A stretch of DNA of 64,000 bases, from the NCBI GenBank assembly GCA_043819555.1, contig JBDREQ010000027.1, forward strand, positions 1 to 64,000. The letters are read 5' to 3'. Made by a program: the position numbers and the translations under genes. Source of the stretch: Candidatus Zixiibacteriota bacterium (GTDB lineage: Bacteria > Zixibacteria > MSB-5A5 > GN15 > JAAZOE01). Of the stretch, positions 1 through 64,000 are shown piece by piece. Within the stretch, counting starts at the first letter, position 1. Each line of letters opens with the position of its first letter. The notes beneath the pieces were generated by a model. That model was not told the DNA's origin. It ran no database searches and worked only from the letters and a program-made list of their open reading frames with translations.

Positions 1-108
1 CTGATTCTTTGCTTCAATAGCGCTTTTGGCCCCATACGTAAGCGAGGCGCCAATAAACGCAAATAGCAATAAGGAGAGGAGGAATAGTACTGAGGTTCTT
101 TTAATCAT
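1..108 (-). CDS. N-terminal fragment of a secreted protein (runs off the window start)
   Basis: Reverse strand from ATG at 108 reads MIKRTSVLFLLSLLLFAFIGASLTYGAKSAIEAKNQ (signal peptide-like), with a GGGGAG RBS upstream; open to position 1. Confidence 0.7.
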   Translation of the reverse strand, partial: MIKRTSVLFLLSLLLFAFIGASLTYGAKSAIEAKNQ

Positions 109-344
109 AAAAGCTCCCCTTTCGGATAGGTAAAAGTGTTACAATTGTAGTAGAGGATCTTGCCCTATACTATAATCATATTTGTATTCGGGATGTTGCT
201 AGCCCTCAAAAGTAATAACATAGATGAATCTTGAAGCCAGCCCCCTACATCCTATGTTAAATTAAATATATACAATTATCGAAAAGTTGCAACAGTTTTT
301 ACGGGGCTTAATGGGATTTTTAAATGCTCGGAATTTTGTCGAAT

Positions 345-372
345 ACAGGGGCCAAATTATATTGACCCCTGT
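345..372 (-). terminator. Hairpin downstream of the 392-2317 gene, probable intrinsic terminator
   Basis: Minus strand ACAGGGGTCAA-TATAAT-TTGGCCCCTGT stem-loop about 20 bp after the stop; U-tract is weak. Confidence 0.55.
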
Positions 373-391
373 TTGCAAACGCCGGGAAAAT

Positions 392-2317
392 TCATTTAAG
401 TAAAATCATTTTGCGGCTGTGAGTGAATTCATTAGCCGATATCCGATAGAAATAGATGCCGCTAGCAACAGCCATACCGTTTTCGTCTTTCCCGTCCCAC
501 GTGATTGTGTATTCTCCCTTTTCCATTTCCGAATTAATGAGTGTTTTTACGAGTTGTCCCAAAATATTATGTACATTTAGTTGAACGTGGCCGGCCTCAG
601 GTATTGTAAACATGATGCTAGTCACAGGATTAAATGGATTAGGGTAGTTTTGATTCAAAGCGTATCGCAGAGGAAGCGAAACCTCTTCATCTTCCAAATA
701 ACCTTTATTGCCGATCACCAGCCTGGCTGATTTTATTTCGTTCGCCAATATTAATTCAATTCCATCGCTGGGATAAATTGTGGTGCCGTTATCGAATGCC
801 AGTGCGGCATAATAGCCGGTTTCGAGATTGTTAAGTCCGTTTAGTGTTAAGATTCTGTTTGAACCTTCAGATATTTCAATATCCCAGGTGAGGCCGTCAG
901 ATATCTCGGGACGCATATCAATTCTTCTCAGGCGATTTCCATTTTCCGGCAATTTAAATGCCAAATATGGTGCATTTGGCGCCGGAGGAGGTTCCGATAA
1001 ATCATATTTATCACTTCCGGTCAAGGCGTCACTTTTGACTCCGGCAAAATTGGCGTCATCAATCAAGCCGTTTGATTCCAGTTTTAGTTCAACAAACCAA
1101 TCGTTTGAATTCTCTGATACAAATGGTTTATCAGCTGTAGGCGCTTTACTGGAGCTTTGGCGATAACGGACCCATACGGAAATGCCATCTCGATGAGCGA
1201 AGATGAAACCGCCATCCCATGAGGGAATGTTCGTTACGTTCTGATATGAAGCGCCATTATACCAATAGAAGGCATTGTCTATGAGTGAATCCGGGTGACC
1301 GGTAACTATAGTTCCGTTGTACTCAATCAAGATTTCGGCAAAACTTACGTTGAAAGCAAAGGGATTGGCCACCAAATTCCATCCGGAATCAAGATCGATT
1401 ACATAATAGGGATTTCCCAGGTGCTCCTGAGTAGGCCGTACTGACGAACCGGCCGAACCATAGGTTAATCCGCCTCGAGCTATCAACCAGTAACCCCGTC
1501 CTGGGATTACTGTAGAAACTGACGGGAATTCGCTTACTGTTCCGGTACCGCTATTGAAGCTGCCCAACCGCCAAACGGTTTTGTCGGCGCTGCCCAGATC
1601 GTCAGTGAAGACGGTCGATGCAGAGGCCGAATTTGGGTCAAACGGCAATCCGATAATGCGATATTGAGCTTCCGGCATAGGAACGGGACGCTGGGCCTCG
1701 GCATTATCCAATTCGACCACAAACACATACGGCTCCTGGGCCGTGCCAATATTAATGGTTGACGCGTCACGAGTGATTGTAAAGTAATATTCGACGCCGC
1801 GCATGCCCAGTAAACTGGCTGGGAAGTTGTAAATTAGCGTGTCGCCTGTTCCCGCCGACATTTGAGCCGAACTATCACCGAGCTGGCCGCCTTGACGATA
1901 ATGTATTGTCCCCAATGCGGTTCCGGTGCCGCCGGAATATGAGACTTTTAATATCTGCTGTACGTTTTCGACAGATTCGATGCTGGCGCGATCATAGGAG
2001 ACCAAAACTTGAGTCAGATCTGTAAGCGGTCCGATTAATCCGCCAGAGGCGACATAAGATCCGCTTGCGGAAACGCCTGAGCCGGTTAAAGGCACATTGC
2101 CGGTTAATGCGAAGGAGGCCGAAGCCGATGTTCCACCACCGCCTATCGGCCCACTAATTGTAAGCGAGTAATTATTACTGGCCGATTGAGCCAGGGCGTT
2201 GGCTGCCGGATATAAAACCAGAATCGAAATTACAACAACAAGTCTGATAATTGACTTAAGACCGAATTGTCCTTTAAAGTAAAATTCGGTATTCGATACA
2301 TTATTAAAACAGTTCAT
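392..2317 (-). CDS. Secreted protein with C-terminal FlgD Ig-like / T9SS type A-like sorting domain
   Basis: Signal peptide-like N-terminus; C-terminus LNQNYPNPFNP...WDGKDENG..VASGIYFYRI...RKMILLK; true start may be downstream of the ORF start. Confidence 0.85.
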   Translation of the reverse strand: MNCFNNVSNTEFYFKGQFGLKSIIRLVVVISILVLYPAANALAQSASNNYSLTISGPIGGGGTSASASFALTGNVPLTGSGVSASGSYVASGGLIGPLTDLTQVLVSYDRASIESVENVQQILKVSYSGGTGTALGTIHYRQGGQLGDSSAQMSAGTGDTLIYNFPASLLGMRGVEYYFTITRDASTINIGTAQEPYVFVVELDNAEAQRPVPMPEAQYRIIGLPFDPNSASASTVFTDDLGSADKTVWRLGSFNSGTGTVSEFPSVSTVIPGRGYWLIARGGLTYGSAGSSVRPTQEHLGNPYYVIDLDSGWNLVANPFAFNVSFAEILIEYNGTIVTGHPDSLIDNAFYWYNGASYQNVTNIPSWDGGFIFAHRDGISVWVRYRQSSSKAPTADKPFVSENSNDWFVELKLESNGLIDDANFAGVKSDALTGSDKYDLSEPPPAPNAPYLAFKLPENGNRLRRIDMRPEISDGLTWDIEISEGSNRILTLNGLNNLETGYYAALAFDNGTTIYPSDGIELILANEIKSARLVIGNKGYLEDEEVSLPLRYALNQNYPNPFNPVTSIMFTIPEAGHVQLNVHNILGQLVKTLINSEMEKGEYTITWDGKDENGMAVASGIYFYRISANEFTHSRKMILLK

Positions 2318-2319
2318 AT

Positions 2320-3225
2320 TTACCTCAATTCATTTTCGATATCCTGTAAATGAGGAGCAGCGTTATCTATTAAGTCCGAGCCTGCTTTTACCGGATTGCT
2401 GACTATCCCATAATTAGTTGGAAAGTAGCAGGCGGTTATTTCCAGATTATAAAATTTGTCATCCGGATTATATCCGGTAAGGACTTGGCTATTTATATAA
2501 AATTTATAAGTCCCGGCAGTCGGGATTGTAAAGACCTTTTGTAAGGTTATTGGTTCTGCATATGTGCCAGTTGGTGCCGCACCGGGAAGACTTTTCCAGA
2601 CAAACCCGAAATCAGAAGAGTCTATCGATTTTTGGTCAGATAAATCTATATTAATCCAATCGGTAATTCCAGCAGTATGTGAGAATTTGTAAGTTGCTGT
2701 GGCAGTGACATGTACAAAACCGGAAGCTGGGATTTGAATAGTTACCGAATCCATAGCCATGACCGAAGCAGACAGATCTCTCGTTCCAAATGGTAGAGAC
2801 GCACGATAAGCGATGCCCGGTTCATGGGAAGTTCGCGCCGCGGTGTGAGACGCGGGTGAGGAAGTCAAAAGCTGGCGGGGCATCATCGCGCCGTCGCCTT
2901 CAACGTTGATACCCAGATACCTTTTGGATCCATTCAAAACGCCTGTGCTTAAGGGTCCCAATTCAACCGTGAAAACTCCGTTTTCATCAGGCGAAACCGT
3001 CATTGTTGTATCATATAGAACAACAGTGGAGATATCGGGGGCGGTTCCGATTGTGAACAGGACACTGACCGGCGAATTAATGGGATTACCGTCACCGTCG
3101 GTTAGCCGGCCCTGGTACATGATAGTGTTGGCCGTACTGTCAATAACTTGCGCCATCGAAAGAGCAGAAATTGAAATCGCGATGATTGCTGTCAGATAAA
3201 CGATTTGAATTATACCGGATCGCAT
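2320..3225 (-). CDS. Secreted hypothetical protein with N-terminal YQGRLTD module (surface/fibre-type protein)
   Basis: Signal peptide followed by IMYQGRLTDGDGNPI...GVFTVELG...RYLGINVEGD..M.PRQLLTSSP; AGGAG RBS. Confidence 0.7.
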   Translation of the reverse strand: MRSGIIQIVYLTAIIAISISALSMAQVIDSTANTIMYQGRLTDGDGNPINSPVSVLFTIGTAPDISTVVLYDTTMTVSPDENGVFTVELGPLSTGVLNGSKRYLGINVEGDGAMMPRQLLTSSPASHTAARTSHEPGIAYRASLPFGTRDLSASVMAMDSVTIQIPASGFVHVTATATYKFSHTAGITDWINIDLSDQKSIDSSDFGFVWKSLPGAAPTGTYAEPITLQKVFTIPTAGTYKFYINSQVLTGYNPDDKFYNLEITACYFPTNYGIVSNPVKAGSDLIDNAAPHLQDIENELR

Positions 3226-3259
3226 CCTGTCTCCTTAATTATATTCAATATCTCCCCCA

Positions 3260-3937
3260 TTATTTCTTTGAAGCCGGGGGATCAGGAAATCCCGGAAGAG
3301 TATTATCAACCGGCTCCGCATCGCCTCCTCCTCCGCCAGAAGCGGCCACAACTACCGCCGCAACAACTCCAACGCCCAGACCGATAGCCCACCATTTGGT
3401 GTACCAGGGTTTGGCTTTTTTAATGCCATCCCCGGTTTCGATGACAGCGGGAGTTTCCAATGCGGGTTCGGAAGTAATCTTTTCAATAACGGGCAACGGT
3501 TCTTTATCGGCTTCTTCATCCACCAGAATTTTGGCTTCATTCATCATTTCGATAAATTCGGTCGAGCTGATATCTAATTCGCCGCGCCAGTCTCGATAAG
3601 ATTCAAAAGCGGCTTTAAATTGTTCAATTACCCGCGCTTTTTTATCTTTGTCGTTTTTCAATTTTGCGTAATAGACCGCGGCCAGAAGAACGTGAGCGTC
3701 CGCTTTTTGCTCGATTGATAATTGCTCTCCCTTTAAGTAATCGAGGATCTCCTGCTCGGCACAATCATAGTTGAGAGATTTAAAACTTATCCGAGCGTTG
3801 TCGAGTGAAGGATTGGTCTTGTCATAGGGGCAATTTACCGGCTCCGCCGCCACCAGCGATGGCGCTACTATCATCTGTAAAAAACAAACGATGAGCGAGT
3901 AAATTACCGCTCGATATATGAGGCTGTTTTTGCGCAT
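3260..3937 (-). CDS. Exported TPR-like protein with C-terminal hydrophobic anchor
   Basis: AGGAGGT RBS before ATG 3937; signal peptide; helical repeat region; C-terminal KPWYTKWW-hydrophobic-GGGGG-LPGFPDPP. Confidence 0.7.
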   Translation of the reverse strand: MRKNSLIYRAVIYSLIVCFLQMIVAPSLVAAEPVNCPYDKTNPSLDNARISFKSLNYDCAEQEILDYLKGEQLSIEQKADAHVLLAAVYYAKLKNDKDKKARVIEQFKAAFESYRDWRGELDISSTEFIEMMNEAKILVDEEADKEPLPVIEKITSEPALETPAVIETGDGIKKAKPWYTKWWAIGLGVGVVAAVVVAASGGGGGDAEPVDNTLPGFPDPPASKK

Positions 3938-3967
3938 AAAACCTCCTGATTGAATGCTATTCAAACT

Positions 3968-5773
3968 TTATTGCTGAGACCAGTAAATAACCATTGGCAC
4001 TGAGTTTATTTGCTCATCGCCTTCGGCTCCCAGCATAATATTTCCTTTTTCACCATATATAATATTTCGTGGTCCTCCCCCATATGGGAAAGTCACGCAC
4101 GAATCGATTCTTGAATTTTTGTCCGCCCCCGGCTGTAACGGTTTAATAACCAGAGAGACGAACCACTCGCCTTTGACCTGGCGCATATCAAGGACCGGAA
4201 AATTTGTAAATGTCCGCATGCGGCCGTTAAACGATATTTCCAGAATATGCTGATCGGTTGGAGGCGAAAGAGCTATCTGCATATCGATCAGTTCCGATTG
4301 ACCATATTCGGCGATTAAGTCAATTGCTATGTTTTCGTTTCCCTGTGCCAACCTCAATGGCTTTCTATAAAGTGGAAAATCGGGATGCATGGCAACCAGT
4401 TCATGATTGCCCGGAGTTATTTCGGCTCTCTTGTCGGCGTCCCATTTGTTTCCATTAATCGTCAATACCATATTGTCAGCCGGGGCGGCCTGCACCAAAA
4501 GCTGGCTCATCGGCGGCGGCGGAGGTTCTTCAGGTTTTGAGTTCTCATTAGAGGGAATGGTTTCAGTTTTGGCTTTGGTCTGGATATTTGCCTGTTTGGA
4601 AACTTCTCGCTGAACAAGATTTTTATCAATATCCCGATTGGCTGATGGTTCCTCTTTTGTTGCGTTTGTTATTCGCTTATTTTTTTCGAATGTCTGTTCC
4701 GCCATTTTGGCGGCATCCTGAATGATTGTATCTGCCGCATCGCCATTGCTATCGTTTGTGAGCGTTATTTCGTCAGGCGCCTGCGCCAATTCCGTCTGTT
4801 CATCCGATTGCGTTGACGTAAAATACTGATTCCATATACCAGGGCCATATTGCCAGCCCGCGAGGGCGAGAATAATTATTAATAAAGCGCCGACAAGGGT
4901 TTTAATCGGGAATTTCTTGCCGGGACCGAAGGCGAATTCGAGTGCATCAAGATCCGCGGCCATGTCGGCCGTGGATTGGTATCTTTTTTCGGGATCGGGA
5001 TGAGTCGCTTTGAGGAGAATGCGGCGGAGTTCGGGAGACAATTTTTCGGCGGCTCGGCCTCCCCATTCGGAGAAAATCGGATTGACAGGATTGCGATAAG
5101 GTAAACTGTTAGTTGCGAAGTTAAACAGAGTTATACCCATCTCATAGATGTCGCTTTTAAACGGATTATAATTTTTTTCGCCCGTCTGACGTTCGGGTGC
5201 GGCAAACATTGGTGTTAAGGCGGTATAGGCGGTTTTAGTCGCATCCCCGCCGATTTCTTTGGCAATGCCAAAATCTATTAGATAAACATGTTCATTTTTA
5301 TCGACCAGGATATTTCCCGGTTTGATATCGCGGTGCGCGATTTTTTGCTTATGAGCGTAAGCTACGGCTTTGCTCATTGAACGGGCTACATTCAAATATA
5401 ATTTTTCCGGAAGGGCGCCTTGAGATTTCAATATTTTGCCGCCATCTTCGCCATCGATAAAAGCGACTACGGCCGCGCCTTCATCGGGGAGATAATCGAG
5501 TACGCGGCAAATATTGGGATGATCGAGCTGGCACAGGATGCGGGCTTCTTTGTCAAATTTTTCGCGTGATTGAACTCTCTTGAAGAACTTTATAACAACC
5601 CGTTGTTCGGTTAAATTCTGGTTATAACCGGCATAAACCTCGCCGAAACCTCCACCTCCGATATAGGTTTCGATTTTGTATTTTCCCCCGATGACCCAGC
5701 CGATTATACCCAGCGGATCGGGATTGTTTTGAGCGGAACCCTCATCTAATATAGTATCATTATCGTCCGGCAT
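3968..5773 (-). CDS. Membrane-anchored Hanks-type Ser/Thr protein kinase with extracytoplasmic PEGA-like region
   Basis: GGGGFGEVY, VVIK, HRDIKPGN, DFG and APE motifs; one TM helix (LVGALLIIILALAGW); start placed at ATG 5773 after GGGAG. Confidence 0.92.
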   Translation of the reverse strand: MPDDNDTILDEGSAQNNPDPLGIIGWVIGGKYKIETYIGGGGFGEVYAGYNQNLTEQRVVIKFFKRVQSREKFDKEARILCQLDHPNICRVLDYLPDEGAAVVAFIDGEDGGKILKSQGALPEKLYLNVARSMSKAVAYAHKQKIAHRDIKPGNILVDKNEHVYLIDFGIAKEIGGDATKTAYTALTPMFAAPERQTGEKNYNPFKSDIYEMGITLFNFATNSLPYRNPVNPIFSEWGGRAAEKLSPELRRILLKATHPDPEKRYQSTADMAADLDALEFAFGPGKKFPIKTLVGALLIIILALAGWQYGPGIWNQYFTSTQSDEQTELAQAPDEITLTNDSNGDAADTIIQDAAKMAEQTFEKNKRITNATKEEPSANRDIDKNLVQREVSKQANIQTKAKTETIPSNENSKPEEPPPPPMSQLLVQAAPADNMVLTINGNKWDADKRAEITPGNHELVAMHPDFPLYRKPLRLAQGNENIAIDLIAEYGQSELIDMQIALSPPTDQHILEISFNGRMRTFTNFPVLDMRQVKGEWFVSLVIKPLQPGADKNSRIDSCVTFPYGGGPRNIIYGEKGNIMLGAEGDEQINSVPMVIYWSQQ

Positions 5774-5987
5774 TGACGGCTCCCTGCCTGAATATATTAG
5801 TAGCCATCCGGGCACAATTTTAAACCTTGTTTATTCTTACCCGATTCGGCATATCACTCCATTACAATCTAAAGTGTATTGTGTTTTAATTAATTAGCGC
5901 AACAAATTTTTTCAAAAAAATGTCTGCACACGATGAGAAAACCTAAAGATTATGTTATTTTTATGAATTAACGCACTTAACAAAATG

Positions 5988-6017
5988 TTGACTTGAGAAG
6001 CGTATTGTATGTATAAT
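5988..6017 (+). promoter_or_regulatory. Sigma70-like promoter for the PAAR/effector operon
   Basis: TTGACT-18 bp-TATAAT, about 40 bp upstream of ATG 6059. Confidence 0.6.
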
Positions 6018-6058
6018 GCGATAGCTCAATATCAAATTGTTCAAAAGGATAGGCGAGG

Positions 6059-7117
6059 ATGGCCGGAAAACCCGCAGTTTGCGTCGGAGATCAAACAGCC
6101 CATGGGGGCGTTATAACTGGCCCCGGGTGCCCGACGGTATTAATCGGAGGCAAACCGGCGGCGGTGATGGGGGATATGCATGTTTGCCCGATGCAAACCC
6201 CTGCGGTAGTTCCCATTCCACACGTAGGCGCAACAGTTATTGCCACAGGAGTATTAGTCTTGATAGGTGGTAAACCGGTGGCTCGCATGGGAGATACGGC
6301 GATTTGCACCGGTCCCCCGGACGCATGCATCGTCGGATGCCCTACGGTTTTAATCGGTGACGGCGGCGGCGGTGGCGGCGGAGCCGGAATGGGGCAAGAT
6401 GCCAAAAAGGCGACCGGTTCGACGGCAGCCGTGGAAGATAAAGAGGCACATTACCTCGACGTGAAATTCAAAGATAAAGGCGGCAAACCGATTACTGGAG
6501 TCGATTATACAGTCAAGGGTCCTGATGGTCGCAAGATTCCGGGGAAACTGGTAGGGCAGATTAAGAAAATCGGCGTCGAAGAGGGAATTTATGAGATTGA
6601 GTTGAAAGCCATCACCGACGCCAAATGGTCGAAAGAATCGGCCAAATTGGGCGACAAAGTAAAACTGCAGGCCGAAACTTCCGGCATCGAGGATGGTACC
6701 GACGCTGAATTTAATATATATGTTTCGGATATAAATTTCCCTGAAGAAAAATTGACAGCAATTACAACAAAAGTATCCGGCGATAAGGCAGAAGTTGAGT
6801 GGGAATTAAAAATTGATAAAGATTTATTATCAATACAGGACGGCAAAGAAAAAAAGAAAAATTACAGCTCACCTTCATTTTGCTTTGAAGTTATTGCCGA
6901 TGGTTCCAAAAGACGCTCCAAGTACACTACTTATAAAGCCGAAGTCAAAATCAAATTGATAGATAAAGACGGCAATCCTGTAAAAGACGCCAAGTACCGG
7001 GTGAAAATGCCGAATGGCAAAATCGTATCTGATAAACTGGATTCCAAAGGCGAGGCGACTGTTAAAGATGTTCGCCCGGGACGGGTGCGCGTTTCATATG
7101 AACCAAAGAAAGATTGA
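6059..7117 (+). CDS. PAAR-domain spike tip protein with C-terminal extension
   Basis: Three PAAR-like motifs (GKPAVCVGD, GKPAAVMGD, GKPVARMGD) with His/Cys candidate Zn ligands; poly-Gly linker; beta-rich C-terminal domains. Confidence 0.92.
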   Translation: MAGKPAVCVGDQTAHGGVITGPGCPTVLIGGKPAAVMGDMHVCPMQTPAVVPIPHVGATVIATGVLVLIGGKPVARMGDTAICTGPPDACIVGCPTVLIGDGGGGGGGAGMGQDAKKATGSTAAVEDKEAHYLDVKFKDKGGKPITGVDYTVKGPDGRKIPGKLVGQIKKIGVEEGIYEIELKAITDAKWSKESAKLGDKVKLQAETSGIEDGTDAEFNIYVSDINFPEEKLTAITTKVSGDKAEVEWELKIDKDLLSIQDGKEKKKNYSSPSFCFEVIADGSKRRSKYTTYKAEVKIKLIDKDGNPVKDAKYRVKMPNGKIVSDKLDSKGEATVKDVRPGRVRVSYEPKKD

Positions 7118-7132
7118 CATTAGCGAGGATTT

Positions 7133-10100
7133 ATGCATGGTCCGGAAGTAGTCGGTGTTGGCGCTGAAGCGGTGGCTGATGCCGGTGGTGAAGCCGAACA
7201 TCGAATTGTTGCCATACCAATTGATATCATTGAATTTGAAAACACTTTGTTCAATGATGGCAGTTCGGTATTGATGCCGGATCGGGTTAATGATGCTGAA
7301 GCCGACACCCCTCCTCCGCCCGGTTTTGCCCTCATTGCTCTGGCTTATAAGCAATTTGAGATGGATGACCGCAAGAAAATGCTGGTGTCGGGTCATCATG
7401 ACGCTGGCGAAAATTTTGCGGAAAATCGAAGCCTTTCAGAATTTCGTGCCAAGAGCGTTCTATATTTATTGACTGGCAATAAGAATCAGTGGGCGGTAGT
7501 TTCGGCCGGGCATCATCAAATAATAGATTTTAAAAGAGTAATGGCTTATTTCAGCCGTGTTAAAGGTTGGAATTGTGCTCCTCCTATGATAAACAATGAG
7601 TGGGCGGAAGCGGATGGGCCGATGGTTCAACGATTTTTCAACCGTTATAATCGTTCAGCATCAAGAGCCGCACGAGTTCCCGGTAATTTTCATGAAGCGA
7701 TAAATACAAGTGAAAACCATCTCTGGCCGGAAAGGGCCTGGGAAGTAGTGTACGATCTTTATATGGATGGCATCAGGCGGGCTCTGGGCGTGCGATTGAC
7801 AGAAATGAATACTCTGCGGGGAATGCATCAATATGCCAATCCGGCTCAATGGCTGTCATGCGCCAATAGAATTCCAGTCCATGCTGATTTTCAGGATCGC
7901 TATCGGGGCGGTAATAATAATTGCCGGGTGGAGATATTGTTTTTCAATCAGGACATTAATGTTCTAACCTGCCCTGTAGCGGAAGCTGTCGCCGAAAGGT
8001 TTCCAATGTGCGAGCGGGGAGGATATGAACTTACTTTTTGCGATATTGAGGACCTCAATGCCTGGCCCTATCATTTGAAATTTACCTATTACAATCGAGT
8101 TAAGAATTCGGTTGAAAATGTTATTAATTGCCTGGAATTAAAGGCCTACTCCGGAAACAGACGACAAGAAGTCAATAATGTACGACAGTCATTTAGTGAT
8201 GGAGTCTATACGGTTAAGGTTCCCCAAAACAGAATCCGAAATCAGATTCATTTTGGATTTGAAACGGTTCCGGGCGATCCATACCCGCCGGGCAATACGA
8301 TCTTTCTTTATACCGATGCCGCGGCTTCGGTCCCGGAAAGAAGATCCTTATCAACCGCGCAGGTGACGGCTCTGACGGCTCTAAACCGACAGAAATATTA
8401 TGATTTGCCTTACAAATGGTCCACCCGCAACTACTGGACCCGATATCAGGATGGGCGCAATATCGAAGGCGGTCGTTATCGGCAGGTTGTCAGAAGAGAG
8501 CTTCGTTTAAAACCGCATGGCAACAATAAGACTAAAGCCAGCGAACCACTGACGTTTTCGCTGGATGATATAGTATTGGCAAAGAACAACCACAGTCAGC
8601 AGATAAAAGATTTACTTCCCAACGGGACGACCGAACGAAATCTGAACAATAATTCCCGTTATGCGCTATTTCATATCGAGCACCGCGATATCGCGGGTCA
8701 GCCGGAAGTCGCTTATGATAATAAGAAACTTAAAGCGTTGAGGATTCACGACCCCAAGGTTGATGAGCCGAGTTTTACCGATGTCGAATTTAATAAGAAT
8801 TTGATCACCGATGTTCCCGATGATACCAGAGTAATTTGTTTCGCCGGCAAATTTCATGATGTTTATGATAAACGGTCGCATGACCGCGATCCTGAATTTA
8901 GTTTTAATCGCGATCATGTTATGGGAGCTCGTTTGGCGGTTTTGGAAGATACATCGATTCATATTAAGAAAGTAGTCGATGCTGAAAATGACGCTGATGC
9001 GCGGACAAAAAACTACGGACTTAGGAAACGAAACGATTTGGCGGCGGTAGGCAATTATGAGATGCACTATTTTCATAACTGCGCCACGCTCAATAATAAA
9101 ATGCTGGCTTATCTAATTATTTACTGGTCAACCCGTCTGACTCGAGTTAATAAATCGGGAGGCAGACAACGGGGCACCGTCGCCGATGTGACCGATCATC
9201 GCGAAGCGGGCATGGATAATGCGATGAAACGGACCAATAAGAACTACCTGATAACAAAGCACGGTCCTCCGCCGGCGCCTCCTCCTCCCGATGCGGATCC
9301 GGTCCCGGATCCCCATGATATCATAATTCGGCCGTTTCACTTTTATGAGTGCAAGAGAGATGGCCGTGGAGGCAAAGCAAAAGCAGTGACTAATATCATT
9401 CTCAATTCTCTCAGCGGCGGCGGGGCTGCGGGGGCATGGATGATGCCGACCGAAGCACAATTGCGCGCTCGAGATTTTCAGGACGATCCCAATTATTTTG
9501 CCACGCCCGATCCCGATAACAACCTCGCGGATACGGACGGGAATACTTTTAATGTGCTGACCAATCATCATGAATTCGGCCACGCCACGGGTAATTGGGA
9601 TGATTATCTTTATGATTTTGAAGACAGCTCCAGCAATAATTGGGATGATTTACCCAAATACAACCAGCCATATACCGCTGAAGGCGGACCATATGTATGC
9701 GACAAATTGTCGCGTATGCGGATAAACCGCACGCCGCGCATGAGAGATTTTTGGAAATTTGTATGCTGGCTGCACGATGATTCGGTCGATAACACAAAAC
9801 CGTTGCATCTTTTCTTTCACAATACCGAGTTCAAGCTGACGTATAAAGCGACCGGCGCCCTGACTCACAATTTTCTGCTTGATGACGCGCACCGCAACGT
9901 GGCTGAGGCGGCTCGGACGGAAATAAATTATGCCATTGTACCGAATGTAGCTTGTGATTTGCTGTTGTATAAGCTTGGTGACGGCGAGTTGAGCCGTATG
10001 ATCCACGCCGGCCAGGTTTTTGATTCAATTCTGGTCGTGAGGACGAAGCTGGCGATAAAGTATGATATCAATCCGACAGCCTGGGATTTTACAACCGCGC

Positions 10101-10537
10101 GGGCGTGGGCGCAAAATTTAAACACCGCTGTGGGAACAATGCTCAATGATAAATTCCGAATAGGCTGTACTACAGTTGATAATGGTTTTAAAAATATTTA
10201 TTTGTATTTCGTTCCTCATTATCAAGTCTATGAGCTGGATACAACTGGCAGCGTTCCCGCTTTTTCATATGCCGGAGCGGCTCCGGGCGATGCACATTTC
10301 GATTTAAGAGTGAAATTCCAGGACGGGCATGCTACGGCCGTTGCGGCAAAAGTGATTAACGTGGATTGGGGCGACGTCGCCGATAGCGGCGCGGATTTAC
10401 GCACAAGACTTATTCGACGTTTGTTTGGTAAAACCGGCACGGGCAATCTGGTCAAGGCCGATTTTGCGAGAATTGTCGCATGGGTGCAGAGCCATTATGG
10501 TGACGCGGGCAACGCCTATGCCATTCATGATCTATAA
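7133..10537 (+). CDS. Putative T6SS-associated protein/effector: degenerate OmpA-like domain plus C-terminal zinc metallopeptidase motif
   Basis: LVSGHHD..N..LSEFRAKSV...NCRVEILFF (OmpA-like); HEFGHATGNWDDY (HExxHxxGxxD); no signal peptide; directly after PAAR. Confidence 0.65.
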   Translation: MHGPEVVGVGAEAVADAGGEAEHRIVAIPIDIIEFENTLFNDGSSVLMPDRVNDAEADTPPPPGFALIALAYKQFEMDDRKKMLVSGHHDAGENFAENRSLSEFRAKSVLYLLTGNKNQWAVVSAGHHQIIDFKRVMAYFSRVKGWNCAPPMINNEWAEADGPMVQRFFNRYNRSASRAARVPGNFHEAINTSENHLWPERAWEVVYDLYMDGIRRALGVRLTEMNTLRGMHQYANPAQWLSCANRIPVHADFQDRYRGGNNNCRVEILFFNQDINVLTCPVAEAVAERFPMCERGGYELTFCDIEDLNAWPYHLKFTYYNRVKNSVENVINCLELKAYSGNRRQEVNNVRQSFSDGVYTVKVPQNRIRNQIHFGFETVPGDPYPPGNTIFLYTDAAASVPERRSLSTAQVTALTALNRQKYYDLPYKWSTRNYWTRYQDGRNIEGGRYRQVVRRELRLKPHGNNKTKASEPLTFSLDDIVLAKNNHSQQIKDLLPNGTTERNLNNNSRYALFHIEHRDIAGQPEVAYDNKKLKALRIHDPKVDEPSFTDVEFNKNLITDVPDDTRVICFAGKFHDVYDKRSHDRDPEFSFNRDHVMGARLAVLEDTSIHIKKVVDAENDADARTKNYGLRKRNDLAAVGNYEMHYFHNCATLNNKMLAYLIIYWSTRLTRVNKSGGRQRGTVADVTDHREAGMDNAMKRTNKNYLITKHGPPPAPPPPDADPVPDPHDIIIRPFHFYECKRDGRGGKAKAVTNIILNSLSGGGAAGAWMMPTEAQLRARDFQDDPNYFATPDPDNNLADTDGNTFNVLTNHHEFGHATGNWDDYLYDFEDSSSNNWDDLPKYNQPYTAEGGPYVCDKLSRMRINRTPRMRDFWKFVCWLHDDSVDNTKPLHLFFHNTEFKLTYKATGALTHNFLLDDAHRNVAEAARTEINYAIVPNVACDLLLYKLGDGELSRMIHAGQVFDSILVVRTKLAIKYDINPTAWDFTTARAWAQNLNTAVGTMLNDKFRIGCTTVDNGFKNIYLYFVPHYQVYELDTTGSVPAFSYAGAAPGDAHFDLRVKFQDGHATAVAAKVINVDWGDVADSGADLRTRLIRRLFGKTGTGNLVKADFARIVAWVQSHYGDAGNAYAIHDL

Positions 10538-10555
10538 TATTTGGGGTTTATATCA

Positions 10556-11665
10556 ATGAGTGATATATATAGCCGATATTTCGCCAATGCACGGCATGAT
10601 GGCTGGGTGAATCAAGTTGTCAGGTCCGATGGCAATATTGTCTGGCGGCGGATTATTACCGGTGATGAAAAAGTGTCGGCCGAATCGCGGCTGCTTCTTA
10701 GTTCTGATAAGCAGATTGTCGTCGATGGGATGAAAAAAATATTCGCCTATTCATCGGATGGTGCGCAGCTTTGGGATCGCGAGAAGTATTATGGATGTCA
10801 GGTAGCTCTGCAAAATGATTTGGTCAAATATAGAGCGGCCGACGAAGTAAATTTAATACATGCGGTATCGGTCGTCGATGGGAAGAAAGCTAATGATTTA
10901 TATCTTTCGGGAATAACCAAAAATTGTGATTTGGTTTTCTTCGAGCCTTTGGAAAGAGGACTAATCGCCCAGCTGCAATACATCTCTTCGCATGATAAAC
11001 CGTCAGATGAAATGCTAATCTATCTACTTTCGGGAACCGTACCGGGTTTTGACTGGAGTTTTCTCTACAATGGTTCCAAAGGTTTGCTGATACCTCTGGT
11101 TAATATTGAAAACAGGCGATATGTGACTTCGATACCGGGTAAAGTTTTGGTTTTTGACCTCGATAGCAGGGAGAGAACTCCCGAACCGTTGAATCGCTTC
11201 TCCTTGCCACTGGGAGAAAATACAGCGTGGATGAGTTGCGGCCGGGATGGGAAATTGTATTTTACGGGGTGCGGTCCGGAAAGGCTTGAGGTCGCAATTA
11301 CGGAGTTTAACGGTGAACAGACCGCGCTTCTGAAAAATTTTGATATTCCCGCGGAAAAACCGATCGCACCGCCGATTGTATCAGATGAGCATATATTTAT
11401 TCTAACTGCGTCGATGTTGATTGCGATAAGAAATGGAGACATAGATTGGACTTTTAAGCCGCTGCGGGGTCGTATGAAATATGTGACCGCTCTTTCCGAC
11501 GGAACGGTTTTGGCGGCGGCTAATGATATCGTCTATCATCTCAATCAAGCCGGCGAGTACTTTTTTGAGACAGTTATTGATGAGCCGATCGCGACGCCTC
11601 CGGTTGTTGATGGAAACGGGCGGGTTTATGTCGCCAGCAGGGATACGCTCTATGCGATTGAGTAA
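10556..11665 (+). CDS. PQQ-like beta-propeller protein (possible immunity or accessory protein)
   Basis: DGNIVW, DGAQLW, GDIDW and PIATPPVVDGNGRVYV propeller repeats; no signal peptide. Confidence 0.7.
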   Translation: MSDIYSRYFANARHDGWVNQVVRSDGNIVWRRIITGDEKVSAESRLLLSSDKQIVVDGMKKIFAYSSDGAQLWDREKYYGCQVALQNDLVKYRAADEVNLIHAVSVVDGKKANDLYLSGITKNCDLVFFEPLERGLIAQLQYISSHDKPSDEMLIYLLSGTVPGFDWSFLYNGSKGLLIPLVNIENRRYVTSIPGKVLVFDLDSRERTPEPLNRFSLPLGENTAWMSCGRDGKLYFTGCGPERLEVAITEFNGEQTALLKNFDIPAEKPIAPPIVSDEHIFILTASMLIAIRNGDIDWTFKPLRGRMKYVTALSDGTVLAAANDIVYHLNQAGEYFFETVIDEPIATPPVVDGNGRVYVASRDTLYAIE

Positions 11666-12158
11666 ATTATATGGCGCCAGAGTCATTGCGTTAACTGGAA
11701 TATTATTTGTTTGCTGCTTGTGTATATCGTGCCGGGAAGGCGAGCAAATGCCGGAACAATTGACTTACAAATTTTCGTATGGCCCAAGGTTAGAGAAATT
11801 GGGTGATGAAATTAGCTTGACCTATATACCTCACTCGTCTGATGCCCAGCGCCCACAATTGGATAGTCTTTTCGGGAAACAAGGTACGGTTAAATTGAAG
11901 GTGGATGATTTCAAAGCGGTCTGGAAGAAAATTAAAAGGATAGATGTGTCGCGTTATGCCAATTTATCTAAGGATGATTTTAATCCTACTCCTCCGGATG
12001 TCAATTATACCGAGAGTTTGAGCTTAGTGATTAATGGCGAGACTATTATTGACTGGTCGCGTGAGTTTGGCAAATTAAATGATAAATTGGCAAAGCCATT
12101 AAATAATATAAATGACGTCTTGATGAAGTTGTTCAATAAGCGACTTGAGGTAGATTGA
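11652..12158 (+). CDS. Putative lipoprotein (candidate immunity protein)
   Basis: Start at ATG 11652 overlapping the previous gene's end gives MRLSKLYGARVIALTGILFVCCLCISC, a lipoprotein-like signal. Confidence 0.6.
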   Translation: MRLSKLYGARVIALTGILFVCCLCISCREGEQMPEQLTYKFSYGPRLEKLGDEISLTYIPHSSDAQRPQLDSLFGKQGTVKLKVDDFKAVWKKIKRIDVSRYANLSKDDFNPTPPDVNYTESLSLVINGETIIDWSREFGKLNDKLAKPLNNINDVLMKLFNKRLEVD

Positions 12159-12173
12159 GAGGCGGAACATATA

Positions 12174-12608
12174 ATGAAAAACAAGATATTCACACTCGAG
12201 CTTTCTGATAACTGGGTGGACCGAACTACATTTTTATATATGGGCCCGGAAGACGACGGGATGCAGCATATTTTGAATTTTTACATTGAACCGGATGTTG
12301 GCGACGCGGATTTATATGAGTACGCACGAGAGAGAATTGAGAACGCTGTGGCGGCGATGCCAGATTCCGAGATTATCAAAGAAGAAGAAAAGAATTTGCC
12401 CAACGGTAACGCCGCATATGAATGCGTCTATAAATGGATATCTCCCGATGGAAAGAAAATATTTCAAAAACTAATGTTTTTAATTTTGGACGGAACGGGG
12501 TATAATTTCTCGGCCGGTTTTTCGAAGAAGACTTTGAAAACACTCAGGCATGAAGTTGACGCGATAATAAATTCGTTCCAACCTTTGCCGCAACCGGACG
12601 ATGAATAA
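12174..12608 (+). CDS. DcrB/PsbP-like (DUF1795, EagR-type) T6SS effector adaptor
   Basis: FTLELSDNWVDRT start, 144 aa, ends DAIINSFQP, typical of the DUF1795 fold; T6SS effector context. Confidence 0.75.
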   Translation: MKNKIFTLELSDNWVDRTTFLYMGPEDDGMQHILNFYIEPDVGDADLYEYARERIENAVAAMPDSEIIKEEEKNLPNGNAAYECVYKWISPDGKKIFQKLMFLILDGTGYNFSAGFSKKTLKTLRHEVDAIINSFQPLPQPDDE

Positions 12609-12610
12609 TT

Positions 12611-13753
12611 ATGCCGTTGAAGTACACCAAAGCTACCGATAGCGAGCATGAAATAACTCTGGATTCTTCACTGGTATCGGCCAGGTGGAAATCGGGTTCG
12701 GCTCCCATTGGAGGCAAGGCGGAATTTGAAGTAATAACTGCTTTTGTTGGTAACGGGGCTAAGATAAAAGTGACCGGAAAATCATCCGGCAGCAGCAGCC
12801 TCGGCAAAATTTCATCCACAATAAAAAATAATGTTTTTGTCGATTCGTTCGAAATCCCTGACGATGTGGAGATTGATGAGGAAGTTTATTTTGAAGTGAA
12901 GCTGTCGGCCAATGGTCTTTCCGGCGAATCGAATCATATCCTGGCGCGGCCTCGCATTGTCGTAAGCAATATGCGCTGGAGCGCGGAAGTGGCCCGCCGG
13001 GGGGATACCCTGAAATTATCGGCCGACGTTTCCGGGTGCCGCGAAAACGATGAGGCAAAAATCACTATTTATGAGTATGACAGTGATGGAGTCCACGATC
13101 GCATATGCGAAATTCCGGCCAATGTCCGTGAAAATAAAATTGAAATCGAATGGGAATATGAATATCACGAAGATACCGATGAAATCCCGACTCAGGAAGA
13201 ACTGGACCAGTATGGGAGCAGTTACAATCCTCCCGAGTACTTTTTTGTAATCGAGATTAACGGACAGAAATTCGGCAACAAGCAGGAATCGAAAATTTTG
13301 AAGTTTAAGGATTTCTTCGAGCTTCAGGTGATTGACCGCGAGGGTATGTTTATCCCGGATAAGGATTATAAAGTTACCCTTCCCGATGGAACGGAAAAGG
13401 AAGGCAAAACCGATAGCGATGGATATATCAGAATAAAAGATGTTCCACCCGGACCTTGTCTTGTAGATTTTCCAGTAAAGGAAGATGAAGGTTCGGATGA
13501 TGGTAGCGATGCACAGACAGATGGTGATGATACTCAACAATCGTCTGGCGGAAATACCAGTTCGGGAAGCGATACCCAAACGGAAGGGAATAGCGGATCG
13601 GGCGGAGGCACGCAAAGTTCGGCCGGCGGCAATACCAGTTCGAGAAGCGATACCCAAACGGAAGGGAATACCGGATCGGGCGGAGGCACGCAAAGTTCGG
13701 CCGATGACAGCGCCGGCGGGGGAAGCGATTCTCAAACGGATGGCGGTGTTTAA
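12611..13753 (+). CDS. T6SS accessory protein paralogous to the PAAR C-terminal extension, with acidic Gly/Ser tandem-repeat tail
   Basis: Shares WS..A..GD..KL.A..SG, EW, Y..P...F and Y.V..P.G....K.DS.G....KDV.PG motifs with 6059-7117. Confidence 0.7.
   Translation: MPLKYTKATDSEHEITLDSSLVSARWKSGSAPIGGKAEFEVITAFVGNGAKIKVTGKSSGSSSLGKISSTIKNNVFVDSFEIPDDVEIDEEVYFEVKLSANGLSGESNHILARPRIVVSNMRWSAEVARRGDTLKLSADVSGCRENDEAKITIYEYDSDGVHDRICEIPANVRENKIEIEWEYEYHEDTDEIPTQEELDQYGSSYNPPEYFFVIEINGQKFGNKQESKILKFKDFFELQVIDREGMFIPDKDYKVTLPDGTEKEGKTDSDGYIRIKDVPPGPCLVDFPVKEDEGSDDGSDAQTDGDDTQQSSGGNTSSGSDTQTEGNSGSGGGTQSSAGGNTSSRSDTQTEGNTGSGGGTQSSADDSAGGGSDSQTDGGV
13547..13703 (+). repeat. Two-copy 78-bp tandem repeat (26 aa unit) within CDS
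   Basis: AATACCAGTTCG at 13553 and 13631; units nearly identical; degenerate third fragment near 13721-13740. Confidence 0.9.
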
Positions 13754-13797
13754 TTTTATCGTAAAGGGCAAAAAATATTTTTCCATTTAATTAATTT

Positions 13798-16140
13798 ATG
13801 GCTGATGTTTATAGAATAAATACCGGGAAGCTGCAGCAATTGCCGTTTCAATGCGCTCATGGTAATCATTGCTGGGTCAGGCGGGCTTTTAGCTTGCAGG
13901 AGAAATACTTTGATGCCCTGAAAAAACTGGAAGCGGAAAATGTAAAATGGAAAACCCGGCTGGAAAGCGCGGAATTTCTGCATGAAGTTGCCAAAGCGGC
14001 TGCTGGCGCCAAGGGCATTGACAAAGAAGACGTCTGGGGTAATATGCGCCCCAGTATGGGCCGGAGCGATGATCCGTCAGAATACGAGCATACCTATCTG
14101 AACGAAGATATTAAGCGAATGCACGCCGCGATCAAGAATCAACGTAAGGCCGCGGAAGAATCCTCGGGAAAATTAATAGCCTGTCTAAAAAATAAAAAAT
14201 TCCAAAAGCATCTCGTCACTTATCATGCGAATTTTCAAATATCCCCACAAACGGCAGCTGATGTATATGGAGCCGTTTTAGAACCTCAATCAAGCGGCGG
14301 GAAGATATTATATCGGGAAATGGACCATTTCCTGGCGCTTTTGACCGAGCATTTGACCGCGACCAAAAAGGGAACTGATTTTCTGGAACTGGTTCTCAAA
14401 AAAGATTGGGTCGAGAGCAATATCGCGTTCGCCGACCTATGGGGTTATACCGCCAAGATAAACGCTTTGACCGAACCGGTTGGAAAATTTTTCTATAATG
14501 CCTCGCCGATAATTGTTGCCAAAATACAAGAGCTAATCAATGAGAAAAAAGTCAAAGATATCGGCCAAATCCTGAATGATCCGGATCTCAAACGTCATTT
14601 TGGTTTTCTCAAAGACAAATTGAAATTCGATGTTTCCAAATTGCTCAAAAAACGGGCTGATAAATTCGCCGGCAAAGCTTCTCGCGCACGGAAATATCTG
14701 GAGCGCCAAAGCGATTGGAAAAAATCGGTCAAGCAGTTTCAGGATGTGATGGATGACGCCGAAGCGCAGACGCAATTGAATAACGCGTGGATGGGAGTAA
14801 CGCTCGATACTGTTGCATTCGCGATATCGTTGGTCAAAATCGTTGCCGATTTTAAGGAAGCTAAGTGGCAGGACTGGATGGGGCTGGTTGGCGATTTTAC
14901 CGGGTTGGTCAAAACCACCGCCGAAATCAGGCAAGCGCAGGTACTTTTAGTAAGTGGTAAAGGGCAGTCGCATCAGGCGGCCAAGGCTTTTGCCAAACGA
15001 TTGGGAGTTTTAGCAGGGATAGCGTCGGTTATAATCATGTGCGGAGAAATCTATAAAGGCATCAAGGGCAGCGACTGGGATAAAGTAGCTCTCAATGCTG
15101 CCGGTATCGCGATTACCGGTGTTGGAATGTATGCCGCCTTTATGGAGATGGCATTGCTGTCGGGAATATGCACGGTTCTGGCAATTGTACTAGCCATTAT
15201 TACCGCACTGGTAGTTGACCCTGAAATAATTGACTACATTGAGGATACATATTGGGGTGAGGATTATAAGGACAGGGAAATTCCTATCGGTAAGACTATT
15301 CATGAATACTATAAGAGAATGTTCAAAATGTATCTTTTCTTTAAGATTGATGAATATGACAGCAATGATTCGCATATTTTGATTGAGTGCGGAATGATGA
15401 CCGACACGACACCGATATTTTTAGAAATTATCGAGGAAAAAGGTAAAAGGCTCCTGGGTCGTGAACGCATATTTCCCATCAATAAAGATGTTTCCGGGAT
15501 GGGTAAAGTCGCCAAAGATAAACCGAGTTGGGATAAAAATTGGCCGTTTTATGCCAAGCAGTTAAGGATATATAAGCCATGGGATATCTGGGCCGGCGAA
15601 AACGGGATCAAGAGGGATAATTCAACGATATATACCATTAAGGGCGGGATTGATCCGTCGCGCGATAAGAAAATGAAAATCGAACAAATGGCCCAGTATA
15701 AGACAATTGATGGCGTTGTTTTCCCGGTCGTGCAAAAACCGATATTATGGAGCAATCCTCCGGCCAATGAATCGTTTTACGGCAGCCAGGTTTCTTATAC
15801 CGGCCATCAAAGTACGCAGTATATACCATATCCTTCCGGTGGAAAGGTTGATGTGCATGTCTTTACTCGGTACGGCTCAGGGTGCGAAATCAATATTAAG
15901 GCGACTGAGGATCGCACTTGGCCGGTTCCCAATAGAAGTATTTCAAATATAAAGGCGCCGGTCAAAAAGGATAAAACAATCGTTCCGGTTCCAATAAAAG
16001 CTCCACCCAGCGACAATTACTATGAATTGTGGATAAAGATAACTTTGGCGGATTCTAAAGGAAAGCCCGTAAAAACAATAAGTCCCCAAAATGTCCGAAT
16101 TGCGTATAGGAATTATATAGAGAAATTGAGAAAAAGCTAA
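13798..16140 (+). CDS. Putative membrane-active (VasX-like pore-forming) T6SS effector
   Basis: No signal peptide; central cluster of Gly/Ala-rich hydrophobic helices ending in DPEIIDYIEDTYWG; last gene of the effector operon. Confidence 0.55.
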   Translation: MADVYRINTGKLQQLPFQCAHGNHCWVRRAFSLQEKYFDALKKLEAENVKWKTRLESAEFLHEVAKAAAGAKGIDKEDVWGNMRPSMGRSDDPSEYEHTYLNEDIKRMHAAIKNQRKAAEESSGKLIACLKNKKFQKHLVTYHANFQISPQTAADVYGAVLEPQSSGGKILYREMDHFLALLTEHLTATKKGTDFLELVLKKDWVESNIAFADLWGYTAKINALTEPVGKFFYNASPIIVAKIQELINEKKVKDIGQILNDPDLKRHFGFLKDKLKFDVSKLLKKRADKFAGKASRARKYLERQSDWKKSVKQFQDVMDDAEAQTQLNNAWMGVTLDTVAFAISLVKIVADFKEAKWQDWMGLVGDFTGLVKTTAEIRQAQVLLVSGKGQSHQAAKAFAKRLGVLAGIASVIIMCGEIYKGIKGSDWDKVALNAAGIAITGVGMYAAFMEMALLSGICTVLAIVLAIITALVVDPEIIDYIEDTYWGEDYKDREIPIGKTIHEYYKRMFKMYLFFKIDEYDSNDSHILIECGMMTDTTPIFLEIIEEKGKRLLGRERIFPINKDVSGMGKVAKDKPSWDKNWPFYAKQLRIYKPWDIWAGENGIKRDNSTIYTIKGGIDPSRDKKMKIEQMAQYKTIDGVVFPVVQKPILWSNPPANESFYGSQVSYTGHQSTQYIPYPSGGKVDVHVFTRYGSGCEINIKATEDRTWPVPNRSISNIKAPVKKDKTIVPVPIKAPPSDNYYELWIKITLADSKGKPVKTISPQNVRIAYRNYIEKLRKS

Positions 16141-16190
16141 ACGCCCTGTATTTTAGGCGAGTGCCAACTTTGCCGTGGAAGATTAAAATC

Positions 16191-16220
16191 TTGACAAAGG
16201 GGTGGTACTTGTTATAAAAT
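16191..16220 (+). promoter_or_regulatory. Sigma70-like promoter for the T6SS core operon
   Basis: TTGACA-18 bp-TAAAAT (or 16 bp to TATAAA) in the 165-bp gap upstream of tssH. Confidence 0.6.
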
Positions 16221-16305
16221 AAGAAGTTATCGCAGGTAGGGGTAATTGCCGTCATAATTTGACAGGCACATACAATATTAACAACGAACCGAAAAGAAGG
16301 CGAAT

Positions 16306-17760
16306 ATGGATATTGCCAATTATTCTTCGGATTCACGGGCAATAATAAAAAATGCTCGCGAGATCACTCAGTCATTTCGTCATCCTGAAATCGAAATCGA
16401 ACATTTATTAATCGCGACTATCCGACAGGAAGGGTCGCAGGTGGAGTCGATTATCAATCAGATGGGGAAGAGCATCGCTTTTTTGGAATCGGTTATCGAG
16501 ACTCATTTAAAAGATCAATCGAGCCGGGGTTCGGTTCGGGAAAATGTGGCCGTGTCGCCTTCGGTGCAGGAAGTGTTAAACTGGGCGATTGAGGAGAAAA
16601 CGAAATTATATGATGCCCTGGTAGAACCGGAACATATCTTTATAGCCATATTCGATCCCAAATCACAGCTGGCTCCATATGTCCGGGAAAAGCTCGAAAT
16701 CACTAAGGAAGATATCTATCGGGCCATAGCTGACACTAAATCGGTTGAAGAGATCACTGAAACTGCTGAGAAAAAAGCGGGCGCTGGAGATTCTGAAGGC
16801 AAAAAGGTATCGGGAACGCTCAAGTATTGCATTGATTTGACAAATCGGGCCGCAGCTGGTGAATTCGATCCGGTTATTGGACGGGATAAGGAAATTCAGC
16901 AGGTCATTCAAATTCTTCTGCGCCGTCGCAAAAACAGCCCGGTTCTTGTTGGCGGTCCGGGAGTCGGTAAAACGGCCATTGTTGAGGGATTTGCCCAATC
17001 GGTTGTTGATGGTGAAGTGACCGAAGCTCTCAAAGATGTCAAAGTGATGGAACTTGATATGGGAGCGATGGTGGCGGGAGCCAAATATAAAGGTGAATTT
17101 GAGGAACGCTTAAAAAACCTTATCGGAGAGGTCGTCAAGACGGCCGGCAAGGTGGTTTTATTTATTGACGAAGTCCATACAATCACCGGAGCTGGCGGTT
17201 CATCCGGTGGCACCGACGCGGCCAATTTATTGAAGCCGGCATTGGCGCGCGGACAGATTCGTCTTATTGGCGCGACGACCGAAGAAGAATATACCAAGCA
17301 TCTGGAAAAAGATAAGGCCCTGGAGAGAAGGTTTGAAAAAATCCGCATCGAAGAGCCGAATCTCGACGACGCCATTCGCATTGCACGGGGAATAATTCCC
17401 AAGTATCAGGAGTATCATAAAATTGAATATACATCCGAAGCGATTATCGGAGCGGTTAAATATGCCAAGCGGTATTTGAGCGAACGAAATTTGCCCGATA
17501 TCGCACTGGATATTATTGATGAGGCCGGTTCGGAGTTTAGCGTCAAAGAGGAATATGCAAAAAAATATATTCCGCTTTTGGAGAAGGATGCCATGGATGT
17601 TGAAAAACTGATTTCCGCCTGCGAGGGTAAGGATCAGGCTAAACACGAGGAAGATTTTGAAAAACTGCGAGTCGCCTTCGATGAATTTGCCCGCAAAGTG
17701 GATATGCTTGACGGATACTGGGGACATCGCGTTGAGGCTGCCAACAAGGAGTCGGCATAA
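16306..17760 (+). CDS. tssH: TssH/ClpV-type AAA+ ATPase, N-terminal half (Clp-N + NBD1)
   Basis: Double Clp-N repeat (IEHLL, PEHIF), DPVIGR, GGPGVGKT, LFIDE, GATT, ALERRF. Confidence 0.9.
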   Translation: MDIANYSSDSRAIIKNAREITQSFRHPEIEIEHLLIATIRQEGSQVESIINQMGKSIAFLESVIETHLKDQSSRGSVRENVAVSPSVQEVLNWAIEEKTKLYDALVEPEHIFIAIFDPKSQLAPYVREKLEITKEDIYRAIADTKSVEEITETAEKKAGAGDSEGKKVSGTLKYCIDLTNRAAAGEFDPVIGRDKEIQQVIQILLRRRKNSPVLVGGPGVGKTAIVEGFAQSVVDGEVTEALKDVKVMELDMGAMVAGAKYKGEFEERLKNLIGEVVKTAGKVVLFIDEVHTITGAGGSSGGTDAANLLKPALARGQIRLIGATTEEEYTKHLEKDKALERRFEKIRIEEPNLDDAIRIARGIIPKYQEYHKIEYTSEAIIGAVKYAKRYLSERNLPDIALDIIDEAGSEFSVKEEYAKKYIPLLEKDAMDVEKLISACEGKDQAKHEEDFEKLRVAFDEFARKVDMLDGYWGHRVEAANKESA

Positions 17761-18848
17761 TGGAAAAAAAGATTAATTTGAATGATCTCAAGGCTGATTA
17801 TAAGAGCAAGGTAGAAAAACTGACGGCTCTCAAGCCGGTCGTCGACAATCTGAAACCCCGAATTGAGGATGCCGATATCGCGGCCGTAATTGCCCGTCGG
17901 ACGGGGATTCCCGTAACAAAAATGCTGACGGCCGAAAAGGATCGCCTGATAAACATGGAATCATATCTATCCAAAAAAATCATCGGGCAGGATCAGGCTA
18001 TCAAAGTTATTTGTAATGCAATTCGCAAGGCGCGTTCGGGACTTAAGCTCCCGTATCGTCCGGTGGGGTCGTTTTTATTTTTGGGACCGACCGGGACGGG
18101 GAAGACTTATTTGCCCAAGTTGTTGGCCGAATTTTTATTCGATGATAAAAACGCGATGGTGCGGATGGATATGTCGGAATTTATGGAAGCGCATTCGGTA
18201 GCCAAACTGATAGGCGCCCCTCCCGGATATGTTGGGTATGAAGCAGGCGGCATATTAACTGAAGCTGTCAGAAAAAAACCATTTTCGGTAGTGCTTTTTG
18301 ATGAAGTCGAAAAGGCTCATATGGATGTCTTTAATGTTCTGCTACAACTTATGGATGATGGACGTTTGACAGATGGTCAGGGGCGGACGGTTGATTTTTC
18401 AAATACAATTGTAGTCTTGACTTCCAATTTTGCCGCCGAGAAAATTCTTGAAGCTGATCGTGAGGGACGCGAACTGGATATGGAGGAAGTTCGAGCCTTT
18501 TTATTTTCCAAATTCCGTCCGGAATTGCTCAACCGCCTTAATGATATTATAATTTATCACTCATTTACACAGGAGCAGGTGGAGAAAATCGCGGCTTTGG
18601 AATTTGAAAATCTATGCGTATTACTTAAAGACCAGAATATACTGGCGAGTTTATCAAAGAAAGCACTGGCCAAACTGGCCAAAGACGGTTACACGCCCGA
18701 ACTGGGAGCTCGGCCAATTCAGCGGACGATAGAAAAAGATATTATCAATAAATTGTCGGTAGATATTATTACCGGCGACATATCGTCCGGCGATGAGATT
18801 GAGATTGATGTGAAGAAAAATGAGTATGTATTTTCGAAAAAGAAATAG
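17760..18848 (+). CDS. tssH: TssH/ClpV-type AAA+ ATPase, C-terminal half (NBD2)
   Basis: TGIPV, IGQDQA, FLGPTGTGKT, RMDMSE, GAPPGYVG, LFDEVEKAH, GARP; own AAGGAG RBS; TAATG overlap with the upstream stop. Confidence 0.9.
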   Translation: MEKKINLNDLKADYKSKVEKLTALKPVVDNLKPRIEDADIAAVIARRTGIPVTKMLTAEKDRLINMESYLSKKIIGQDQAIKVICNAIRKARSGLKLPYRPVGSFLFLGPTGTGKTYLPKLLAEFLFDDKNAMVRMDMSEFMEAHSVAKLIGAPPGYVGYEAGGILTEAVRKKPFSVVLFDEVEKAHMDVFNVLLQLMDDGRLTDGQGRTVDFSNTIVVLTSNFAAEKILEADREGRELDMEEVRAFLFSKFRPELLNRLNDIIIYHSFTQEQVEKIAALEFENLCVLLKDQNILASLSKKALAKLAKDGYTPELGARPIQRTIEKDIINKLSVDIITGDISSGDEIEIDVKKNEYVFSKKK

Positions 18849-18880
18849 AGATTAAACATAAATAGAAAACGGAGGATTTG

Positions 18881-19324
18881 ATGGCCAAATTTATTCTGGG
18901 CGCGACAGAAAAGATAAAGCGCGACGATTCCATCCCGGTGGAATTACTTCCCTCCAATAAACTTCTTTACGCGGCGAAATTGAACAATGATGAAGAAGCC
19001 GATGTAACTCCGGTGCGATGCAACAACCTTAAAGAAGTTTTCGAGAAGTTTCGCCCGTCTTTTTCAGTCGAGATGGATTCCACGGATGGGGAGCAGGTCA
19101 ATGCCGATTTCGAGATTAAGGCGATGAAAGATTTCGGCAGCAAGCAGTTGATTGACCAGAATGATTATTTGCAAAAAGTTTATTATGGGAAAGAGATTCT
19201 CAACGACCTCGAAAAGCAATTGAAGAAAAATAATTCCCTGAAGAAAACTCTGGCGGACAAAGACAAGAAGGACGCGCTTCTGAAACTCGCCAGGTATTAC
19301 ATTGACCTGTTAAGCGAAGAATAA
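18881..19324 (+). CDS. tssB: T6SS contractile sheath small subunit, Bacteroidota-type
   Basis: ELLPSNKLLYAAKL...LKEVFEKFRPS...MKDFG...L pattern; size and position before TssC; GGAGG RBS. Confidence 0.8.
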   Translation: MAKFILGATEKIKRDDSIPVELLPSNKLLYAAKLNNDEEADVTPVRCNNLKEVFEKFRPSFSVEMDSTDGEQVNADFEIKAMKDFGSKQLIDQNDYLQKVYYGKEILNDLEKQLKKNNSLKKTLADKDKKDALLKLARYYIDLLSEE

Positions 19325-19340
19325 AGTGAGGTGAGGATAA

Positions 19341-20777
19341 ATGGGCGAAGAAGAAAAAAATGAAATGCAGCCGCAGCAGGCTGAAGCCGCCGATGCCGCA
19401 CCCCAAAAGGAAGCGGTCGAAATAGAAAAGATTTCCGATGAGGAATTCGCGGCTATTTTAGGTGAGAACTTCGGCGATTACAAAAAGCTGGCGGCATTGA
19501 TGCCGTCATTTAAGACGCCTGATGGCGATCTGATTCGCGGAGTTGAATGGCTGGATCCGAAAAAAAGTTTCCAGCGCAAAGAATTTTTGAGCAAGAAAGA
19601 TTTCGCGGGGCAGCGCAAGCTTTTGGCGCTAAGGCTGGAAGCCTGGATAAAAACTCTTGCCGCTGATGAAGCGGAGGACGATAAGCGCAGGAAGCTCAGC
19701 GAAGAATCGGCCAAGCTCGAAGAAAACCTCAAGAAGAATATGAAAAAAGTGCATCGTTCCAGCCGGGAAATGGAAACAACATATCGGGCGATTGATAAGT
19801 TTTTTGCCAATGCCCAGCAGGAACCGGATGAAAAAGTGAACGCTTATTTTGTCAATGCCAGCGCGGAGCAGCTGGCAAATCCTGATGACAAGGAGAAATT
19901 TGAAGAAGTCTCCAAGGCGGTGGCTGATTTGTACCGGGAATGGAGCATTAAAGAGTGTTTTTCGATGGCTGTCGTTCCGGGATATTTGGGGAGCGTTGAA
20001 AATATTGACGGCTTTGCCAGGATGCTGGGGCTACCCAATAAGGTCCATGTTATGACCGATTTGCCCGATTTTGAATCGGTCGAAGAAGTCATGGAAATGC
20101 TTGAAGATCCCAGCTATGCCAGCCTGTCTGGAATCGATGATTATAAGCAATATGTATCATTGTTTGCCAACTATGTCCAAGCCCGTTCCGCGAATGAATA
20201 TGAGGATGAGGATATGTGGATACCGCCTTCGGCGGTCGTAGCCGGTAAAATGTATCAGGGCGATACGACCGCCGGCATGCAGCAGCCAATGGCCGGATTT
20301 AAGCACGGCAAGATTGCCGACGCCAAGTATCTGCGATTCAAAGCCAATCAGCCGGATGCCTCCAAGATAAATGAAAAAGGTGTCAATCCGATGGTCAACT
20401 TTGAGGGTACGGCGGTGGCAATGGGCGCCGCGACTCTATTTACCAAAGAGACATTCAATGTTTATTCGATTCGCCGAACGTATGATTATGTCTATAAAAC
20501 ACTAAGAAATTATCTGAATAAACAAACTTTTTCGGTCATTGATCAAAAGTTTGTTGATACCATGCGTCGCGATATTGATAAATTCATGAAGGCGATTTCG
20601 GGTGGAGATAATATTCTCCAGGATTACAGAATCGAGATTTTCGCTGACGATGAAATGCGTAAACGCCAGGAGATAGATATTAAGGTCGCTCTTAATCCCA
20701 AATATCCGGCACGCACCTTCAATATTGAGTTCACTGCCTGGAATGAGGATAACGCGACCAATGTGAAGGATAAATAA
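19341..20777 (+). CDS. tssC: T6SS contractile sheath large subunit, DUF5458/Bacteroidota-type
   Basis: METTYRAIDKFFANA, VVPGYLGS, WIPPSAVVAGKMY, QPMAGFKHG, AATLF, YSIRR.YDYV.K. Confidence 0.88.
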   Translation: MGEEEKNEMQPQQAEAADAAPQKEAVEIEKISDEEFAAILGENFGDYKKLAALMPSFKTPDGDLIRGVEWLDPKKSFQRKEFLSKKDFAGQRKLLALRLEAWIKTLAADEAEDDKRRKLSEESAKLEENLKKNMKKVHRSSREMETTYRAIDKFFANAQQEPDEKVNAYFVNASAEQLANPDDKEKFEEVSKAVADLYREWSIKECFSMAVVPGYLGSVENIDGFARMLGLPNKVHVMTDLPDFESVEEVMEMLEDPSYASLSGIDDYKQYVSLFANYVQARSANEYEDEDMWIPPSAVVAGKMYQGDTTAGMQQPMAGFKHGKIADAKYLRFKANQPDASKINEKGVNPMVNFEGTAVAMGAATLFTKETFNVYSIRRTYDYVYKTLRNYLNKQTFSVIDQKFVDTMRRDIDKFMKAISGGDNILQDYRIEIFADDEMRKRQEIDIKVALNPKYPARTFNIEFTAWNEDNATNVKDK

Positions 20778-20815
20778 AAACCTGTTTTTATAACCAAAAA
20801 TAAGGAGAGCCAGTT

Positions 20816-21220
20816 ATGGCACGGAGACCAACATTAGAGATTGATGGAGTTGTGTACAAAAATGTATATAGGGTTGAATATGGCCTGTACACGGCTAAAG
20901 ATGAAACCGGACGCCCTTCGGACAGGGCTCATGCCGGCGTTGTAAAAATAACGCGTGAATCGGATGAATCAGCTGATATTGCTCGCTGGGCAATGGATTC
21001 GAGCAAACCGAATTGGAAATCCGGCAAAGTAATTTTTAGAAATCCCGACGACGCGGCCATGAAAGAACTGACATGGGAAGAAGGGTTTATCACCAAGTAT
21101 GAGGAGCAGGTGCCTCATATTAAGAATAATCCTGATGATCAGATTTATGAGTATTTCGAAATTTCATGCCATAAATTAGTCATTGCCGACGCCGAGATAG
21201 ACAATCGCTGGGAAGAATAA
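20816..21220 (+). CDS. tssD: T6SS inner tube protein TssD (Hcp)
   Basis: DETGRPSD..HAG.V.I..ES...W...KSGK..F....MKEL.W.EGFI..Y.E, Bacteroidota TssD pattern. Confidence 0.9.
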   Translation: MARRPTLEIDGVVYKNVYRVEYGLYTAKDETGRPSDRAHAGVVKITRESDESADIARWAMDSSKPNWKSGKVIFRNPDDAAMKELTWEEGFITKYEEQVPHIKNNPDDQIYEYFEISCHKLVIADAEIDNRWEE

Positions 21221-21231
21221 TTAATCGTATT

Positions 21232-21260
21232 ACCGGGCGGGATAATTCTACCCGTCCGGT
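21232..21260 (+). terminator. Stem-loop after tssD (partial terminator or mRNA stabiliser)
   Basis: ACCGGGCGGG-ATAATTCTA-CCCGTCCGGT followed by TTAACATTTTT. Confidence 0.65.
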
Positions 21261-21287
21261 TTAACATTTTTAGCCACAGGCCGCGTT

Positions 21288-23066
21288 ATGCCGACTGACG
21301 AACAAAAAAAATCAGAAAACGAAAAGCCATTCAATCCGTTTACTGATGATGTCCTTGAGAACCCGATTGATTTCTCGGGAGCCTGCAATGTCTCGTTAAC
21401 CATCGATGGCAAAAAAATAAGCTATGATATTTATCGTCTGGATCTGATTCAGCAGATTGATAATCATCATGTGGCGAAGGTATTAATTCGCGAACTCGGT
21501 CAGGATACTTCCGAAATGGATTTTTCCGAGGCAATCGGTTATACCGATTTTCTTGGCAAATCAATTTCCATTTCGATTGAAGCGGAAATAATTAATGAAA
21601 GCGCGCCAGTCAAATCAACTTTTGTGGGGACGATTACCAGGGTCGAATTAAAAAATAGTATAAATGGAATAAATGTTGGCATTGTCACGGCTCAAAGTCC
21701 GACGATAGCCATGGATGGGGCTAAGCATAATTGTTTTTTTATGGATCAAAAAGCATCTGATGTAATCGGTTCGATATTACGCAATTATCCCATTACGGTC
21801 GGCAAAACCGAATCGACCGATGGTCAAATGAAATTCTGCGTTCAATACCGCGAAACTGATTATGATTTTATTATGCGCCTGGCAACCGGTTCGGGATTGT
21901 TCGCCTATTATGACGGTGAAAAATTCAATGTCGAAAAAGCCCATCAGTCAAATACCATTGAACTGGCCTGGCGCTATACATTAGGCGCTTTTGTCTATGG
22001 ATTAGGGACCGCATCGACCGAATTTACCTCGTCAGTATATAATTATGAGCAGAAAAAGACATTCGACCAGGATTCTAAATCTCTCCCGCTGCAATCGTCC
22101 GTATCCGAGATGTCCCGGAAAAGCACTGACGCATCAAAGAAGATTTTCACTAAATCGGGATTCAGTGAATCTCCAAAATTCGTCGCCGACGCTCAGGGAC
22201 TCGACAAAGCGCTTCAGAATGATCGAAACAAAGCTATTGGACAGATGATATTATGCCATGGTTCATGCAGCCAGCCCCAGGTTGCCCCGGGGAAGTGCGT
22301 CAAAGTCAACGGCATGGCCAAAATGGACGGTTCGTACTGGGTGACCAAAGTACATCATACTTTTGCCAAAAGCAGTTATACGAATAAATTTGAATGCGTG
22401 CCGATTGATGTCGCCCATCCTAAAGCTCATTCGAATCGCGCGACAATTACCAACCTGCAGACGGCTGAAGTAGTTGATAATATTGACCCGGATAAGATGG
22501 GCCGCATCAAAGTCAAATTCCCCTGGAATGCCGATGATACAATCTGGATTCGCGTTGCTGTGCCCCATGCCGGGAAAGATCGGGGCTGGTTTTCCATACC
22601 TGAAATTGGCGACGAAGTACTTGTCGGTTATGAACAGGGGTCGCCTGATTTGCCGATCGTAATCGGTTCTTTGTATAATAAAGATAACGCGCCGCATGGC
22701 GACACCGGTACCGATGATAATTCCGTGAAGGGTTTTATTACTAAAAGCGGCAACAAAATTGTTATTAATGATTCCGGCGGAGGTGAACAGATAGGGATTA
22801 TTGCCGCCGATGGAAGTCAGGTGATAATTGAATCCGGCGGCCCGTCAATTACGATTGAAACCGCCGGCGACGTAACGATAAAGGCAAAAAATATTACGCT
22901 TAAAGCCGATAGCAAGATTGTGCTGGATGGCGGCCAGATTGAAATCAAATCCGGCGGGGATATTAAATCCGAAGCGAGTATGAATATGGCTACCAAGGCC
23001 GGAATTGAATATAAGATTGAGGGAACAATGGTTACTGTAAAAGGTACCCCGATACAATTAAATTAG
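21288..23066 (+). CDS. vgrG: VgrG (TssI) spike protein, no obvious C-terminal effector extension
   Basis: VQYRETDYDFIMRLA, DPDKMGRIKVKFPW, WIRVA.PHAG, IPEIGDEVLVGY, P.VIGSLYN, beta-helix repeats. Confidence 0.93.
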   Translation: MPTDEQKKSENEKPFNPFTDDVLENPIDFSGACNVSLTIDGKKISYDIYRLDLIQQIDNHHVAKVLIRELGQDTSEMDFSEAIGYTDFLGKSISISIEAEIINESAPVKSTFVGTITRVELKNSINGINVGIVTAQSPTIAMDGAKHNCFFMDQKASDVIGSILRNYPITVGKTESTDGQMKFCVQYRETDYDFIMRLATGSGLFAYYDGEKFNVEKAHQSNTIELAWRYTLGAFVYGLGTASTEFTSSVYNYEQKKTFDQDSKSLPLQSSVSEMSRKSTDASKKIFTKSGFSESPKFVADAQGLDKALQNDRNKAIGQMILCHGSCSQPQVAPGKCVKVNGMAKMDGSYWVTKVHHTFAKSSYTNKFECVPIDVAHPKAHSNRATITNLQTAEVVDNIDPDKMGRIKVKFPWNADDTIWIRVAVPHAGKDRGWFSIPEIGDEVLVGYEQGSPDLPIVIGSLYNKDNAPHGDTGTDDNSVKGFITKSGNKIVINDSGGGEQIGIIAADGSQVIIESGGPSITIETAGDVTIKAKNITLKADSKIVLDGGQIEIKSGGDIKSEASMNMATKAGIEYKIEGTMVTVKGTPIQLN

Positions 23067-23074
23067 CGGCTTCT

Positions 23075-23449
23075 ATGGAATATTTAGCGTTACCTTTTGT
23101 TTTGCGGGAAGGATATCTCGACCGCGCCAGGCTCGATGAATCGATTAAATTTTCAATCGGCCTAATTTTGTGTACGCGGCGCGGTTCATTGCCATTTGAG
23201 ACAGATTATGGCAGCGATATTTGGGAAAAGGAATTTTCGGATTTAATGACAGCCAATAAAGGCGACATCCGATCCAATTTGCGAAACGCGATTGATAAAT
23301 ATGAAAAACGGCTGTACAACACAGCTGTTTCACTGGTGAAAATTGATGGCGCCGGGCCGCATTCGGTGAGTATGGCGATTAAGGTTACCGGTAATTATAA
23401 GGAAGACAATGAAGAGCAGAAATTTGAGGCGAGCTATCTACTGGGGTAA
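23075..23449 (+). CDS. tssE: Baseplate gp25-like subunit TssE
   Basis: ESI...I.LIL.T.RG......YGSDIWE...AIDKYEKRL, GPW/gp25 pattern. Confidence 0.85.
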   Translation: MEYLALPFVLREGYLDRARLDESIKFSIGLILCTRRGSLPFETDYGSDIWEKEFSDLMTANKGDIRSNLRNAIDKYEKRLYNTAVSLVKIDGAGPHSVSMAIKVTGNYKEDNEEQKFEASYLLG

Positions 23450-23452
23450 ATT

Positions 23453-25141
23453 GTGAACGATAAATCCGAAGCCATACGTCATTCAAAATCAAAATCACAG
23501 CAGGAAATTTTCGCCGAGATGCATCGGCAATTGCGGGCTTTTGATAATACTATCCCCGCCGCTCCGGAAAGGCTGGATCCGGTTTTACGAATATTACTCC
23601 AGTTGTACGCGCAACAATTGGAGAGAATTGACGGCCGGCTGGATATGGTCTGGGATGTTGCCGTCAATACTTTGATTCGATCGATGTGTCCGGAAAGTAT
23701 GCGCTGGCCGGTTCCGGCGTTTACAGTCATGAAGTGTAAAACCAAAGATCCCGTGGTTCAAGTCGATATCCATACCAAATTTTTCTATAAGGAAAAACGG
23801 GAGGGAGGACAGACCTTTTTCTTTTCGCCGCTTAAAACCGAAAAATTGCTTAATGTTCGCATTGATAAAGTGCTTGTTCGGGTCGATGACAATCTGGTCG
23901 ATTTATCTCCCGTAAGCGAAGAAGAGATGTCTTCAACTTCCCGAATGAGGACGTCGTTCCCGGCGGGAGCCAAATATCAGATTTATATTGGTCTCGATTA
24001 TTCCGGATCCCCAGTTGATTTGGCCGGGAGTACGATCTTCCTGAATGGAATGCCTGATGTTCTCAAACAACTTCGCTGGGCCCGGTGGTTTCCTGGCTCA
24101 AATTTTGGATCATTTCAGGAAGACTGTAGTTTTTGCCCCGGTTTGACCAGTTCGCTGGAATCAATTTTCGCCGACAATGGCAGTTATTCGGATTGGGGGG
24201 GGTTGCGAAATAGTTCGGAGTTATTCAAATCTCTGGAAGATAGTTTTATTGTTCTTCCTGAGAATTTTACTTCGACCTGGGAGTTGGGGCCGGCCGATCC
24301 CGAACTAGTAGATTTGGCTCAAAAAGATGGCTTGCGTGATCTCGATGATCTGGAGCATTTGTACTGGATTCGCCTTGATTTACCGGAAGGCGGCGATAAG
24401 TCACGATTGCAATCATCTTTTGAAATAAACTTTGACAGCTTTATCGCGGTCAATAAAAATGATCTGACTCTCTTCAAGCATACCGGCGGGAATCGTCTGG
24501 TTGAAGTAGAGCTGCCTGAGGATTTATCAAGTATTCTCGAAATAACCAGTGTTTTTGATAGTCACGGGCGTTCTTATACCCCGCGTCATTTGATTGCTCA
24601 ATCATCAGACAGGTTTTATTCCCCGGAAGAGCGCAATAATCGGCTTGTCCTATGGTTTGATTTCCCGTCGGAACTCGAGCTTCCTCCGGAATCGATAACG
24701 GTCAATTATTCAGTCACGGCCGGGGTTGCCGCAAACGGTATTGAGGCGGGGATGATTGAGGAATTATATGAGAACCATCCCGGGATAGATTCAGCGGTTA
24801 ATGTTATTCCGGTCAATGGCGCAATTCCGGCCAAGACCGAAGAACAAATCATGACCGAGGTCGCGGCCCGTTTGCGAAATCGGGATCGGTCGCTGAGTTT
24901 TTCAGGAATTTCAAGATGGGCGAAGATTTTTGATCCCCGCATAATCAGCTCCGAATGCGAGAATGGTATCGAGCGATTGAATTCCGGCGTCCGAAGATGC
25001 ATCATCGCCAAGGTCACGGTAAAAAAAGATAAATTTTATTCCATTGAAGAAATTGAGCTTTTGAAAACAAGGCTGGCAGCGTTCCTGAAATCACGCTCGC
25101 CGGTAAATACGCATTATCGGGTGGAGATTATTCAGGGATGA
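23453..25141 (+). CDS. tssF: Baseplate wedge subunit TssF
   Basis: LDPVLRILL, P.....PVPAFTV, C-terminal LRNRDR..S...W, gp6-like; position between tssE and tssG. Confidence 0.8.
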   Translation: MNDKSEAIRHSKSKSQQEIFAEMHRQLRAFDNTIPAAPERLDPVLRILLQLYAQQLERIDGRLDMVWDVAVNTLIRSMCPESMRWPVPAFTVMKCKTKDPVVQVDIHTKFFYKEKREGGQTFFFSPLKTEKLLNVRIDKVLVRVDDNLVDLSPVSEEEMSSTSRMRTSFPAGAKYQIYIGLDYSGSPVDLAGSTIFLNGMPDVLKQLRWARWFPGSNFGSFQEDCSFCPGLTSSLESIFADNGSYSDWGGLRNSSELFKSLEDSFIVLPENFTSTWELGPADPELVDLAQKDGLRDLDDLEHLYWIRLDLPEGGDKSRLQSSFEINFDSFIAVNKNDLTLFKHTGGNRLVEVELPEDLSSILEITSVFDSHGRSYTPRHLIAQSSDRFYSPEERNNRLVLWFDFPSELELPPESITVNYSVTAGVAANGIEAGMIEELYENHPGIDSAVNVIPVNGAIPAKTEEQIMTEVAARLRNRDRSLSFSGISRWAKIFDPRIISSECENGIERLNSGVRRCIIAKVTVKKDKFYSIEEIELLKTRLAAFLKSRSPVNTHYRVEIIQG

Positions 25142-26049
25142 TATATTTCGGCAAAGATAAAATGCCCGATTTCTGTCATCGGCGACATCCCTTTCATTAT
25201 ACAACCGCTCTCAACCTGCTTACCCGCATGGGAATTGATGTGGATCGGATAAACCTTCTGGCGGTAGGCGAGTATGAGAATTATAAAGGCGAAGTCATAA
25301 ACCAGACTCCGCCTCCGGAAACCGATTTGCGCAAAGACGCGTCGATAACGCTGGAGATTGGATTTCCCAGCGCGGTTGACTTTATGCCTTATCAATTTTT
25401 CTATGGACTTGAAGGCCGGTTTAGCCGCGGCGACTGGGAGGAAGGCTCACGTCATTTCATGGCGCCATTTGACGGAGCCGTAATTCGTTTTGAATCCAAG
25501 ACAAGATACCATGCCCTGAAATATAATTTTGGGATTGTCGAACGGGAATACTTGGAAAAATATTTAGCGCTTTTCGATTTTGATGTCAAAAAGGAAACAG
25601 GAAGCGATAGCGGCTACTCTCTCTGGGCGGCGTTATTGCCCGTTTTTAACGAATGGGCCGGAAATGCCGCCGGCGTTGAGAAAATTCTTCAGGCGGTTAT
25701 GGATTACAAATTTAAGATAATTGAAAATCTCCCGCGCCAATATGAAATTCCCAATGATCTGCGCTATCATCTTGGATCGATGACCGGCCGGTTGGGACGT
25801 GAATCGATTTTGGGCGATTCTTTTACCGAATGTGATTCATGTTATGGCGTACTCGTTAGCGGAATCAGGCGCGATGAGATTAGGGATTTTTTACCGGGCA
25901 AATCGAAGCGGAAGAAAATAGAGACCCTGCTGGGCCTGTGTATGCCGAGCAATCTTGAATTTAAACTGATATTTCGAGTTTCGGACAATGAGACGATAAT
26001 AGGAGATAAAGATAAAAACGCTATTTTAGGGTACTCGGTTCAGATTTGA
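25138..26049 (+). CDS. tssG: Baseplate subunit TssG with N-terminal PASTA-like segment
   Basis: R.FMAPFD, LLP......GN, LG..SILGD, FLPG, LGYS (Bacteroidota TssG-like); overlaps the tssF stop. Confidence 0.75.
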   Translation: MIYFGKDKMPDFCHRRHPFHYTTALNLLTRMGIDVDRINLLAVGEYENYKGEVINQTPPPETDLRKDASITLEIGFPSAVDFMPYQFFYGLEGRFSRGDWEEGSRHFMAPFDGAVIRFESKTRYHALKYNFGIVEREYLEKYLALFDFDVKKETGSDSGYSLWAALLPVFNEWAGNAAGVEKILQAVMDYKFKIIENLPRQYEIPNDLRYHLGSMTGRLGRESILGDSFTECDSCYGVLVSGIRRDEIRDFLPGKSKRKKIETLLGLCMPSNLEFKLIFRVSDNETIIGDKDKNAILGYSVQI

Positions 26050-26097
26050 TTCGGATATTTTGGCGGGCCGGTATAAATTATCGATTTTTCAACTATC

Positions 26098-26126
26098 TTG
26101 ACATACTCAACCGGCGCCCCTAACTT
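26098..26126 (+). promoter_or_regulatory. Possible internal sigma70-like promoter for tssK and downstream membrane genes
   Basis: TTGACA-17 bp-TAACTT in the 101-bp gap before ATG 26151. Confidence 0.5.
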
Positions 26127-26150
26127 GAAAAATAGAAGTAAGGCGGAACA

Positions 26151-27593
26151 ATGAGCGATATGAAATTGCAGTCGGTTAATTGGCAGGATGGGATGCTCAT
26201 CAGCAAAAAGCATCTTACCCAGCAGGAAATATATTTTGAGGAGTTGATTCGCTGGCATGCGCTGCGTGTCTCTGATAATTACGGTCTCATCAGGAAATCG
26301 GCTTCCGGTCAGGGAGCCTTATCATTGAATTTGACTTTGGCTGGAAATCGGCTGCGGGTTGAGGTCAATCGTTGCCAGGCAGTCACATCAGAGGGATATT
26401 ATATCAATGTCGATGAAAATCGAATTATTAAGGGCGAAGCCGATGTCAACGCCACCGTAATACCGGTATATCTGGCGGTTAATCCTGAATCCAAGAAACC
26501 GGAAGGCGATCCCGAACCTTCGGAAGATATTCCTCGTTTACCTTATTTGACTAATGATTATTCTCTTCATGTCGGAACACCTCCGGATTTGCCGCAGGGG
26601 TGCTTTATCCAGATTGGCCGGTTGAATATCAGCGGCAGCGAAGTCATGGTTGCTCCTGACTACTATCCCCCATGCCTGAATATTTTTGCCGATAGCCGGC
26701 TTTCTGAGAAGGCCAGTGAGCTGAAAAACCGAGTGGAAAATTTATTATCGCTATCAACGCGTGCCCACGGAGCGATTACTGTCAGCGGGACATTAAAGGG
26801 TGAGAGTTCCGGCCTTCAGATTGCATTCAAAGAAACTTTGGGACGAGTAATTTTGCATTTGGCGGCTACCAATGATGGATTCGTAACCGGCTCCAATGCC
26901 GGACATCCTCTTGATATGATTGTCTATTTCAAGAAATTATTCCGCGTAGTTTCGACTCTTTTGAACCTTTATCCGGCTTTGAAAGATTACTTGAACGAAA
27001 AGTTTTTTACTCGAGAATTACGGAGCAACATCGGCAGTTTCCTGGCATCGATTGATTCATTTATTCTAATGGAATATAATCATCAGGATATCGGAGGCAT
27101 GATAAAGGCCATAGAAGGAATCTTGAACCCGTTACGCGACCTGTTCGCCTTTTTGGCCCAGACCAAAAAGGAAGAGCTGGGCGAACAGGCTATGGCGACC
27201 GAAACTTTGACATATTCCGGAAGGACTTATCGAAACCTGGCATATTCATCAAGTCGTTTAGAGAAGGTAGGTGAATTGTGTTACCTGATCATCAATATTA
27301 CTTCCGCATCGCCGGTTTCCGATACCGTAATTCTAATGTCAAAATCACTGTTTTCCGATAGTGAATGGCGAAACATGCAGGTTCGGCTGGGGATTAATGA
27401 TGCCCGGGGATTGGGTGAAACCGATCCGGTTGATATTGATACCCTCGCGTTTGGAAATAAAGTCGCCCTTCACCCTCGTGATTTATTGGAGTCGTCATCG
27501 GTTCATCAGATGACGCTTATTTTCCGCGGCGCCCCCGATTCTTCGAAATTTGATGGATTGGGGCAGATGGATATAATTATATACAGTCTTTAA
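26151..27593 (+). CDS. tssK: Baseplate-membrane complex connector TssK
   Basis: VNWQDGMLISKKHL N-terminus, NYGL, C.AVT..G..I, G.P...E...RLP, DYYPPC. Confidence 0.85.
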   Translation: MSDMKLQSVNWQDGMLISKKHLTQQEIYFEELIRWHALRVSDNYGLIRKSASGQGALSLNLTLAGNRLRVEVNRCQAVTSEGYYINVDENRIIKGEADVNATVIPVYLAVNPESKKPEGDPEPSEDIPRLPYLTNDYSLHVGTPPDLPQGCFIQIGRLNISGSEVMVAPDYYPPCLNIFADSRLSEKASELKNRVENLLSLSTRAHGAITVSGTLKGESSGLQIAFKETLGRVILHLAATNDGFVTGSNAGHPLDMIVYFKKLFRVVSTLLNLYPALKDYLNEKFFTRELRSNIGSFLASIDSFILMEYNHQDIGGMIKAIEGILNPLRDLFAFLAQTKKEELGEQAMATETLTYSGRTYRNLAYSSSRLEKVGELCYLIINITSASPVSDTVILMSKSLFSDSEWRNMQVRLGINDARGLGETDPVDIDTLAFGNKVALHPRDLLESSSVHQMTLIFRGAPDSSKFDGLGQMDIIIYSL

Positions 27594-27615
27594 GAGACAG
27601 ATGGGTGAATGAGAT

Positions 27616-28530
27616 TTGGATATTAGATCATATATAGACGAGCTTTTTGCTTACATCGATACTTTTGAAAACCGGTATGCTGAGTTCAAGACAGAGGCAT
27701 TTATACAAACCTTTACCGGTATTTCCGCTGTCTTCCAGGCTTTGCGAAAACAGCGCGATAAGGCTATTGATGTTGATCAGTATTTCCTGAGAAAGATACA
27801 GAAATCACCGTTGACATCTTCTGACCTGCGCCAGATTACTCTGCAGGTTTTGATTACTTTCTTCGAATCGGAAGCGGATATTGACGGTCAGTCAAACAAG
27901 TCCTATCTGTATTGCCGCGACCTTCGGGGAACCAAGCGGGATATGACATTTTTTGAGGGACAACTTCTGAATTTACTTTTCAGAGAAGGCAGCCTGAATA
28001 ATAATTTCCAATTGAATTTGTTTTTCATCGAAGAATTGGCGCGATATATGAATAAGTTTGGACGGGACGTGGACTCGGGATTGACACCCGAGACTTTTGA
28101 TGCGATGTCCGATCCGGCCAAGTTTTTGGAACTGGCGCGGAGAAGGATATCCATGGGCAAGGAATTATTAACCGATCGCAATAGCCTCGAATTTCACCTG
28201 CTTCGCATTGACGCTTTTTTGAAACTTTCCAAAAAATCTAATCTGTACAACGATTACCTTCAGGAATGGAAATATCTCAAAACATCAAGTTTCTGGTCGA
28301 AAGTGACTGAATTTTCTTCCGAGGTTTGGGGAAAAATCAAAGGAGCTTTTGCCAGTTTTGCTTATTTCAGATTGGTGATTAGTCAGCGTCCGGCGGCGTA
28401 TGGTTTTTACGCGGTGATAATAATCTTGTTTATTTTGCTGGCGTTTTATGTGCCCAATAAATGGATTAGTTATTCCGAGGAGACATTAGAAAGATTTAAC
28501 CAAAAAGCCAGTGAAATACAGGGCGGGTAG
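27616..28530 (+). CDS. Helical cytoplasmic protein with a single C-terminal TM (TssL-like topology, family unassigned)
   Basis: No signal peptide; TM AYGFYAVIIILFILLAFYV near the C-terminus; TTG start; immediately after tssK. Confidence 0.65.
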   Translation: MDIRSYIDELFAYIDTFENRYAEFKTEAFIQTFTGISAVFQALRKQRDKAIDVDQYFLRKIQKSPLTSSDLRQITLQVLITFFESEADIDGQSNKSYLYCRDLRGTKRDMTFFEGQLLNLLFREGSLNNNFQLNLFFIEELARYMNKFGRDVDSGLTPETFDAMSDPAKFLELARRRISMGKELLTDRNSLEFHLLRIDAFLKLSKKSNLYNDYLQEWKYLKTSSFWSKVTEFSSEVWGKIKGAFASFAYFRLVISQRPAAYGFYAVIIILFILLAFYVPNKWISYSEETLERFNQKASEIQGG

Positions 28531-28536
28531 TTAACG

Positions 28537-30735
28537 ATGAAATTGGGCAAGATATTCAAATTATTCAAAAAGGGCGCCAAGGCGGCCGGCGGAGGCAAAG
28601 GCAAAAAGGGAGAGGTTCCCTCTCACTGGCCGTCGGGTAATCGAATCGGTATTTACGGCCATTCCAATTCGGGTAAAACGGTATATTATACCGTTCTCAA
28701 TGAAGAATGTAAAATCTCCAAACGATTGCAGATATCGGTGACCGATAATACCACTGCGGGTGAATTTTTATCGAATTATCGTTCAATCTGGGGATTGGGG
28801 ACGGCCGCCAGCGATGGAACGGTTGTCGATTTTCAGAGTGAGAAAAAATTCCCCGATCCGACGCCGTCGGACAAGTTGCTTCAGTTTAACGCCATTCTTG
28901 ATCGCAGCAAAAAACTGTCGATTGTGGCTTATGACTATGGCGGCAAGGCCATCGCGATTTCGGGTCAGAATGACCTGGCTGACAAAGTCATAGATTATAT
29001 GACGGGTTGCGACGGGATTTTATTTTTCTATGATCCCAAGATTATGGGAGCCGAACTTGAAAGCCAGGCGCATGTAGCGTCGTTTGTAAATATCCTGGAA
29101 AAACTGGCCCCGCTGAAATCAAGATTGCCGATTCCGATTGGGATAGTTATAACGAAGTCCGATATCCTGCCGGGTTTTTCCGGTGAAGAACAGGTTTCAT
29201 TGATAAAATCTGAGGACGAATATCTGGCATCCGAGGACTTTGAGTCATTTCTCGAAAATATACTGGCCGATCCCAGAGTAAATTCCAATGCCGCCTGGGC
29301 CGGTTCGGTCAGGAATATTCTGATTAGATTGAAGGATTTCCTGCGGGTTGTTCTGGAAAGGACTCTCGATTTCCAGATATTTTTTATTTCAGCAATGGGA
29401 CAAACACCTGAAAAAATCGGAGCCGATATTGGACGGTCGATTTACTCCCCTCCGGATAAAATTCGCCCCGTTGGTGTTAAAGAACCATTTTACTGGCTTT
29501 TGAATTCAGTCGTAAGAAGCAAGCGGATTTCCAAATTTAGATCATTGGCAAAAATAGTTGCGACAATAAGCATCATTTGGTGCGTTATTTTTTCGATTCC
29601 ATTTTTGTATCATCATAATTTTCTACTGCCCCGGACGGAACGGGTTGAAGAAAATATTATTTCAGCCTACGATGGTAAAATTTTCAATACAACTGACCGT
29701 GAAAGAAGGCGGATAATTCAGGCTTATGATAAATACGAGCGGTCGTGGGCGGTAAAATGGTTTTTTGACAAGTATCAGGCGCCGTCGCAGAGGATTCGCG
29801 AAGCGTATAGAAGATTTAATCAGCAGGAAGCAATTCAGCTTCTCAATGGCCATATATCCAGGATGGCGGCCATTGTTACTGATACGAATTTCTGGCCCCG
29901 ATTAAATCCATCCGATCAGTCTTTGATACTCGCACCGGAGCATAACAGTCTGTTGGAGTCTCTGCAAAGTTACCATCAAGGAGACGAGTCCTCGATACTA
30001 TACAAGCGCAGCGGCCGGGCGCTGGTTTATTGGGATCTGTTTTCACAGGGAGTGATTAGTCCTAATGATACGGCAGTGTGGCAAACAATACAACAACAGA
30101 TTCAAACGGATCGAGGACTATACGGGCAGGAATTATCCAAAGAAGAAATGGCTCTTGGTGATGCGCTGTCCGAACGAAAGATAAAGAAGGTCCAGAAAGT
30201 GGCCGCCAAAAAGGCGGCGGTAGAACTGGGCGATTTGATTGATAAAATCAACGGAAATGATTCCCCGTCCTATCGGCTGGATCGGGCAGTTGCCGAACTA
30301 AGGACAATTAAAGGCCAGCTTGACAGTGAGGCAGACAAAGCCAACCTGACTATGATAAACAATTATATTTCCGACGCCAAAAAATGGTGGAACCCGAGAA
30401 CCTATTCATTTAAGGCTGAAAGCATACCGGGGGACGGACATTTGCACGTCGCGGTTGCATCCAAGGGACAGGATCCCGTTTGGGAGGAAGGGGATCAAAT
30501 ACTGGCCGGGTACGAAAAGAAAATAACGTGGAAAAAGGATGATGTTATTCATATCGCCCTCGATACTCTGGGTGCTCCGGAAATGTGGGGGAGTGAAGCG
30601 AGCGATAAGAAAATTCTAAAAAATGACTTTTCTATATTTGACATGGAAGGCGAAATTTCGTTTGATAATATAGGCAAGAAAATTAATATTACTTTCAATC
30701 CGGGACTCAAAGGAAGAATGCCGGAGTTGAAATAA
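28537..30735 (+). CDS. Membrane-anchored P-loop GTPase-like protein with large extracytoplasmic domain (TssM-like topology)
   Basis: G1 GHSNSGKT, G3 YDYGG, G4 ITKSD, G5 ISA; TM IVATISIIWCVIFSIPFLY; about 370-aa C-terminal region. Confidence 0.75.
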   Translation: MKLGKIFKLFKKGAKAAGGGKGKKGEVPSHWPSGNRIGIYGHSNSGKTVYYTVLNEECKISKRLQISVTDNTTAGEFLSNYRSIWGLGTAASDGTVVDFQSEKKFPDPTPSDKLLQFNAILDRSKKLSIVAYDYGGKAIAISGQNDLADKVIDYMTGCDGILFFYDPKIMGAELESQAHVASFVNILEKLAPLKSRLPIPIGIVITKSDILPGFSGEEQVSLIKSEDEYLASEDFESFLENILADPRVNSNAAWAGSVRNILIRLKDFLRVVLERTLDFQIFFISAMGQTPEKIGADIGRSIYSPPDKIRPVGVKEPFYWLLNSVVRSKRISKFRSLAKIVATISIIWCVIFSIPFLYHHNFLLPRTERVEENIISAYDGKIFNTTDRERRRIIQAYDKYERSWAVKWFFDKYQAPSQRIREAYRRFNQQEAIQLLNGHISRMAAIVTDTNFWPRLNPSDQSLILAPEHNSLLESLQSYHQGDESSILYKRSGRALVYWDLFSQGVISPNDTAVWQTIQQQIQTDRGLYGQELSKEEMALGDALSERKIKKVQKVAAKKAAVELGDLIDKINGNDSPSYRLDRAVAELRTIKGQLDSEADKANLTMINNYISDAKKWWNPRTYSFKAESIPGDGHLHVAVASKGQDPVWEEGDQILAGYEKKITWKKDDVIHIALDTLGAPEMWGSEASDKKILKNDFSIFDMEGEISFDNIGKKINITFNPGLKGRMPELK

Positions 30736-30763
30736 AACATGTCTTGGTTGAGGAGTTTGTATA

Positions 30764-31291
30764 ATGAAATTCAACACAATATATAGAAAATCGTTTAGTG
30801 CGGGCCTGATTGTATTTTTCTGGTTTGCATTTACGGCCTTGGCCTCCGGGGCCACACTGCAGCTTCCGCAAGGTACCGATGTGAAGCTGAAATTTGCACC
30901 GGGAATTAAGATTTCTTCGGGGAATCTGGCCGCTGAAGTGCCGATTATTTGTTACCTCGCCGAACCAATTTTAATCGGAGGAAAGACGGTCGTTGAGGAA
31001 GGGGCTCAAGCGACGGCCAAAGTCGCCGAAGTGAAACCGGCCGGCAAAGGCGGTAAAGGCGGCTATATCAAGATCGAGTTTATTGAAGTTGAAACAAAGG
31101 GCGAATATAAAACGGTTGACGGTTCAAAAATCAAATTGACCGGATTCATAGAAAATACCGGAAAGAATAAGAAAACAATGTCGTATCTATTCATCTTTGG
31201 CCTTTTCATCAAAGGCAGTCAGGGTGAGATTAATCCTAATTCGATATATACCGTCAAGACGGCAGGAAGTACGATTCTGGAAAGTAATTAG
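30764..31291 (+). CDS. Small exported beta-rich protein resembling the VirB10/TrbI core domain
   Basis: Signal peptide (..ALA); LPQGTDVKL...ISS...PILIGGKTVVEEGAQATAKV.EVKPA...G.I.I.F...DG.KI.L pattern; GAGGAG RBS. Confidence 0.55.
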   Translation: MKFNTIYRKSFSAGLIVFFWFAFTALASGATLQLPQGTDVKLKFAPGIKISSGNLAAEVPIICYLAEPILIGGKTVVEEGAQATAKVAEVKPAGKGGKGGYIKIEFIEVETKGEYKTVDGSKIKLTGFIENTGKNKKTMSYLFIFGLFIKGSQGEINPNSIYTVKTAGSTILESN

Positions 31292-31314
31292 ATTTTAATA
31301 TATTCTGATTATTG

Positions 31315-31341
31315 ATAAGGCGGCCTAAATGGCCGCCTTAT
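31315..31341. terminator. Bidirectional intrinsic terminator between convergent operons
   Basis: ATAAGGCGGCC-TAAAT-GGCCGCCTTAT perfect stem. Confidence 0.8.
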
Positions 31342-31401
31342 TATTGGACAATTTTGATTTCAGCTATAACGGCATAAGCGTCATAGATCATATTGACTAA
31401 A

Positions 31402-32253
31402 TTACTCCACTTGAGGGGCAATAAGGAATATTTCAGATTCGTCAACATATACCGAATTGACCGGAATAGAATCAAGTACATCCTGACCGGTATTCTTATA
31501 CATGTATTGGATCACCGCAGTTATTTTTACCGTCGCGGTATCAGGCAGCCAGTCGGCATAAGTTCGAAATATGGAGCGAGCCATTTGAGCATCGCCGTTG
31601 GCGTCTGTCAGTGACTGCGGTGGAGCGGCCAAGGTATAGGCGCCTATTGCGGTTCCTTCATGCCAGGTGTAACAGCTATCGCAAAGAGTTATTCCTTTAA
31701 TAGTGTACTCAATATACATTGATCCGGTTTGAGAGACGATAAGCTCGAGCGAAATATCTCCCAGACTTTGGATGTTAAATAGATTAATGTCGATTATGAC
31801 GCTATCGCCCATAATGACTTCGCCGTAATGGGGTGAAAAATTGAGCATAGGCCGAGCCGGGCGGAGTTGTATAGGCAGCTCAATGTCGCTATCAGGCAGA
31901 ATATCCGTTACGGTTGAGCCTTGATATAATTCCACATTGGCGACATTATATATATGAATTTTAAACAACCGATTTAGACCAGCAGGGACTTCGATTTCAC
32001 CCATCATAAAACCGTCAATATATTCCAGCGTATCGACCAGAATTGAATCTATATCCCGAGCCTCCACTGTCAAAAGGCCGTGTGTCACGAGAGCCGATAT
32101 TTTAGATGACGACAGTTGAGCCTTGATATTGACCGATGCGTAATTGACTGCACTTGTGTTAGTAATTTTTTCAGTGCAACCGCCTGTCAAATAAATGACG
32201 ACACCCAGACACGCCAGAATAAACAGCTTATAGTAAAACGCATTTTTCCACAT
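31402..32253 (-). CDS. Lipoprotein with possible C-terminal cohesin-like domain
   Basis: Lipobox LTGGC; EVPAG.NR.F beta-sandwich region; C-terminal half VIMGDSVIIDINLFNIQSLGDISLEL. Confidence 0.7.
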   Translation of the reverse strand: MWKNAFYYKLFILACLGVVIYLTGGCTEKITNTSAVNYASVNIKAQLSSSKISALVTHGLLTVEARDIDSILVDTLEYIDGFMMGEIEVPAGLNRLFKIHIYNVANVELYQGSTVTDILPDSDIELPIQLRPARPMLNFSPHYGEVIMGDSVIIDINLFNIQSLGDISLELIVSQTGSMYIEYTIKGITLCDSCYTWHEGTAIGAYTLAAPPQSLTDANGDAQMARSIFRTYADWLPDTATVKITAVIQYMYKNTGQDVLDSIPVNSVYVDESEIFLIAPQVE

Positions 32254-32265
32254 AATTTTTCTCTT

Positions 32266-33405
32266 CTAAAAAGCGGCGATAAGTCCGCCGGTTATTTGGA
32301 ATCCTCCCAGGCTGATTTTGCCGCCATCGGCATCGCCCGCGAAGTAGGTGAATCCTAAATTAAAATCGACGCCTTCGCCGATACCGCGATCATAATCACC
32401 GCCAAATCCAAAGATTGCCGAACTTCCCTGCTTGTAGATATCTTCAAATTCATTGTTTCCGATAACTCTCAGTTGCACGCGGGGCGTAAACGACCAAGTT
32501 TTATCGGGATGATAAACCAGAGCGGTATTTACAAAAAATTCATTTCCATAAAGGCGCAATTGCTCAAATACTTCTTCGTTGCTATCATAGCTTGTAAGGC
32601 GTCCTCTCAAGAGCAGTCCTATATTTCCAATAAAGCTTGTTTTGGATTTATGTGATTGAATCCCGGTCGATATTTCAAATTGACTGGATGGTTTTCTCAG
32701 TTTTTGCTCATTGGCTTTGTCAGTAGAGAAAAAGGAAAAAGTCATTGATGCCGAAAAAACGGTATTTCCTTTCTTAGTATCGCCATTGGCAGAAATGCTA
32801 ATCATATCGCCGGGATCATAATCGCCTAATCCCTCATACGGCTTATAACTGCCCAAATATTGATAAGAAATCGTTCCCCCGAGTCTTGAAACGCCGTTTG
32901 AAGCGGCTCCACCTAACAAGAGGTTGACGCCCATTCCTTCGCCCATGCGCCGCACCGGGAACGACAAGTAATTCTCTGACAGCAGCACCATCACATTAAA
33001 TTCTTCCCCGAGGTTCAATTCCTTTTTTCCGGTAGGCAGGTTTAATCCGAGGCTGAAGAGGAACCTGTCATCGGACATGGAATGGTTGAACATCAATCGC
33101 AGGTCACCCAAGCCGGCCACGTTGCTATTGGTCCCGTCATCCAACTCGACACCGCCTGATATACTGGTGGCATGATACCGGAGTTCCCAATTGTCCTGGA
33201 GAGGCAAAAAGCCGTTTACGGGAATCATCAATTGATTGACGCTTTTTTTACCCCCGTTTTCGCCTTCGAGACTCCAATTAGTATATGTCATGCGCGCTTT
33301 TATCGAAGCCGGCTGACCATATACAATTTGAGCGGATGCAGTTTGAACGCCGCCCATAAGAATGGCGCATATACTAAGCGTTAAAATTATTTTACCAGCT
33401 TGCAT
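32266..33405 (-). CDS. Outer-membrane beta-barrel protein (transporter-like)
   Basis: Signal peptide from ATG 33405; GLGDL, GLNLPTG and YDPGD motifs; alternating strands; C-terminal Phe. Confidence 0.78.
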   Translation of the reverse strand: MQAGKIILTLSICAILMGGVQTASAQIVYGQPASIKARMTYTNWSLEGENGGKKSVNQLMIPVNGFLPLQDNWELRYHATSISGGVELDDGTNSNVAGLGDLRLMFNHSMSDDRFLFSLGLNLPTGKKELNLGEEFNVMVLLSENYLSFPVRRMGEGMGVNLLLGGAASNGVSRLGGTISYQYLGSYKPYEGLGDYDPGDMISISANGDTKKGNTVFSASMTFSFFSTDKANEQKLRKPSSQFEISTGIQSHKSKTSFIGNIGLLLRGRLTSYDSNEEVFEQLRLYGNEFFVNTALVYHPDKTWSFTPRVQLRVIGNNEFEDIYKQGSSAIFGFGGDYDRGIGEGVDFNLGFTYFAGDADGGKISLGGFQITGGLIAAF

Positions 33406-34708
33406 CGAGAATCCCCCTGATAATAACGGTTCCATATCTCTCGCGGTCATCAATTCTCAGTGGTGAATCTGTCTTTGAGCCAAAGTGTCCATCGTCACGC
33501 ATAAAACCGTTTTTTGTTAAATTCAAATCCTGTAAATTATCCGTCCCCTCTCCGGCCTGCTCCTGGTCGGAAGACGTGGTGACATCGGCCTCAAATTGAT
33601 TGAACGAAGCCGATTTGGTCGCATCGGCTGATATTGCACGCGCCGCCGCGTTGTTTTGATCTCGGGCCTGGTTAAAGCCGGGATCATTTTTCAAAGCATT
33701 GCGAAATTCTCGCTGGGCTTCCTGGTTTAATCCCTGGCTCCGGTAATCCAAACCCCGGCAATAAGCCATAAAGGCAAGATACGACTCGGTCGGAATTTTT
33801 TCAATCGCGTCGCGTTCTTCGGCGGTTAAGTTAATGCCGATATTGTTTATTACTTTGAATACGAAATCTTTCTGAACTTCGAATATTTTTTGGATATTGC
33901 CTTCGGTCGGATTGGTTACCAGTGATGAACTGTCGCGGGTATTAACGACGACGCCATCCATGCGGATAACTTCATCTCCCAATCCCACCAAAGAGCCGGT
34001 CACAATGCGGTTGCTTCCGACCAGGCGGCCAACCCGGGGAGCCATAGAGGGATCGACATATCCTGATTCAGCCATTTTGATTTCGTTCATGATGGCGTCG
34101 ATTTTCAGGCGATCCACGACCTTCAGACTGCCGATTTTGGCCAGGTCAACGGCCGTTAATTCGGCCAAGCCCTTGCTGATTGGCGCCATTTCTTCGGAAA
34201 GATAAGTATTATCGAAATCCACAACCGCGATGGTGTTGTTTGGTATCTCATCGGCCTTGATTGCTGCTTCGTTATTTATTGCCGCAGAAACTTCGCGCTT
34301 TATATTCTTCTGGATTAAACCATCAAGCCGAAATCGAATTTTTTTCTCGATGGATGAGCTCGGGTTTAATCCCATGGCGGCCCGGTAAGATTCAATAGCA
34401 TTCGGAAAATCTTCCCGGCCTTCATGAATTAAACCCAGATAAAGATTTGTCCTGGCCATCGGTTTTATACTATTGGCCTGGGACAATGCTTCTTCGGCTT
34501 TAATCATATCGTTCTTCTTATAAAAAACGACGCCCAATTCTCTCCAGGCTTCAGCGCTCTGGGGATTGATTTTGATCCCCTCATATAAAAGATCAATGGC
34601 TTGATCGTACTGGCCTTCATCGGCCAAATGCCGGCCCTGCATTAACAAGCTTTGCGAACAGCCGGTAATGGCCAGTATAAGAAGCGCCAGTAATATTTTT
34701 CGTATCAT
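33392..34708 (-). CDS. TPR-repeat lipoprotein with CsgG/HfaB (TolB-N-like) domain
   Basis: Lipobox ITGC; TPR repeats; IAVVDFDN...KGLAEL...LKVVDR...VDP.MAPRVGRLVG...IVTGS. Confidence 0.85.
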   Translation of the reverse strand: MIRKILLALLILAITGCSQSLLMQGRHLADEGQYDQAIDLLYEGIKINPQSAEAWRELGVVFYKKNDMIKAEEALSQANSIKPMARTNLYLGLIHEGREDFPNAIESYRAAMGLNPSSSIEKKIRFRLDGLIQKNIKREVSAAINNEAAIKADEIPNNTIAVVDFDNTYLSEEMAPISKGLAELTAVDLAKIGSLKVVDRLKIDAIMNEIKMAESGYVDPSMAPRVGRLVGSNRIVTGSLVGLGDEVIRMDGVVVNTRDSSSLVTNPTEGNIQKIFEVQKDFVFKVINNIGINLTAEERDAIEKIPTESYLAFMAYCRGLDYRSQGLNQEAQREFRNALKNDPGFNQARDQNNAAARAISADATKSASFNQFEADVTTSSDQEQAGEGTDNLQDLNLTKNGFMRDDGHFGSKTDSPLRIDDRERYGTVIIRGILDASW

Positions 34709-34742
34709 AATTACCTCATGCTTTTAAAGGCAGCGGCTTAAA

Positions 34743-35795
34743 TTAACCCAAAGCGAGGGGGCGATAAATATCCATTTTGCGCTTAGCCTCGGTAAAGGTG
34801 TTGTCCTTTTCATACGCCTGCCGGAAAAATTCATAGGCCTGCTTATAGTCATACTTATCCATGTAATACAGACCGCGGGAATACAGAGTCGCGGCGTCGT
34901 ATGACGCCGTGCCGCTTTCATTGAGGAGATTAATCGTTTTCTCATTCAACTCGATATCCAGTTTTTCAGCCAGTTCCTTGACCAGTTCTTTTTGCATGGC
35001 GAAATAATCCGGTTTGCCTTCCCGCTCGACGGTTGCCACGATTTCCGAAGTTTCCACTTTCACGGCCTTAATCAGCATTTTGGAATTGTTTTTATCTAAT
35101 TGTGTAATGCTGCCAAAGACCATCATCTGTGCCCCCAGCATTTTGCCGACTCGGACAGCGGTTGATGTTTCCACCATTCCGGATTTACTCAATTCCAATT
35201 CCTTGAGGATATACTCGATTTTATCCCGTTCGACGACTTTGAGATCGCTGATTTTGGCAAAGTCAGCTTCAAAAAAATCAGCCAAACCTTTGGTGATAAA
35301 GCCGAGTTCCTCCTGAAATTTCCCAACGGAGTAATTATCGAATTCCATGATAGCGATTGTTTTGATTCTTCCATCGCCTTCTTCGGGACAAATCATCATG
35401 TCACGCGCCCTGAGAATCTTATACCAATGATCCCGAAGCTGCTGGGGCCAGAATTCGTAGGGAAGATGAATTTTACAGGGACCGATATTGGCCATTTTAT
35501 CAAGGAGTGAAAAAGATTCCTTAGCGAAGCTTTCGCCTTTGCCAAAAGTAAGAAGACTCAAAACAGCGTAAACCGCGATGCTGTCTTTGGACTCCAGATC
35601 GCCCGATGCCAGAAGCTCATTGGCAACAGCAATGCCTTTATCAAACTCCAAATCGGTATAGTAAGTTATGGCTTCGCCGAGACGATTGGATATCGTTACT
35701 TCATCCTGCGCCGTTACAATAACCGGAAGCGATAATATCAGCAATGGCGCGACTAAAAAGAAGATGATTTTATAAAGTGGATGTTTGGATAACAT
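34743..35795 (-). CDS. Exported CsgG/HfaB-domain protein with helical N-terminus and C-terminal TPR
   Basis: Signal peptide; IAIMEFDN...LKVVERD...AVRVGKMLGAQ..VFGS...VKVETSEI. Confidence 0.85.
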   Translation of the reverse strand: MLSKHPLYKIIFFLVAPLLILSLPVIVTAQDEVTISNRLGEAITYYTDLEFDKGIAVANELLASGDLESKDSIAVYAVLSLLTFGKGESFAKESFSLLDKMANIGPCKIHLPYEFWPQQLRDHWYKILRARDMMICPEEGDGRIKTIAIMEFDNYSVGKFQEELGFITKGLADFFEADFAKISDLKVVERDKIEYILKELELSKSGMVETSTAVRVGKMLGAQMMVFGSITQLDKNNSKMLIKAVKVETSEIVATVEREGKPDYFAMQKELVKELAEKLDIELNEKTINLLNESGTASYDAATLYSRGLYYMDKYDYKQAYEFFRQAYEKDNTFTEAKRKMDIYRPLALG

Positions 35796-35872
35796 AAAAG
35801 ATACCTCCGCCTGTTTATTATATTTTCTCTATACACTTTTCGTTATTTGAGCATAAATTTTGTTTCGATTTT

Positions 35873-37621
35873 TTATTCTTCAAAATCGAAAATTAGCTTA
35901 TGCGAACCCCCTTTTTCAACAAAAACAGTATCTATTTTCTCAAGCTCCTGCTCATTGAGTACCAAAACAACCTTGATTATATGTCGCCCGACTTCCATTC
36001 TAAAGGTATTATTGGTCCGCCTTTCCTGCGGCGTTCCGTCAATAAATACGAGAGCGCCGATTATCGGTTTGGAGCCAATCCGGACTTCGCCATAATCCCT
36101 AACAGGGCTCTGCGGCGGAAATGTAAATACATATGATTTTACAATTGTATCGCCAATCTGAATATCAATATTTTCGCCAAATGTTTTCTGTTGACTGCGG
36201 TTATTTTCGACCTTTATCGCATATGAGCCTTCGGGCAGTTCAAGGGTGAATGATTTTTGGTCGCGAGCCTGAAGTTCGTTATCAATATATATGTTCCCGG
36301 AGGGATTGACGCTCAATCTAAGATAACCGTTCTCAATACCATTGTCTTCAATCGTTTCTATATATATTATCCGGGTTTGCGAATATTCGCTTTGGTTTCC
36401 GTCGGCGTCGATAGATTTAACTCTCCAATAATATAATCCCTCCGCCATATCAATATTGGGCGTGTATCTGCTGTCGACCAATTCAGGGATGTTCTGCAAT
36501 GATATAAAATCAGCATCGTCGCCAATTTCCAATATATATGTCGCGGCATTTGGAATGGAAGACCACATAAAGTCCGGCATGGCAGTATCAATGGTGTCAT
36601 TATCATATGGGGATATCAATTCGGGGGGATTGGGAGGATAAGGTTCATCACCGCTCCAAAAAATGAAATAGGCGATCGCGGCCACAATAATGATTGATAT
36701 GCCGAATATTATGACGCGGTTGGATTTCTTTTTTGTCGCGATCCTTTGCGTTGGCGTTGCGGGGGATACTTGAGACTGATGTGGTTCTTCAATAATTTTG
36801 CCTTTTACGCGCGAGTCAATCCGCAGTTTTTCAAGTGCTTCGCGCATTTGACCAACCGAAGCGTACCTGTCCTGCGGTTCCCGACTGATTGATTTCATTA
36901 CAATAGAGTCAAGTTCACCGGAAATTTCACCCGCAATATGCCGCGGCGGCTTGGGGTCATTAAAAAGTTTGGCGTCGCGCAAGGCGAAGGCATTGTCACC
37001 GGTAAAGGGAAGTTTACCGGTGAGCATAAAATATAAAGTCGTTCCAATTGCATATATATCGGCCTTGGCGTAATCGATATGCTCAGTTGGATTGAATTGT
37101 TCGGGAGGCATATAAGTCGGCGTCCCGCAGGAGCTTCCGGCAACGGTAAGGTTAGGATCGCTTTCGCCCTTGGCGATACCGAAATCTATTATTTTTATCT
37201 GGTCGTTTTTATCAACCATGATATTGCCCGGTTTTATGTCACGATGAAAGATGCCTTTATTGTGCGCAAATTCGAGGGTCTCCAATACACCGCAAATGAT
37301 TTGGATGGCTTGCTGCGGCTGGAGCCGTTCTTTCTCTTTGATTAGATCTTCAAGAGTGGTGCCTTCAATGTATTCCATGGCAATAACAATATCGTCACCG
37401 TGATTGAAGAAGTGTTTTATCTGACAGATGTGGCCATGGCCGTCAAGAAGAGCCAGCTTATCGGCTTCCTGTTTGAACCGTTCGACGAGGCGCGGGTCCG
37501 AAAGGACTTTTAACACCACTTTCAGGTTGGGAACATCCTGGTGCACAGCCAAATAGACCTGAGCCATACCGCCGGCGCCGATTTTTTTTAGTATTTTATA
37601 ATTCCCGATTTGTTCAGTCAT
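35873..37621 (-). CDS. Membrane-anchored Ser/Thr protein kinase with FN3-like and PEGA-like domains
   Basis: GAGGMAQVY, HRDIKPGN, DFGIAK, GTPTYMPPE; TM; PELISP...YYWRVKSID (FN3-like); GALVFIDG (PEGA-like). Confidence 0.93.
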   Translation of the reverse strand: MTEQIGNYKILKKIGAGGMAQVYLAVHQDVPNLKVVLKVLSDPRLVERFKQEADKLALLDGHGHICQIKHFFNHGDDIVIAMEYIEGTTLEDLIKEKERLQPQQAIQIICGVLETLEFAHNKGIFHRDIKPGNIMVDKNDQIKIIDFGIAKGESDPNLTVAGSSCGTPTYMPPEQFNPTEHIDYAKADIYAIGTTLYFMLTGKLPFTGDNAFALRDAKLFNDPKPPRHIAGEISGELDSIVMKSISREPQDRYASVGQMREALEKLRIDSRVKGKIIEEPHQSQVSPATPTQRIATKKKSNRVIIFGISIIIVAAIAYFIFWSGDEPYPPNPPELISPYDNDTIDTAMPDFMWSSIPNAATYILEIGDDADFISLQNIPELVDSRYTPNIDMAEGLYYWRVKSIDADGNQSEYSQTRIIYIETIEDNGIENGYLRLSVNPSGNIYIDNELQARDQKSFTLELPEGSYAIKVENNRSQQKTFGENIDIQIGDTIVKSYVFTFPPQSPVRDYGEVRIGSKPIIGALVFIDGTPQERRTNNTFRMEVGRHIIKVVLVLNEQELEKIDTVFVEKGGSHKLIFDFEE

Positions 37622-37736
37622 GCAAAAATATACGGATTAATAAATTGGCAGGCAATAATAATAACAAACTGACAAAAATGAATAAGGCGGGATGAATATG
37701 ATTACCACCACTACAAGATGTTTATTCTTATGGCAA

Positions 37737-38132
37737 CTAATCAGCCAAAGTGCTTTCAGCCCGGGCCTGAACAATATCTCTAATTGAGACAACTCCAGTT
37801 AACTCGCCATTATCCAAGATGGGGATATGCCGAATTTTATTGGCGGAAATAAGATCTGCAATATGATTGATATCATCTTCAGGCTTGCCCAATACCAGGT
37901 TCTCACTCATAAAGTCGCCAACTCGCATATCCATCATATCTCCGCGGTATCGAAAGGCAAGATGAAAGATATCCCGCTCTGTAATAATCCCGATAGGTTT
38001 TTCATCAGCATCAACAACAATTAGCGAACCGATTTTATTGTCGATTAATAATCGCATTGCGGATTCAATAGTGTCACGGTGCCTTGCTGTAATGGGCGGT
38101 GTCTTGTTTTGTAATAGGTCTTTAACCTGCAT
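37737..38132 (-). CDS. CBS-domain pair protein
   Basis: IGSLIVVD..GIITERDI; IRHIPIL...GVVSIRDIV. Confidence 0.9.
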   Translation of the reverse strand: MQVKDLLQNKTPPITARHRDTIESAMRLLIDNKIGSLIVVDADEKPIGIITERDIFHLAFRYRGDMMDMRVGDFMSENLVLGKPEDDINHIADLISANKIRHIPILDNGELTGVVSIRDIVQARAESTLAD

Positions 38133-38729
38133 ATAATTCTCCTGATCGGTAAAAATGGTTATTGATAATAAGTGAATTATCCAACCCTGTCGTTATAATA
38201 TACTACAAAATGACCCATAATTCAAGCGTTTTCAGGCGCCGGATGACTCAAATTATGCGCATCGTTATGAGTACCATAAATATATACGGATTCTTGTTAA
38301 ATATTATTGACTTGACCGTATGAAAATAAATGTTGGAAATGAAAATATCGTTTTTCCTGATACCAATATGTGCAAATGAGTGCACTAAAATAGGCTTATC
38401 TGGTTAAAGAAGTGTTTCGATATAAAAGCTGAGTATTTTCTAATTATATGACAGACTATTGAAATCGCCATATCAATAAATATCAATCTAGGTTAAGACA
38501 AAGATTGGCATTGGTTTAGTCATCAACAAAAATAAATTAGAACATTTCTTGGGGAAGGCCCATTGTTACTTATGAGTGTTCGAATATTGACTAACCATTC
38601 TGGTTTATTCAGCCGTATAGTCTGAAGATTGGTATGTGCTTTGCTCAATATCGTTTGGCAAAATCGGTCATCTATGGCGGATTATAGAATTCATGGCCTG
38701 TATTTCCGGCCCTAACCGGAGACTGTACA

Positions 38730-40889
38730 ATGAAACGTCTGACATTCTTTGTTTTAATGATTGCCTTTGGTTTTTTATCTCTTGAAATCGCTCTTGCCGG
38801 AGGAGGCGTGGCCTCACAACAAAAGTCGAAAAACTTGCGTCTGGGAAAATCTCAGTCCGAATTATTTCCATCGGGGCCGTTAAAACTGCATAGCGCCGGT
38901 AAGGTGGTGAAAAATATAACTTCGCTTGCGACGGGAACCATGGAAGTAACCCAGGGAGGGGATGATATTGCCTCAGCGGTTGTTATTAATTCGATGCCGT
39001 TTACCGGGATGGGAACAACAGCAGGATATAACGATGATTACGAAGAAAGCTGCAACAGCGAAGCGGATCAGGATTTCCCTGATGTCGTATACTCATTCAG
39101 TCCCAATGCGAACGGTTTACTCGATGTTGTGTCATGCAATTCATCATATTTTACAAGGCTATGGATTTATCAGACTTCAGAGAGTAATTTAATTGCCTGT
39201 AATCGGGTTAGTACATTATGTCCCGGATTACCGCGAGCGGCTTTGCTGAATGTTTCGCTTGAGGCCGGAAATACTTATTACATAATTGTTGATGGCGATA
39301 GATTAATAACCAGTGATGAGCCGGGACCGTATACAATTGAATGTACTTATGAAATCGCCGCGGGTCTATCCGACTCGACAATGCTGCACCCTACGGCGGC
39401 ATATTCCGGAACAACTGATATTGTATTTGGCTGGGAAGAAAACGCCGCCGACACGGCGGTGTTTTGGTATGGCTCCGACGACGCGGGTATGAATTTCCCA
39501 TCAGCCGGAGCGTTCAATGGGGAGTTTTATTATCCTTCAGTTGAGTATTGGGGCAGCGGTTCGCAGTTTTATGGAACTATGGTTCCGGGACCGAGTGAAT
39601 CAAACGGCGCACCGATTCTATTGATTGATTTCCCGAGTCCGACAAATACAGATTTATGGTCATTATCCTCATGGAGCTGGGGATCTTTGGGTTGGAGTGG
39701 CATGAAAATGGCTGATATCGCCTGCGAAAGCTCACAGGAGTTTTCTCAGGCTCCCGGGCAATATCGCTTTGGGATGATTTCATTTATCAGTTCGACAACT
39801 TATCCTAATTATGCTATGACGGATGGTCCGCATATGTTTTTCCAGGCTGATGAACCGGGTATGGGGACGTTAAGCCTGTATAAGCTTGATGGCTGTAATT
39901 CGACGACCTGTGATATAGATCCGGTATCCAAACTTTCTTATGCCATATATGATTTTTATGATCCCGATGCCAGTCAGTGGCAGTTATTTATTCGTCGGGA
40001 TTTATTTGGTGATCCCGACAACACTACTTATAGCAATGCCTATGTTTATTCTATGGAAAGCGCCGCGGATCATGTCATGTACCCTTCGGTTGCCTCCAAC
40101 GACAGCAATATTGTTATTCTAAGCGAATTTTATTCTGATAGCATCCCTGGAGATCGGGATATTATCTGCTGGTACAATGAAGGGTCCGATGGAGATCATG
40201 GAACTCTGTTGACCAGTGTCGTTGTCGCTTCCACCGATGATGAGAGATACCCCCGGGTAGTTAATGTCGCCGGAGATATTTATATGGGTACATTTGTTTG
40301 CGGCGACACTCTGTTTCAGATAGTGACGCACGATGCCGGAGCGACATGGACCGATCCGATGCCTATTAGCGATGCCGCTTCTGATAAAGTCGTTAATGAA
40401 TATCGCAATTCGGATTTGTCTGAATATGGCAATATTGCCGTTTGGGAATACCAAATGCAGGGCGAACCAGATACAAGCAAATTTATACATTTTGCCGCTA
40501 TATTTTTGGATACCGACGAAGATGGGATTGGCGAAGCTGTCGATAACTGCCCTTCGACTCCAAATCCAAATCAGGATGATGTTGATGCCGATGGTGTCGG
40601 TGATGATTGTGATAACTGTCCCAATAAATATAATCCTGATCAAGCCGACAGTGATGAAGATGGAGTTGGCGATGTTTGCACGGTCTATTGCGGCGATGCC
40701 AACAGCGACACTCGAGTAAATATCAGTGATGCCGTCTGGTTAATTAATCATGTTTTCAAAGGCGGGCAGGCACCTGATCCTCTGGAAAATGGTAATGTAA
40801 ATTGCGACGCATCGGTCAATATCGCTGACGCAGTTTGGCTGATTAACCTGATTTTCAAAGGCGGCCCGGGGCCTTGTGATTGTAAATGA
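38730..40889 (+). CDS. Secreted protein with thrombospondin type 3 repeats and C-terminal dockerin
   Basis: Signal peptide; DNCP...NP.Q.D.D.DGVGD.CD repeats; [18 protein letters not shown] duplicated EF-hand-like dockerin. Confidence 0.85.
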
Positions 40890-40911
40890 TATTAAAACAA
40901 TAAATTATTAA

Positions 40912-40942
40912 AAAAGGAGCCTTTGAAAATAAGGTTCCTTTT
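40912..40942 (+). terminator. Intrinsic terminator
   Basis: AAAAGGAGCCTT...AAGGTTCCTTTT followed by ATTTTT. Confidence 0.7.
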
Positions 40943-41123
40943 ATTTTTGACTGCCATAACGCACTTAACCATCAATAACTTATAGACTAAAATAAATCAA
41001 GAATAAATAATGTGAGATTCTATGCTTTGTGAAAGATTTCACTTGATTTTTTCGTCCAATAAATCTATTATTTTAATAGGCTTTAGAATTGAACCAGAAT
41101 TTTGTGAATTGGAGTTATCTGAA

Positions 41124-41639
41124 ATGAAATTTCCGACGCGGGCTCGCTATGGATTACGAATGATGATGGAACTGGCGAGATTGCAGGAGAAATCCACATT
41201 GGTTCAATTGAAGAATATTGCGAAAGTGACAGGGTTGTCGAAGAAATATCTGGGTCAATTGATAATTCTGTTAAAGGACCATGAATTGGTAATTGTAGTT
41301 TCCGGACGAGGAGGAGGATACCGGTTAATCCGGTCGGCCGATGAAATAACTTTGCGGCAGGTCTTAAAGGCGGTGTACGGCCCGATATTCGCAACCGAAT
41401 GCGTGGTCAATCCGGATATATGCTTGAATGCAGTCTTTTGTGAAACGCGAACGATCTGGGCTTTGATTTCTGATAAGGTGCAAGAGGTATTGGATCAATA
41501 TACACTTGCTGATTTGGTTGACCGGGGATGGTTAAACCGGATTAAGAATGAATATCCGAATTCGCCATATCTGCATTTGCAAAGCCTGGCATTGGAGGAT
41601 AAAGATATTGGTATGTCCGGATGTCCATCCGGGCAATGA
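41124..41639 (+). CDS. Rrf2-family transcriptional regulator with three candidate Fe-S cysteines
   Basis: MKFPTRARYGLRMM, GRGGGYRL, ITLRQVL, CVVNPDICLNAVFC; GGAG RBS before ATG 41124. Confidence 0.92.
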   Translation: MKFPTRARYGLRMMMELARLQEKSTLVQLKNIAKVTGLSKKYLGQLIILLKDHELVIVVSGRGGGYRLIRSADEITLRQVLKAVYGPIFATECVVNPDICLNAVFCETRTIWALISDKVQEVLDQYTLADLVDRGWLNRIKNEYPNSPYLHLQSLALEDKDIGMSGCPSGQ

Positions 41640-41705
41640 GAATTGGATTGACGGAAATTATGTGGGACTCTAAATATATACAAGTGGTGATATCTGGAGG
41701 GATAT

Positions 41706-42641
41706 ATGAACACTCTGCAATTGTTTAATTACACAGCCATCGTTTTTTTTGCGATTATCGTAGTCATCAAAATGATGCGGATAGCGCGAATGCCACTTCA
41801 TCTCCGGTGGGATTTATATCCTATTCCCCACGAAAAGGGGAAGGGGAAATACGGCGGTTCGTATTATGAAGAAAGTGACTGGTGGACCAAACCTAATGAA
41901 TTTTCACTTTTTAGTGAATTAAAAGAAATGGCCAAAGAAATTATTTTTGTCCATTCAGTATATAAAAATAACCGACCACTGTGGTATTTTTCATTCCCCT
42001 TCCATTTTGGATTGTATTGCCTGATTGGTTTTTTTGTTCTGATTATCATCGGGGCTTTGATGGGGATGTCGGGAACTTCGTTGTCATCAGAATCAGCCGG
42101 AATCGGGGCATTGGTTTTTTCGCTGACTAATGTAATGGGCACTGTCGGCTGGGTTTTAAGTATTATAGGCGGGGCCGGACTTTTCTTATCTCGGGTTCTT
42201 AGAGGCGAATTGCGCGGGCCATCAGTAATATCGGATTATGTCAATATTCTGTTTATGCTGGCATTTTTGGTCACCGGTTTTTTATCAGGCTGGATGCATG
42301 ATCCGGGATATGTTTACTTGCGTTCGTATACCCATAGTATGATTACGTTTTCAACTGCCGGAATAATGCCCCAGAGTCTAACGGCACATTTGTGGGTGCT
42401 GGGTGCGCTACTATTGTATTATCCGTTTACCCACATGACGCACGTATTCAGCAAATATTTCACTTACCATAAAATTCGCTGGGAAGATTCGCCCAATACC
42501 CGTGGCAGTAAAATTGAAAAATCAATTATGGGAAACCTGGGTTATCGTGTCAGTTGGTCGGCCCCTCATATAAAGGCCGGTTCGACCTGGGCCGAAGCGG
42601 CAACTACTAATCCGACCGAGGAGAAAAAGGATAATGGCTAA
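41706..42641 (+). CDS. dsrM: NarI-like di-heme membrane cytochrome b, DsrM/HmeC
   Basis: HLRWDLYPIPHE, GGSYYEE..WW, FPFHFGLY, H...YPFTHMTH; several TM helices. Confidence 0.8.
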   Translation: MNTLQLFNYTAIVFFAIIVVIKMMRIARMPLHLRWDLYPIPHEKGKGKYGGSYYEESDWWTKPNEFSLFSELKEMAKEIIFVHSVYKNNRPLWYFSFPFHFGLYCLIGFFVLIIIGALMGMSGTSLSSESAGIGALVFSLTNVMGTVGWVLSIIGGAGLFLSRVLRGELRGPSVISDYVNILFMLAFLVTGFLSGWMHDPGYVYLRSYTHSMITFSTAGIMPQSLTAHLWVLGALLLYYPFTHMTHVFSKYFTYHKIRWEDSPNTRGSKIEKSIMGNLGYRVSWSAPHIKAGSTWAEAATTNPTEEKKDNG

Positions 42642-44247
42642 GTCAAAAGTATCTATAAAGGATTTTGGAAGCAAAGAAGGGCAGCTCGTCAATCTCGATC
42701 AGTCGAAATTCCTGCCTTTACCGGCGCCATACGACAAACTTGATCTGGAACCTCAGTTTAAACAGCTGTCTGATGCGAATAGACAAAAGCTGGAATGCGA
42801 TCTGGACGGAGTTTCTGGATATAAATTTCCTCGTCCGGAAACTGAAGAAGAGAAAAGGCAATTGGTCGAGAAGTTTTTATCCGGGTTGCAGAAGTTGTTC
42901 CAGAAGGAGAATAACTGGACATTTTTACAGCCGCTGTTTCTTACCATGGAATACTGCGTCAAATGCCAGACCTGCGCAACGGCCTGTCCCATATTTAACG
43001 AATCGGGAGGAGAAGAAATTTACCGTCCGACCTTCAGATCGGATATAATGCGGCGTTTGTATAAAAAATATGTCAAGAGCGGCGGTAAAATATTCGCCAA
43101 ATTATCCGGCAATGATATAAACGCCACCTGGACAATGGTGGCTCGATTGATGGAGTTGTGTTATCGCTGCACGATTTGCCGGCGTTGTGCGCAAACCTGT
43201 CCGATTGGGGCCGATAATGGACTAGTTACCCGTGAGCTGAGAAAGATATTCAGCCAGGAAATGGGCATAACAGTTACTCCGCTTCATGAGAAGGGCTCAA
43301 TGCAGCAGCTCAAGGTGGGATCGAGCACCGGAATGTCGACAGTGGCTTATCTGGATAATATTGAATTTCTTGAAGAAGAGGTTGAAGAGCGCGCCGGAAT
43401 GAAATTCAAATGGCCGATGGATAAAGAAGGCGCTGATATTCTTCTTATTCATAATGCCGGAGAATTTTTGGCCTGGCCGGAAAATCCTGAAGCATTCGCA
43501 ATTATTCTTGAGGCGGCCGGAATAAATTATACCCTTTCAAGTGAAGCCATAGGCTACGATAGTGTAAACTATGGCACCTGGTATGACGATATGCAGTTCG
43601 CCCGGGTGGCTCTCAAACATGCGGCGGTGGCCAAGAAACTGGGTGTCAAGAAAATCGTTCTGGCGGAATGCGGCCATGCTCATAAAGCCCTTACGGTTAT
43701 TGCCGATCGAGTCTTGACCGGCGATTTTAATATTCCCCGTGAAAGCTCAATGACGCTGCTAAGAGAAATAATCAAGAGCGGTCGCCTGAAACTGGACCCT
43801 TCGCGCAATGATGATATTACCGTCACTCTTCATGATCCATGTAATATGGTGCGTTTGATGGGCATAGTCCAACCGCAGCGCGATGTCCTCAAAGCTGTTT
43901 GCAATAATTTCCGCGAAATGACCCCGCACGGAGTGAAGAATTATTGTTGCGGGGGCGGAAGCGGTTTTGCTATCACACAGGATCTGAATTTTCCGGATTG
44001 GAGACAATTAATTTCAGGGCGAGCCAAAATGCGGCAGATTCTGGATGTCTTTCAGGATATTATTGGCCCAGAGCATAAGAAATATGTATGCGCGCCATGT
44101 TCCAATTGTAAGGGGGCGATGAGAGATATGTTCGCGGCCTATGGTTTATTCGACCGGTGCAATATTCTTTATGGTGGATTAGTTGAGCTGATTGTCAATG
44201 CCATGCCTGAAATTAAAGAACCGTTTTTGGAATGGGAATGGCATTAG
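42634..44247 (+). CDS. dsrK: HdrD-like Fe-S/CCG-domain oxidoreductase, DsrK/HmeD
   Basis: Two CxxCxxCxxxCP motifs, ECGHA, HDPCN, CCGGGSG, CAPCSNC. Confidence 0.82.
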   Translation: MAKSKVSIKDFGSKEGQLVNLDQSKFLPLPAPYDKLDLEPQFKQLSDANRQKLECDLDGVSGYKFPRPETEEEKRQLVEKFLSGLQKLFQKENNWTFLQPLFLTMEYCVKCQTCATACPIFNESGGEEIYRPTFRSDIMRRLYKKYVKSGGKIFAKLSGNDINATWTMVARLMELCYRCTICRRCAQTCPIGADNGLVTRELRKIFSQEMGITVTPLHEKGSMQQLKVGSSTGMSTVAYLDNIEFLEEEVEERAGMKFKWPMDKEGADILLIHNAGEFLAWPENPEAFAIILEAAGINYTLSSEAIGYDSVNYGTWYDDMQFARVALKHAAVAKKLGVKKIVLAECGHAHKALTVIADRVLTGDFNIPRESSMTLLREIIKSGRLKLDPSRNDDITVTLHDPCNMVRLMGIVQPQRDVLKAVCNNFREMTPHGVKNYCCGGGSGFAITQDLNFPDWRQLISGRAKMRQILDVFQDIIGPEHKKYVCAPCSNCKGAMRDMFAAYGLFDRCNILYGGLVELIVNAMPEIKEPFLEWEWH

Positions 44248-44272
44248 AATTTTAGTCTGAAATAACATCTTG

Positions 44273-44303
44273 CGCCCGGAAATATGAAAATAGTTTTCGG
44301 GCG
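44273..44303. terminator. Terminator between convergent dsrK and hemG
   Basis: CGCCCGGAAA...TTTTCGGGCG followed by TTTTATTTTT. Confidence 0.7.
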
Positions 44304-44311
44304 TTTTATTT

Positions 44312-45682
44312 TTAGGCATTTAATGCGTTGCCGAGTTTTGAGACTACTTTTTCGGAGCGAATAACGCAATCATTGAGACTAATGCCTTCATAAGCATTGC
44401 CTGTGAAATACAAACCGGGTAACCTGCTCTCGAAATCCTCTAATATTTTCATCTTAGCGGGATGACCCATGATAAATTGAGGGATTCCCTTCGGCCATTT
44501 GAATATGTTGACATAGTCGGGTTTCTTTTTAATACCGACAATTTCGGATAATTCACGATGAACAAGATCCGTTAGTTCTTCATCGGTAAGGTTAATCGCA
44601 TCCGGATCAGTGGCCCCGCCGATCATCGTTCGCATCTGCACCATATTCATCGGCGAACGTCCAAAAAAAATGGAAGAAGTCCAAATAGAGCCTAAAATTC
44701 TCTTGTCCTGATTGCGCGGAATCAAAAAGCCAAATCCGGAAAGGTCGTGCTCGATATATTCGGATTTATATCCAAAACAAACGACAGAAATCGAAGAATA
44801 CGGGATAGACAATAATAGATTAGACAGCTCGCTATCCAGATCTTTGGTCAGAGTAGAAGCTGCGTAAGCCGGAGCGGCACAGATGACGGCATCGAATTTC
44901 TCCGCCGGATTATATTTGAAATTCAATTCATAGCCGTCATCAATTATTCTAATCGAAATTACTTCCATTCCGAATTTAATGTCATCAGCGTATCGTTTTT
45001 CTAAAGCCTCGATTAAAGTATTAAGGCCGTTTTTAAATGATGTCAATCGCCCCTGAGGACCAGCGGGGCCTCCCTTGCTTCCCTGTTTTTTTCTGGCTAT
45101 CATAGCTTTGATAAGTGAACCATGGTTTTTTTCCATCTCTTCCATGATTGGGAAACAGGCTCGTAGCGAAAGTTTACGGGCGTCGCCTCCATATATTCCG
45201 GAAACCATCGGGACGATTAATGTCTCCGCCGCTTCACGGCCGATTCTTCTTCGGGCGAAATCAAAAATCGACTCATCGTTATCGTTAGTTTTCGCTTTTA
45301 TAAAAGGTTCGGCAATAAGACGGGCGCGTCCTTTTAATGAAATCAAAGGGGAACTTAGGAATTTTATTGGCGATGGATTAATCTCGTGCAGTTTTTTATT
45401 GCGATAGATGTATCGTTTTTCCGCTTTTGGATTAGCCGGTTCGAGCAGATCATCAATACCCAATTCTAATACTAATTGAAGTGTTAATGGGATTTTATCG
45501 AGAAATCCGTTCGGTCCCCAATCAGATATAAAACCGTCTTTGCGATCGGTTCCGATTGTTCCCCCCAGACGCGATTCTTTTTCAAAGAGAACCGGCTGAA
45601 TTTTGTCGCCATGCCGCCTTCTGAGGAAATGCAGGGCGGAAAGCCCGGAAATACCGCCGCCAATGATCGCGACTTTTTTCAT
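44312..45682 (-). CDS. hemG: FAD-dependent proto-/coproporphyrinogen oxidase (HemY family)
   Basis: IIGGGISGL, GPNGFL, SGIYGGD..KLS, GFGFLIP, GNAYEGISLNDC. Confidence 0.92.
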   Translation of the reverse strand: MKKVAIIGGGISGLSALHFLRRRHGDKIQPVLFEKESRLGGTIGTDRKDGFISDWGPNGFLDKIPLTLQLVLELGIDDLLEPANPKAEKRYIYRNKKLHEINPSPIKFLSSPLISLKGRARLIAEPFIKAKTNDNDESIFDFARRRIGREAAETLIVPMVSGIYGGDARKLSLRACFPIMEEMEKNHGSLIKAMIARKKQGSKGGPAGPQGRLTSFKNGLNTLIEALEKRYADDIKFGMEVISIRIIDDGYELNFKYNPAEKFDAVICAAPAYAASTLTKDLDSELSNLLLSIPYSSISVVCFGYKSEYIEHDLSGFGFLIPRNQDKRILGSIWTSSIFFGRSPMNMVQMRTMIGGATDPDAINLTDEELTDLVHRELSEIVGIKKKPDYVNIFKWPKGIPQFIMGHPAKMKILEDFESRLPGLYFTGNAYEGISLNDCVIRSEKVVSKLGNALNA

Positions 45683-46719
45683 AGTTCGACCGATTGTTTG
45701 GATATGATTTTTTCCCGTACCAGTGAACCCAGTAACTCGATAAATTTCGGGTCGTCATTGAACGATTCAGTGCGGATGAAATTTGTAATGCCAGACTCCG
45801 CAGCAATGGCTTTTAGCTCAATGTCAATTTCATGCAGCGTTTCGATATGGTCCGAGACAAAGCTGACCGGAACAACAACTAAATTCTTTACTCCGTCATT
45901 GCCCAGTTTTTTAATCATAGCCTTTGTCTCCGGTTCCATCCACTTGACCGGACCGCTGCGCGATTGATAAGATAGATGGTATTGATATCCTTCGCCCGCG
46001 AATCCAACTGTTTCCTTAACTTGATTGATGTATGGATCGCCGCTTTCGACTAATTTGATCGGAAGAGAGTGGGCGGTGAAAAGCACGTGTATATCTTCCC
46101 TGTCAGGAATTTTAGAAATCGCACTATCAATTCGAGAACGCAAAAGAGAGATAAATTCGGGGTGCTCAAACCAGTGAGAGATTAATGATATGCTAATACC
46201 CGTTCGCGTCAGACTGAACCATTTATCAATCTCGTCCAGTGAAGTCCCGGTTGTGGCAAGAGTATAATGAGGGTAGAGAGGCAGGACAATTAAATGATCG
46301 CATCCATCATTTACCGCCCGATCAAGTTCTTCGTGTATCATTGGATGAGTATATCGCATACCGACATAAGTTTTGACCCGGGGGAAAGATTCCCGCAGTA
46401 GTTTTTCCAATCCATCCGCCTCTGCTTTTGTCCACTTTAACTGAGGGGAACCGCCGCCGATCATTTTATATCTGCTCTTAACTTTTTCGGCACGACGGTT
46501 TGAGATAAATCGGGCAAGAGGTTTTTGGAGTAAAAAAGACATGGATAATTTAATAATGTTTTTGTCGCAAAAGAGATTGAATAAATAGGGTTGAATATCT
46601 TCGAGAGTATCCGGCCCGCCCATATTCAATAGTAAAACACCCCATTTCTTAGCCATAAAATCAAACTCATCGGCGGGGTATTCGAGATAGTTGCTGAGGG
46701 TTTTAAATTTTTCGATCAT
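45679..46719 (-). CDS. hemH: Ferrochelatase (alternative start at 46656)
   Basis: LLLNMGGP, IGGGSP, MRYTHP, LPLYPHY, FTAHSLP, GDPY, FVSDHIETL.EID. Confidence 0.95.
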   Translation of the reverse strand: MIEKFKTLSNYLEYPADEFDFMAKKWGVLLLNMGGPDTLEDIQPYLFNLFCDKNIIKLSMSFLLQKPLARFISNRRAEKVKSRYKMIGGGSPQLKWTKAEADGLEKLLRESFPRVKTYVGMRYTHPMIHEELDRAVNDGCDHLIVLPLYPHYTLATTGTSLDEIDKWFSLTRTGISISLISHWFEHPEFISLLRSRIDSAISKIPDREDIHVLFTAHSLPIKLVESGDPYINQVKETVGFAGEGYQYHLSYQSRSGPVKWMEPETKAMIKKLGNDGVKNLVVVPVSFVSDHIETLHEIDIELKAIAAESGITNFIRTESFNDDPKFIELLGSLVREKIISKQSVEL

Positions 46720-46725
46720 AATATA

Positions 46726-48093
46726 TTATATAGTTCTGGAAAACAAAGGCGTTTTGCCATCGCGACGGTTGCGCATATAGGCATCAAATACCATAGCGAT
46801 ATTTCGCACAAATATCATTCCCCCAGGCAAAACATTTAAGCCTTCCCTGGTGCGAATTAGTAATTTGTCGGAGATAAATTCGGACAGGTCTTTATCTTCC
46901 TGTGTGAAATATTCCGAATACGAAACGCCAAAACGATTTTTGAATTCCGCGAAATTTAATACTCCATTGCACATGATTGAGATAATGGTCCAGCGGCGAA
47001 TTTTGTCATCATCGTTCAATTTTATCCCCTTCGAAATAGCTATCTTACCGCTTTCAATAGTATTCATATAGGCGTCGAGTTCTGAAATGTTTTGGACGAA
47101 GCAGCCCCCGATATCTCCGATAGCCGACATCCCGATACCGATCATATCGCTGGTTAATTTGCTGGTATATCCCATAAAATTACGATGCAGCGTTCCTTTG
47201 TCAACTGCCTTGGCCAGTTCGTCATCGGGCCGGGCAAAATGATCCATGCCAACCTGGACATAACCGGCTCCAAAAAATTTTTCCACCGCAGTCGCAAAGA
47301 GGTCATATTTCAGCTCAGCCTGGGGAAGTTCATTTTCAACAATTTTGCGCTGGTGCTCTTTGATGCTGGGCAAATGGGCGTAACTGTAAACAGCGACGCG
47401 ATCAGCGCCCATATCGATAACCTGCTGAATCGTTTCAGAGAAGTTTTCAATCGTCTGAAGCGGCAAGCCATAAATCAGATCAATATTAATTCCGGTAAAT
47501 CCGAGCTTGCGGCAATAATTAAATAGTTTTTTAGTTTCTTCATGCGTTTGATTTCGACCGATTGCATTTTGAACGATTGGGGTGAAATCCTGTACCCCGA
47601 ACGAAATCCGATTGAATCCATGATTGCGCAATAATTTTAGCTGTTCCTGAGTCGTTATTCGGGGATCGACTTCTATCGCGATTTCAGCGTCATTCTCGAA
47701 AACAAATCGGCTTTTTACGGAATTGAAAAGTCGAGTGAGCTGCTCTTCCGACAAATAGGTTGGCGTGCCGCCGCCCCAATGCATTTGAATTAGATGGTTG
47801 CGATTTTTCAAACGGTCCGTTACCATTTGAAGTTCTTTGTCGACAATATCCAGGTATTGGCCGGGTTTATCAAGCCTTTTAGTTACGCTGGTATTGCATC
47901 CGCAATAATGGCATCTCTGCCGGCAGAAGGGTATGTGAATATACATCGAAAGAGGCTCATCCGTTCGCGAGGCTATGTCAAGGGCAGTCATATAATCATT
48001 AGAGCCGAATTCGGATGACCATTCCGGAACAGTTGGATAACTTGTATAACGCGGGCCGGGACGATCATATTTATGAAGTAGTTGTCGTATCAA
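46726..48093 (-). CDS. hemN: Oxygen-independent coproporphyrinogen III oxidase (radical SAM)
   Basis: GPRYTSYPT, YIHIPFCRQRCHYCGC, HWGGGTP, GMDHFA, HRNFMGY. Confidence 0.96.
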   Translation of the reverse strand: MIRQLLHKYDRPGPRYTSYPTVPEWSSEFGSNDYMTALDIASRTDEPLSMYIHIPFCRQRCHYCGCNTSVTKRLDKPGQYLDIVDKELQMVTDRLKNRNHLIQMHWGGGTPTYLSEEQLTRLFNSVKSRFVFENDAEIAIEVDPRITTQEQLKLLRNHGFNRISFGVQDFTPIVQNAIGRNQTHEETKKLFNYCRKLGFTGINIDLIYGLPLQTIENFSETIQQVIDMGADRVAVYSYAHLPSIKEHQRKIVENELPQAELKYDLFATAVEKFFGAGYVQVGMDHFARPDDELAKAVDKGTLHRNFMGYTSKLTSDMIGIGMSAIGDIGGCFVQNISELDAYMNTIESGKIAISKGIKLNDDDKIRRWTIISIMCNGVLNFAEFKNRFGVSYSEYFTQEDKDLSEFISDKLLIRTREGLNVLPGGMIFVRNIAMVFDAYMRNRRDGKTPLFSRTI

Positions 48094-49135
48094 TTTTGCT
48101 TTTACCTTTTTTCTTGAAATTATATGAGTGCACCGTATCTATGACAAGGCGAGCGTTATCTACCGGCGTTGTCGGCTGAATTCCGTGACCGAGATTGAAA
48201 ATATAGTGATCATAGTCGGGCACATCGTTCAATAATCTAATTACCTCGAGTTCGAGCTTTGCCGGTGATATTAGTAACAGGCGCGGATTCAAATTCCCCT
48301 GAATAGTTTTGCCTTCCAATTTAGAAAAGGCGTGCCTGATATCAGTTTGCCAATCAATCCCGATGACTTCGCAATCAAGTCCGGCCAATAATTCGAGATA
48401 AGGCGAACAATTTGGATTGAATACTATTCGAGGTATGTTTGGGGTTTTACATTTTCTCAGCGTCTTTTGAATGTATGGAAGGGAGAATTGTTGATAATCT
48501 TCCGGCGATAAAATTCCGCCCCGACTGTCAAAAATCTGAATTATATTGGCTCCTGCATTGATCTGAGCTTTTAAGTATTCACCGAGGATATCCGAGAGCA
48601 GGTCAAGAGTTTTTTTGGCGGCCGATTGGTTATTATGAATAAAGCGTTTAATTTCCGTTCCTCCACCGCTCCCTTTTCCCTCAACCATATAATGAAGAAG
48701 AGTAAAAGGCGAACCGCAAAAACCGATTAAAGGGAGGCGGCCGTTAAGCCTTTTTCTGGTTTCCGTTATCCCCTCTAAAACGATTTTCAATTTGTCTTCC
48801 GGATTATACGCGCGAAGAGACGCAACATCTTTGCTACTTCTAATCAGCGGCTCTATTCGAGCGCCGGTGTCATCGAATCCGATTTTGATTCCCAAAGGTT
48901 CGAGAGGAAGGAGGATATCGGAAAAAATAATGGCGGCATCGGCGCCGATTATTTCCACCGGCTGCATTGTAACATCGGCAATTAACCGTGGAGAGCGGCA
49001 GATATCCAGAAAAGTATGCGTCTTTTTGATTTCCTGGTATTCCAGGAGATAGCGGCCTGCCTGGCGCATGATCCATGCCGGAAGACGGTCATGAGGTTTG
49101 CCCCAGGCGGCGTCGATCAAACCGAAATTACTCAT
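48071..49135 (-). CDS. hemE: Uroporphyrinogen decarboxylase
   Basis: WIMRQAGRY, DAAIIFSDIL, IGFCGSPFT, QIFDS, IFNLGHGI. Confidence 0.95.
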   Translation of the reverse strand: MSNFGLIDAAWGKPHDRLPAWIMRQAGRYLLEYQEIKKTHTFLDICRSPRLIADVTMQPVEIIGADAAIIFSDILLPLEPLGIKIGFDDTGARIEPLIRSSKDVASLRAYNPEDKLKIVLEGITETRKRLNGRLPLIGFCGSPFTLLHYMVEGKGSGGGTEIKRFIHNNQSAAKKTLDLLSDILGEYLKAQINAGANIIQIFDSRGGILSPEDYQQFSLPYIQKTLRKCKTPNIPRIVFNPNCSPYLELLAGLDCEVIGIDWQTDIRHAFSKLEGKTIQGNLNPRLLLISPAKLELEVIRLLNDVPDYDHYIFNLGHGIQPTTPVDNARLVIDTVHSYNFKKKGKSKIDTTTTS

Positions 49136-49842
49136 TAAGCTTCACCGCCCGGCGTGAATTTGTATCCCGTACCCCAGATAGTATGCAGATATTTCGGATG
49201 AGCCGTATCTGATTCAAATATCTTGCGTAACTTGACAATAAAATTATCGACCGTTCTGTTTGAGGGATAGATATCGTATCCCCAGACGGCATCGAGTATC
49301 ATATCTCGTGTTACGACTTCGTCGGCATGTTCGGTTAGGAGCTTCATGATCATGCATTCTTTTTGAGATAATTCCCGTTCACCGTCAACCCCTCGGGCAT
49401 GGAAAGATTTGAAGTCAATCCAGAATTCTCCGAATGAAAATCTATTTTTGGATATTGCCTTATCGCTGAACCAGGCCTGGCGTCTGAAAATTGCCGATAC
49501 ACGAACTAATAACTCTTTTAAGCTGAATGGTTTGGTCAGGTAATCATCACCACCGGCGATAATTCCCTCAACCCGGTCGTCAGTCTGATCTCGGGCGGTG
49601 AGAAATAAAATTGGAATGCGATCGCCTTCTTTGCGAATCGTCCTGCAGACCGTAAGACCGTCTATACCGGGCAACATGATATCCAGAATTATCAGGTCAA
49701 AGGCTCCCCGACGCCATACCTCCAGGGCGGCATGTCCATCGGCGGCAATTACGGCCTCATATCCTTGAGCCTCCATATTCATCTGGATTCCGTCGGAAAT
49801 ATGAGCCTCATCCTCAACTATAAGTATTTTTTTCTTCATCAT
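49135..49842 (-). CDS. OmpR/PhoB-family response regulator
   Basis: ILIVEDE, LDIMLP, FLTA, DYLTKPF, winged helix RTVDNFI...TIWGTGY. Confidence 0.95.
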   Translation of the reverse strand: MMKKKILIVEDEAHISDGIQMNMEAQGYEAVIAADGHAALEVWRRGAFDLIILDIMLPGIDGLTVCRTIRKEGDRIPILFLTARDQTDDRVEGIIAGGDDYLTKPFSLKELLVRVSAIFRRQAWFSDKAISKNRFSFGEFWIDFKSFHARGVDGERELSQKECMIMKLLTEHADEVVTRDMILDAVWGYDIYPSNRTVDNFIVKLRKIFESDTAHPKYLHTIWGTGYKFTPGGEA

Positions 49843-51179
49843 TTTGCCAGCGGAAGGGTTATTACAAATTTCGAACCCTGGTTGGTCCCCTTGGATGATG
49901 CAGTAACTGTGCCGGTATGAGCATCAATTATTTGTCTGACCAGAAATAGGCCCAGTCCGCTGCCATTAACGGTACGAGTCATTTCATCGCCGATGCGGTA
50001 AAATCTATTGAAAATTTTTGGAATTTCGGAAGCCGGGATTCCGATTCCATTATCAATTATCTGTATCATTGAATTTCTCTTATCCGAGCTCAGCAATACC
50101 GAAATTGATTTATTTTCCGGAGTTGAATATTTCATGGCATTGTCGATGAGCGCTCTTATAGCTCTGCCCAGAGCTTGATAATCGGTTCGGGCGAAAATGC
50201 CGGGTTGGATATCACGCTTAAGTATGCCCCGGTTCCGAGCAATATAAGGCTCGATGCTGTCCAGGTATTTATTTAAGTCATGAGATAAACTTGTCTTTTT
50301 GAGTTTTAGTGAATAATCGCTTTTACTGAAATGACCCGCTTGCAAAACATTATCAATCATGTCTTCAAGGCGATTGGTATCGTCAATCATCCGGGGAATT
50401 ATTTCACCGGTTTTTTTTGGATTGACATTACCGGTCTGTAAAGTCTCAAGGTACAATCGCAGCGATGTAATAGGCGTCCTGAATTCATGCGTTACAGCCT
50501 GAATAAAATTCCGCTGCTGAGATTTTAATTCTTCCGACCGGCGAAGCGTGCGATATATGAGCGTAGCTCCGAGAAGAATAATAAAGGTGAAAAAGCTGCC
50601 CTCGGAAACGAACATAGTTATCCGGCGATTAAACTTATTCTCAAGATTTTCTAATACTCCGGGAGAGATGGAAATCATTTCTGGAGATATCCAATATCCG
50701 GATTGACCGTTGGTATGATCGGAAAAATTGAATTCCAACTCAAGATTTTCTTGTTCGGCCAGGCGTACGGGATAGTTTTTGTCAAAAAAGATTTTGATTC
50801 CAGATGTTAATTCGGCATAAAACACCGAATCAGTTTTACCTCCGATTAGCAGTTGACCGCCTTCTTCGATTAGCCAACCTGAAATTTTTGCATCAGCGAA
50901 CAGGCTGGCAAAATATTGGGATAAATCCTGGTCAGGAATCTTATGTGATTCCAAATCAAGAATAACAGTCTTAATCACGAGCAGGAATTCAGTATTAATT
51001 TGGGCGGTAAGTTTCTCAATTTTTAATTCATAGATTTCAACGGATCTGAGGTATGATGTATGGGCCTGGTCGATTTGAAATACAATCCACCATGTCAATT
51101 GTCCGATGCAAAACAGGACAACAAAAATAAAAACAAGGAAGGCAAAACGGACTGTTTTTTTTTCACGAATAGGCGCCAT
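49839..51179 (-). CDS. Membrane sensor histidine kinase
   Basis: Two TMs; H-box VTHEFRTP; N-box DNAMKY; DNGIGI, FNRFYR, GSGLGL. Confidence 0.95.
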   Translation of the reverse strand: MAPIREKKTVRFAFLVFIFVVLFCIGQLTWWIVFQIDQAHTSYLRSVEIYELKIEKLTAQINTEFLLVIKTVILDLESHKIPDQDLSQYFASLFADAKISGWLIEEGGQLLIGGKTDSVFYAELTSGIKIFFDKNYPVRLAEQENLELEFNFSDHTNGQSGYWISPEMISISPGVLENLENKFNRRITMFVSEGSFFTFIILLGATLIYRTLRRSEELKSQQRNFIQAVTHEFRTPITSLRLYLETLQTGNVNPKKTGEIIPRMIDDTNRLEDMIDNVLQAGHFSKSDYSLKLKKTSLSHDLNKYLDSIEPYIARNRGILKRDIQPGIFARTDYQALGRAIRALIDNAMKYSTPENKSISVLLSSDKRNSMIQIIDNGIGIPASEIPKIFNRFYRIGDEMTRTVNGSGLGLFLVRQIIDAHTGTVTASSKGTNQGSKFVITLPLAK

Positions 51180-51216
51180 TATCAGAAATTCCTCAAAAGT
51201 ATTGTCTTATCTTTGC

Positions 51217-51255
51217 AACATATGAATTACTCGCACCGGTTGTCAAATGTGACAA
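51217..51255 (-). promoter_or_regulatory. Sigma70-like promoter of the TCS-hem operon with a palindrome over the -35
   Basis: Minus strand TTGACA-18 bp-TATGTT; palindrome TTGTCA-AATG-TGACAA at 51240-51255. Confidence 0.5.
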
Positions 51256-51353
51256 TTTTGATATTTTAAAACGTCTATCATGGAATTAAGTTCCGCGATA
51301 AAAATAAATGTCATGAAATTGTCATAAGTTCTGGCTGATAGCCTTCTTAATGA

Positions 51354-52247
51354 TTAGATTCTTAACCTTTTTGCTTTTCCAAACATTCTGGGGGAGGGCA
51401 ACCCTGAGACGATCAGAGAAATGAAAATTAAAACTCCTCCCAGCGCCCTATACAGGATCGGCGTTTCGCCTCCGAGGGTCCAGGCAAAGAGGGCCACAAA
51501 AACCGGTTCCGTCGCGAATATCAGGGAAACTTTTAGAGGCGCCACAAGTTTTTGAGATAGAAGCTGGATCACAAAAGCTGACAAGGTTGGGAAAATGGCA
51601 AGAAATACAATGACCCCACCGATTTTAGACCCGGTGATGGTAAAGGGTAAATCAAAGATGATTCCGGTTATAACGCTAAAGATGCCCATTAACAAAAATT
51701 GCTGGCAGCTCAGGACAAAAGCATCGCTTCCGCTTTTCATATATTTGTCTGCAACTAAGACATGAAGCGCGTACATGACAGCCGCGCCGACAGTCAGGAT
51801 ATCGCCGGTATTTATATCCCTCAGTCCTCCGGTCAGAACCCAAAGGCCAAGAAGTGACAAAATTACCGCCAGTGACTCCATAAATTTTGATTTGCGGCCA
51901 AAGATGACAAAATTAAAAACAGGGATAAAAGCAACGAAGAGCCCAGTAATAAATCCTGAATTGGATGCGGTGGTATATTTAAGCCCGATTGTCTGGAGGA
52001 CATATAAGAGCCAAAGAGCCAAAGCCAGAATAAAACCCTGGCGTAGATTTTTCAATACATTTCTTTTTGTGACAGCCAAAAATGGAAGTAGAATAATGCC
52101 GGCCAGCAAAAAACGGTAAGCCACCATAATTACCGGATCTACACCGCTCAAAGCATCTTTGACGATAAAAAATGTTGATCCCCAAATCGCGGCCGAATAT
52201 ATCAGGCCTGCGCCGGCAAAGGCCGATTTTAATTTTTTTGAGGCCAT
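51354..52247 (-). CDS. DMT/EamA-family transporter
   Basis: IWGSTFFIVK, GLKYTTASNSGFITGL, EPVF; about 10 TM helices. Confidence 0.92.
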   Translation of the reverse strand: MASKKLKSAFAGAGLIYSAAIWGSTFFIVKDALSGVDPVIMVAYRFLLAGIILLPFLAVTKRNVLKNLRQGFILALALWLLYVLQTIGLKYTTASNSGFITGLFVAFIPVFNFVIFGRKSKFMESLAVILSLLGLWVLTGGLRDINTGDILTVGAAVMYALHVLVADKYMKSGSDAFVLSCQQFLLMGIFSVITGIIFDLPFTITGSKIGGVIVFLAIFPTLSAFVIQLLSQKLVAPLKVSLIFATEPVFVALFAWTLGGETPILYRALGGVLIFISLIVSGLPSPRMFGKAKRLRI

Positions 52248-52378
52248 GATTAATTCAGTAAAAGTATTGTTGAGAAAATGTCAAGTCATATGCCCGGAGA
52301 AATCATCATCTATTCAGGATTGGCCGTTATATGACAGCCGATTTAATCTTTTGATTCAGATGACGATTATCCAAAAGT

Positions 52379-53620
52379 CTATTTTTCAATTTTTCTAATT
52401 TTCATATATAGCATTATCGCCAGGAAAGTTATTATCAAAGTTGCGACAATCAGACCCTGTCTTCGGAAATAATATTCATCGATCAGATCGGCCGACATTG
52501 ACTTGACCGAATCGGCTTTGGCGATTCCAAGTTTTGCCTTGGGACCGACTGAGTCGATATTAAAGGCATGAATTAGAGTTCGAGTTTGAATCAGAGACTG
52601 ATCGACATCCTTCATGAGAAATTCTTCATCGGTGGTCATCATTCCTTTGGCAATAGCCTCATCCAACGATTGCTGAGCTTCGCCGTGAAAACGGACAAGA
52701 TTATCGATGGATACGCGCAGACTGTCGGCCGTCATAAAGCCTATCGTACCGTCGTCGGCACTATGGCAGTTAGTGCAAATGGCAGGTTCTTTTGAACCGA
52801 TCATGTTATCCGAAGGCTTGACAATCATGTGATTTGAATGACAAATTTCACACATTGGGATATCGTTTTCCCGGAAGGCTTCGGCATGAGGCGAGCGGTT
52901 GAAAAGCTCCGCCTCAATGGCGTGGCATAATCCGCATACCGCCGCCAGTGAATTGACACCGGGCGGAGCGGCGCCATGATTGCCGTGACAATCATTGCAG
53001 GCCGGGGCGCCCAGGTCATTTCTCTCAAGCAAAGCCTGCCCGTGAACCGATTTGCTAAAGTTATCGAGTTGGTTTGTTGGGATGCCATATTCAGCCATGT
53101 ATTCGGTATCGGCATGGCATTTCCCGCAAGTTTGCGGAATATTGACTGGGTAAGTACTGGAATGGGGCATGCGTCCACCGCCAATTTTGTGCACTTCATG
53201 GCATGATACGCAGTTGGCAACTTTTTTGTCTTTCTTGCCGAATAATCGTTGTCCGTGAATCGAGGTTTTATATTTGGCTAGCTGGTCTACTGGCAAAGAA
53301 GGGTTATGTTCATGCATGTATTCTGCATCCGAATGGCAGCGGGCGCAAAACTCGGGAACTTTCGTGAAGTTTGGAATGCCGACATAATTACGGCTGTCGC
53401 GAACATCATCCATATCATCGGCAGAAGTGTTTCCACCATGGCAGTCCGCGCAGCCAAAACCTTTTTGAAAATGAACGTCGCGAGATATTATATGCGCCGG
53501 TCCATCATCTTCTTCCCAGTCGAGATGGCAATTTAGACAATTATCACTGTTTCCTTGGCTTAATACGGGCATATATAATAATGCCATCGCCAGTATGCTC
53601 ATTATAATTTTCATAATCAT
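52379..53620 (-). CDS. Membrane-anchored multiheme cytochrome c (9 CxxCH)
   Basis: CLNCH, CADCH, CARCH, CVSCH, CGKCH, CNDCH, CGLCH, CEICH, CTNCH; signal peptide; C-terminal TM. Confidence 0.92.
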   Translation of the reverse strand: MIMKIIMSILAMALLYMPVLSQGNSDNCLNCHLDWEEDDGPAHIISRDVHFQKGFGCADCHGGNTSADDMDDVRDSRNYVGIPNFTKVPEFCARCHSDAEYMHEHNPSLPVDQLAKYKTSIHGQRLFGKKDKKVANCVSCHEVHKIGGGRMPHSSTYPVNIPQTCGKCHADTEYMAEYGIPTNQLDNFSKSVHGQALLERNDLGAPACNDCHGNHGAAPPGVNSLAAVCGLCHAIEAELFNRSPHAEAFRENDIPMCEICHSNHMIVKPSDNMIGSKEPAICTNCHSADDGTIGFMTADSLRVSIDNLVRFHGEAQQSLDEAIAKGMMTTDEEFLMKDVDQSLIQTRTLIHAFNIDSVGPKAKLGIAKADSVKSMSADLIDEYYFRRQGLIVATLIITFLAIMLYMKIRKIEK

Positions 53621-53624
53621 GCCT

Positions 53625-54743
53625 TTATTCCACCAGGTAACCAATGATTGTCATAGCCAGTATAAACAGAACCACAAATATTCCGAAGACTACGACTAAC
53701 TTTGATCTTTTATTTTCCGCGGCTTTTCTATCCAAGGCCGGTATCAGGAGCCAAATGATCCCGCCCAATCCAAACACGGCTATTCCAAAAAGTTCGCCCT
53801 CAATAAACCATATATGGGCGGGAAGCATTTTCAGGGCCTGAAAGGCAAACATAAAATACCACTCCGGCCTGATAACGGCCGGAGGAGGTGCAAAGGGATC
53901 GGCCTTTTCGCCCAACGGCCAATGGATGACGCCGATTCCATCAGGGAAAATGACCGCCAGGAGAGCGAGGATGTTTAGCATTATCAACCAAACCAGCGCG
54001 TCGCGATACAGAAAATTGGGGAAAAATTTGATATATTTTTTTTCTTTAGGCTTTTTGTCGGCCCATGTTATTGGCTCGCTCATACCCTGACGCTGGACAA
54101 AGATTAAATGCAAAGATAATAATCCGACGAATAATGCCGGCAGGATCGCGACGTGTAATCCGAAGAAGCGCCCGATTGTAGCCCCGGTAACTTCCTCTCC
54201 GCCGCGCATGATAATCAATAGTTGTTTTCCAATAATAGGAATCGCACCAGCCATCCCGCTCCCGACTCGGGTAGCGAAGAAAGATAATTCATTCCATGGA
54301 AGAAGATATCCTGAAAACCCGAAAGACAGCGATAATCCCAGAATTCCGATACCGGTATACCATGTCAATTCTCTTGGCTTGCGGTAAGCGTGGGTGAAAA
54401 ACACGGTAAACATGTGCAGAAAGGCGAAAAGGACCATTAAATTGGCTGACCATGAGTGCAAAGATCGAATCAACCATCCGAAAGAAACTTCGGTGACAAT
54501 AAATTTAACCGATTCATACGCCGATTCAGACCCCGGACGATAATACATTAACAGCAGAATTCCGGTACCGACCTGAATCAAAAACAAAAACAGTGTTATG
54601 CCGCCCAGATAGTAGAACAAGGAATGACTATGCTGCGGCACAATTTTACTGCTCATGTAGTCGATCAATGCTTTAATCTTTAGCCGACTGTCAATCCACT
54701 TAAATGATGATTGTGAAATATGGCGCTTATTATCATTTAGCAC
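53625..54743 (-). CDS. Cytochrome b of a Rieske/cytochrome b complex (b6-like N-terminus fused to subunit IV)
   Basis: GWLIRSLHSWSAN, LHMF, GFSGYLLPW, RFFGLH, LH, PEWY. Confidence 0.93.
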   Translation of the reverse strand: MLNDNKRHISQSSFKWIDSRLKIKALIDYMSSKIVPQHSHSLFYYLGGITLFLFLIQVGTGILLLMYYRPGSESAYESVKFIVTEVSFGWLIRSLHSWSANLMVLFAFLHMFTVFFTHAYRKPRELTWYTGIGILGLSLSFGFSGYLLPWNELSFFATRVGSGMAGAIPIIGKQLLIIMRGGEEVTGATIGRFFGLHVAILPALFVGLLSLHLIFVQRQGMSEPITWADKKPKEKKYIKFFPNFLYRDALVWLIMLNILALLAVIFPDGIGVIHWPLGEKADPFAPPPAVIRPEWYFMFAFQALKMLPAHIWFIEGELFGIAVFGLGGIIWLLIPALDRKAAENKRSKLVVVFGIFVVLFILAMTIIGYLVE

Positions 54744-55210
54744 TATGACATCTCCCTGGCAATAGAGATTTCATCTTCGACTTCGTTGACAATGTATTTC
54801 TCCAATGGTTTCGGGGGAGGGCCTGATATATTATTACCGTTCAGATCGTATCGGCCATTATGGCACGAACACCAGATTATTCCCAGATCGGGGCGGTGTT
54901 GGACGGTGCAATCCAGATGAGTACAGGTTGCGGAAAGAGCTTTTAGCTCGCCTTCCGGTGTTACAATAATTATACCGAGAGAACGGCCAAATTTGAAAGT
55001 TTTTGATTTTTGGGGTTCGGCTTCGATCTCTGCCCGTCCAAACGGCAATTTTAGCTGAGACACGTTGGCTTCGCCTGATTCGGGCGGAATAATGAATTTT
55101 ATAACGGGGAATAAGACTGAACCCAAAAAAGCAACTATCGCTCCGCCCGTAATCCATTTTATGAAGCTGCGCCTGGAAATATTGTTCTCCTGCAATGCTC
55201 GCCCTTTCAA
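54743..55210 (-). CDS. Rieske 2Fe-2S subunit
   Basis: Tat motif SRRSFIK, CTHLDC and CSCHNG, GPPPKPL. Confidence 0.94.
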   Translation of the reverse strand: MKGRALQENNISRRSFIKWITGGAIVAFLGSVLFPVIKFIIPPESGEANVSQLKLPFGRAEIEAEPQKSKTFKFGRSLGIIIVTPEGELKALSATCTHLDCTVQHRPDLGIIWCSCHNGRYDLNGNNISGPPPKPLEKYIVNEVEDEISIAREMS

Positions 55211-55436
55211 TCAAAATTCCCTAATTTACAATCGCATGTATATTATGACCAATATCTTAAGTCAATTAGACCAAAACAATCCCTATTGTCGCAGATATTT
55301 CAAACGGAAATGTAATAATAATACGACTCATCGGCAATAAAAAATATTGAGTTAGATAATCCATGATAATTCATAATCTGGTTTATTTTATCCTTACAAA
55401 ATTGACGGCGTTTATATATATTCAGACACGGTTTCA

Positions 55437-56072
55437 ATGAGACTCAGTTTATTTAATGCCATAAACTGCACGGGAGCGATTTTGCTTAATAATATACCCA
55501 GGCCAATACTGAATAGAATGCGATATCTTGAAGAGATTGATACCCGTGATAGAAGCGATGGCACCGAACGAATGGATCGTTTGCGCCAGATTCCTCCCGA
55601 ATCGGGTAAGTTTATTGCTCTTATGGCTGTATCCGCCCCGCCCGGAGATATTCTTGAAATCGGAACCAGCGCCGGGTATTCGACTCTCTGGCTCGCTCTC
55701 GCGGCACGTGAGAGAAAATGTAAAATACTCACTTTTGAAACTCTTAAGAAAAAAGTAACTTTGGCTGAGCAGACTTTTACCGATGCGGCGGTGACGGATG
55801 TCGTTTCACTAATTGCCGAGGATGCTTTAAATCAAATTGAAAAATACCCGGGAACAGCTTTCTGTTTTCTTGATGCGGAAAAAGAGGTTTACGCCGCATG
55901 CTACAAAGAAGTTATCCCCGTGCTCGCATCCGGCGGGCTTCTGATTGCCGATAATGTTATCAGTCATAAAAAAGACTTGCAGCCCTGGGTGGATTCGGTT
56001 TTGCAGGATACCAGAGTTGATGCAATAGTCGTCCCAATTGGTAAAGGTTTGTTGCTATGCCGGAAACGATAG
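55437..56072 (+). CDS. SAM-dependent O-methyltransferase (possible TTG start at 55482)
   Basis: LEIGTSAGYSTLWLA, FLDAEK, GGLLIADN. Confidence 0.9.
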   Translation: MRLSLFNAINCTGAILLNNIPRPILNRMRYLEEIDTRDRSDGTERMDRLRQIPPESGKFIALMAVSAPPGDILEIGTSAGYSTLWLALAARERKCKILTFETLKKKVTLAEQTFTDAAVTDVVSLIAEDALNQIEKYPGTAFCFLDAEKEVYAACYKEVIPVLASGGLLIADNVISHKKDLQPWVDSVLQDTRVDAIVVPIGKGLLLCRKR

Positions 56073-56130
56073 ACTCGATCTAATTAAGAGCTTGCCTTGC
56101 TTGATATCTCGATAATCCCAATAATTTTAT

Positions 56131-56427
56131 TTAAAGCTCTTCCGTCAGCTCGATGAATCTTTTGTATTCGATGGCAGTCCAGCTCTGAGCCTGGTAAGCG
56201 CCATTGGCGAGGCTGATCATTGAAACTTTTGCGGCGACATCAGGATTGGGAGCTTCGTAAATGCTCAGAAAATCAAAACTCCCTAATAAAGCATAATGGG
56301 CGATAAAATTGACTTCCGGGCAGGATTCCTTAACCTGTTTCATCCAGATATTGCCCAATTTGGCCCGCTCTTTTATCTTCCTTCCCGATTCGGTCGAGAG
56401 CTTAGTCATTAGTATAAAAGTCTGCAT
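56131..56427 (-). CDS. GYD-domain protein
   Basis: YALLGSFDFLSIYEAP...AAKVS; 98 aa; GAGG RBS. Confidence 0.82.
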   Translation of the reverse strand: MQTFILMTKLSTESGRKIKERAKLGNIWMKQVKESCPEVNFIAHYALLGSFDFLSIYEAPNPDVAAKVSMISLANGAYQAQSWTAIEYKRFIELTEEL

Positions 56428-56751
56428 AAGGTAACCTCATTTAAACAACATTTGATCTAATTATGGTACGAAATTCTGAGGGTAAGATTGGCTATAATCA
56501 GTAAAGAGCAATTCTCGATAATTGGGGAACATTTGACGCCAATTTCTGTTAATAGTAATATCGACAAATATAGTCCATGATGCGTACATATTGCGTGCCT
56601 AAAATTGTAATGAACGGGCACAGGACAATTGCGCGTATGGTTAATCAGATTTCGCACCTGGGGAGAGACATAACCGGAATGGTGATAATTTTTTCATTTT
56701 CTTTAAAGCTGGCCTCACCGGGCGTCATGGCCGGCTATTGCAGAGGATGTA

Positions 56752-57492
56752 ATGCGATACGCACAGGTAAATGGGATTTGTTTCGATCTTGGCTACACTT
56801 TGATTGATTACAAAACCAATGATTGGCAGCAGATTGATCTTAAAAGTAATAAACGGGGATATGATCATCTCAAAAACGCCGGCTATGAGTTGCCTGATTT
56901 TGGCGAGTTTCATAACCGTCTTGAAAGTTTGAAAAAGAGCATCCGGCCGGATGAAAAATGGAAAATGGAAGAATGGAAGGCGACCGACGCTCCCCAAAAG
57001 TTATTTGCTGAATTGGGAGTTGCCAATCCTTTCGAAATCAGCGAGAGGTTTGTTGAGAACGCCTATTCCGCGACACGACCCTATATGAAACTAAAAAGTG
57101 GAATAATTGAGACTTTAAACACGCTCAAACAACATGGATATAAACTGGGTCTGATTTCTAATACTCTGTTTTCCGCGGAGTTATTGAATGAGGATTTGAA
57201 GTTGCTGGGTTTGGAAAGTTATTTCGACGCAACGATCTACTCCACTGATGTAGGCTTTCGAAAACCGCATCCGCGGATATTCTTTTATGCGGCCGATAAG
57301 ATGGGATTGGCGCCGGATGAAATAATCTATGTTGGCGATCGTTATCGCGTTGATATGCTGGGGGCGCGTTATTCCGGAATGCACCCGATTTTGTTTTATC
57401 GGAAGGATTTGGATTATCCGGAGAATATGCCTCGAAATATTCCAGTAATAAACGAAATGCCCGAATTAACTGAAATTCTGAGAATAAACTGA
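56752..57492 (+). CDS. HAD-superfamily hydrolase
   Basis: FDLGYTL, LISN, RKPHPRIF, YVGDRYRVD..GA. Confidence 0.9.
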   Translation: MRYAQVNGICFDLGYTLIDYKTNDWQQIDLKSNKRGYDHLKNAGYELPDFGEFHNRLESLKKSIRPDEKWKMEEWKATDAPQKLFAELGVANPFEISERFVENAYSATRPYMKLKSGIIETLNTLKQHGYKLGLISNTLFSAELLNEDLKLLGLESYFDATIYSTDVGFRKPHPRIFFYAADKMGLAPDEIIYVGDRYRVDMLGARYSGMHPILFYRKDLDYPENMPRNIPVINEMPELTEILRIN

Positions 57493-57594
57493 TAAAAATA
57501 GACTTGCCGGATCAAATGATTTGGTCTGGAAGAAAAATTAAATGGATTTATTTCAAACAGATGTTGGCGACATCTAAACAAGCCGGGAGGTTTT

Positions 57595-59343
57595 ATGAGG
57601 TACAGAGCACTAACATTATGGGCAGTTTTGGCAATATTAATAGCCGCGGGGGTGGCAGCGCAGGAAAGTCCATGGCCGAAATTTCGTCATGATAAAAAAA
57701 ATACCGGACGTACGCCTTACACCGGGCCTTCTACGCCCGATGTGGTCTGGACTTTTCATGCCAATGACGGGATTGTTTCCTCGCCCATAATAGGTTATGA
57801 CGGTACGATTTATGTCGGAGCGGGGTGGCTATGGTCAAGCTCATCCGACTCAAGTCTGTATGCTCTCACGCCGGACGGCAATGTAAAATGGAATTTTAAG
57901 GGGCAGGCGGGATTTTTCTCAACGCCTATACTGGGAGCCAATGGAACCTTATATATTACCTGCCTTGACGGATATATGTACGCAATAGAGGATTCTGTTA
58001 CTTATGGTAAGCAAATATGGCGCACATATTTGGATTATCCGTTTAGTCTCAGCTCTCCTACGACTAGTGCCGATGGTTCAATAGTATATGCTGGATCTCC
58101 GAGCTTTAATTTCTTTGCCATTGATGCTGAAAGCGGCATTATTAACTGGAGCTACAAGACCGGGTGGTGCATTATATCATCTGCGGCTCTGAGAGACGAC
58201 GGTTCAATAGTTGTAGGTTCAAAAGACCATAATCTTCGGGCATATAGTAATGCCCTCGAAGGACCCATCTGGGCTTTTCCGACCGGTACGTTTTATGATG
58301 GGCATTTAGTCGATTGTTCTCCGGCAATCGCCGACGATGGCACTATTTATGTCGGTTCAGATCCCTATGGAGCCGCTGGCAAGCAGGCTTTTGAAAAACC
58401 TACCGGTACAAGTTTTTGGGCCGTTAACCCTGATGGTTCTTTCAAATGGATGTTTGAAACTCTAGATGGTGTCGAATCGTCTCCGGCAATCGGGCCGGAT
58501 GGAACGATTTATTTTGGTTCTTATGATAGCTGCCTGTATGCCGTGACAGATATGGGCAACGAGGGCGTTCAAAAGTGGAAATTCAAAACCGATGGAAGAG
58601 TTGATGGGTCGCCTACAGTTGGCGGAGATGGTGTCATATACTTTGGTTCGCGTGATTCCACTCTCTACGCGCTATATCCTGACGGTTCGGTAAAATGGAC
58701 TTTTCCTCTTGACGACGGAACGGAATGTTCACCGACTCTTGACGATAAAGGAAATCTCTATATTGGTACATTTGGCGGAACTTTGTATATGTTGGGAACC
58801 GATTTACCCGATGTTGGTGTGACATCGATAGGCTTGCCCGATGAGGTGCAGACTAATACTTCCTACGTTCCTTCGGCCAGCGTTCATAATTTCAGGCGTG
58901 ATGGTCAGACCTTTGTTGTCACTTGTACAATTGAAGCAAATGAAATTGAGGTTTATTCGGATACCAGGACGCTTAATAATTTTAGTGGTATCACCAATAC
59001 CAATTTTAGTAAATGGTCGGTTGGGCCCGATTTGGGAGTTGAATATACAGTTACAGTCACAACCGTTTTGGCTGAGGATGAAAATATGGAAAATAACCAA
59101 CAGGTGTTCAGCCTGTTATCTTCAAACTTGCAATACGTTTGTGGCGATGCCAATGGTGATGGATCGTCAAATGTGGGAGATGCCGTTTATCTTATTAATC
59201 ATGTATTTAAAGGCGGCTCGGCGCCTAATCCGGTAGAGGCCGGGGATGCCAATTGTGATGGGGCTATTAATGTCGGCGATGCGGTATATATCATCAATTT
59301 CGTCTTTAAGGGCGGAGCCGGTCCTTGCGCGTCCTGCTCCTGA
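57595..59343 (+). CDS. Secreted PQQ-like beta-propeller protein with CARDB-like domain and C-terminal dockerin
   Basis: Signal peptide; WPKFRHD..NTG; repeated SSPAIG.DGTIY.GS...LYA..PDG..KW; CGDANGDG..NVGDAVYLIN dockerin. Confidence 0.9.
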   Translation: MRYRALTLWAVLAILIAAGVAAQESPWPKFRHDKKNTGRTPYTGPSTPDVVWTFHANDGIVSSPIIGYDGTIYVGAGWLWSSSSDSSLYALTPDGNVKWNFKGQAGFFSTPILGANGTLYITCLDGYMYAIEDSVTYGKQIWRTYLDYPFSLSSPTTSADGSIVYAGSPSFNFFAIDAESGIINWSYKTGWCIISSAALRDDGSIVVGSKDHNLRAYSNALEGPIWAFPTGTFYDGHLVDCSPAIADDGTIYVGSDPYGAAGKQAFEKPTGTSFWAVNPDGSFKWMFETLDGVESSPAIGPDGTIYFGSYDSCLYAVTDMGNEGVQKWKFKTDGRVDGSPTVGGDGVIYFGSRDSTLYALYPDGSVKWTFPLDDGTECSPTLDDKGNLYIGTFGGTLYMLGTDLPDVGVTSIGLPDEVQTNTSYVPSASVHNFRRDGQTFVVTCTIEANEIEVYSDTRTLNNFSGITNTNFSKWSVGPDLGVEYTVTVTTVLAEDENMENNQQVFSLLSSNLQYVCGDANGDGSSNVGDAVYLINHVFKGGSAPNPVEAGDANCDGAINVGDAVYIINFVFKGGAGPCASCS

Positions 59344-59368
59344 TAAATAATTACTTAACTCTTCTTTG

Positions 59369-59391
59369 AAACCCCGTGTCACACGGGGTTT
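59369..59391 (+). terminator. Intrinsic terminator
   Basis: AAACCCCGTG-TCA-CACGGGGTTT followed by a T-rich tract. Confidence 0.85.
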
Positions 59392-59536
59392 TTATTTTTG
59401 GTTGAATTATTCAATACCATATTGTAATAATGTGAATGCTAAAGAACTTGGTTGCCACGGTCGAATTTAGTATTAGGAATGAATTCTTGCGCAATCATCC
59501 GGATTAATCTCTTACCTGCTTTTTGGGAGGTTTATC

Positions 59537-61114
59537 ATGATATTCGGTAAAAACAGACATAGGATTCTTGCACCGGTTTTTTTGGTCTTTTGGGGTATCG
59601 TTTTGCTGACCGGTCCGGCATATTCCCTGGAGCTTGAACAATATAACAGGCTGACGGCGCTGATGGATTCGGCATTGGTTGGCGAAGTCAATATTTTTGC
59701 TCCCGATGTATGGAAGAAAGTCCAGCAATCATATGAAATGGCGAAAAATTCAGTTGATTTGCAGAAAAAACAGAAAGACGTTGACAAAAATGTTTCCAAT
59801 GCAACTGAATATGTGGAGAACGCCATCAAATCCGCAGAAGTCGGGAAGCTGACCTTGAAGGAATATTTGGAGCCTCGCAATAAAGCAATAACGGCTCAGG
59901 CGCCTATTCATGTACTGAGTCTTTACAGTAACGCAGAACAGCAGTTTCAAAAGGCGACCTTAAAAGTAGAAAAGGGAGACGTAAAGGGCGGTCTGAAAGA
60001 AGTAGAAAAATCAGTGCCTCTTTTCGATATGGCTGAATTTGAAGCGATTCGAGTCGAAGTATTAGGAAAAGCGGATAAACTCATTGCCAAAGCCTTAGCG
60101 GATGATGCCGGCAAATACGCCCTTTCCACTCTGGACAAAGCCCAGACGGCTCGGCAAAAGGCTGATGCCGTATTATCCGGCGATAGATATAATCGAAAAG
60201 AATCGGTTGAGGAAGCAACTCGAGCTGAATATGAAGCCCGCCATGCTTCAAATATTGCCTTGTCCGTTCGTTCATTGAACAGGAATGACCAGGCCTGGGA
60301 AAAACTGATGCTGATCTATGAAATTCAGATGGATAGGGTGGGGCGGGCGATGGGATTTGATTTTCTTCCCTTTGATGATGGCCCTTTAGCTGCGGCGGAA
60401 TTGATGATTGGTAAGACTGCGGAATTTGAAAATAAAATATCAACCCTCTCTGAAAACAGCGAAAATCTCTCATCTGGTGTCAGCGAACAATTAAAATCGG
60501 CGCTCATGAAACTTGGCGTTACGACAGACCAATCAGATCCAGTGGCTATGGCTCGAGCAGTAAATGATGCGATTGATGGGTTGCTCAAAGAGAAGACCGA
60601 TCTATCCGGCGAACTTGCGTCAGCCCAAAAGAATATGTCGGAGCTGGAATCAAGTCATGAAGAAGTAGAAGCGGCTTTAGCCGTTCGAGTTGAACAGGAA
60701 GAAAAATTTAAAAAAGCCAAAACCATGCTCAATCCCTCGGAAGGTGAGGTTTTATTTAATTCCTCAAATGACATAGTCTTGCGCCTTGGAGGATTGTCAT
60801 TTGACATCGGCCAGAGCAAAATCAAAGACGAGCACATTCCCTTACTGGAAAAAGTGAAAGAAATAATAACAATGTTTCCCGAGTCCGAGCTGGTGATTGA
60901 GGGGCATACCGATGCCTCCGGTGATCCTTCTTCAAATATGCAACTCTCTGATAAAAGAGCGTTTGCGGTCATGCAATATTTAAGGCAGAGTCTGTTAATC
61001 CCGGCGGATAAAATTATGTCTATGGGATATGGAAGCGATCGACCCATAGGGTCGAATCAAACTGAAGAAGGACGATCAAAGAATCGCCGCATTGATATTA
61101 TTATTATGCGATAA
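59537..61114 (+). CDS. Exported coiled-coil protein with C-terminal OmpA-like peptidoglycan-binding domain
   Basis: Signal peptide; Ala/Glu/Lys-rich helices; LSFDIG, IEGHTDASG, LSDKRA, GYGSDRP, NRRIDI. Confidence 0.9.
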   Translation: MIFGKNRHRILAPVFLVFWGIVLLTGPAYSLELEQYNRLTALMDSALVGEVNIFAPDVWKKVQQSYEMAKNSVDLQKKQKDVDKNVSNATEYVENAIKSAEVGKLTLKEYLEPRNKAITAQAPIHVLSLYSNAEQQFQKATLKVEKGDVKGGLKEVEKSVPLFDMAEFEAIRVEVLGKADKLIAKALADDAGKYALSTLDKAQTARQKADAVLSGDRYNRKESVEEATRAEYEARHASNIALSVRSLNRNDQAWEKLMLIYEIQMDRVGRAMGFDFLPFDDGPLAAAELMIGKTAEFENKISTLSENSENLSSGVSEQLKSALMKLGVTTDQSDPVAMARAVNDAIDGLLKEKTDLSGELASAQKNMSELESSHEEVEAALAVRVEQEEKFKKAKTMLNPSEGEVLFNSSNDIVLRLGGLSFDIGQSKIKDEHIPLLEKVKEIITMFPESELVIEGHTDASGDPSSNMQLSDKRAFAVMQYLRQSLLIPADKIMSMGYGSDRPIGSNQTEEGRSKNRRIDIIIMR

Positions 61115-61135
61115 TCATCCAATTCAGCCACGAAT

Positions 61136-61165
61136 AAAAAAGCCCCGTTTTGCAGGGGCTTTTTT
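61136..61165. terminator. Bidirectional intrinsic terminator
   Basis: AAAAAAGCCCC...GGGGCTTTTTT between convergent genes. Confidence 0.85.
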
Positions 61166-61190
61166 TATAAATCATTATATGATATAATAG

Positions 61191-62996
61191 TTATGGTTTA
61201 AACTGGAAACTTAACCACCATTCGGCAATGCGAAAATCATTTTCTATATCAGGATTCAGAAGCAGGCGAATGTTGAATTGATCGGAGACCGAAACATCGA
61301 AATTAGTAATGATTGCGGTTTCATCTTCGGTGATGTTTTCCACAGGCTGAGTATATCTTTCGCCGAAATACGTCTCCGAATCTATTATGCCATTATAGTT
61401 TTCCTCTCGAATTGTAAAATATGCGGTCGTAATGTCTGAGGTTTTCCATCCTTCCAGAATGCGATTGACACCAAAGGTAAGATTTAGAAAATCCGCGGCC
61501 TTAATTTGTAACATCACGGGAATCTGTATCGTCCAATAGGTTGACTCGTATTCCCATTCAAGAAATTTATCCTCAAACATACCGCGTTGGTACGAATATG
61601 AAGGGGTGCCATTAATTTCACTTTGAGATTCGGACCATCGTTCCGCTATGACCGGTTCATCGCTCTGTTGAATGGTTTTGCTGCGAGCGAAGTACAGACC
61701 GGCATAAACAGTATGGCTGTTTTTCAGTTTCCATTTATTGCTGATCATAGCCTGATGAGAGTATTCCTTGCGGGTGCCGTACCCGGTCCTGTCATCATGT
61801 GTCCATGAAAACCCTTCATAATAATAAGTCATAGTGTCATAAGAATATTGTGAGGCATAATATGATGTATCCCGCACCGTTAACGTATTGGTTATATCAA
61901 TGTTGGATCGACCATAGCGATAATAGGCGAAAATCTTTTTATCATGACCTATCTCTCGCTCCAGAGATATTCGACCGTACCAGGTGTCTCCGTCACGATT
62001 CCAGGTTTTATCGGTTCGGGAAGAACCTAAATTGTATCCCCACCGGGTTGAGACATCCGGATTATTCCATGAGTAATCGGATGAATCTAATGTCAGGAAA
62101 CTCTGGCCGGCATTACCGGATAAATAGCCCATTTTGGCTCCGCCGGTAAAATCATCTGAAAATTGATATCTGATCCCTCCGCTAATATCTAAATGATCAT
62201 AATCCTGGGTGCGTGATTCTTCGTCATATCGATGCCATTCATAATCGTATGAAACCCCATATTCATCATTGCGGGAATTAATATATCCGCCATCGCGGCT
62301 GTGGGTTGTTCGATTCAGGGATAATCCCAGAGCCAACTTCTCGGAGGGTGAAAAACCGGTGAATAGGGAAAATAAATGTGCCTGAGTGAGCAGTTCATCT
62401 TTTCCGAAATAGCGATCTTCAACCGGTATAATGGGGGCGTCAACCAGAGTATTTTCACCGAAGGCGTCATATCCGAATCGGTAAATATAATTCCAGGCGG
62501 GGACGGTGTAATATTTTTCCTGCTTATATATCATTTGATAAGTGCCCCCCAAAAATGGGCCGTTTTTATATCGGCCGAATGGATAAGATAGAATTCCGAA
62601 TGACATGGTTGGTTGTGGTTCGTCCCGAGTTATGTTGTACCATCGATTGTCATAATATTCAGGATAATAATAAAAGTCATAGACAGGCATGGCGTAGTAA
62701 TTATCGATAACTTTTTCTTCGGTACGGTCGCCGCGAAAATCGAGATATATCAAATAATCTTTGCCATCCAATTCAGGCAGATGGGCAGGATTGAGGTGAA
62801 GATTAAGAAATGAATCATCTATAAGCCCGACGGCGGCGTCACCAAAACGATGCAAGCCATATGGATTGAGAAAATAACTTTTGAAATAGAGGCTGGATTG
62901 CTCGAAACTCTTTTCCGTTACTCGTTCGCCCCAATACTGCCCATAGCCAAGACTGGGCAGCAAACAAAATAGAAGCAATAGCTTTTTCATAATCAC
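61191..62996 (-). CDS. Putative outer-membrane beta-barrel protein
   Basis: Signal peptide; Tyr/Trp-rich alternating strands; LNPA motif; C-terminal WWLSFQF. Confidence 0.7.
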   Translation of the reverse strand: MIMKKLLLLFCLLPSLGYGQYWGERVTEKSFEQSSLYFKSYFLNPYGLHRFGDAAVGLIDDSFLNLHLNPAHLPELDGKDYLIYLDFRGDRTEEKVIDNYYAMPVYDFYYYPEYYDNRWYNITRDEPQPTMSFGILSYPFGRYKNGPFLGGTYQMIYKQEKYYTVPAWNYIYRFGYDAFGENTLVDAPIIPVEDRYFGKDELLTQAHLFSLFTGFSPSEKLALGLSLNRTTHSRDGGYINSRNDEYGVSYDYEWHRYDEESRTQDYDHLDISGGIRYQFSDDFTGGAKMGYLSGNAGQSFLTLDSSDYSWNNPDVSTRWGYNLGSSRTDKTWNRDGDTWYGRISLEREIGHDKKIFAYYRYGRSNIDITNTLTVRDTSYYASQYSYDTMTYYYEGFSWTHDDRTGYGTRKEYSHQAMISNKWKLKNSHTVYAGLYFARSKTIQQSDEPVIAERWSESQSEINGTPSYSYQRGMFEDKFLEWEYESTYWTIQIPVMLQIKAADFLNLTFGVNRILEGWKTSDITTAYFTIREENYNGIIDSETYFGERYTQPVENITEDETAIITNFDVSVSDQFNIRLLLNPDIENDFRIAEWWLSFQFKP

Positions 62997-63637
62997 ATAA
63001 CCCCTTCATAGTAATTTACCAAATTGTTACCTCGTTGAACCCTTTACACCACAACACAGTAATTGCATTCAATTTTTATGCCGGGATATTTCCGATTTTT
63101 TGGTGATATAATTTATTGTGCGATAATCAGTTGAAAAATAAACTGTTTTGAATTTCGATAATCGGTGTACCTGAGGAAGCCAGGCGTACCACATGGGACG
63201 TCTCAAATCAAGTGAAAGAAACGACACTCACCACTTTTTGTGCCCCCTCGATGCCATTAACAATTCTATTCACACATCCACAAAACATCAAACATGGAAG
63301 TATATACCTAAGACAATAACAGGGCATCATTCTACTTGACATAATGGCAAAAGCATGTTAAACTACAAATAACCTGCCACCAATGAGTGTATTGTCTAAA
63401 GGTTAAATGGAATGGTTTAGATTGCCGGGATTTTTGTATATCGCCATGCAAGAAACATAATTAATCACGATGGGGCATTCGATAAACTGGAAAAACAATT
63501 CAACCGTAAATTGCCCTTATACCGGGTAATTCTATTCTCTTTTATATCGTTTAATAGGGATACATATCCAATTTGAGATAATTGGGGCGAATTAGATAAC
63601 GACCATGCCAATTATCGAAATGTGAAGGAGGAGTGCC

Positions 63638-64000
63638 ATGTCGTTAGTCAATGATTACTGTCGAAGACGTATTGTTGGTTGCGTTTTCCCCATTTTGTTG
63701 GTGATTTCCCTAATTTCATTTACGGGAATGGCAAAATCAGCAAATGTGGTAGATATAGGATTAACCGGCGATGGGGGTTTGGCGCCGCAAGACACCATAT
63801 ACCTGAGTGTCAATCATGAATTTCTTTTTCTGTTTGAAAATGATATTAAACTCGGGGCCATCCAGCTGAATTTCAGAATCTACTCCCCGGATAGCGCCAC
63901 ATGGCACTGGAATGATGTTGGCGGATATGGTCCAACGGGTCTTGGAACCGGCAGAGCCTGTTTGACCGTTGCCGAGGGGAGTCGAATGTATCCGCCCAAT
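63638..64000 (+). CDS. N-terminal fragment of a secreted protein (runs off the window end)
   Basis: AAGGAGGAG RBS; MSLVNDYCRRRIVGCVFPILLVISLISFTGMAKSA signal, then ...FENDIKLGAIQLNFRIYSPDSATW...; open to 64000. Confidence 0.8.
   Translation, partial: MSLVNDYCRRRIVGCVFPILLVISLISFTGMAKSANVVDIGLTGDGGLAPQDTIYLSVNHEFLFLFENDIKLGAIQLNFRIYSPDSATWHWNDVGGYGPTGLGTGRACLTVAEGSRMYPPN

Follow-up and report, generated by a model that had tools for sequence, protein, structure and literature searches.

A 732-residue membrane GTPase (called P0001 here) encoded in the genome of a Candidatus Zixiibacteriota bacterium points to an undescribed T6SS membrane anchor, with bearing on how such weapons evolved. The best explanation of the data is that P0001, a shortened and remote homologue of TssM/IcmF, is the inner-membrane pillar of the T6SS that Zixibacteria share with a related phylum; we regard this reading as probable. 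That it is a structural subunit of the membrane complex, we regard as very likely.

A Bacteroidota-like T6SS locus

The stretch of DNA analysed as a whole (the window) is 64,000 nucleotides long. The T6SS locus within it has the following features:

16306..26049, + strand: T6SS core (split ClpV, TssB, TssC, TssD, VgrG, TssE, a TssF-slot protein, TssG)
26151..27593, + strand: TssK-like baseplate protein
27616..28530, + strand: 304-residue protein with one C-terminal TM (residues 261-279), in the TssL slot
28537..30735, + strand: P0001, compact TssM-like membrane GTPase, 732 residues
30764..31291, + strand: 175-residue exported beta protein, predicted partner of the C2-like tip of P0001

The genes run in the order clpV, tssB, tssC, tssD, vgrG, tssE, the TssF-slot gene (whose product has no family match), tssG, tssK, and then those for the 304-residue protein, the GTPase and the 175-residue protein. 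TssC belongs to PF17541 (239 bits) and TssD to PF17642, which are Bacteroidota families in Pfam. All 7 plasmid matches to TssK are from Bacteroidota, as are the best 10 of 13 plasmid matches to TssC, the other 3 being Deinococcus tail sheaths. Type i TssC is absent from these TssC matches, though 439 plasmid records contain a TssM match. In a TssC tree of 21 proteins, type i stands apart at 100/100. The tree does not resolve the branching among type iii, the outgroup and the Zixibacteria-like rows; because the root could not be placed, we read no order of events from this tree.

The Pfam models for IcmF-related_N (PF14331), DotU (PF09850) and TssJ (PF12790) have no match in the 97%-complete genome, and the E. 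coli control was positive. TssN is nowhere over cut-off in the genome (a sub-threshold match on another contig is of a kind also found in 5 control genomes), and no Pfam match to TssN, TssO or TssR lies in the locus. The first-pass annotation had put the gene in the TssM position. That assumption does not hold: the locus is Bacteroidota-like, so there is no canonical position of this kind to assume.

Linkage of the GTPase gene to T6SS

The GTPase is a fixed T6SS component, strictly tied to T6SS. Its gene is present in 145 of 285 Zixibacteria genomes, TssC is present in 145, and 143 have both; the 4 genomes that carry just one of the two are 58-77% complete. Among the good genomes each is found in 107 of 198. 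We attach no P value to this co-occurrence because related genomes are not independent.

Gene order was compared in 35 fetched loci, plus 16 loci picked for distance or long contigs. In the fetched loci, the 304-residue gene is upstream of the GTPase gene in 31 of 32 informative cases (3 are contig-cut) and tssK in 29 of 30 (5 contig-cut), both being missing in L019; the 175-residue gene is downstream in 33 of 33 (2 contig-cut). The additional 16 loci keep the order tssK, 304-residue gene, GTPase gene in 12 cases and depart from it in 4. The GTPase gene is not beside tssK in five loci (L019, L037-L039 and L044). The 175-residue gene still adjoins it in L019 and in 3 of the 4 rearranged loci, with tssC elsewhere in the genome.

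The 175-residue family is found in 122 of the 145 GTPase-positive genomes versus 8 of the 140 GTPase-negative ones. One distant family accounts for 17 of the 23 positive genomes that miss it, and there a local search found the gene in 4 of 7 loci. In the phylum of genome G285 (Krumholzibacteriales), 16 of 151 sampled genomes carry the GTPase gene, and all 6 loci read are T6SS loci. Homologues sit in T6SS loci or in T6SS genomes, and not mostly outside T6SS loci, which the first-pass annotation had named as the outcome that would count against it.

A convergent operon at the locus encodes a kinase, a CsgG-like protein, a TPR-CsgG protein and a possible outer-membrane protein.

The G-domain

P0001 comprises the following parts and motifs:

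28627..29526, + strand: cytoplasmic TRAFAC G-domain, residues about 31-330, with DO-GTPase/TssM kinship (VIA, HHalign)
28657..28680, + strand: G1/Walker A, GHSNSGKT; G, N, G and K invariant in 121/121
28849..28863, + strand: FPDPT with candidate G2 threonine T109; G2 assignment inferred from the YcjX motif WPTPT
28933..28944, + strand: G3/Walker B, DYGG; the next residue is K137, where DO-GTPases have Glu
29152..29178, + strand: G4 TKSD, then ILPGF; the same TKxDLxxGF stretch is in TssM
29389..29400, + strand: G5 region, SAMG; family pattern S-[ANSC]-T-G
29554..29610, + strand: sole transmembrane helix, residues 340-358, N-terminus inside
29614..30396, + strand: periplasmic helical bundles, residues 360-620; 549-620 aligns with the TssM helical domain starting at 868
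30397..30696, + strand: C2-like beta-sandwich, residues 621-720; C2 domains match at Z 8.2-8.3, rmsd about 3

A homologue search with P0001 returned 268 proteins at E 0.001 or better; among the best 120 of these, the named ones are mostly from Zixibacteria. We used an alignment of 121 rows and a second, wider set of 37 diverse members. Seven residues (G41, N44, G46, K47, G136, K207 and D209) are invariant in the 121 aligned homologues. The T48 column holds Thr in 113 and Ser in 8, and the D133 column Asp in 119 and Glu in 2. The TRAFAC hallmarks of sequence and fold are present: G1 GxxxxGK[ST], G3 DxxG and G4 [NT]KxD are conserved, and the fold is Ras-like. Of 20,000 shuffles, 1 gave G1, DxxG and [TN]KxD in this order with the spacing of a GTPase.

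The GTPase motifs read by the first-pass annotation are present (GHSNSGKT at nt 28657-28680, DYGG at 28933, TKSD at 29152). Its G5 motif, ISA, stands in part: SA is found at 29389 and S285 is Ser in 119 of 121 homologues, but A286 is Ala in only 36. The G2 candidate T109 in FPDPT was not on its list of motifs. This position is Thr in 104 of the 121 (Ser in 17) and in 36 of the 37 diverse members.

Mean conservation in the 121-row alignment is highest in the G-domain (0.75, versus 0.52-0.60 in the periplasmic part), which suggests a functional nucleotide site in the family. P0001 is likely to be an active NTPase.

A sequence search of the PDB with P0001 gave no match at E 10, and a plasmid search found no close relative of the G-domain (best E 0.03). 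The full AlphaFold model (pLDDT 85.7) retrieves TRAFAC GTPases with Foldseek over residues 32-333, namely YcjX, SR-beta and Ras, with YcjX at the top. VIA aligns residues 33-330 with LokiRagO at Z 16.2 and with YcjX at Z 14.1. The YcjX GTPase (PDB 6NZ4, 6NZ5) has the [WF]PxPT motif in common with the P0001 family, but in profile comparison it matches no more than the N-terminal portion of the G-domain and shows no similarity past G4 (0.1%).

Membrane topology and periplasmic part

The lone hydrophobic segment of P0001 (residues 340-358, KD 2.26) is conserved, with a score of at least 1.6 in 108 of the 121 homologues. In 121 of 121, the net charge ahead of the TM exceeds that behind it, which by the positive-inside rule places the G-domain in the cytoplasm. 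The AlphaFold model has helices at 360-618 and strands at 621-720, and the periplasmic part folded alone reaches pLDDT 89.9. It ends in a C2-like domain (PKC-delta C2, Z 8.3, rmsd 2.9). The single TM helix and the helical, then beta-rich, sequence after it had both been proposed in the first-pass annotation, and both are borne out.

Relation to TssM

Our reference for TssM/IcmF was the Pfam models PF14331, PF06761, PF21070 and PF06744 and the PDB entries 6HS7, 6IXH and 4Y7M. P0001 matches none of the IcmF Pfam models over cut-off, and IcmF-related_N stays below cut-off throughout the distant homologues (best E 9e-5). A profile of the 37 diverse members (residues 30-365), compared by HHalign with the cytoplasmic domains of 10 plasmid TssMs, nevertheless matches at 94.6% (E 7e-8). 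This match is 188 columns long and runs from strand 5 to the TM, taking in TKxDLxxGF and the G5 strand. The controls are far lower: 2.0% for the best of 15 shuffles, 0.5% for TssM against YcjX and 1.1% for TssM against MglA. The signal depends on the G4 stretch, since residues 215-362 alone give 1.0%.

The second link is structural. Foldseek with the periplasmic model against 350,542 chains ranks TssM 4, 6 and 11 (E 0.014-0.032), with nothing at E 0.001 or better. VIA places 322-332 of the 373 residues of this model on TssM 579-1102 (Z 6.9-7.2, rmsd 14.6-14.7), and residues 549-732 on TssM 868-1101 (Z 6.2, rmsd 7.2). Among the entries listed, TssM is the only one to cover nearly all of the periplasmic model, the others covering at most 198 residues; its Z is tied with or below those of unrelated helical bundles and eukaryotic C2 domains. 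By HHalign, the periplasmic profiles have no sequence signal with TssM (under 2%). The C2-like domain was also tried against the TssM C-terminal profile and rejected (1.9%). Because the Z values are typical of common arrangements, the case for TssM consists of two weak, independent links in the correct order.

As modelled, P0001 has its parts in the order known from TssM/IcmF (G-domain, TM, helical bundles, C2-like end), and the last domain of TssM is itself named C2-like by Pfam. They share the G1, DxxG and TKxDLxxGF motifs, a gene placed after tssK and a gene for a tail-anchored protein, and a partner on the C-terminal beta domain, which is predicted for P0001 and is where TssJ binds TssM. 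There are also differences. P0001 has 732 residues versus 1131-1310 in the 10 fetched TssMs. It has one TM and lacks the N-terminal TM hairpin, as well as about 200 periplasmic residues of TssM. It also has an FPxxT G2-like motif that sets it apart from TssM, and its system has a Bacteroidota-like tail and is without TssJ or a recognisable TssL.

The first-pass annotation had suggested a compact TssM analogue or distant homologue. The HHalign match, the periplasmic fold match and the T6SS linkage all support this, and we judge true homology to TssM to be reasonably probable. The idea of a GTP switch is not new. Ma et al. (PMC3346141) report that TssM of Agrobacterium carries the DxxG and (N/T)KxD motifs, that it hydrolyses both ATP and GTP, and that its ATPase activity is required for Hcp secretion, in assays made mainly with ATP. 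Because such motifs were already reported there, they are a TssM trait and no novelty of P0001.

Relation to DO-GTPases

The main alternative is independent co-option, in which a DO-GTPase from a GAP1-N2 conflict system would have been recruited as the anchor, its TssM likeness reflecting shared GTPase ancestry and convergence. We consider this unlikely, although the G-domain is, by profile comparison, nearer to DO-GTPases than to TssM. The DO-GTPase/GAP1-N2 systems (PF19993, PF19975, PF20013) are the closest G-domain family to P0001. Most of the 44 homologues scanned have DO-GTPase2 as their best Pfam match, and this model outscores IcmF-related_N in every homologue that matches both, except P0177. 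P0001 itself reaches 14 bits against PF19993/PF19975 (cut-off 27), and many homologues are over the cut-off. Its Atlas neighbours are DO-GTPase clusters (0.95). Two Calothrix (cyanobacterial) DO-GTPase-domain proteins match the family at 99.0% by HHalign, above TssM; a 100% match of the family to a DO-like set is circular, because the family's own profile had served to choose the set, and we used Pfam and the Calothrix proteins in its place.

For Kaur et al. 2020 (PMC7159879), the defining features of a DO-GTPase system are a glutamate at Walker B and a gene for GAP1. They describe some DO-GTPases with C-terminal TM and beta-sandwich domains, an architecture that favours co-option; T6SS, TssM and TagF go unmentioned in the main text of that paper. 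Both defining features recur in distant members of our family, which keep DxxGE and an adjacent downstream GAP1-N2 gene. Glu follows DxxG in 18 of the 37 diverse members versus 7 of the 121 close homologues. The gene after the GTPase gene is over the GAP1-N2 cut-off of 24 bits in L073 and L074 (45 and 39 bits). In two distant Zixibacteria families it has a GAP1-N2 match below the cut-off in all 6 of the loci tested. Two of these GAP1-N2-like neighbours have weak DENN matches (E 0.007-0.02).

Against co-option, the periplasmic model independently retrieves TssM, colinear and with a C2-like end. The DO-like set also gives a profile match with TssM itself (97.6%), so that TssM and DO-GTPases may, on this profile match, be one lineage. 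Moreover, the P0001 clade has lost both Glu and GAP1: GAP1-N2 is absent from the P0001 locus and genome, and none of the 285 genomes has GAP1-C over cut-off, a count for which no positive control gave a match. The P0001 family differs from DO-GTPases further in being single copy, with no zinc ribbons seen and no GAP1-C, and in its fixed linkage to T6SS.

In several of the type i loci fetched, tagF lies after tssM, in the slot that corresponds to that of the GAP1-like gene. Homology of the GAP1-like product to TagF was not detected (HHalign 0.1%), and TagF proteins do not match GAP1-N2. A D-x-x-G-R stretch lines up between the two.

The neighbouring proteins

At its N-terminus the 175-residue protein has a hydrophobic, signal-like segment, and a further hydrophobic stretch, at 139-150, is conserved. 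It is not a conserved lipoprotein, because only 10 of 34 members have a Cys within residues 15-40. Its mature form was modelled with residues 549-732 of P0001. The predicted complex has an ipSAE of 0.65 (best of 3 controls, 0.00), a mark that 116 of 157 solved complexes attain, as do 2 of 215 mismatched pairs. Contacts agree at 100% between runs and the partner has a pLDDT of at least 84. The predicted interface on the C2-like domain is formed by residues 633-635, 651-656, 659, 678-679 and 681-684. The model supports, without showing, binding of the C2-like tip to the 175-residue protein; an interface with a neighbouring protein, which the first-pass annotation had made a test of its reading, is thus predicted. 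The TssM fragment solved with TssJ (PMC6517824) corresponds to the C2-like domain here, and the 175-residue protein would be a candidate TssJ replacement, an outer-membrane-side partner.

Profile comparison gave no support for homology of the 175-residue protein to TssJ (HHalign 1.4%). Its nearest named Atlas cluster is TrbI (0.78), a lead only, and a VirB10-like fold is likewise a lead only. Profile tests do not support the protein as a VirB10 homologue, HHalign against 8 plasmid VirB10/TrbI proteins giving 0.5% in local and 0.2% in global mode, within the range of shuffles. Pfam gave no TrbI match over the 34 members of the family, and profile searches of the PDB with this protein gave no VirB10 match. 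A search for longer relatives returned 1 match, with PF08308.

The 304-residue protein has the topology and the slot of TssL, and no detectable homology to it: HHalign gave 0.7% and a profile search of the PDB nothing relevant.

Very unlikely, in our view, is an accessory role in which the GTPase would signal from the periplasm as a regulator or sensor and others would build the channel, such as the conserved convergent operon: the nearest gene of that operon is matched in 25 of 35 loci, the GTPase and 175-residue genes leave the core together in some genomes, and the DENN-like matches of the GAP1-like partner suggest a regulated switch, but the operon is absent from the 10-kb flank in L009, L013, L018, L020 and L027, the GTPase accompanies TssC in 143 of 145 genomes, the searches brought up no further protein like TssM or TssN, and the shape of P0001 fits a TssM pillar.

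Discussion

We propose that P0001 is the pillar of a minimal three-protein membrane complex, a scheme in which the architecture, the linkage and the predicted cap contact were computed here, and the oligomer, the channel, the TssK contact and nucleotide use are extrapolated from TssM. The 304-residue tail-anchored protein would take the role of TssL and, as with TssM, oligomerise with the GTPase into a trans-envelope channel. The 175-residue exported protein would cap the outer side through the predicted tip contact, replacing TssJ. By analogy with TssM, the G-domain would face TssK and the baseplate. Binding and hydrolysis of nucleotide, probably GTP, would change the conformation of the GTPase, and this change would be needed for assembly or firing, as Agrobacterium TssM suggests. 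That the nucleotide state specifically gates baseplate docking is possible, though we are inclined to doubt it.

The system resembles T6SS-iii of Bacteroidota in its tail, the TssC PF17541 and TssD PF17642 families being common to both. It differs in its membrane complex, which is TssNQOPR there, whereas here there is a TssM-like protein and TssN is not over cut-off. It also lies outside Bacteroidota, to which type iii is said to be confined by Bongiovanni et al. 2024 (PMC10781749). A second comparison is the TssJ-less membrane complex of Acinetobacter described in PMC10564176, with TsmK and a GS-linker in TssM. It provides a precedent for TssM without TssJ, aided by co-opted proteins. There, however, TssM and TssL are canonical and TsmK is in the inner membrane, whereas here the partner is a small exported beta protein.

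Our literature search, with subscription papers mostly outside its scope, found no description of a Zixibacteria T6SS with this anchor, and nothing linking TssM with DO-GTPases, GAP1-N and TagF. The present analysis adds the prediction of a complex between tip and partner, the co-occurrence across the phylum and the connection to GAP1-N2. Tentatively, these proteins may define a distinct T6SS subtype, with a Bacteroidota-like tail, a three-protein complex, a DO-GTPase-related TssM-like pillar that is GAP1-N2/DENN-like-regulated in deeper lineages, and a stand-alone VirB10-fold ring in place of TssJ as outer-membrane partner; we hold this to be somewhat less probable than its contrary. If true, the subtype would tie TssM/IcmF to DO-GTPase conflict systems, and would favour a TssM-type complex as ancestral, replaced in Bacteroidota by TssNQOPR.

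The periplasmic part of TssM is solved in the 2019 EMBO J. paper (PMC6517824), in which the cytoplasmic domain is without a structure, and our PDB search with one TssM returned periplasmic matches only. A compact, single-TM version with conserved G motifs would be an easier target for learning which nucleotide TssM-type proteins choose and what it switches. PMC10781749 leaves three scenarios open for the unrelated membrane complexes of type i and type iii T6SS. A type-iii-like tail with a TssM-like anchor, in half of the Zixibacteria genomes searched, offers a direct test case for them.

Genes of the T6SS cluster and its flanks

The window encodes ClpV in two overlapping open reading frames and carries a TssF-slot gene and a TssG-like gene:

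16306-17760, ClpV part 1, N-domain and first AAA ring
17760-18848, ClpV part 2, second AAA ring
23453-25141, TssF-slot protein, 562 aa
25138-26049, TssG-like protein, N-terminal stretch with a PASTA match

Because ClpV is divided in this way in a number of distant Zixibacteria loci as well, whereas a single fused gene (813-842 aa) is present in L036, L075, L076 and L078 (loci of GTPase homologues in other genomes), the arrangement looks like a natural split rather than an error. The TssF-slot protein is assigned by its position and is kept in all related clusters, although it has no Pfam or NCBIfam match. The PASTA match of the TssG-like protein (residues 21-75) is barely above cut-off, and such an N-terminal stretch is unusual for TssG. 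No TssA was recognised in the window's T6SS locus.

Further genes lie on either side:

3968-5815, membrane Ser/Thr kinase 1
6059-16140, PAAR gene, then genes for 1134-aa, propeller, DcrB-like and 780-aa proteins
31402-37621, minus strand, convergent operon for a TM-bearing Ser/Thr kinase and CsgG-like, TPR-CsgG, 395-aa and 283-aa proteins
35873-37621, minus strand, membrane Ser/Thr kinase 2, within the span of the convergent operon

The genes at 6059-16140 are likely to be effector and immunity genes. The 1134-aa protein has a weak OmpA match and an HEFGH motif, the propeller is PQQ-type, and the 780-aa protein is BTH_I2691-like with C-terminal TMs.

The convergent operon, whose 395-aa protein is exported and of no family, possibly serves this T6SS as a module for signalling or at the outer membrane. 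Its nearest gene has a match in 25 of the 35 related loci, and two of its genes lie within the T6SS cluster of L074. The two kinases bracketing the cluster are reminiscent of PpkA-type control.

The GTPase in other genomic settings

Other loci differ in the genes around the GTPase:

L019:3098-12782, GTPase and 175-aa exported protein genes, apart from the core
L073:386-3430, GAP1-N2 domain gene after the GTPase, distant lineage
L074:3108-6134, GAP1-N2 domain gene after the GTPase, distant lineage

In the single-contig genome of L019, ~420 kb separate the GTPase and 175-aa genes from tssC; they adjoin a cluster in which, judged by eye, there are roadblock-like genes and one for an MglA-like GTPase. 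In L037, L038, L039 and L044 the GTPase is preceded not by tssK but by several consecutive genes for exported PD40 beta-propellers, and a PAAR gene lies just past the 175-aa homologue in L038 and L039.

Genes with GAP1-N2 matches below cut-off also directly follow the GTPase in L036, L040-L042, L047 and L049, likewise of distant lineages. The proteins take two forms: some consist of the domain alone, at about 270 aa, and others reach about 1010 aa and carry a TM. Weak DENN matches in two of those encoded after the GTPase hint that GAP1-N2 proteins may be exchange-factor-like regulators, lost from the window's clade.
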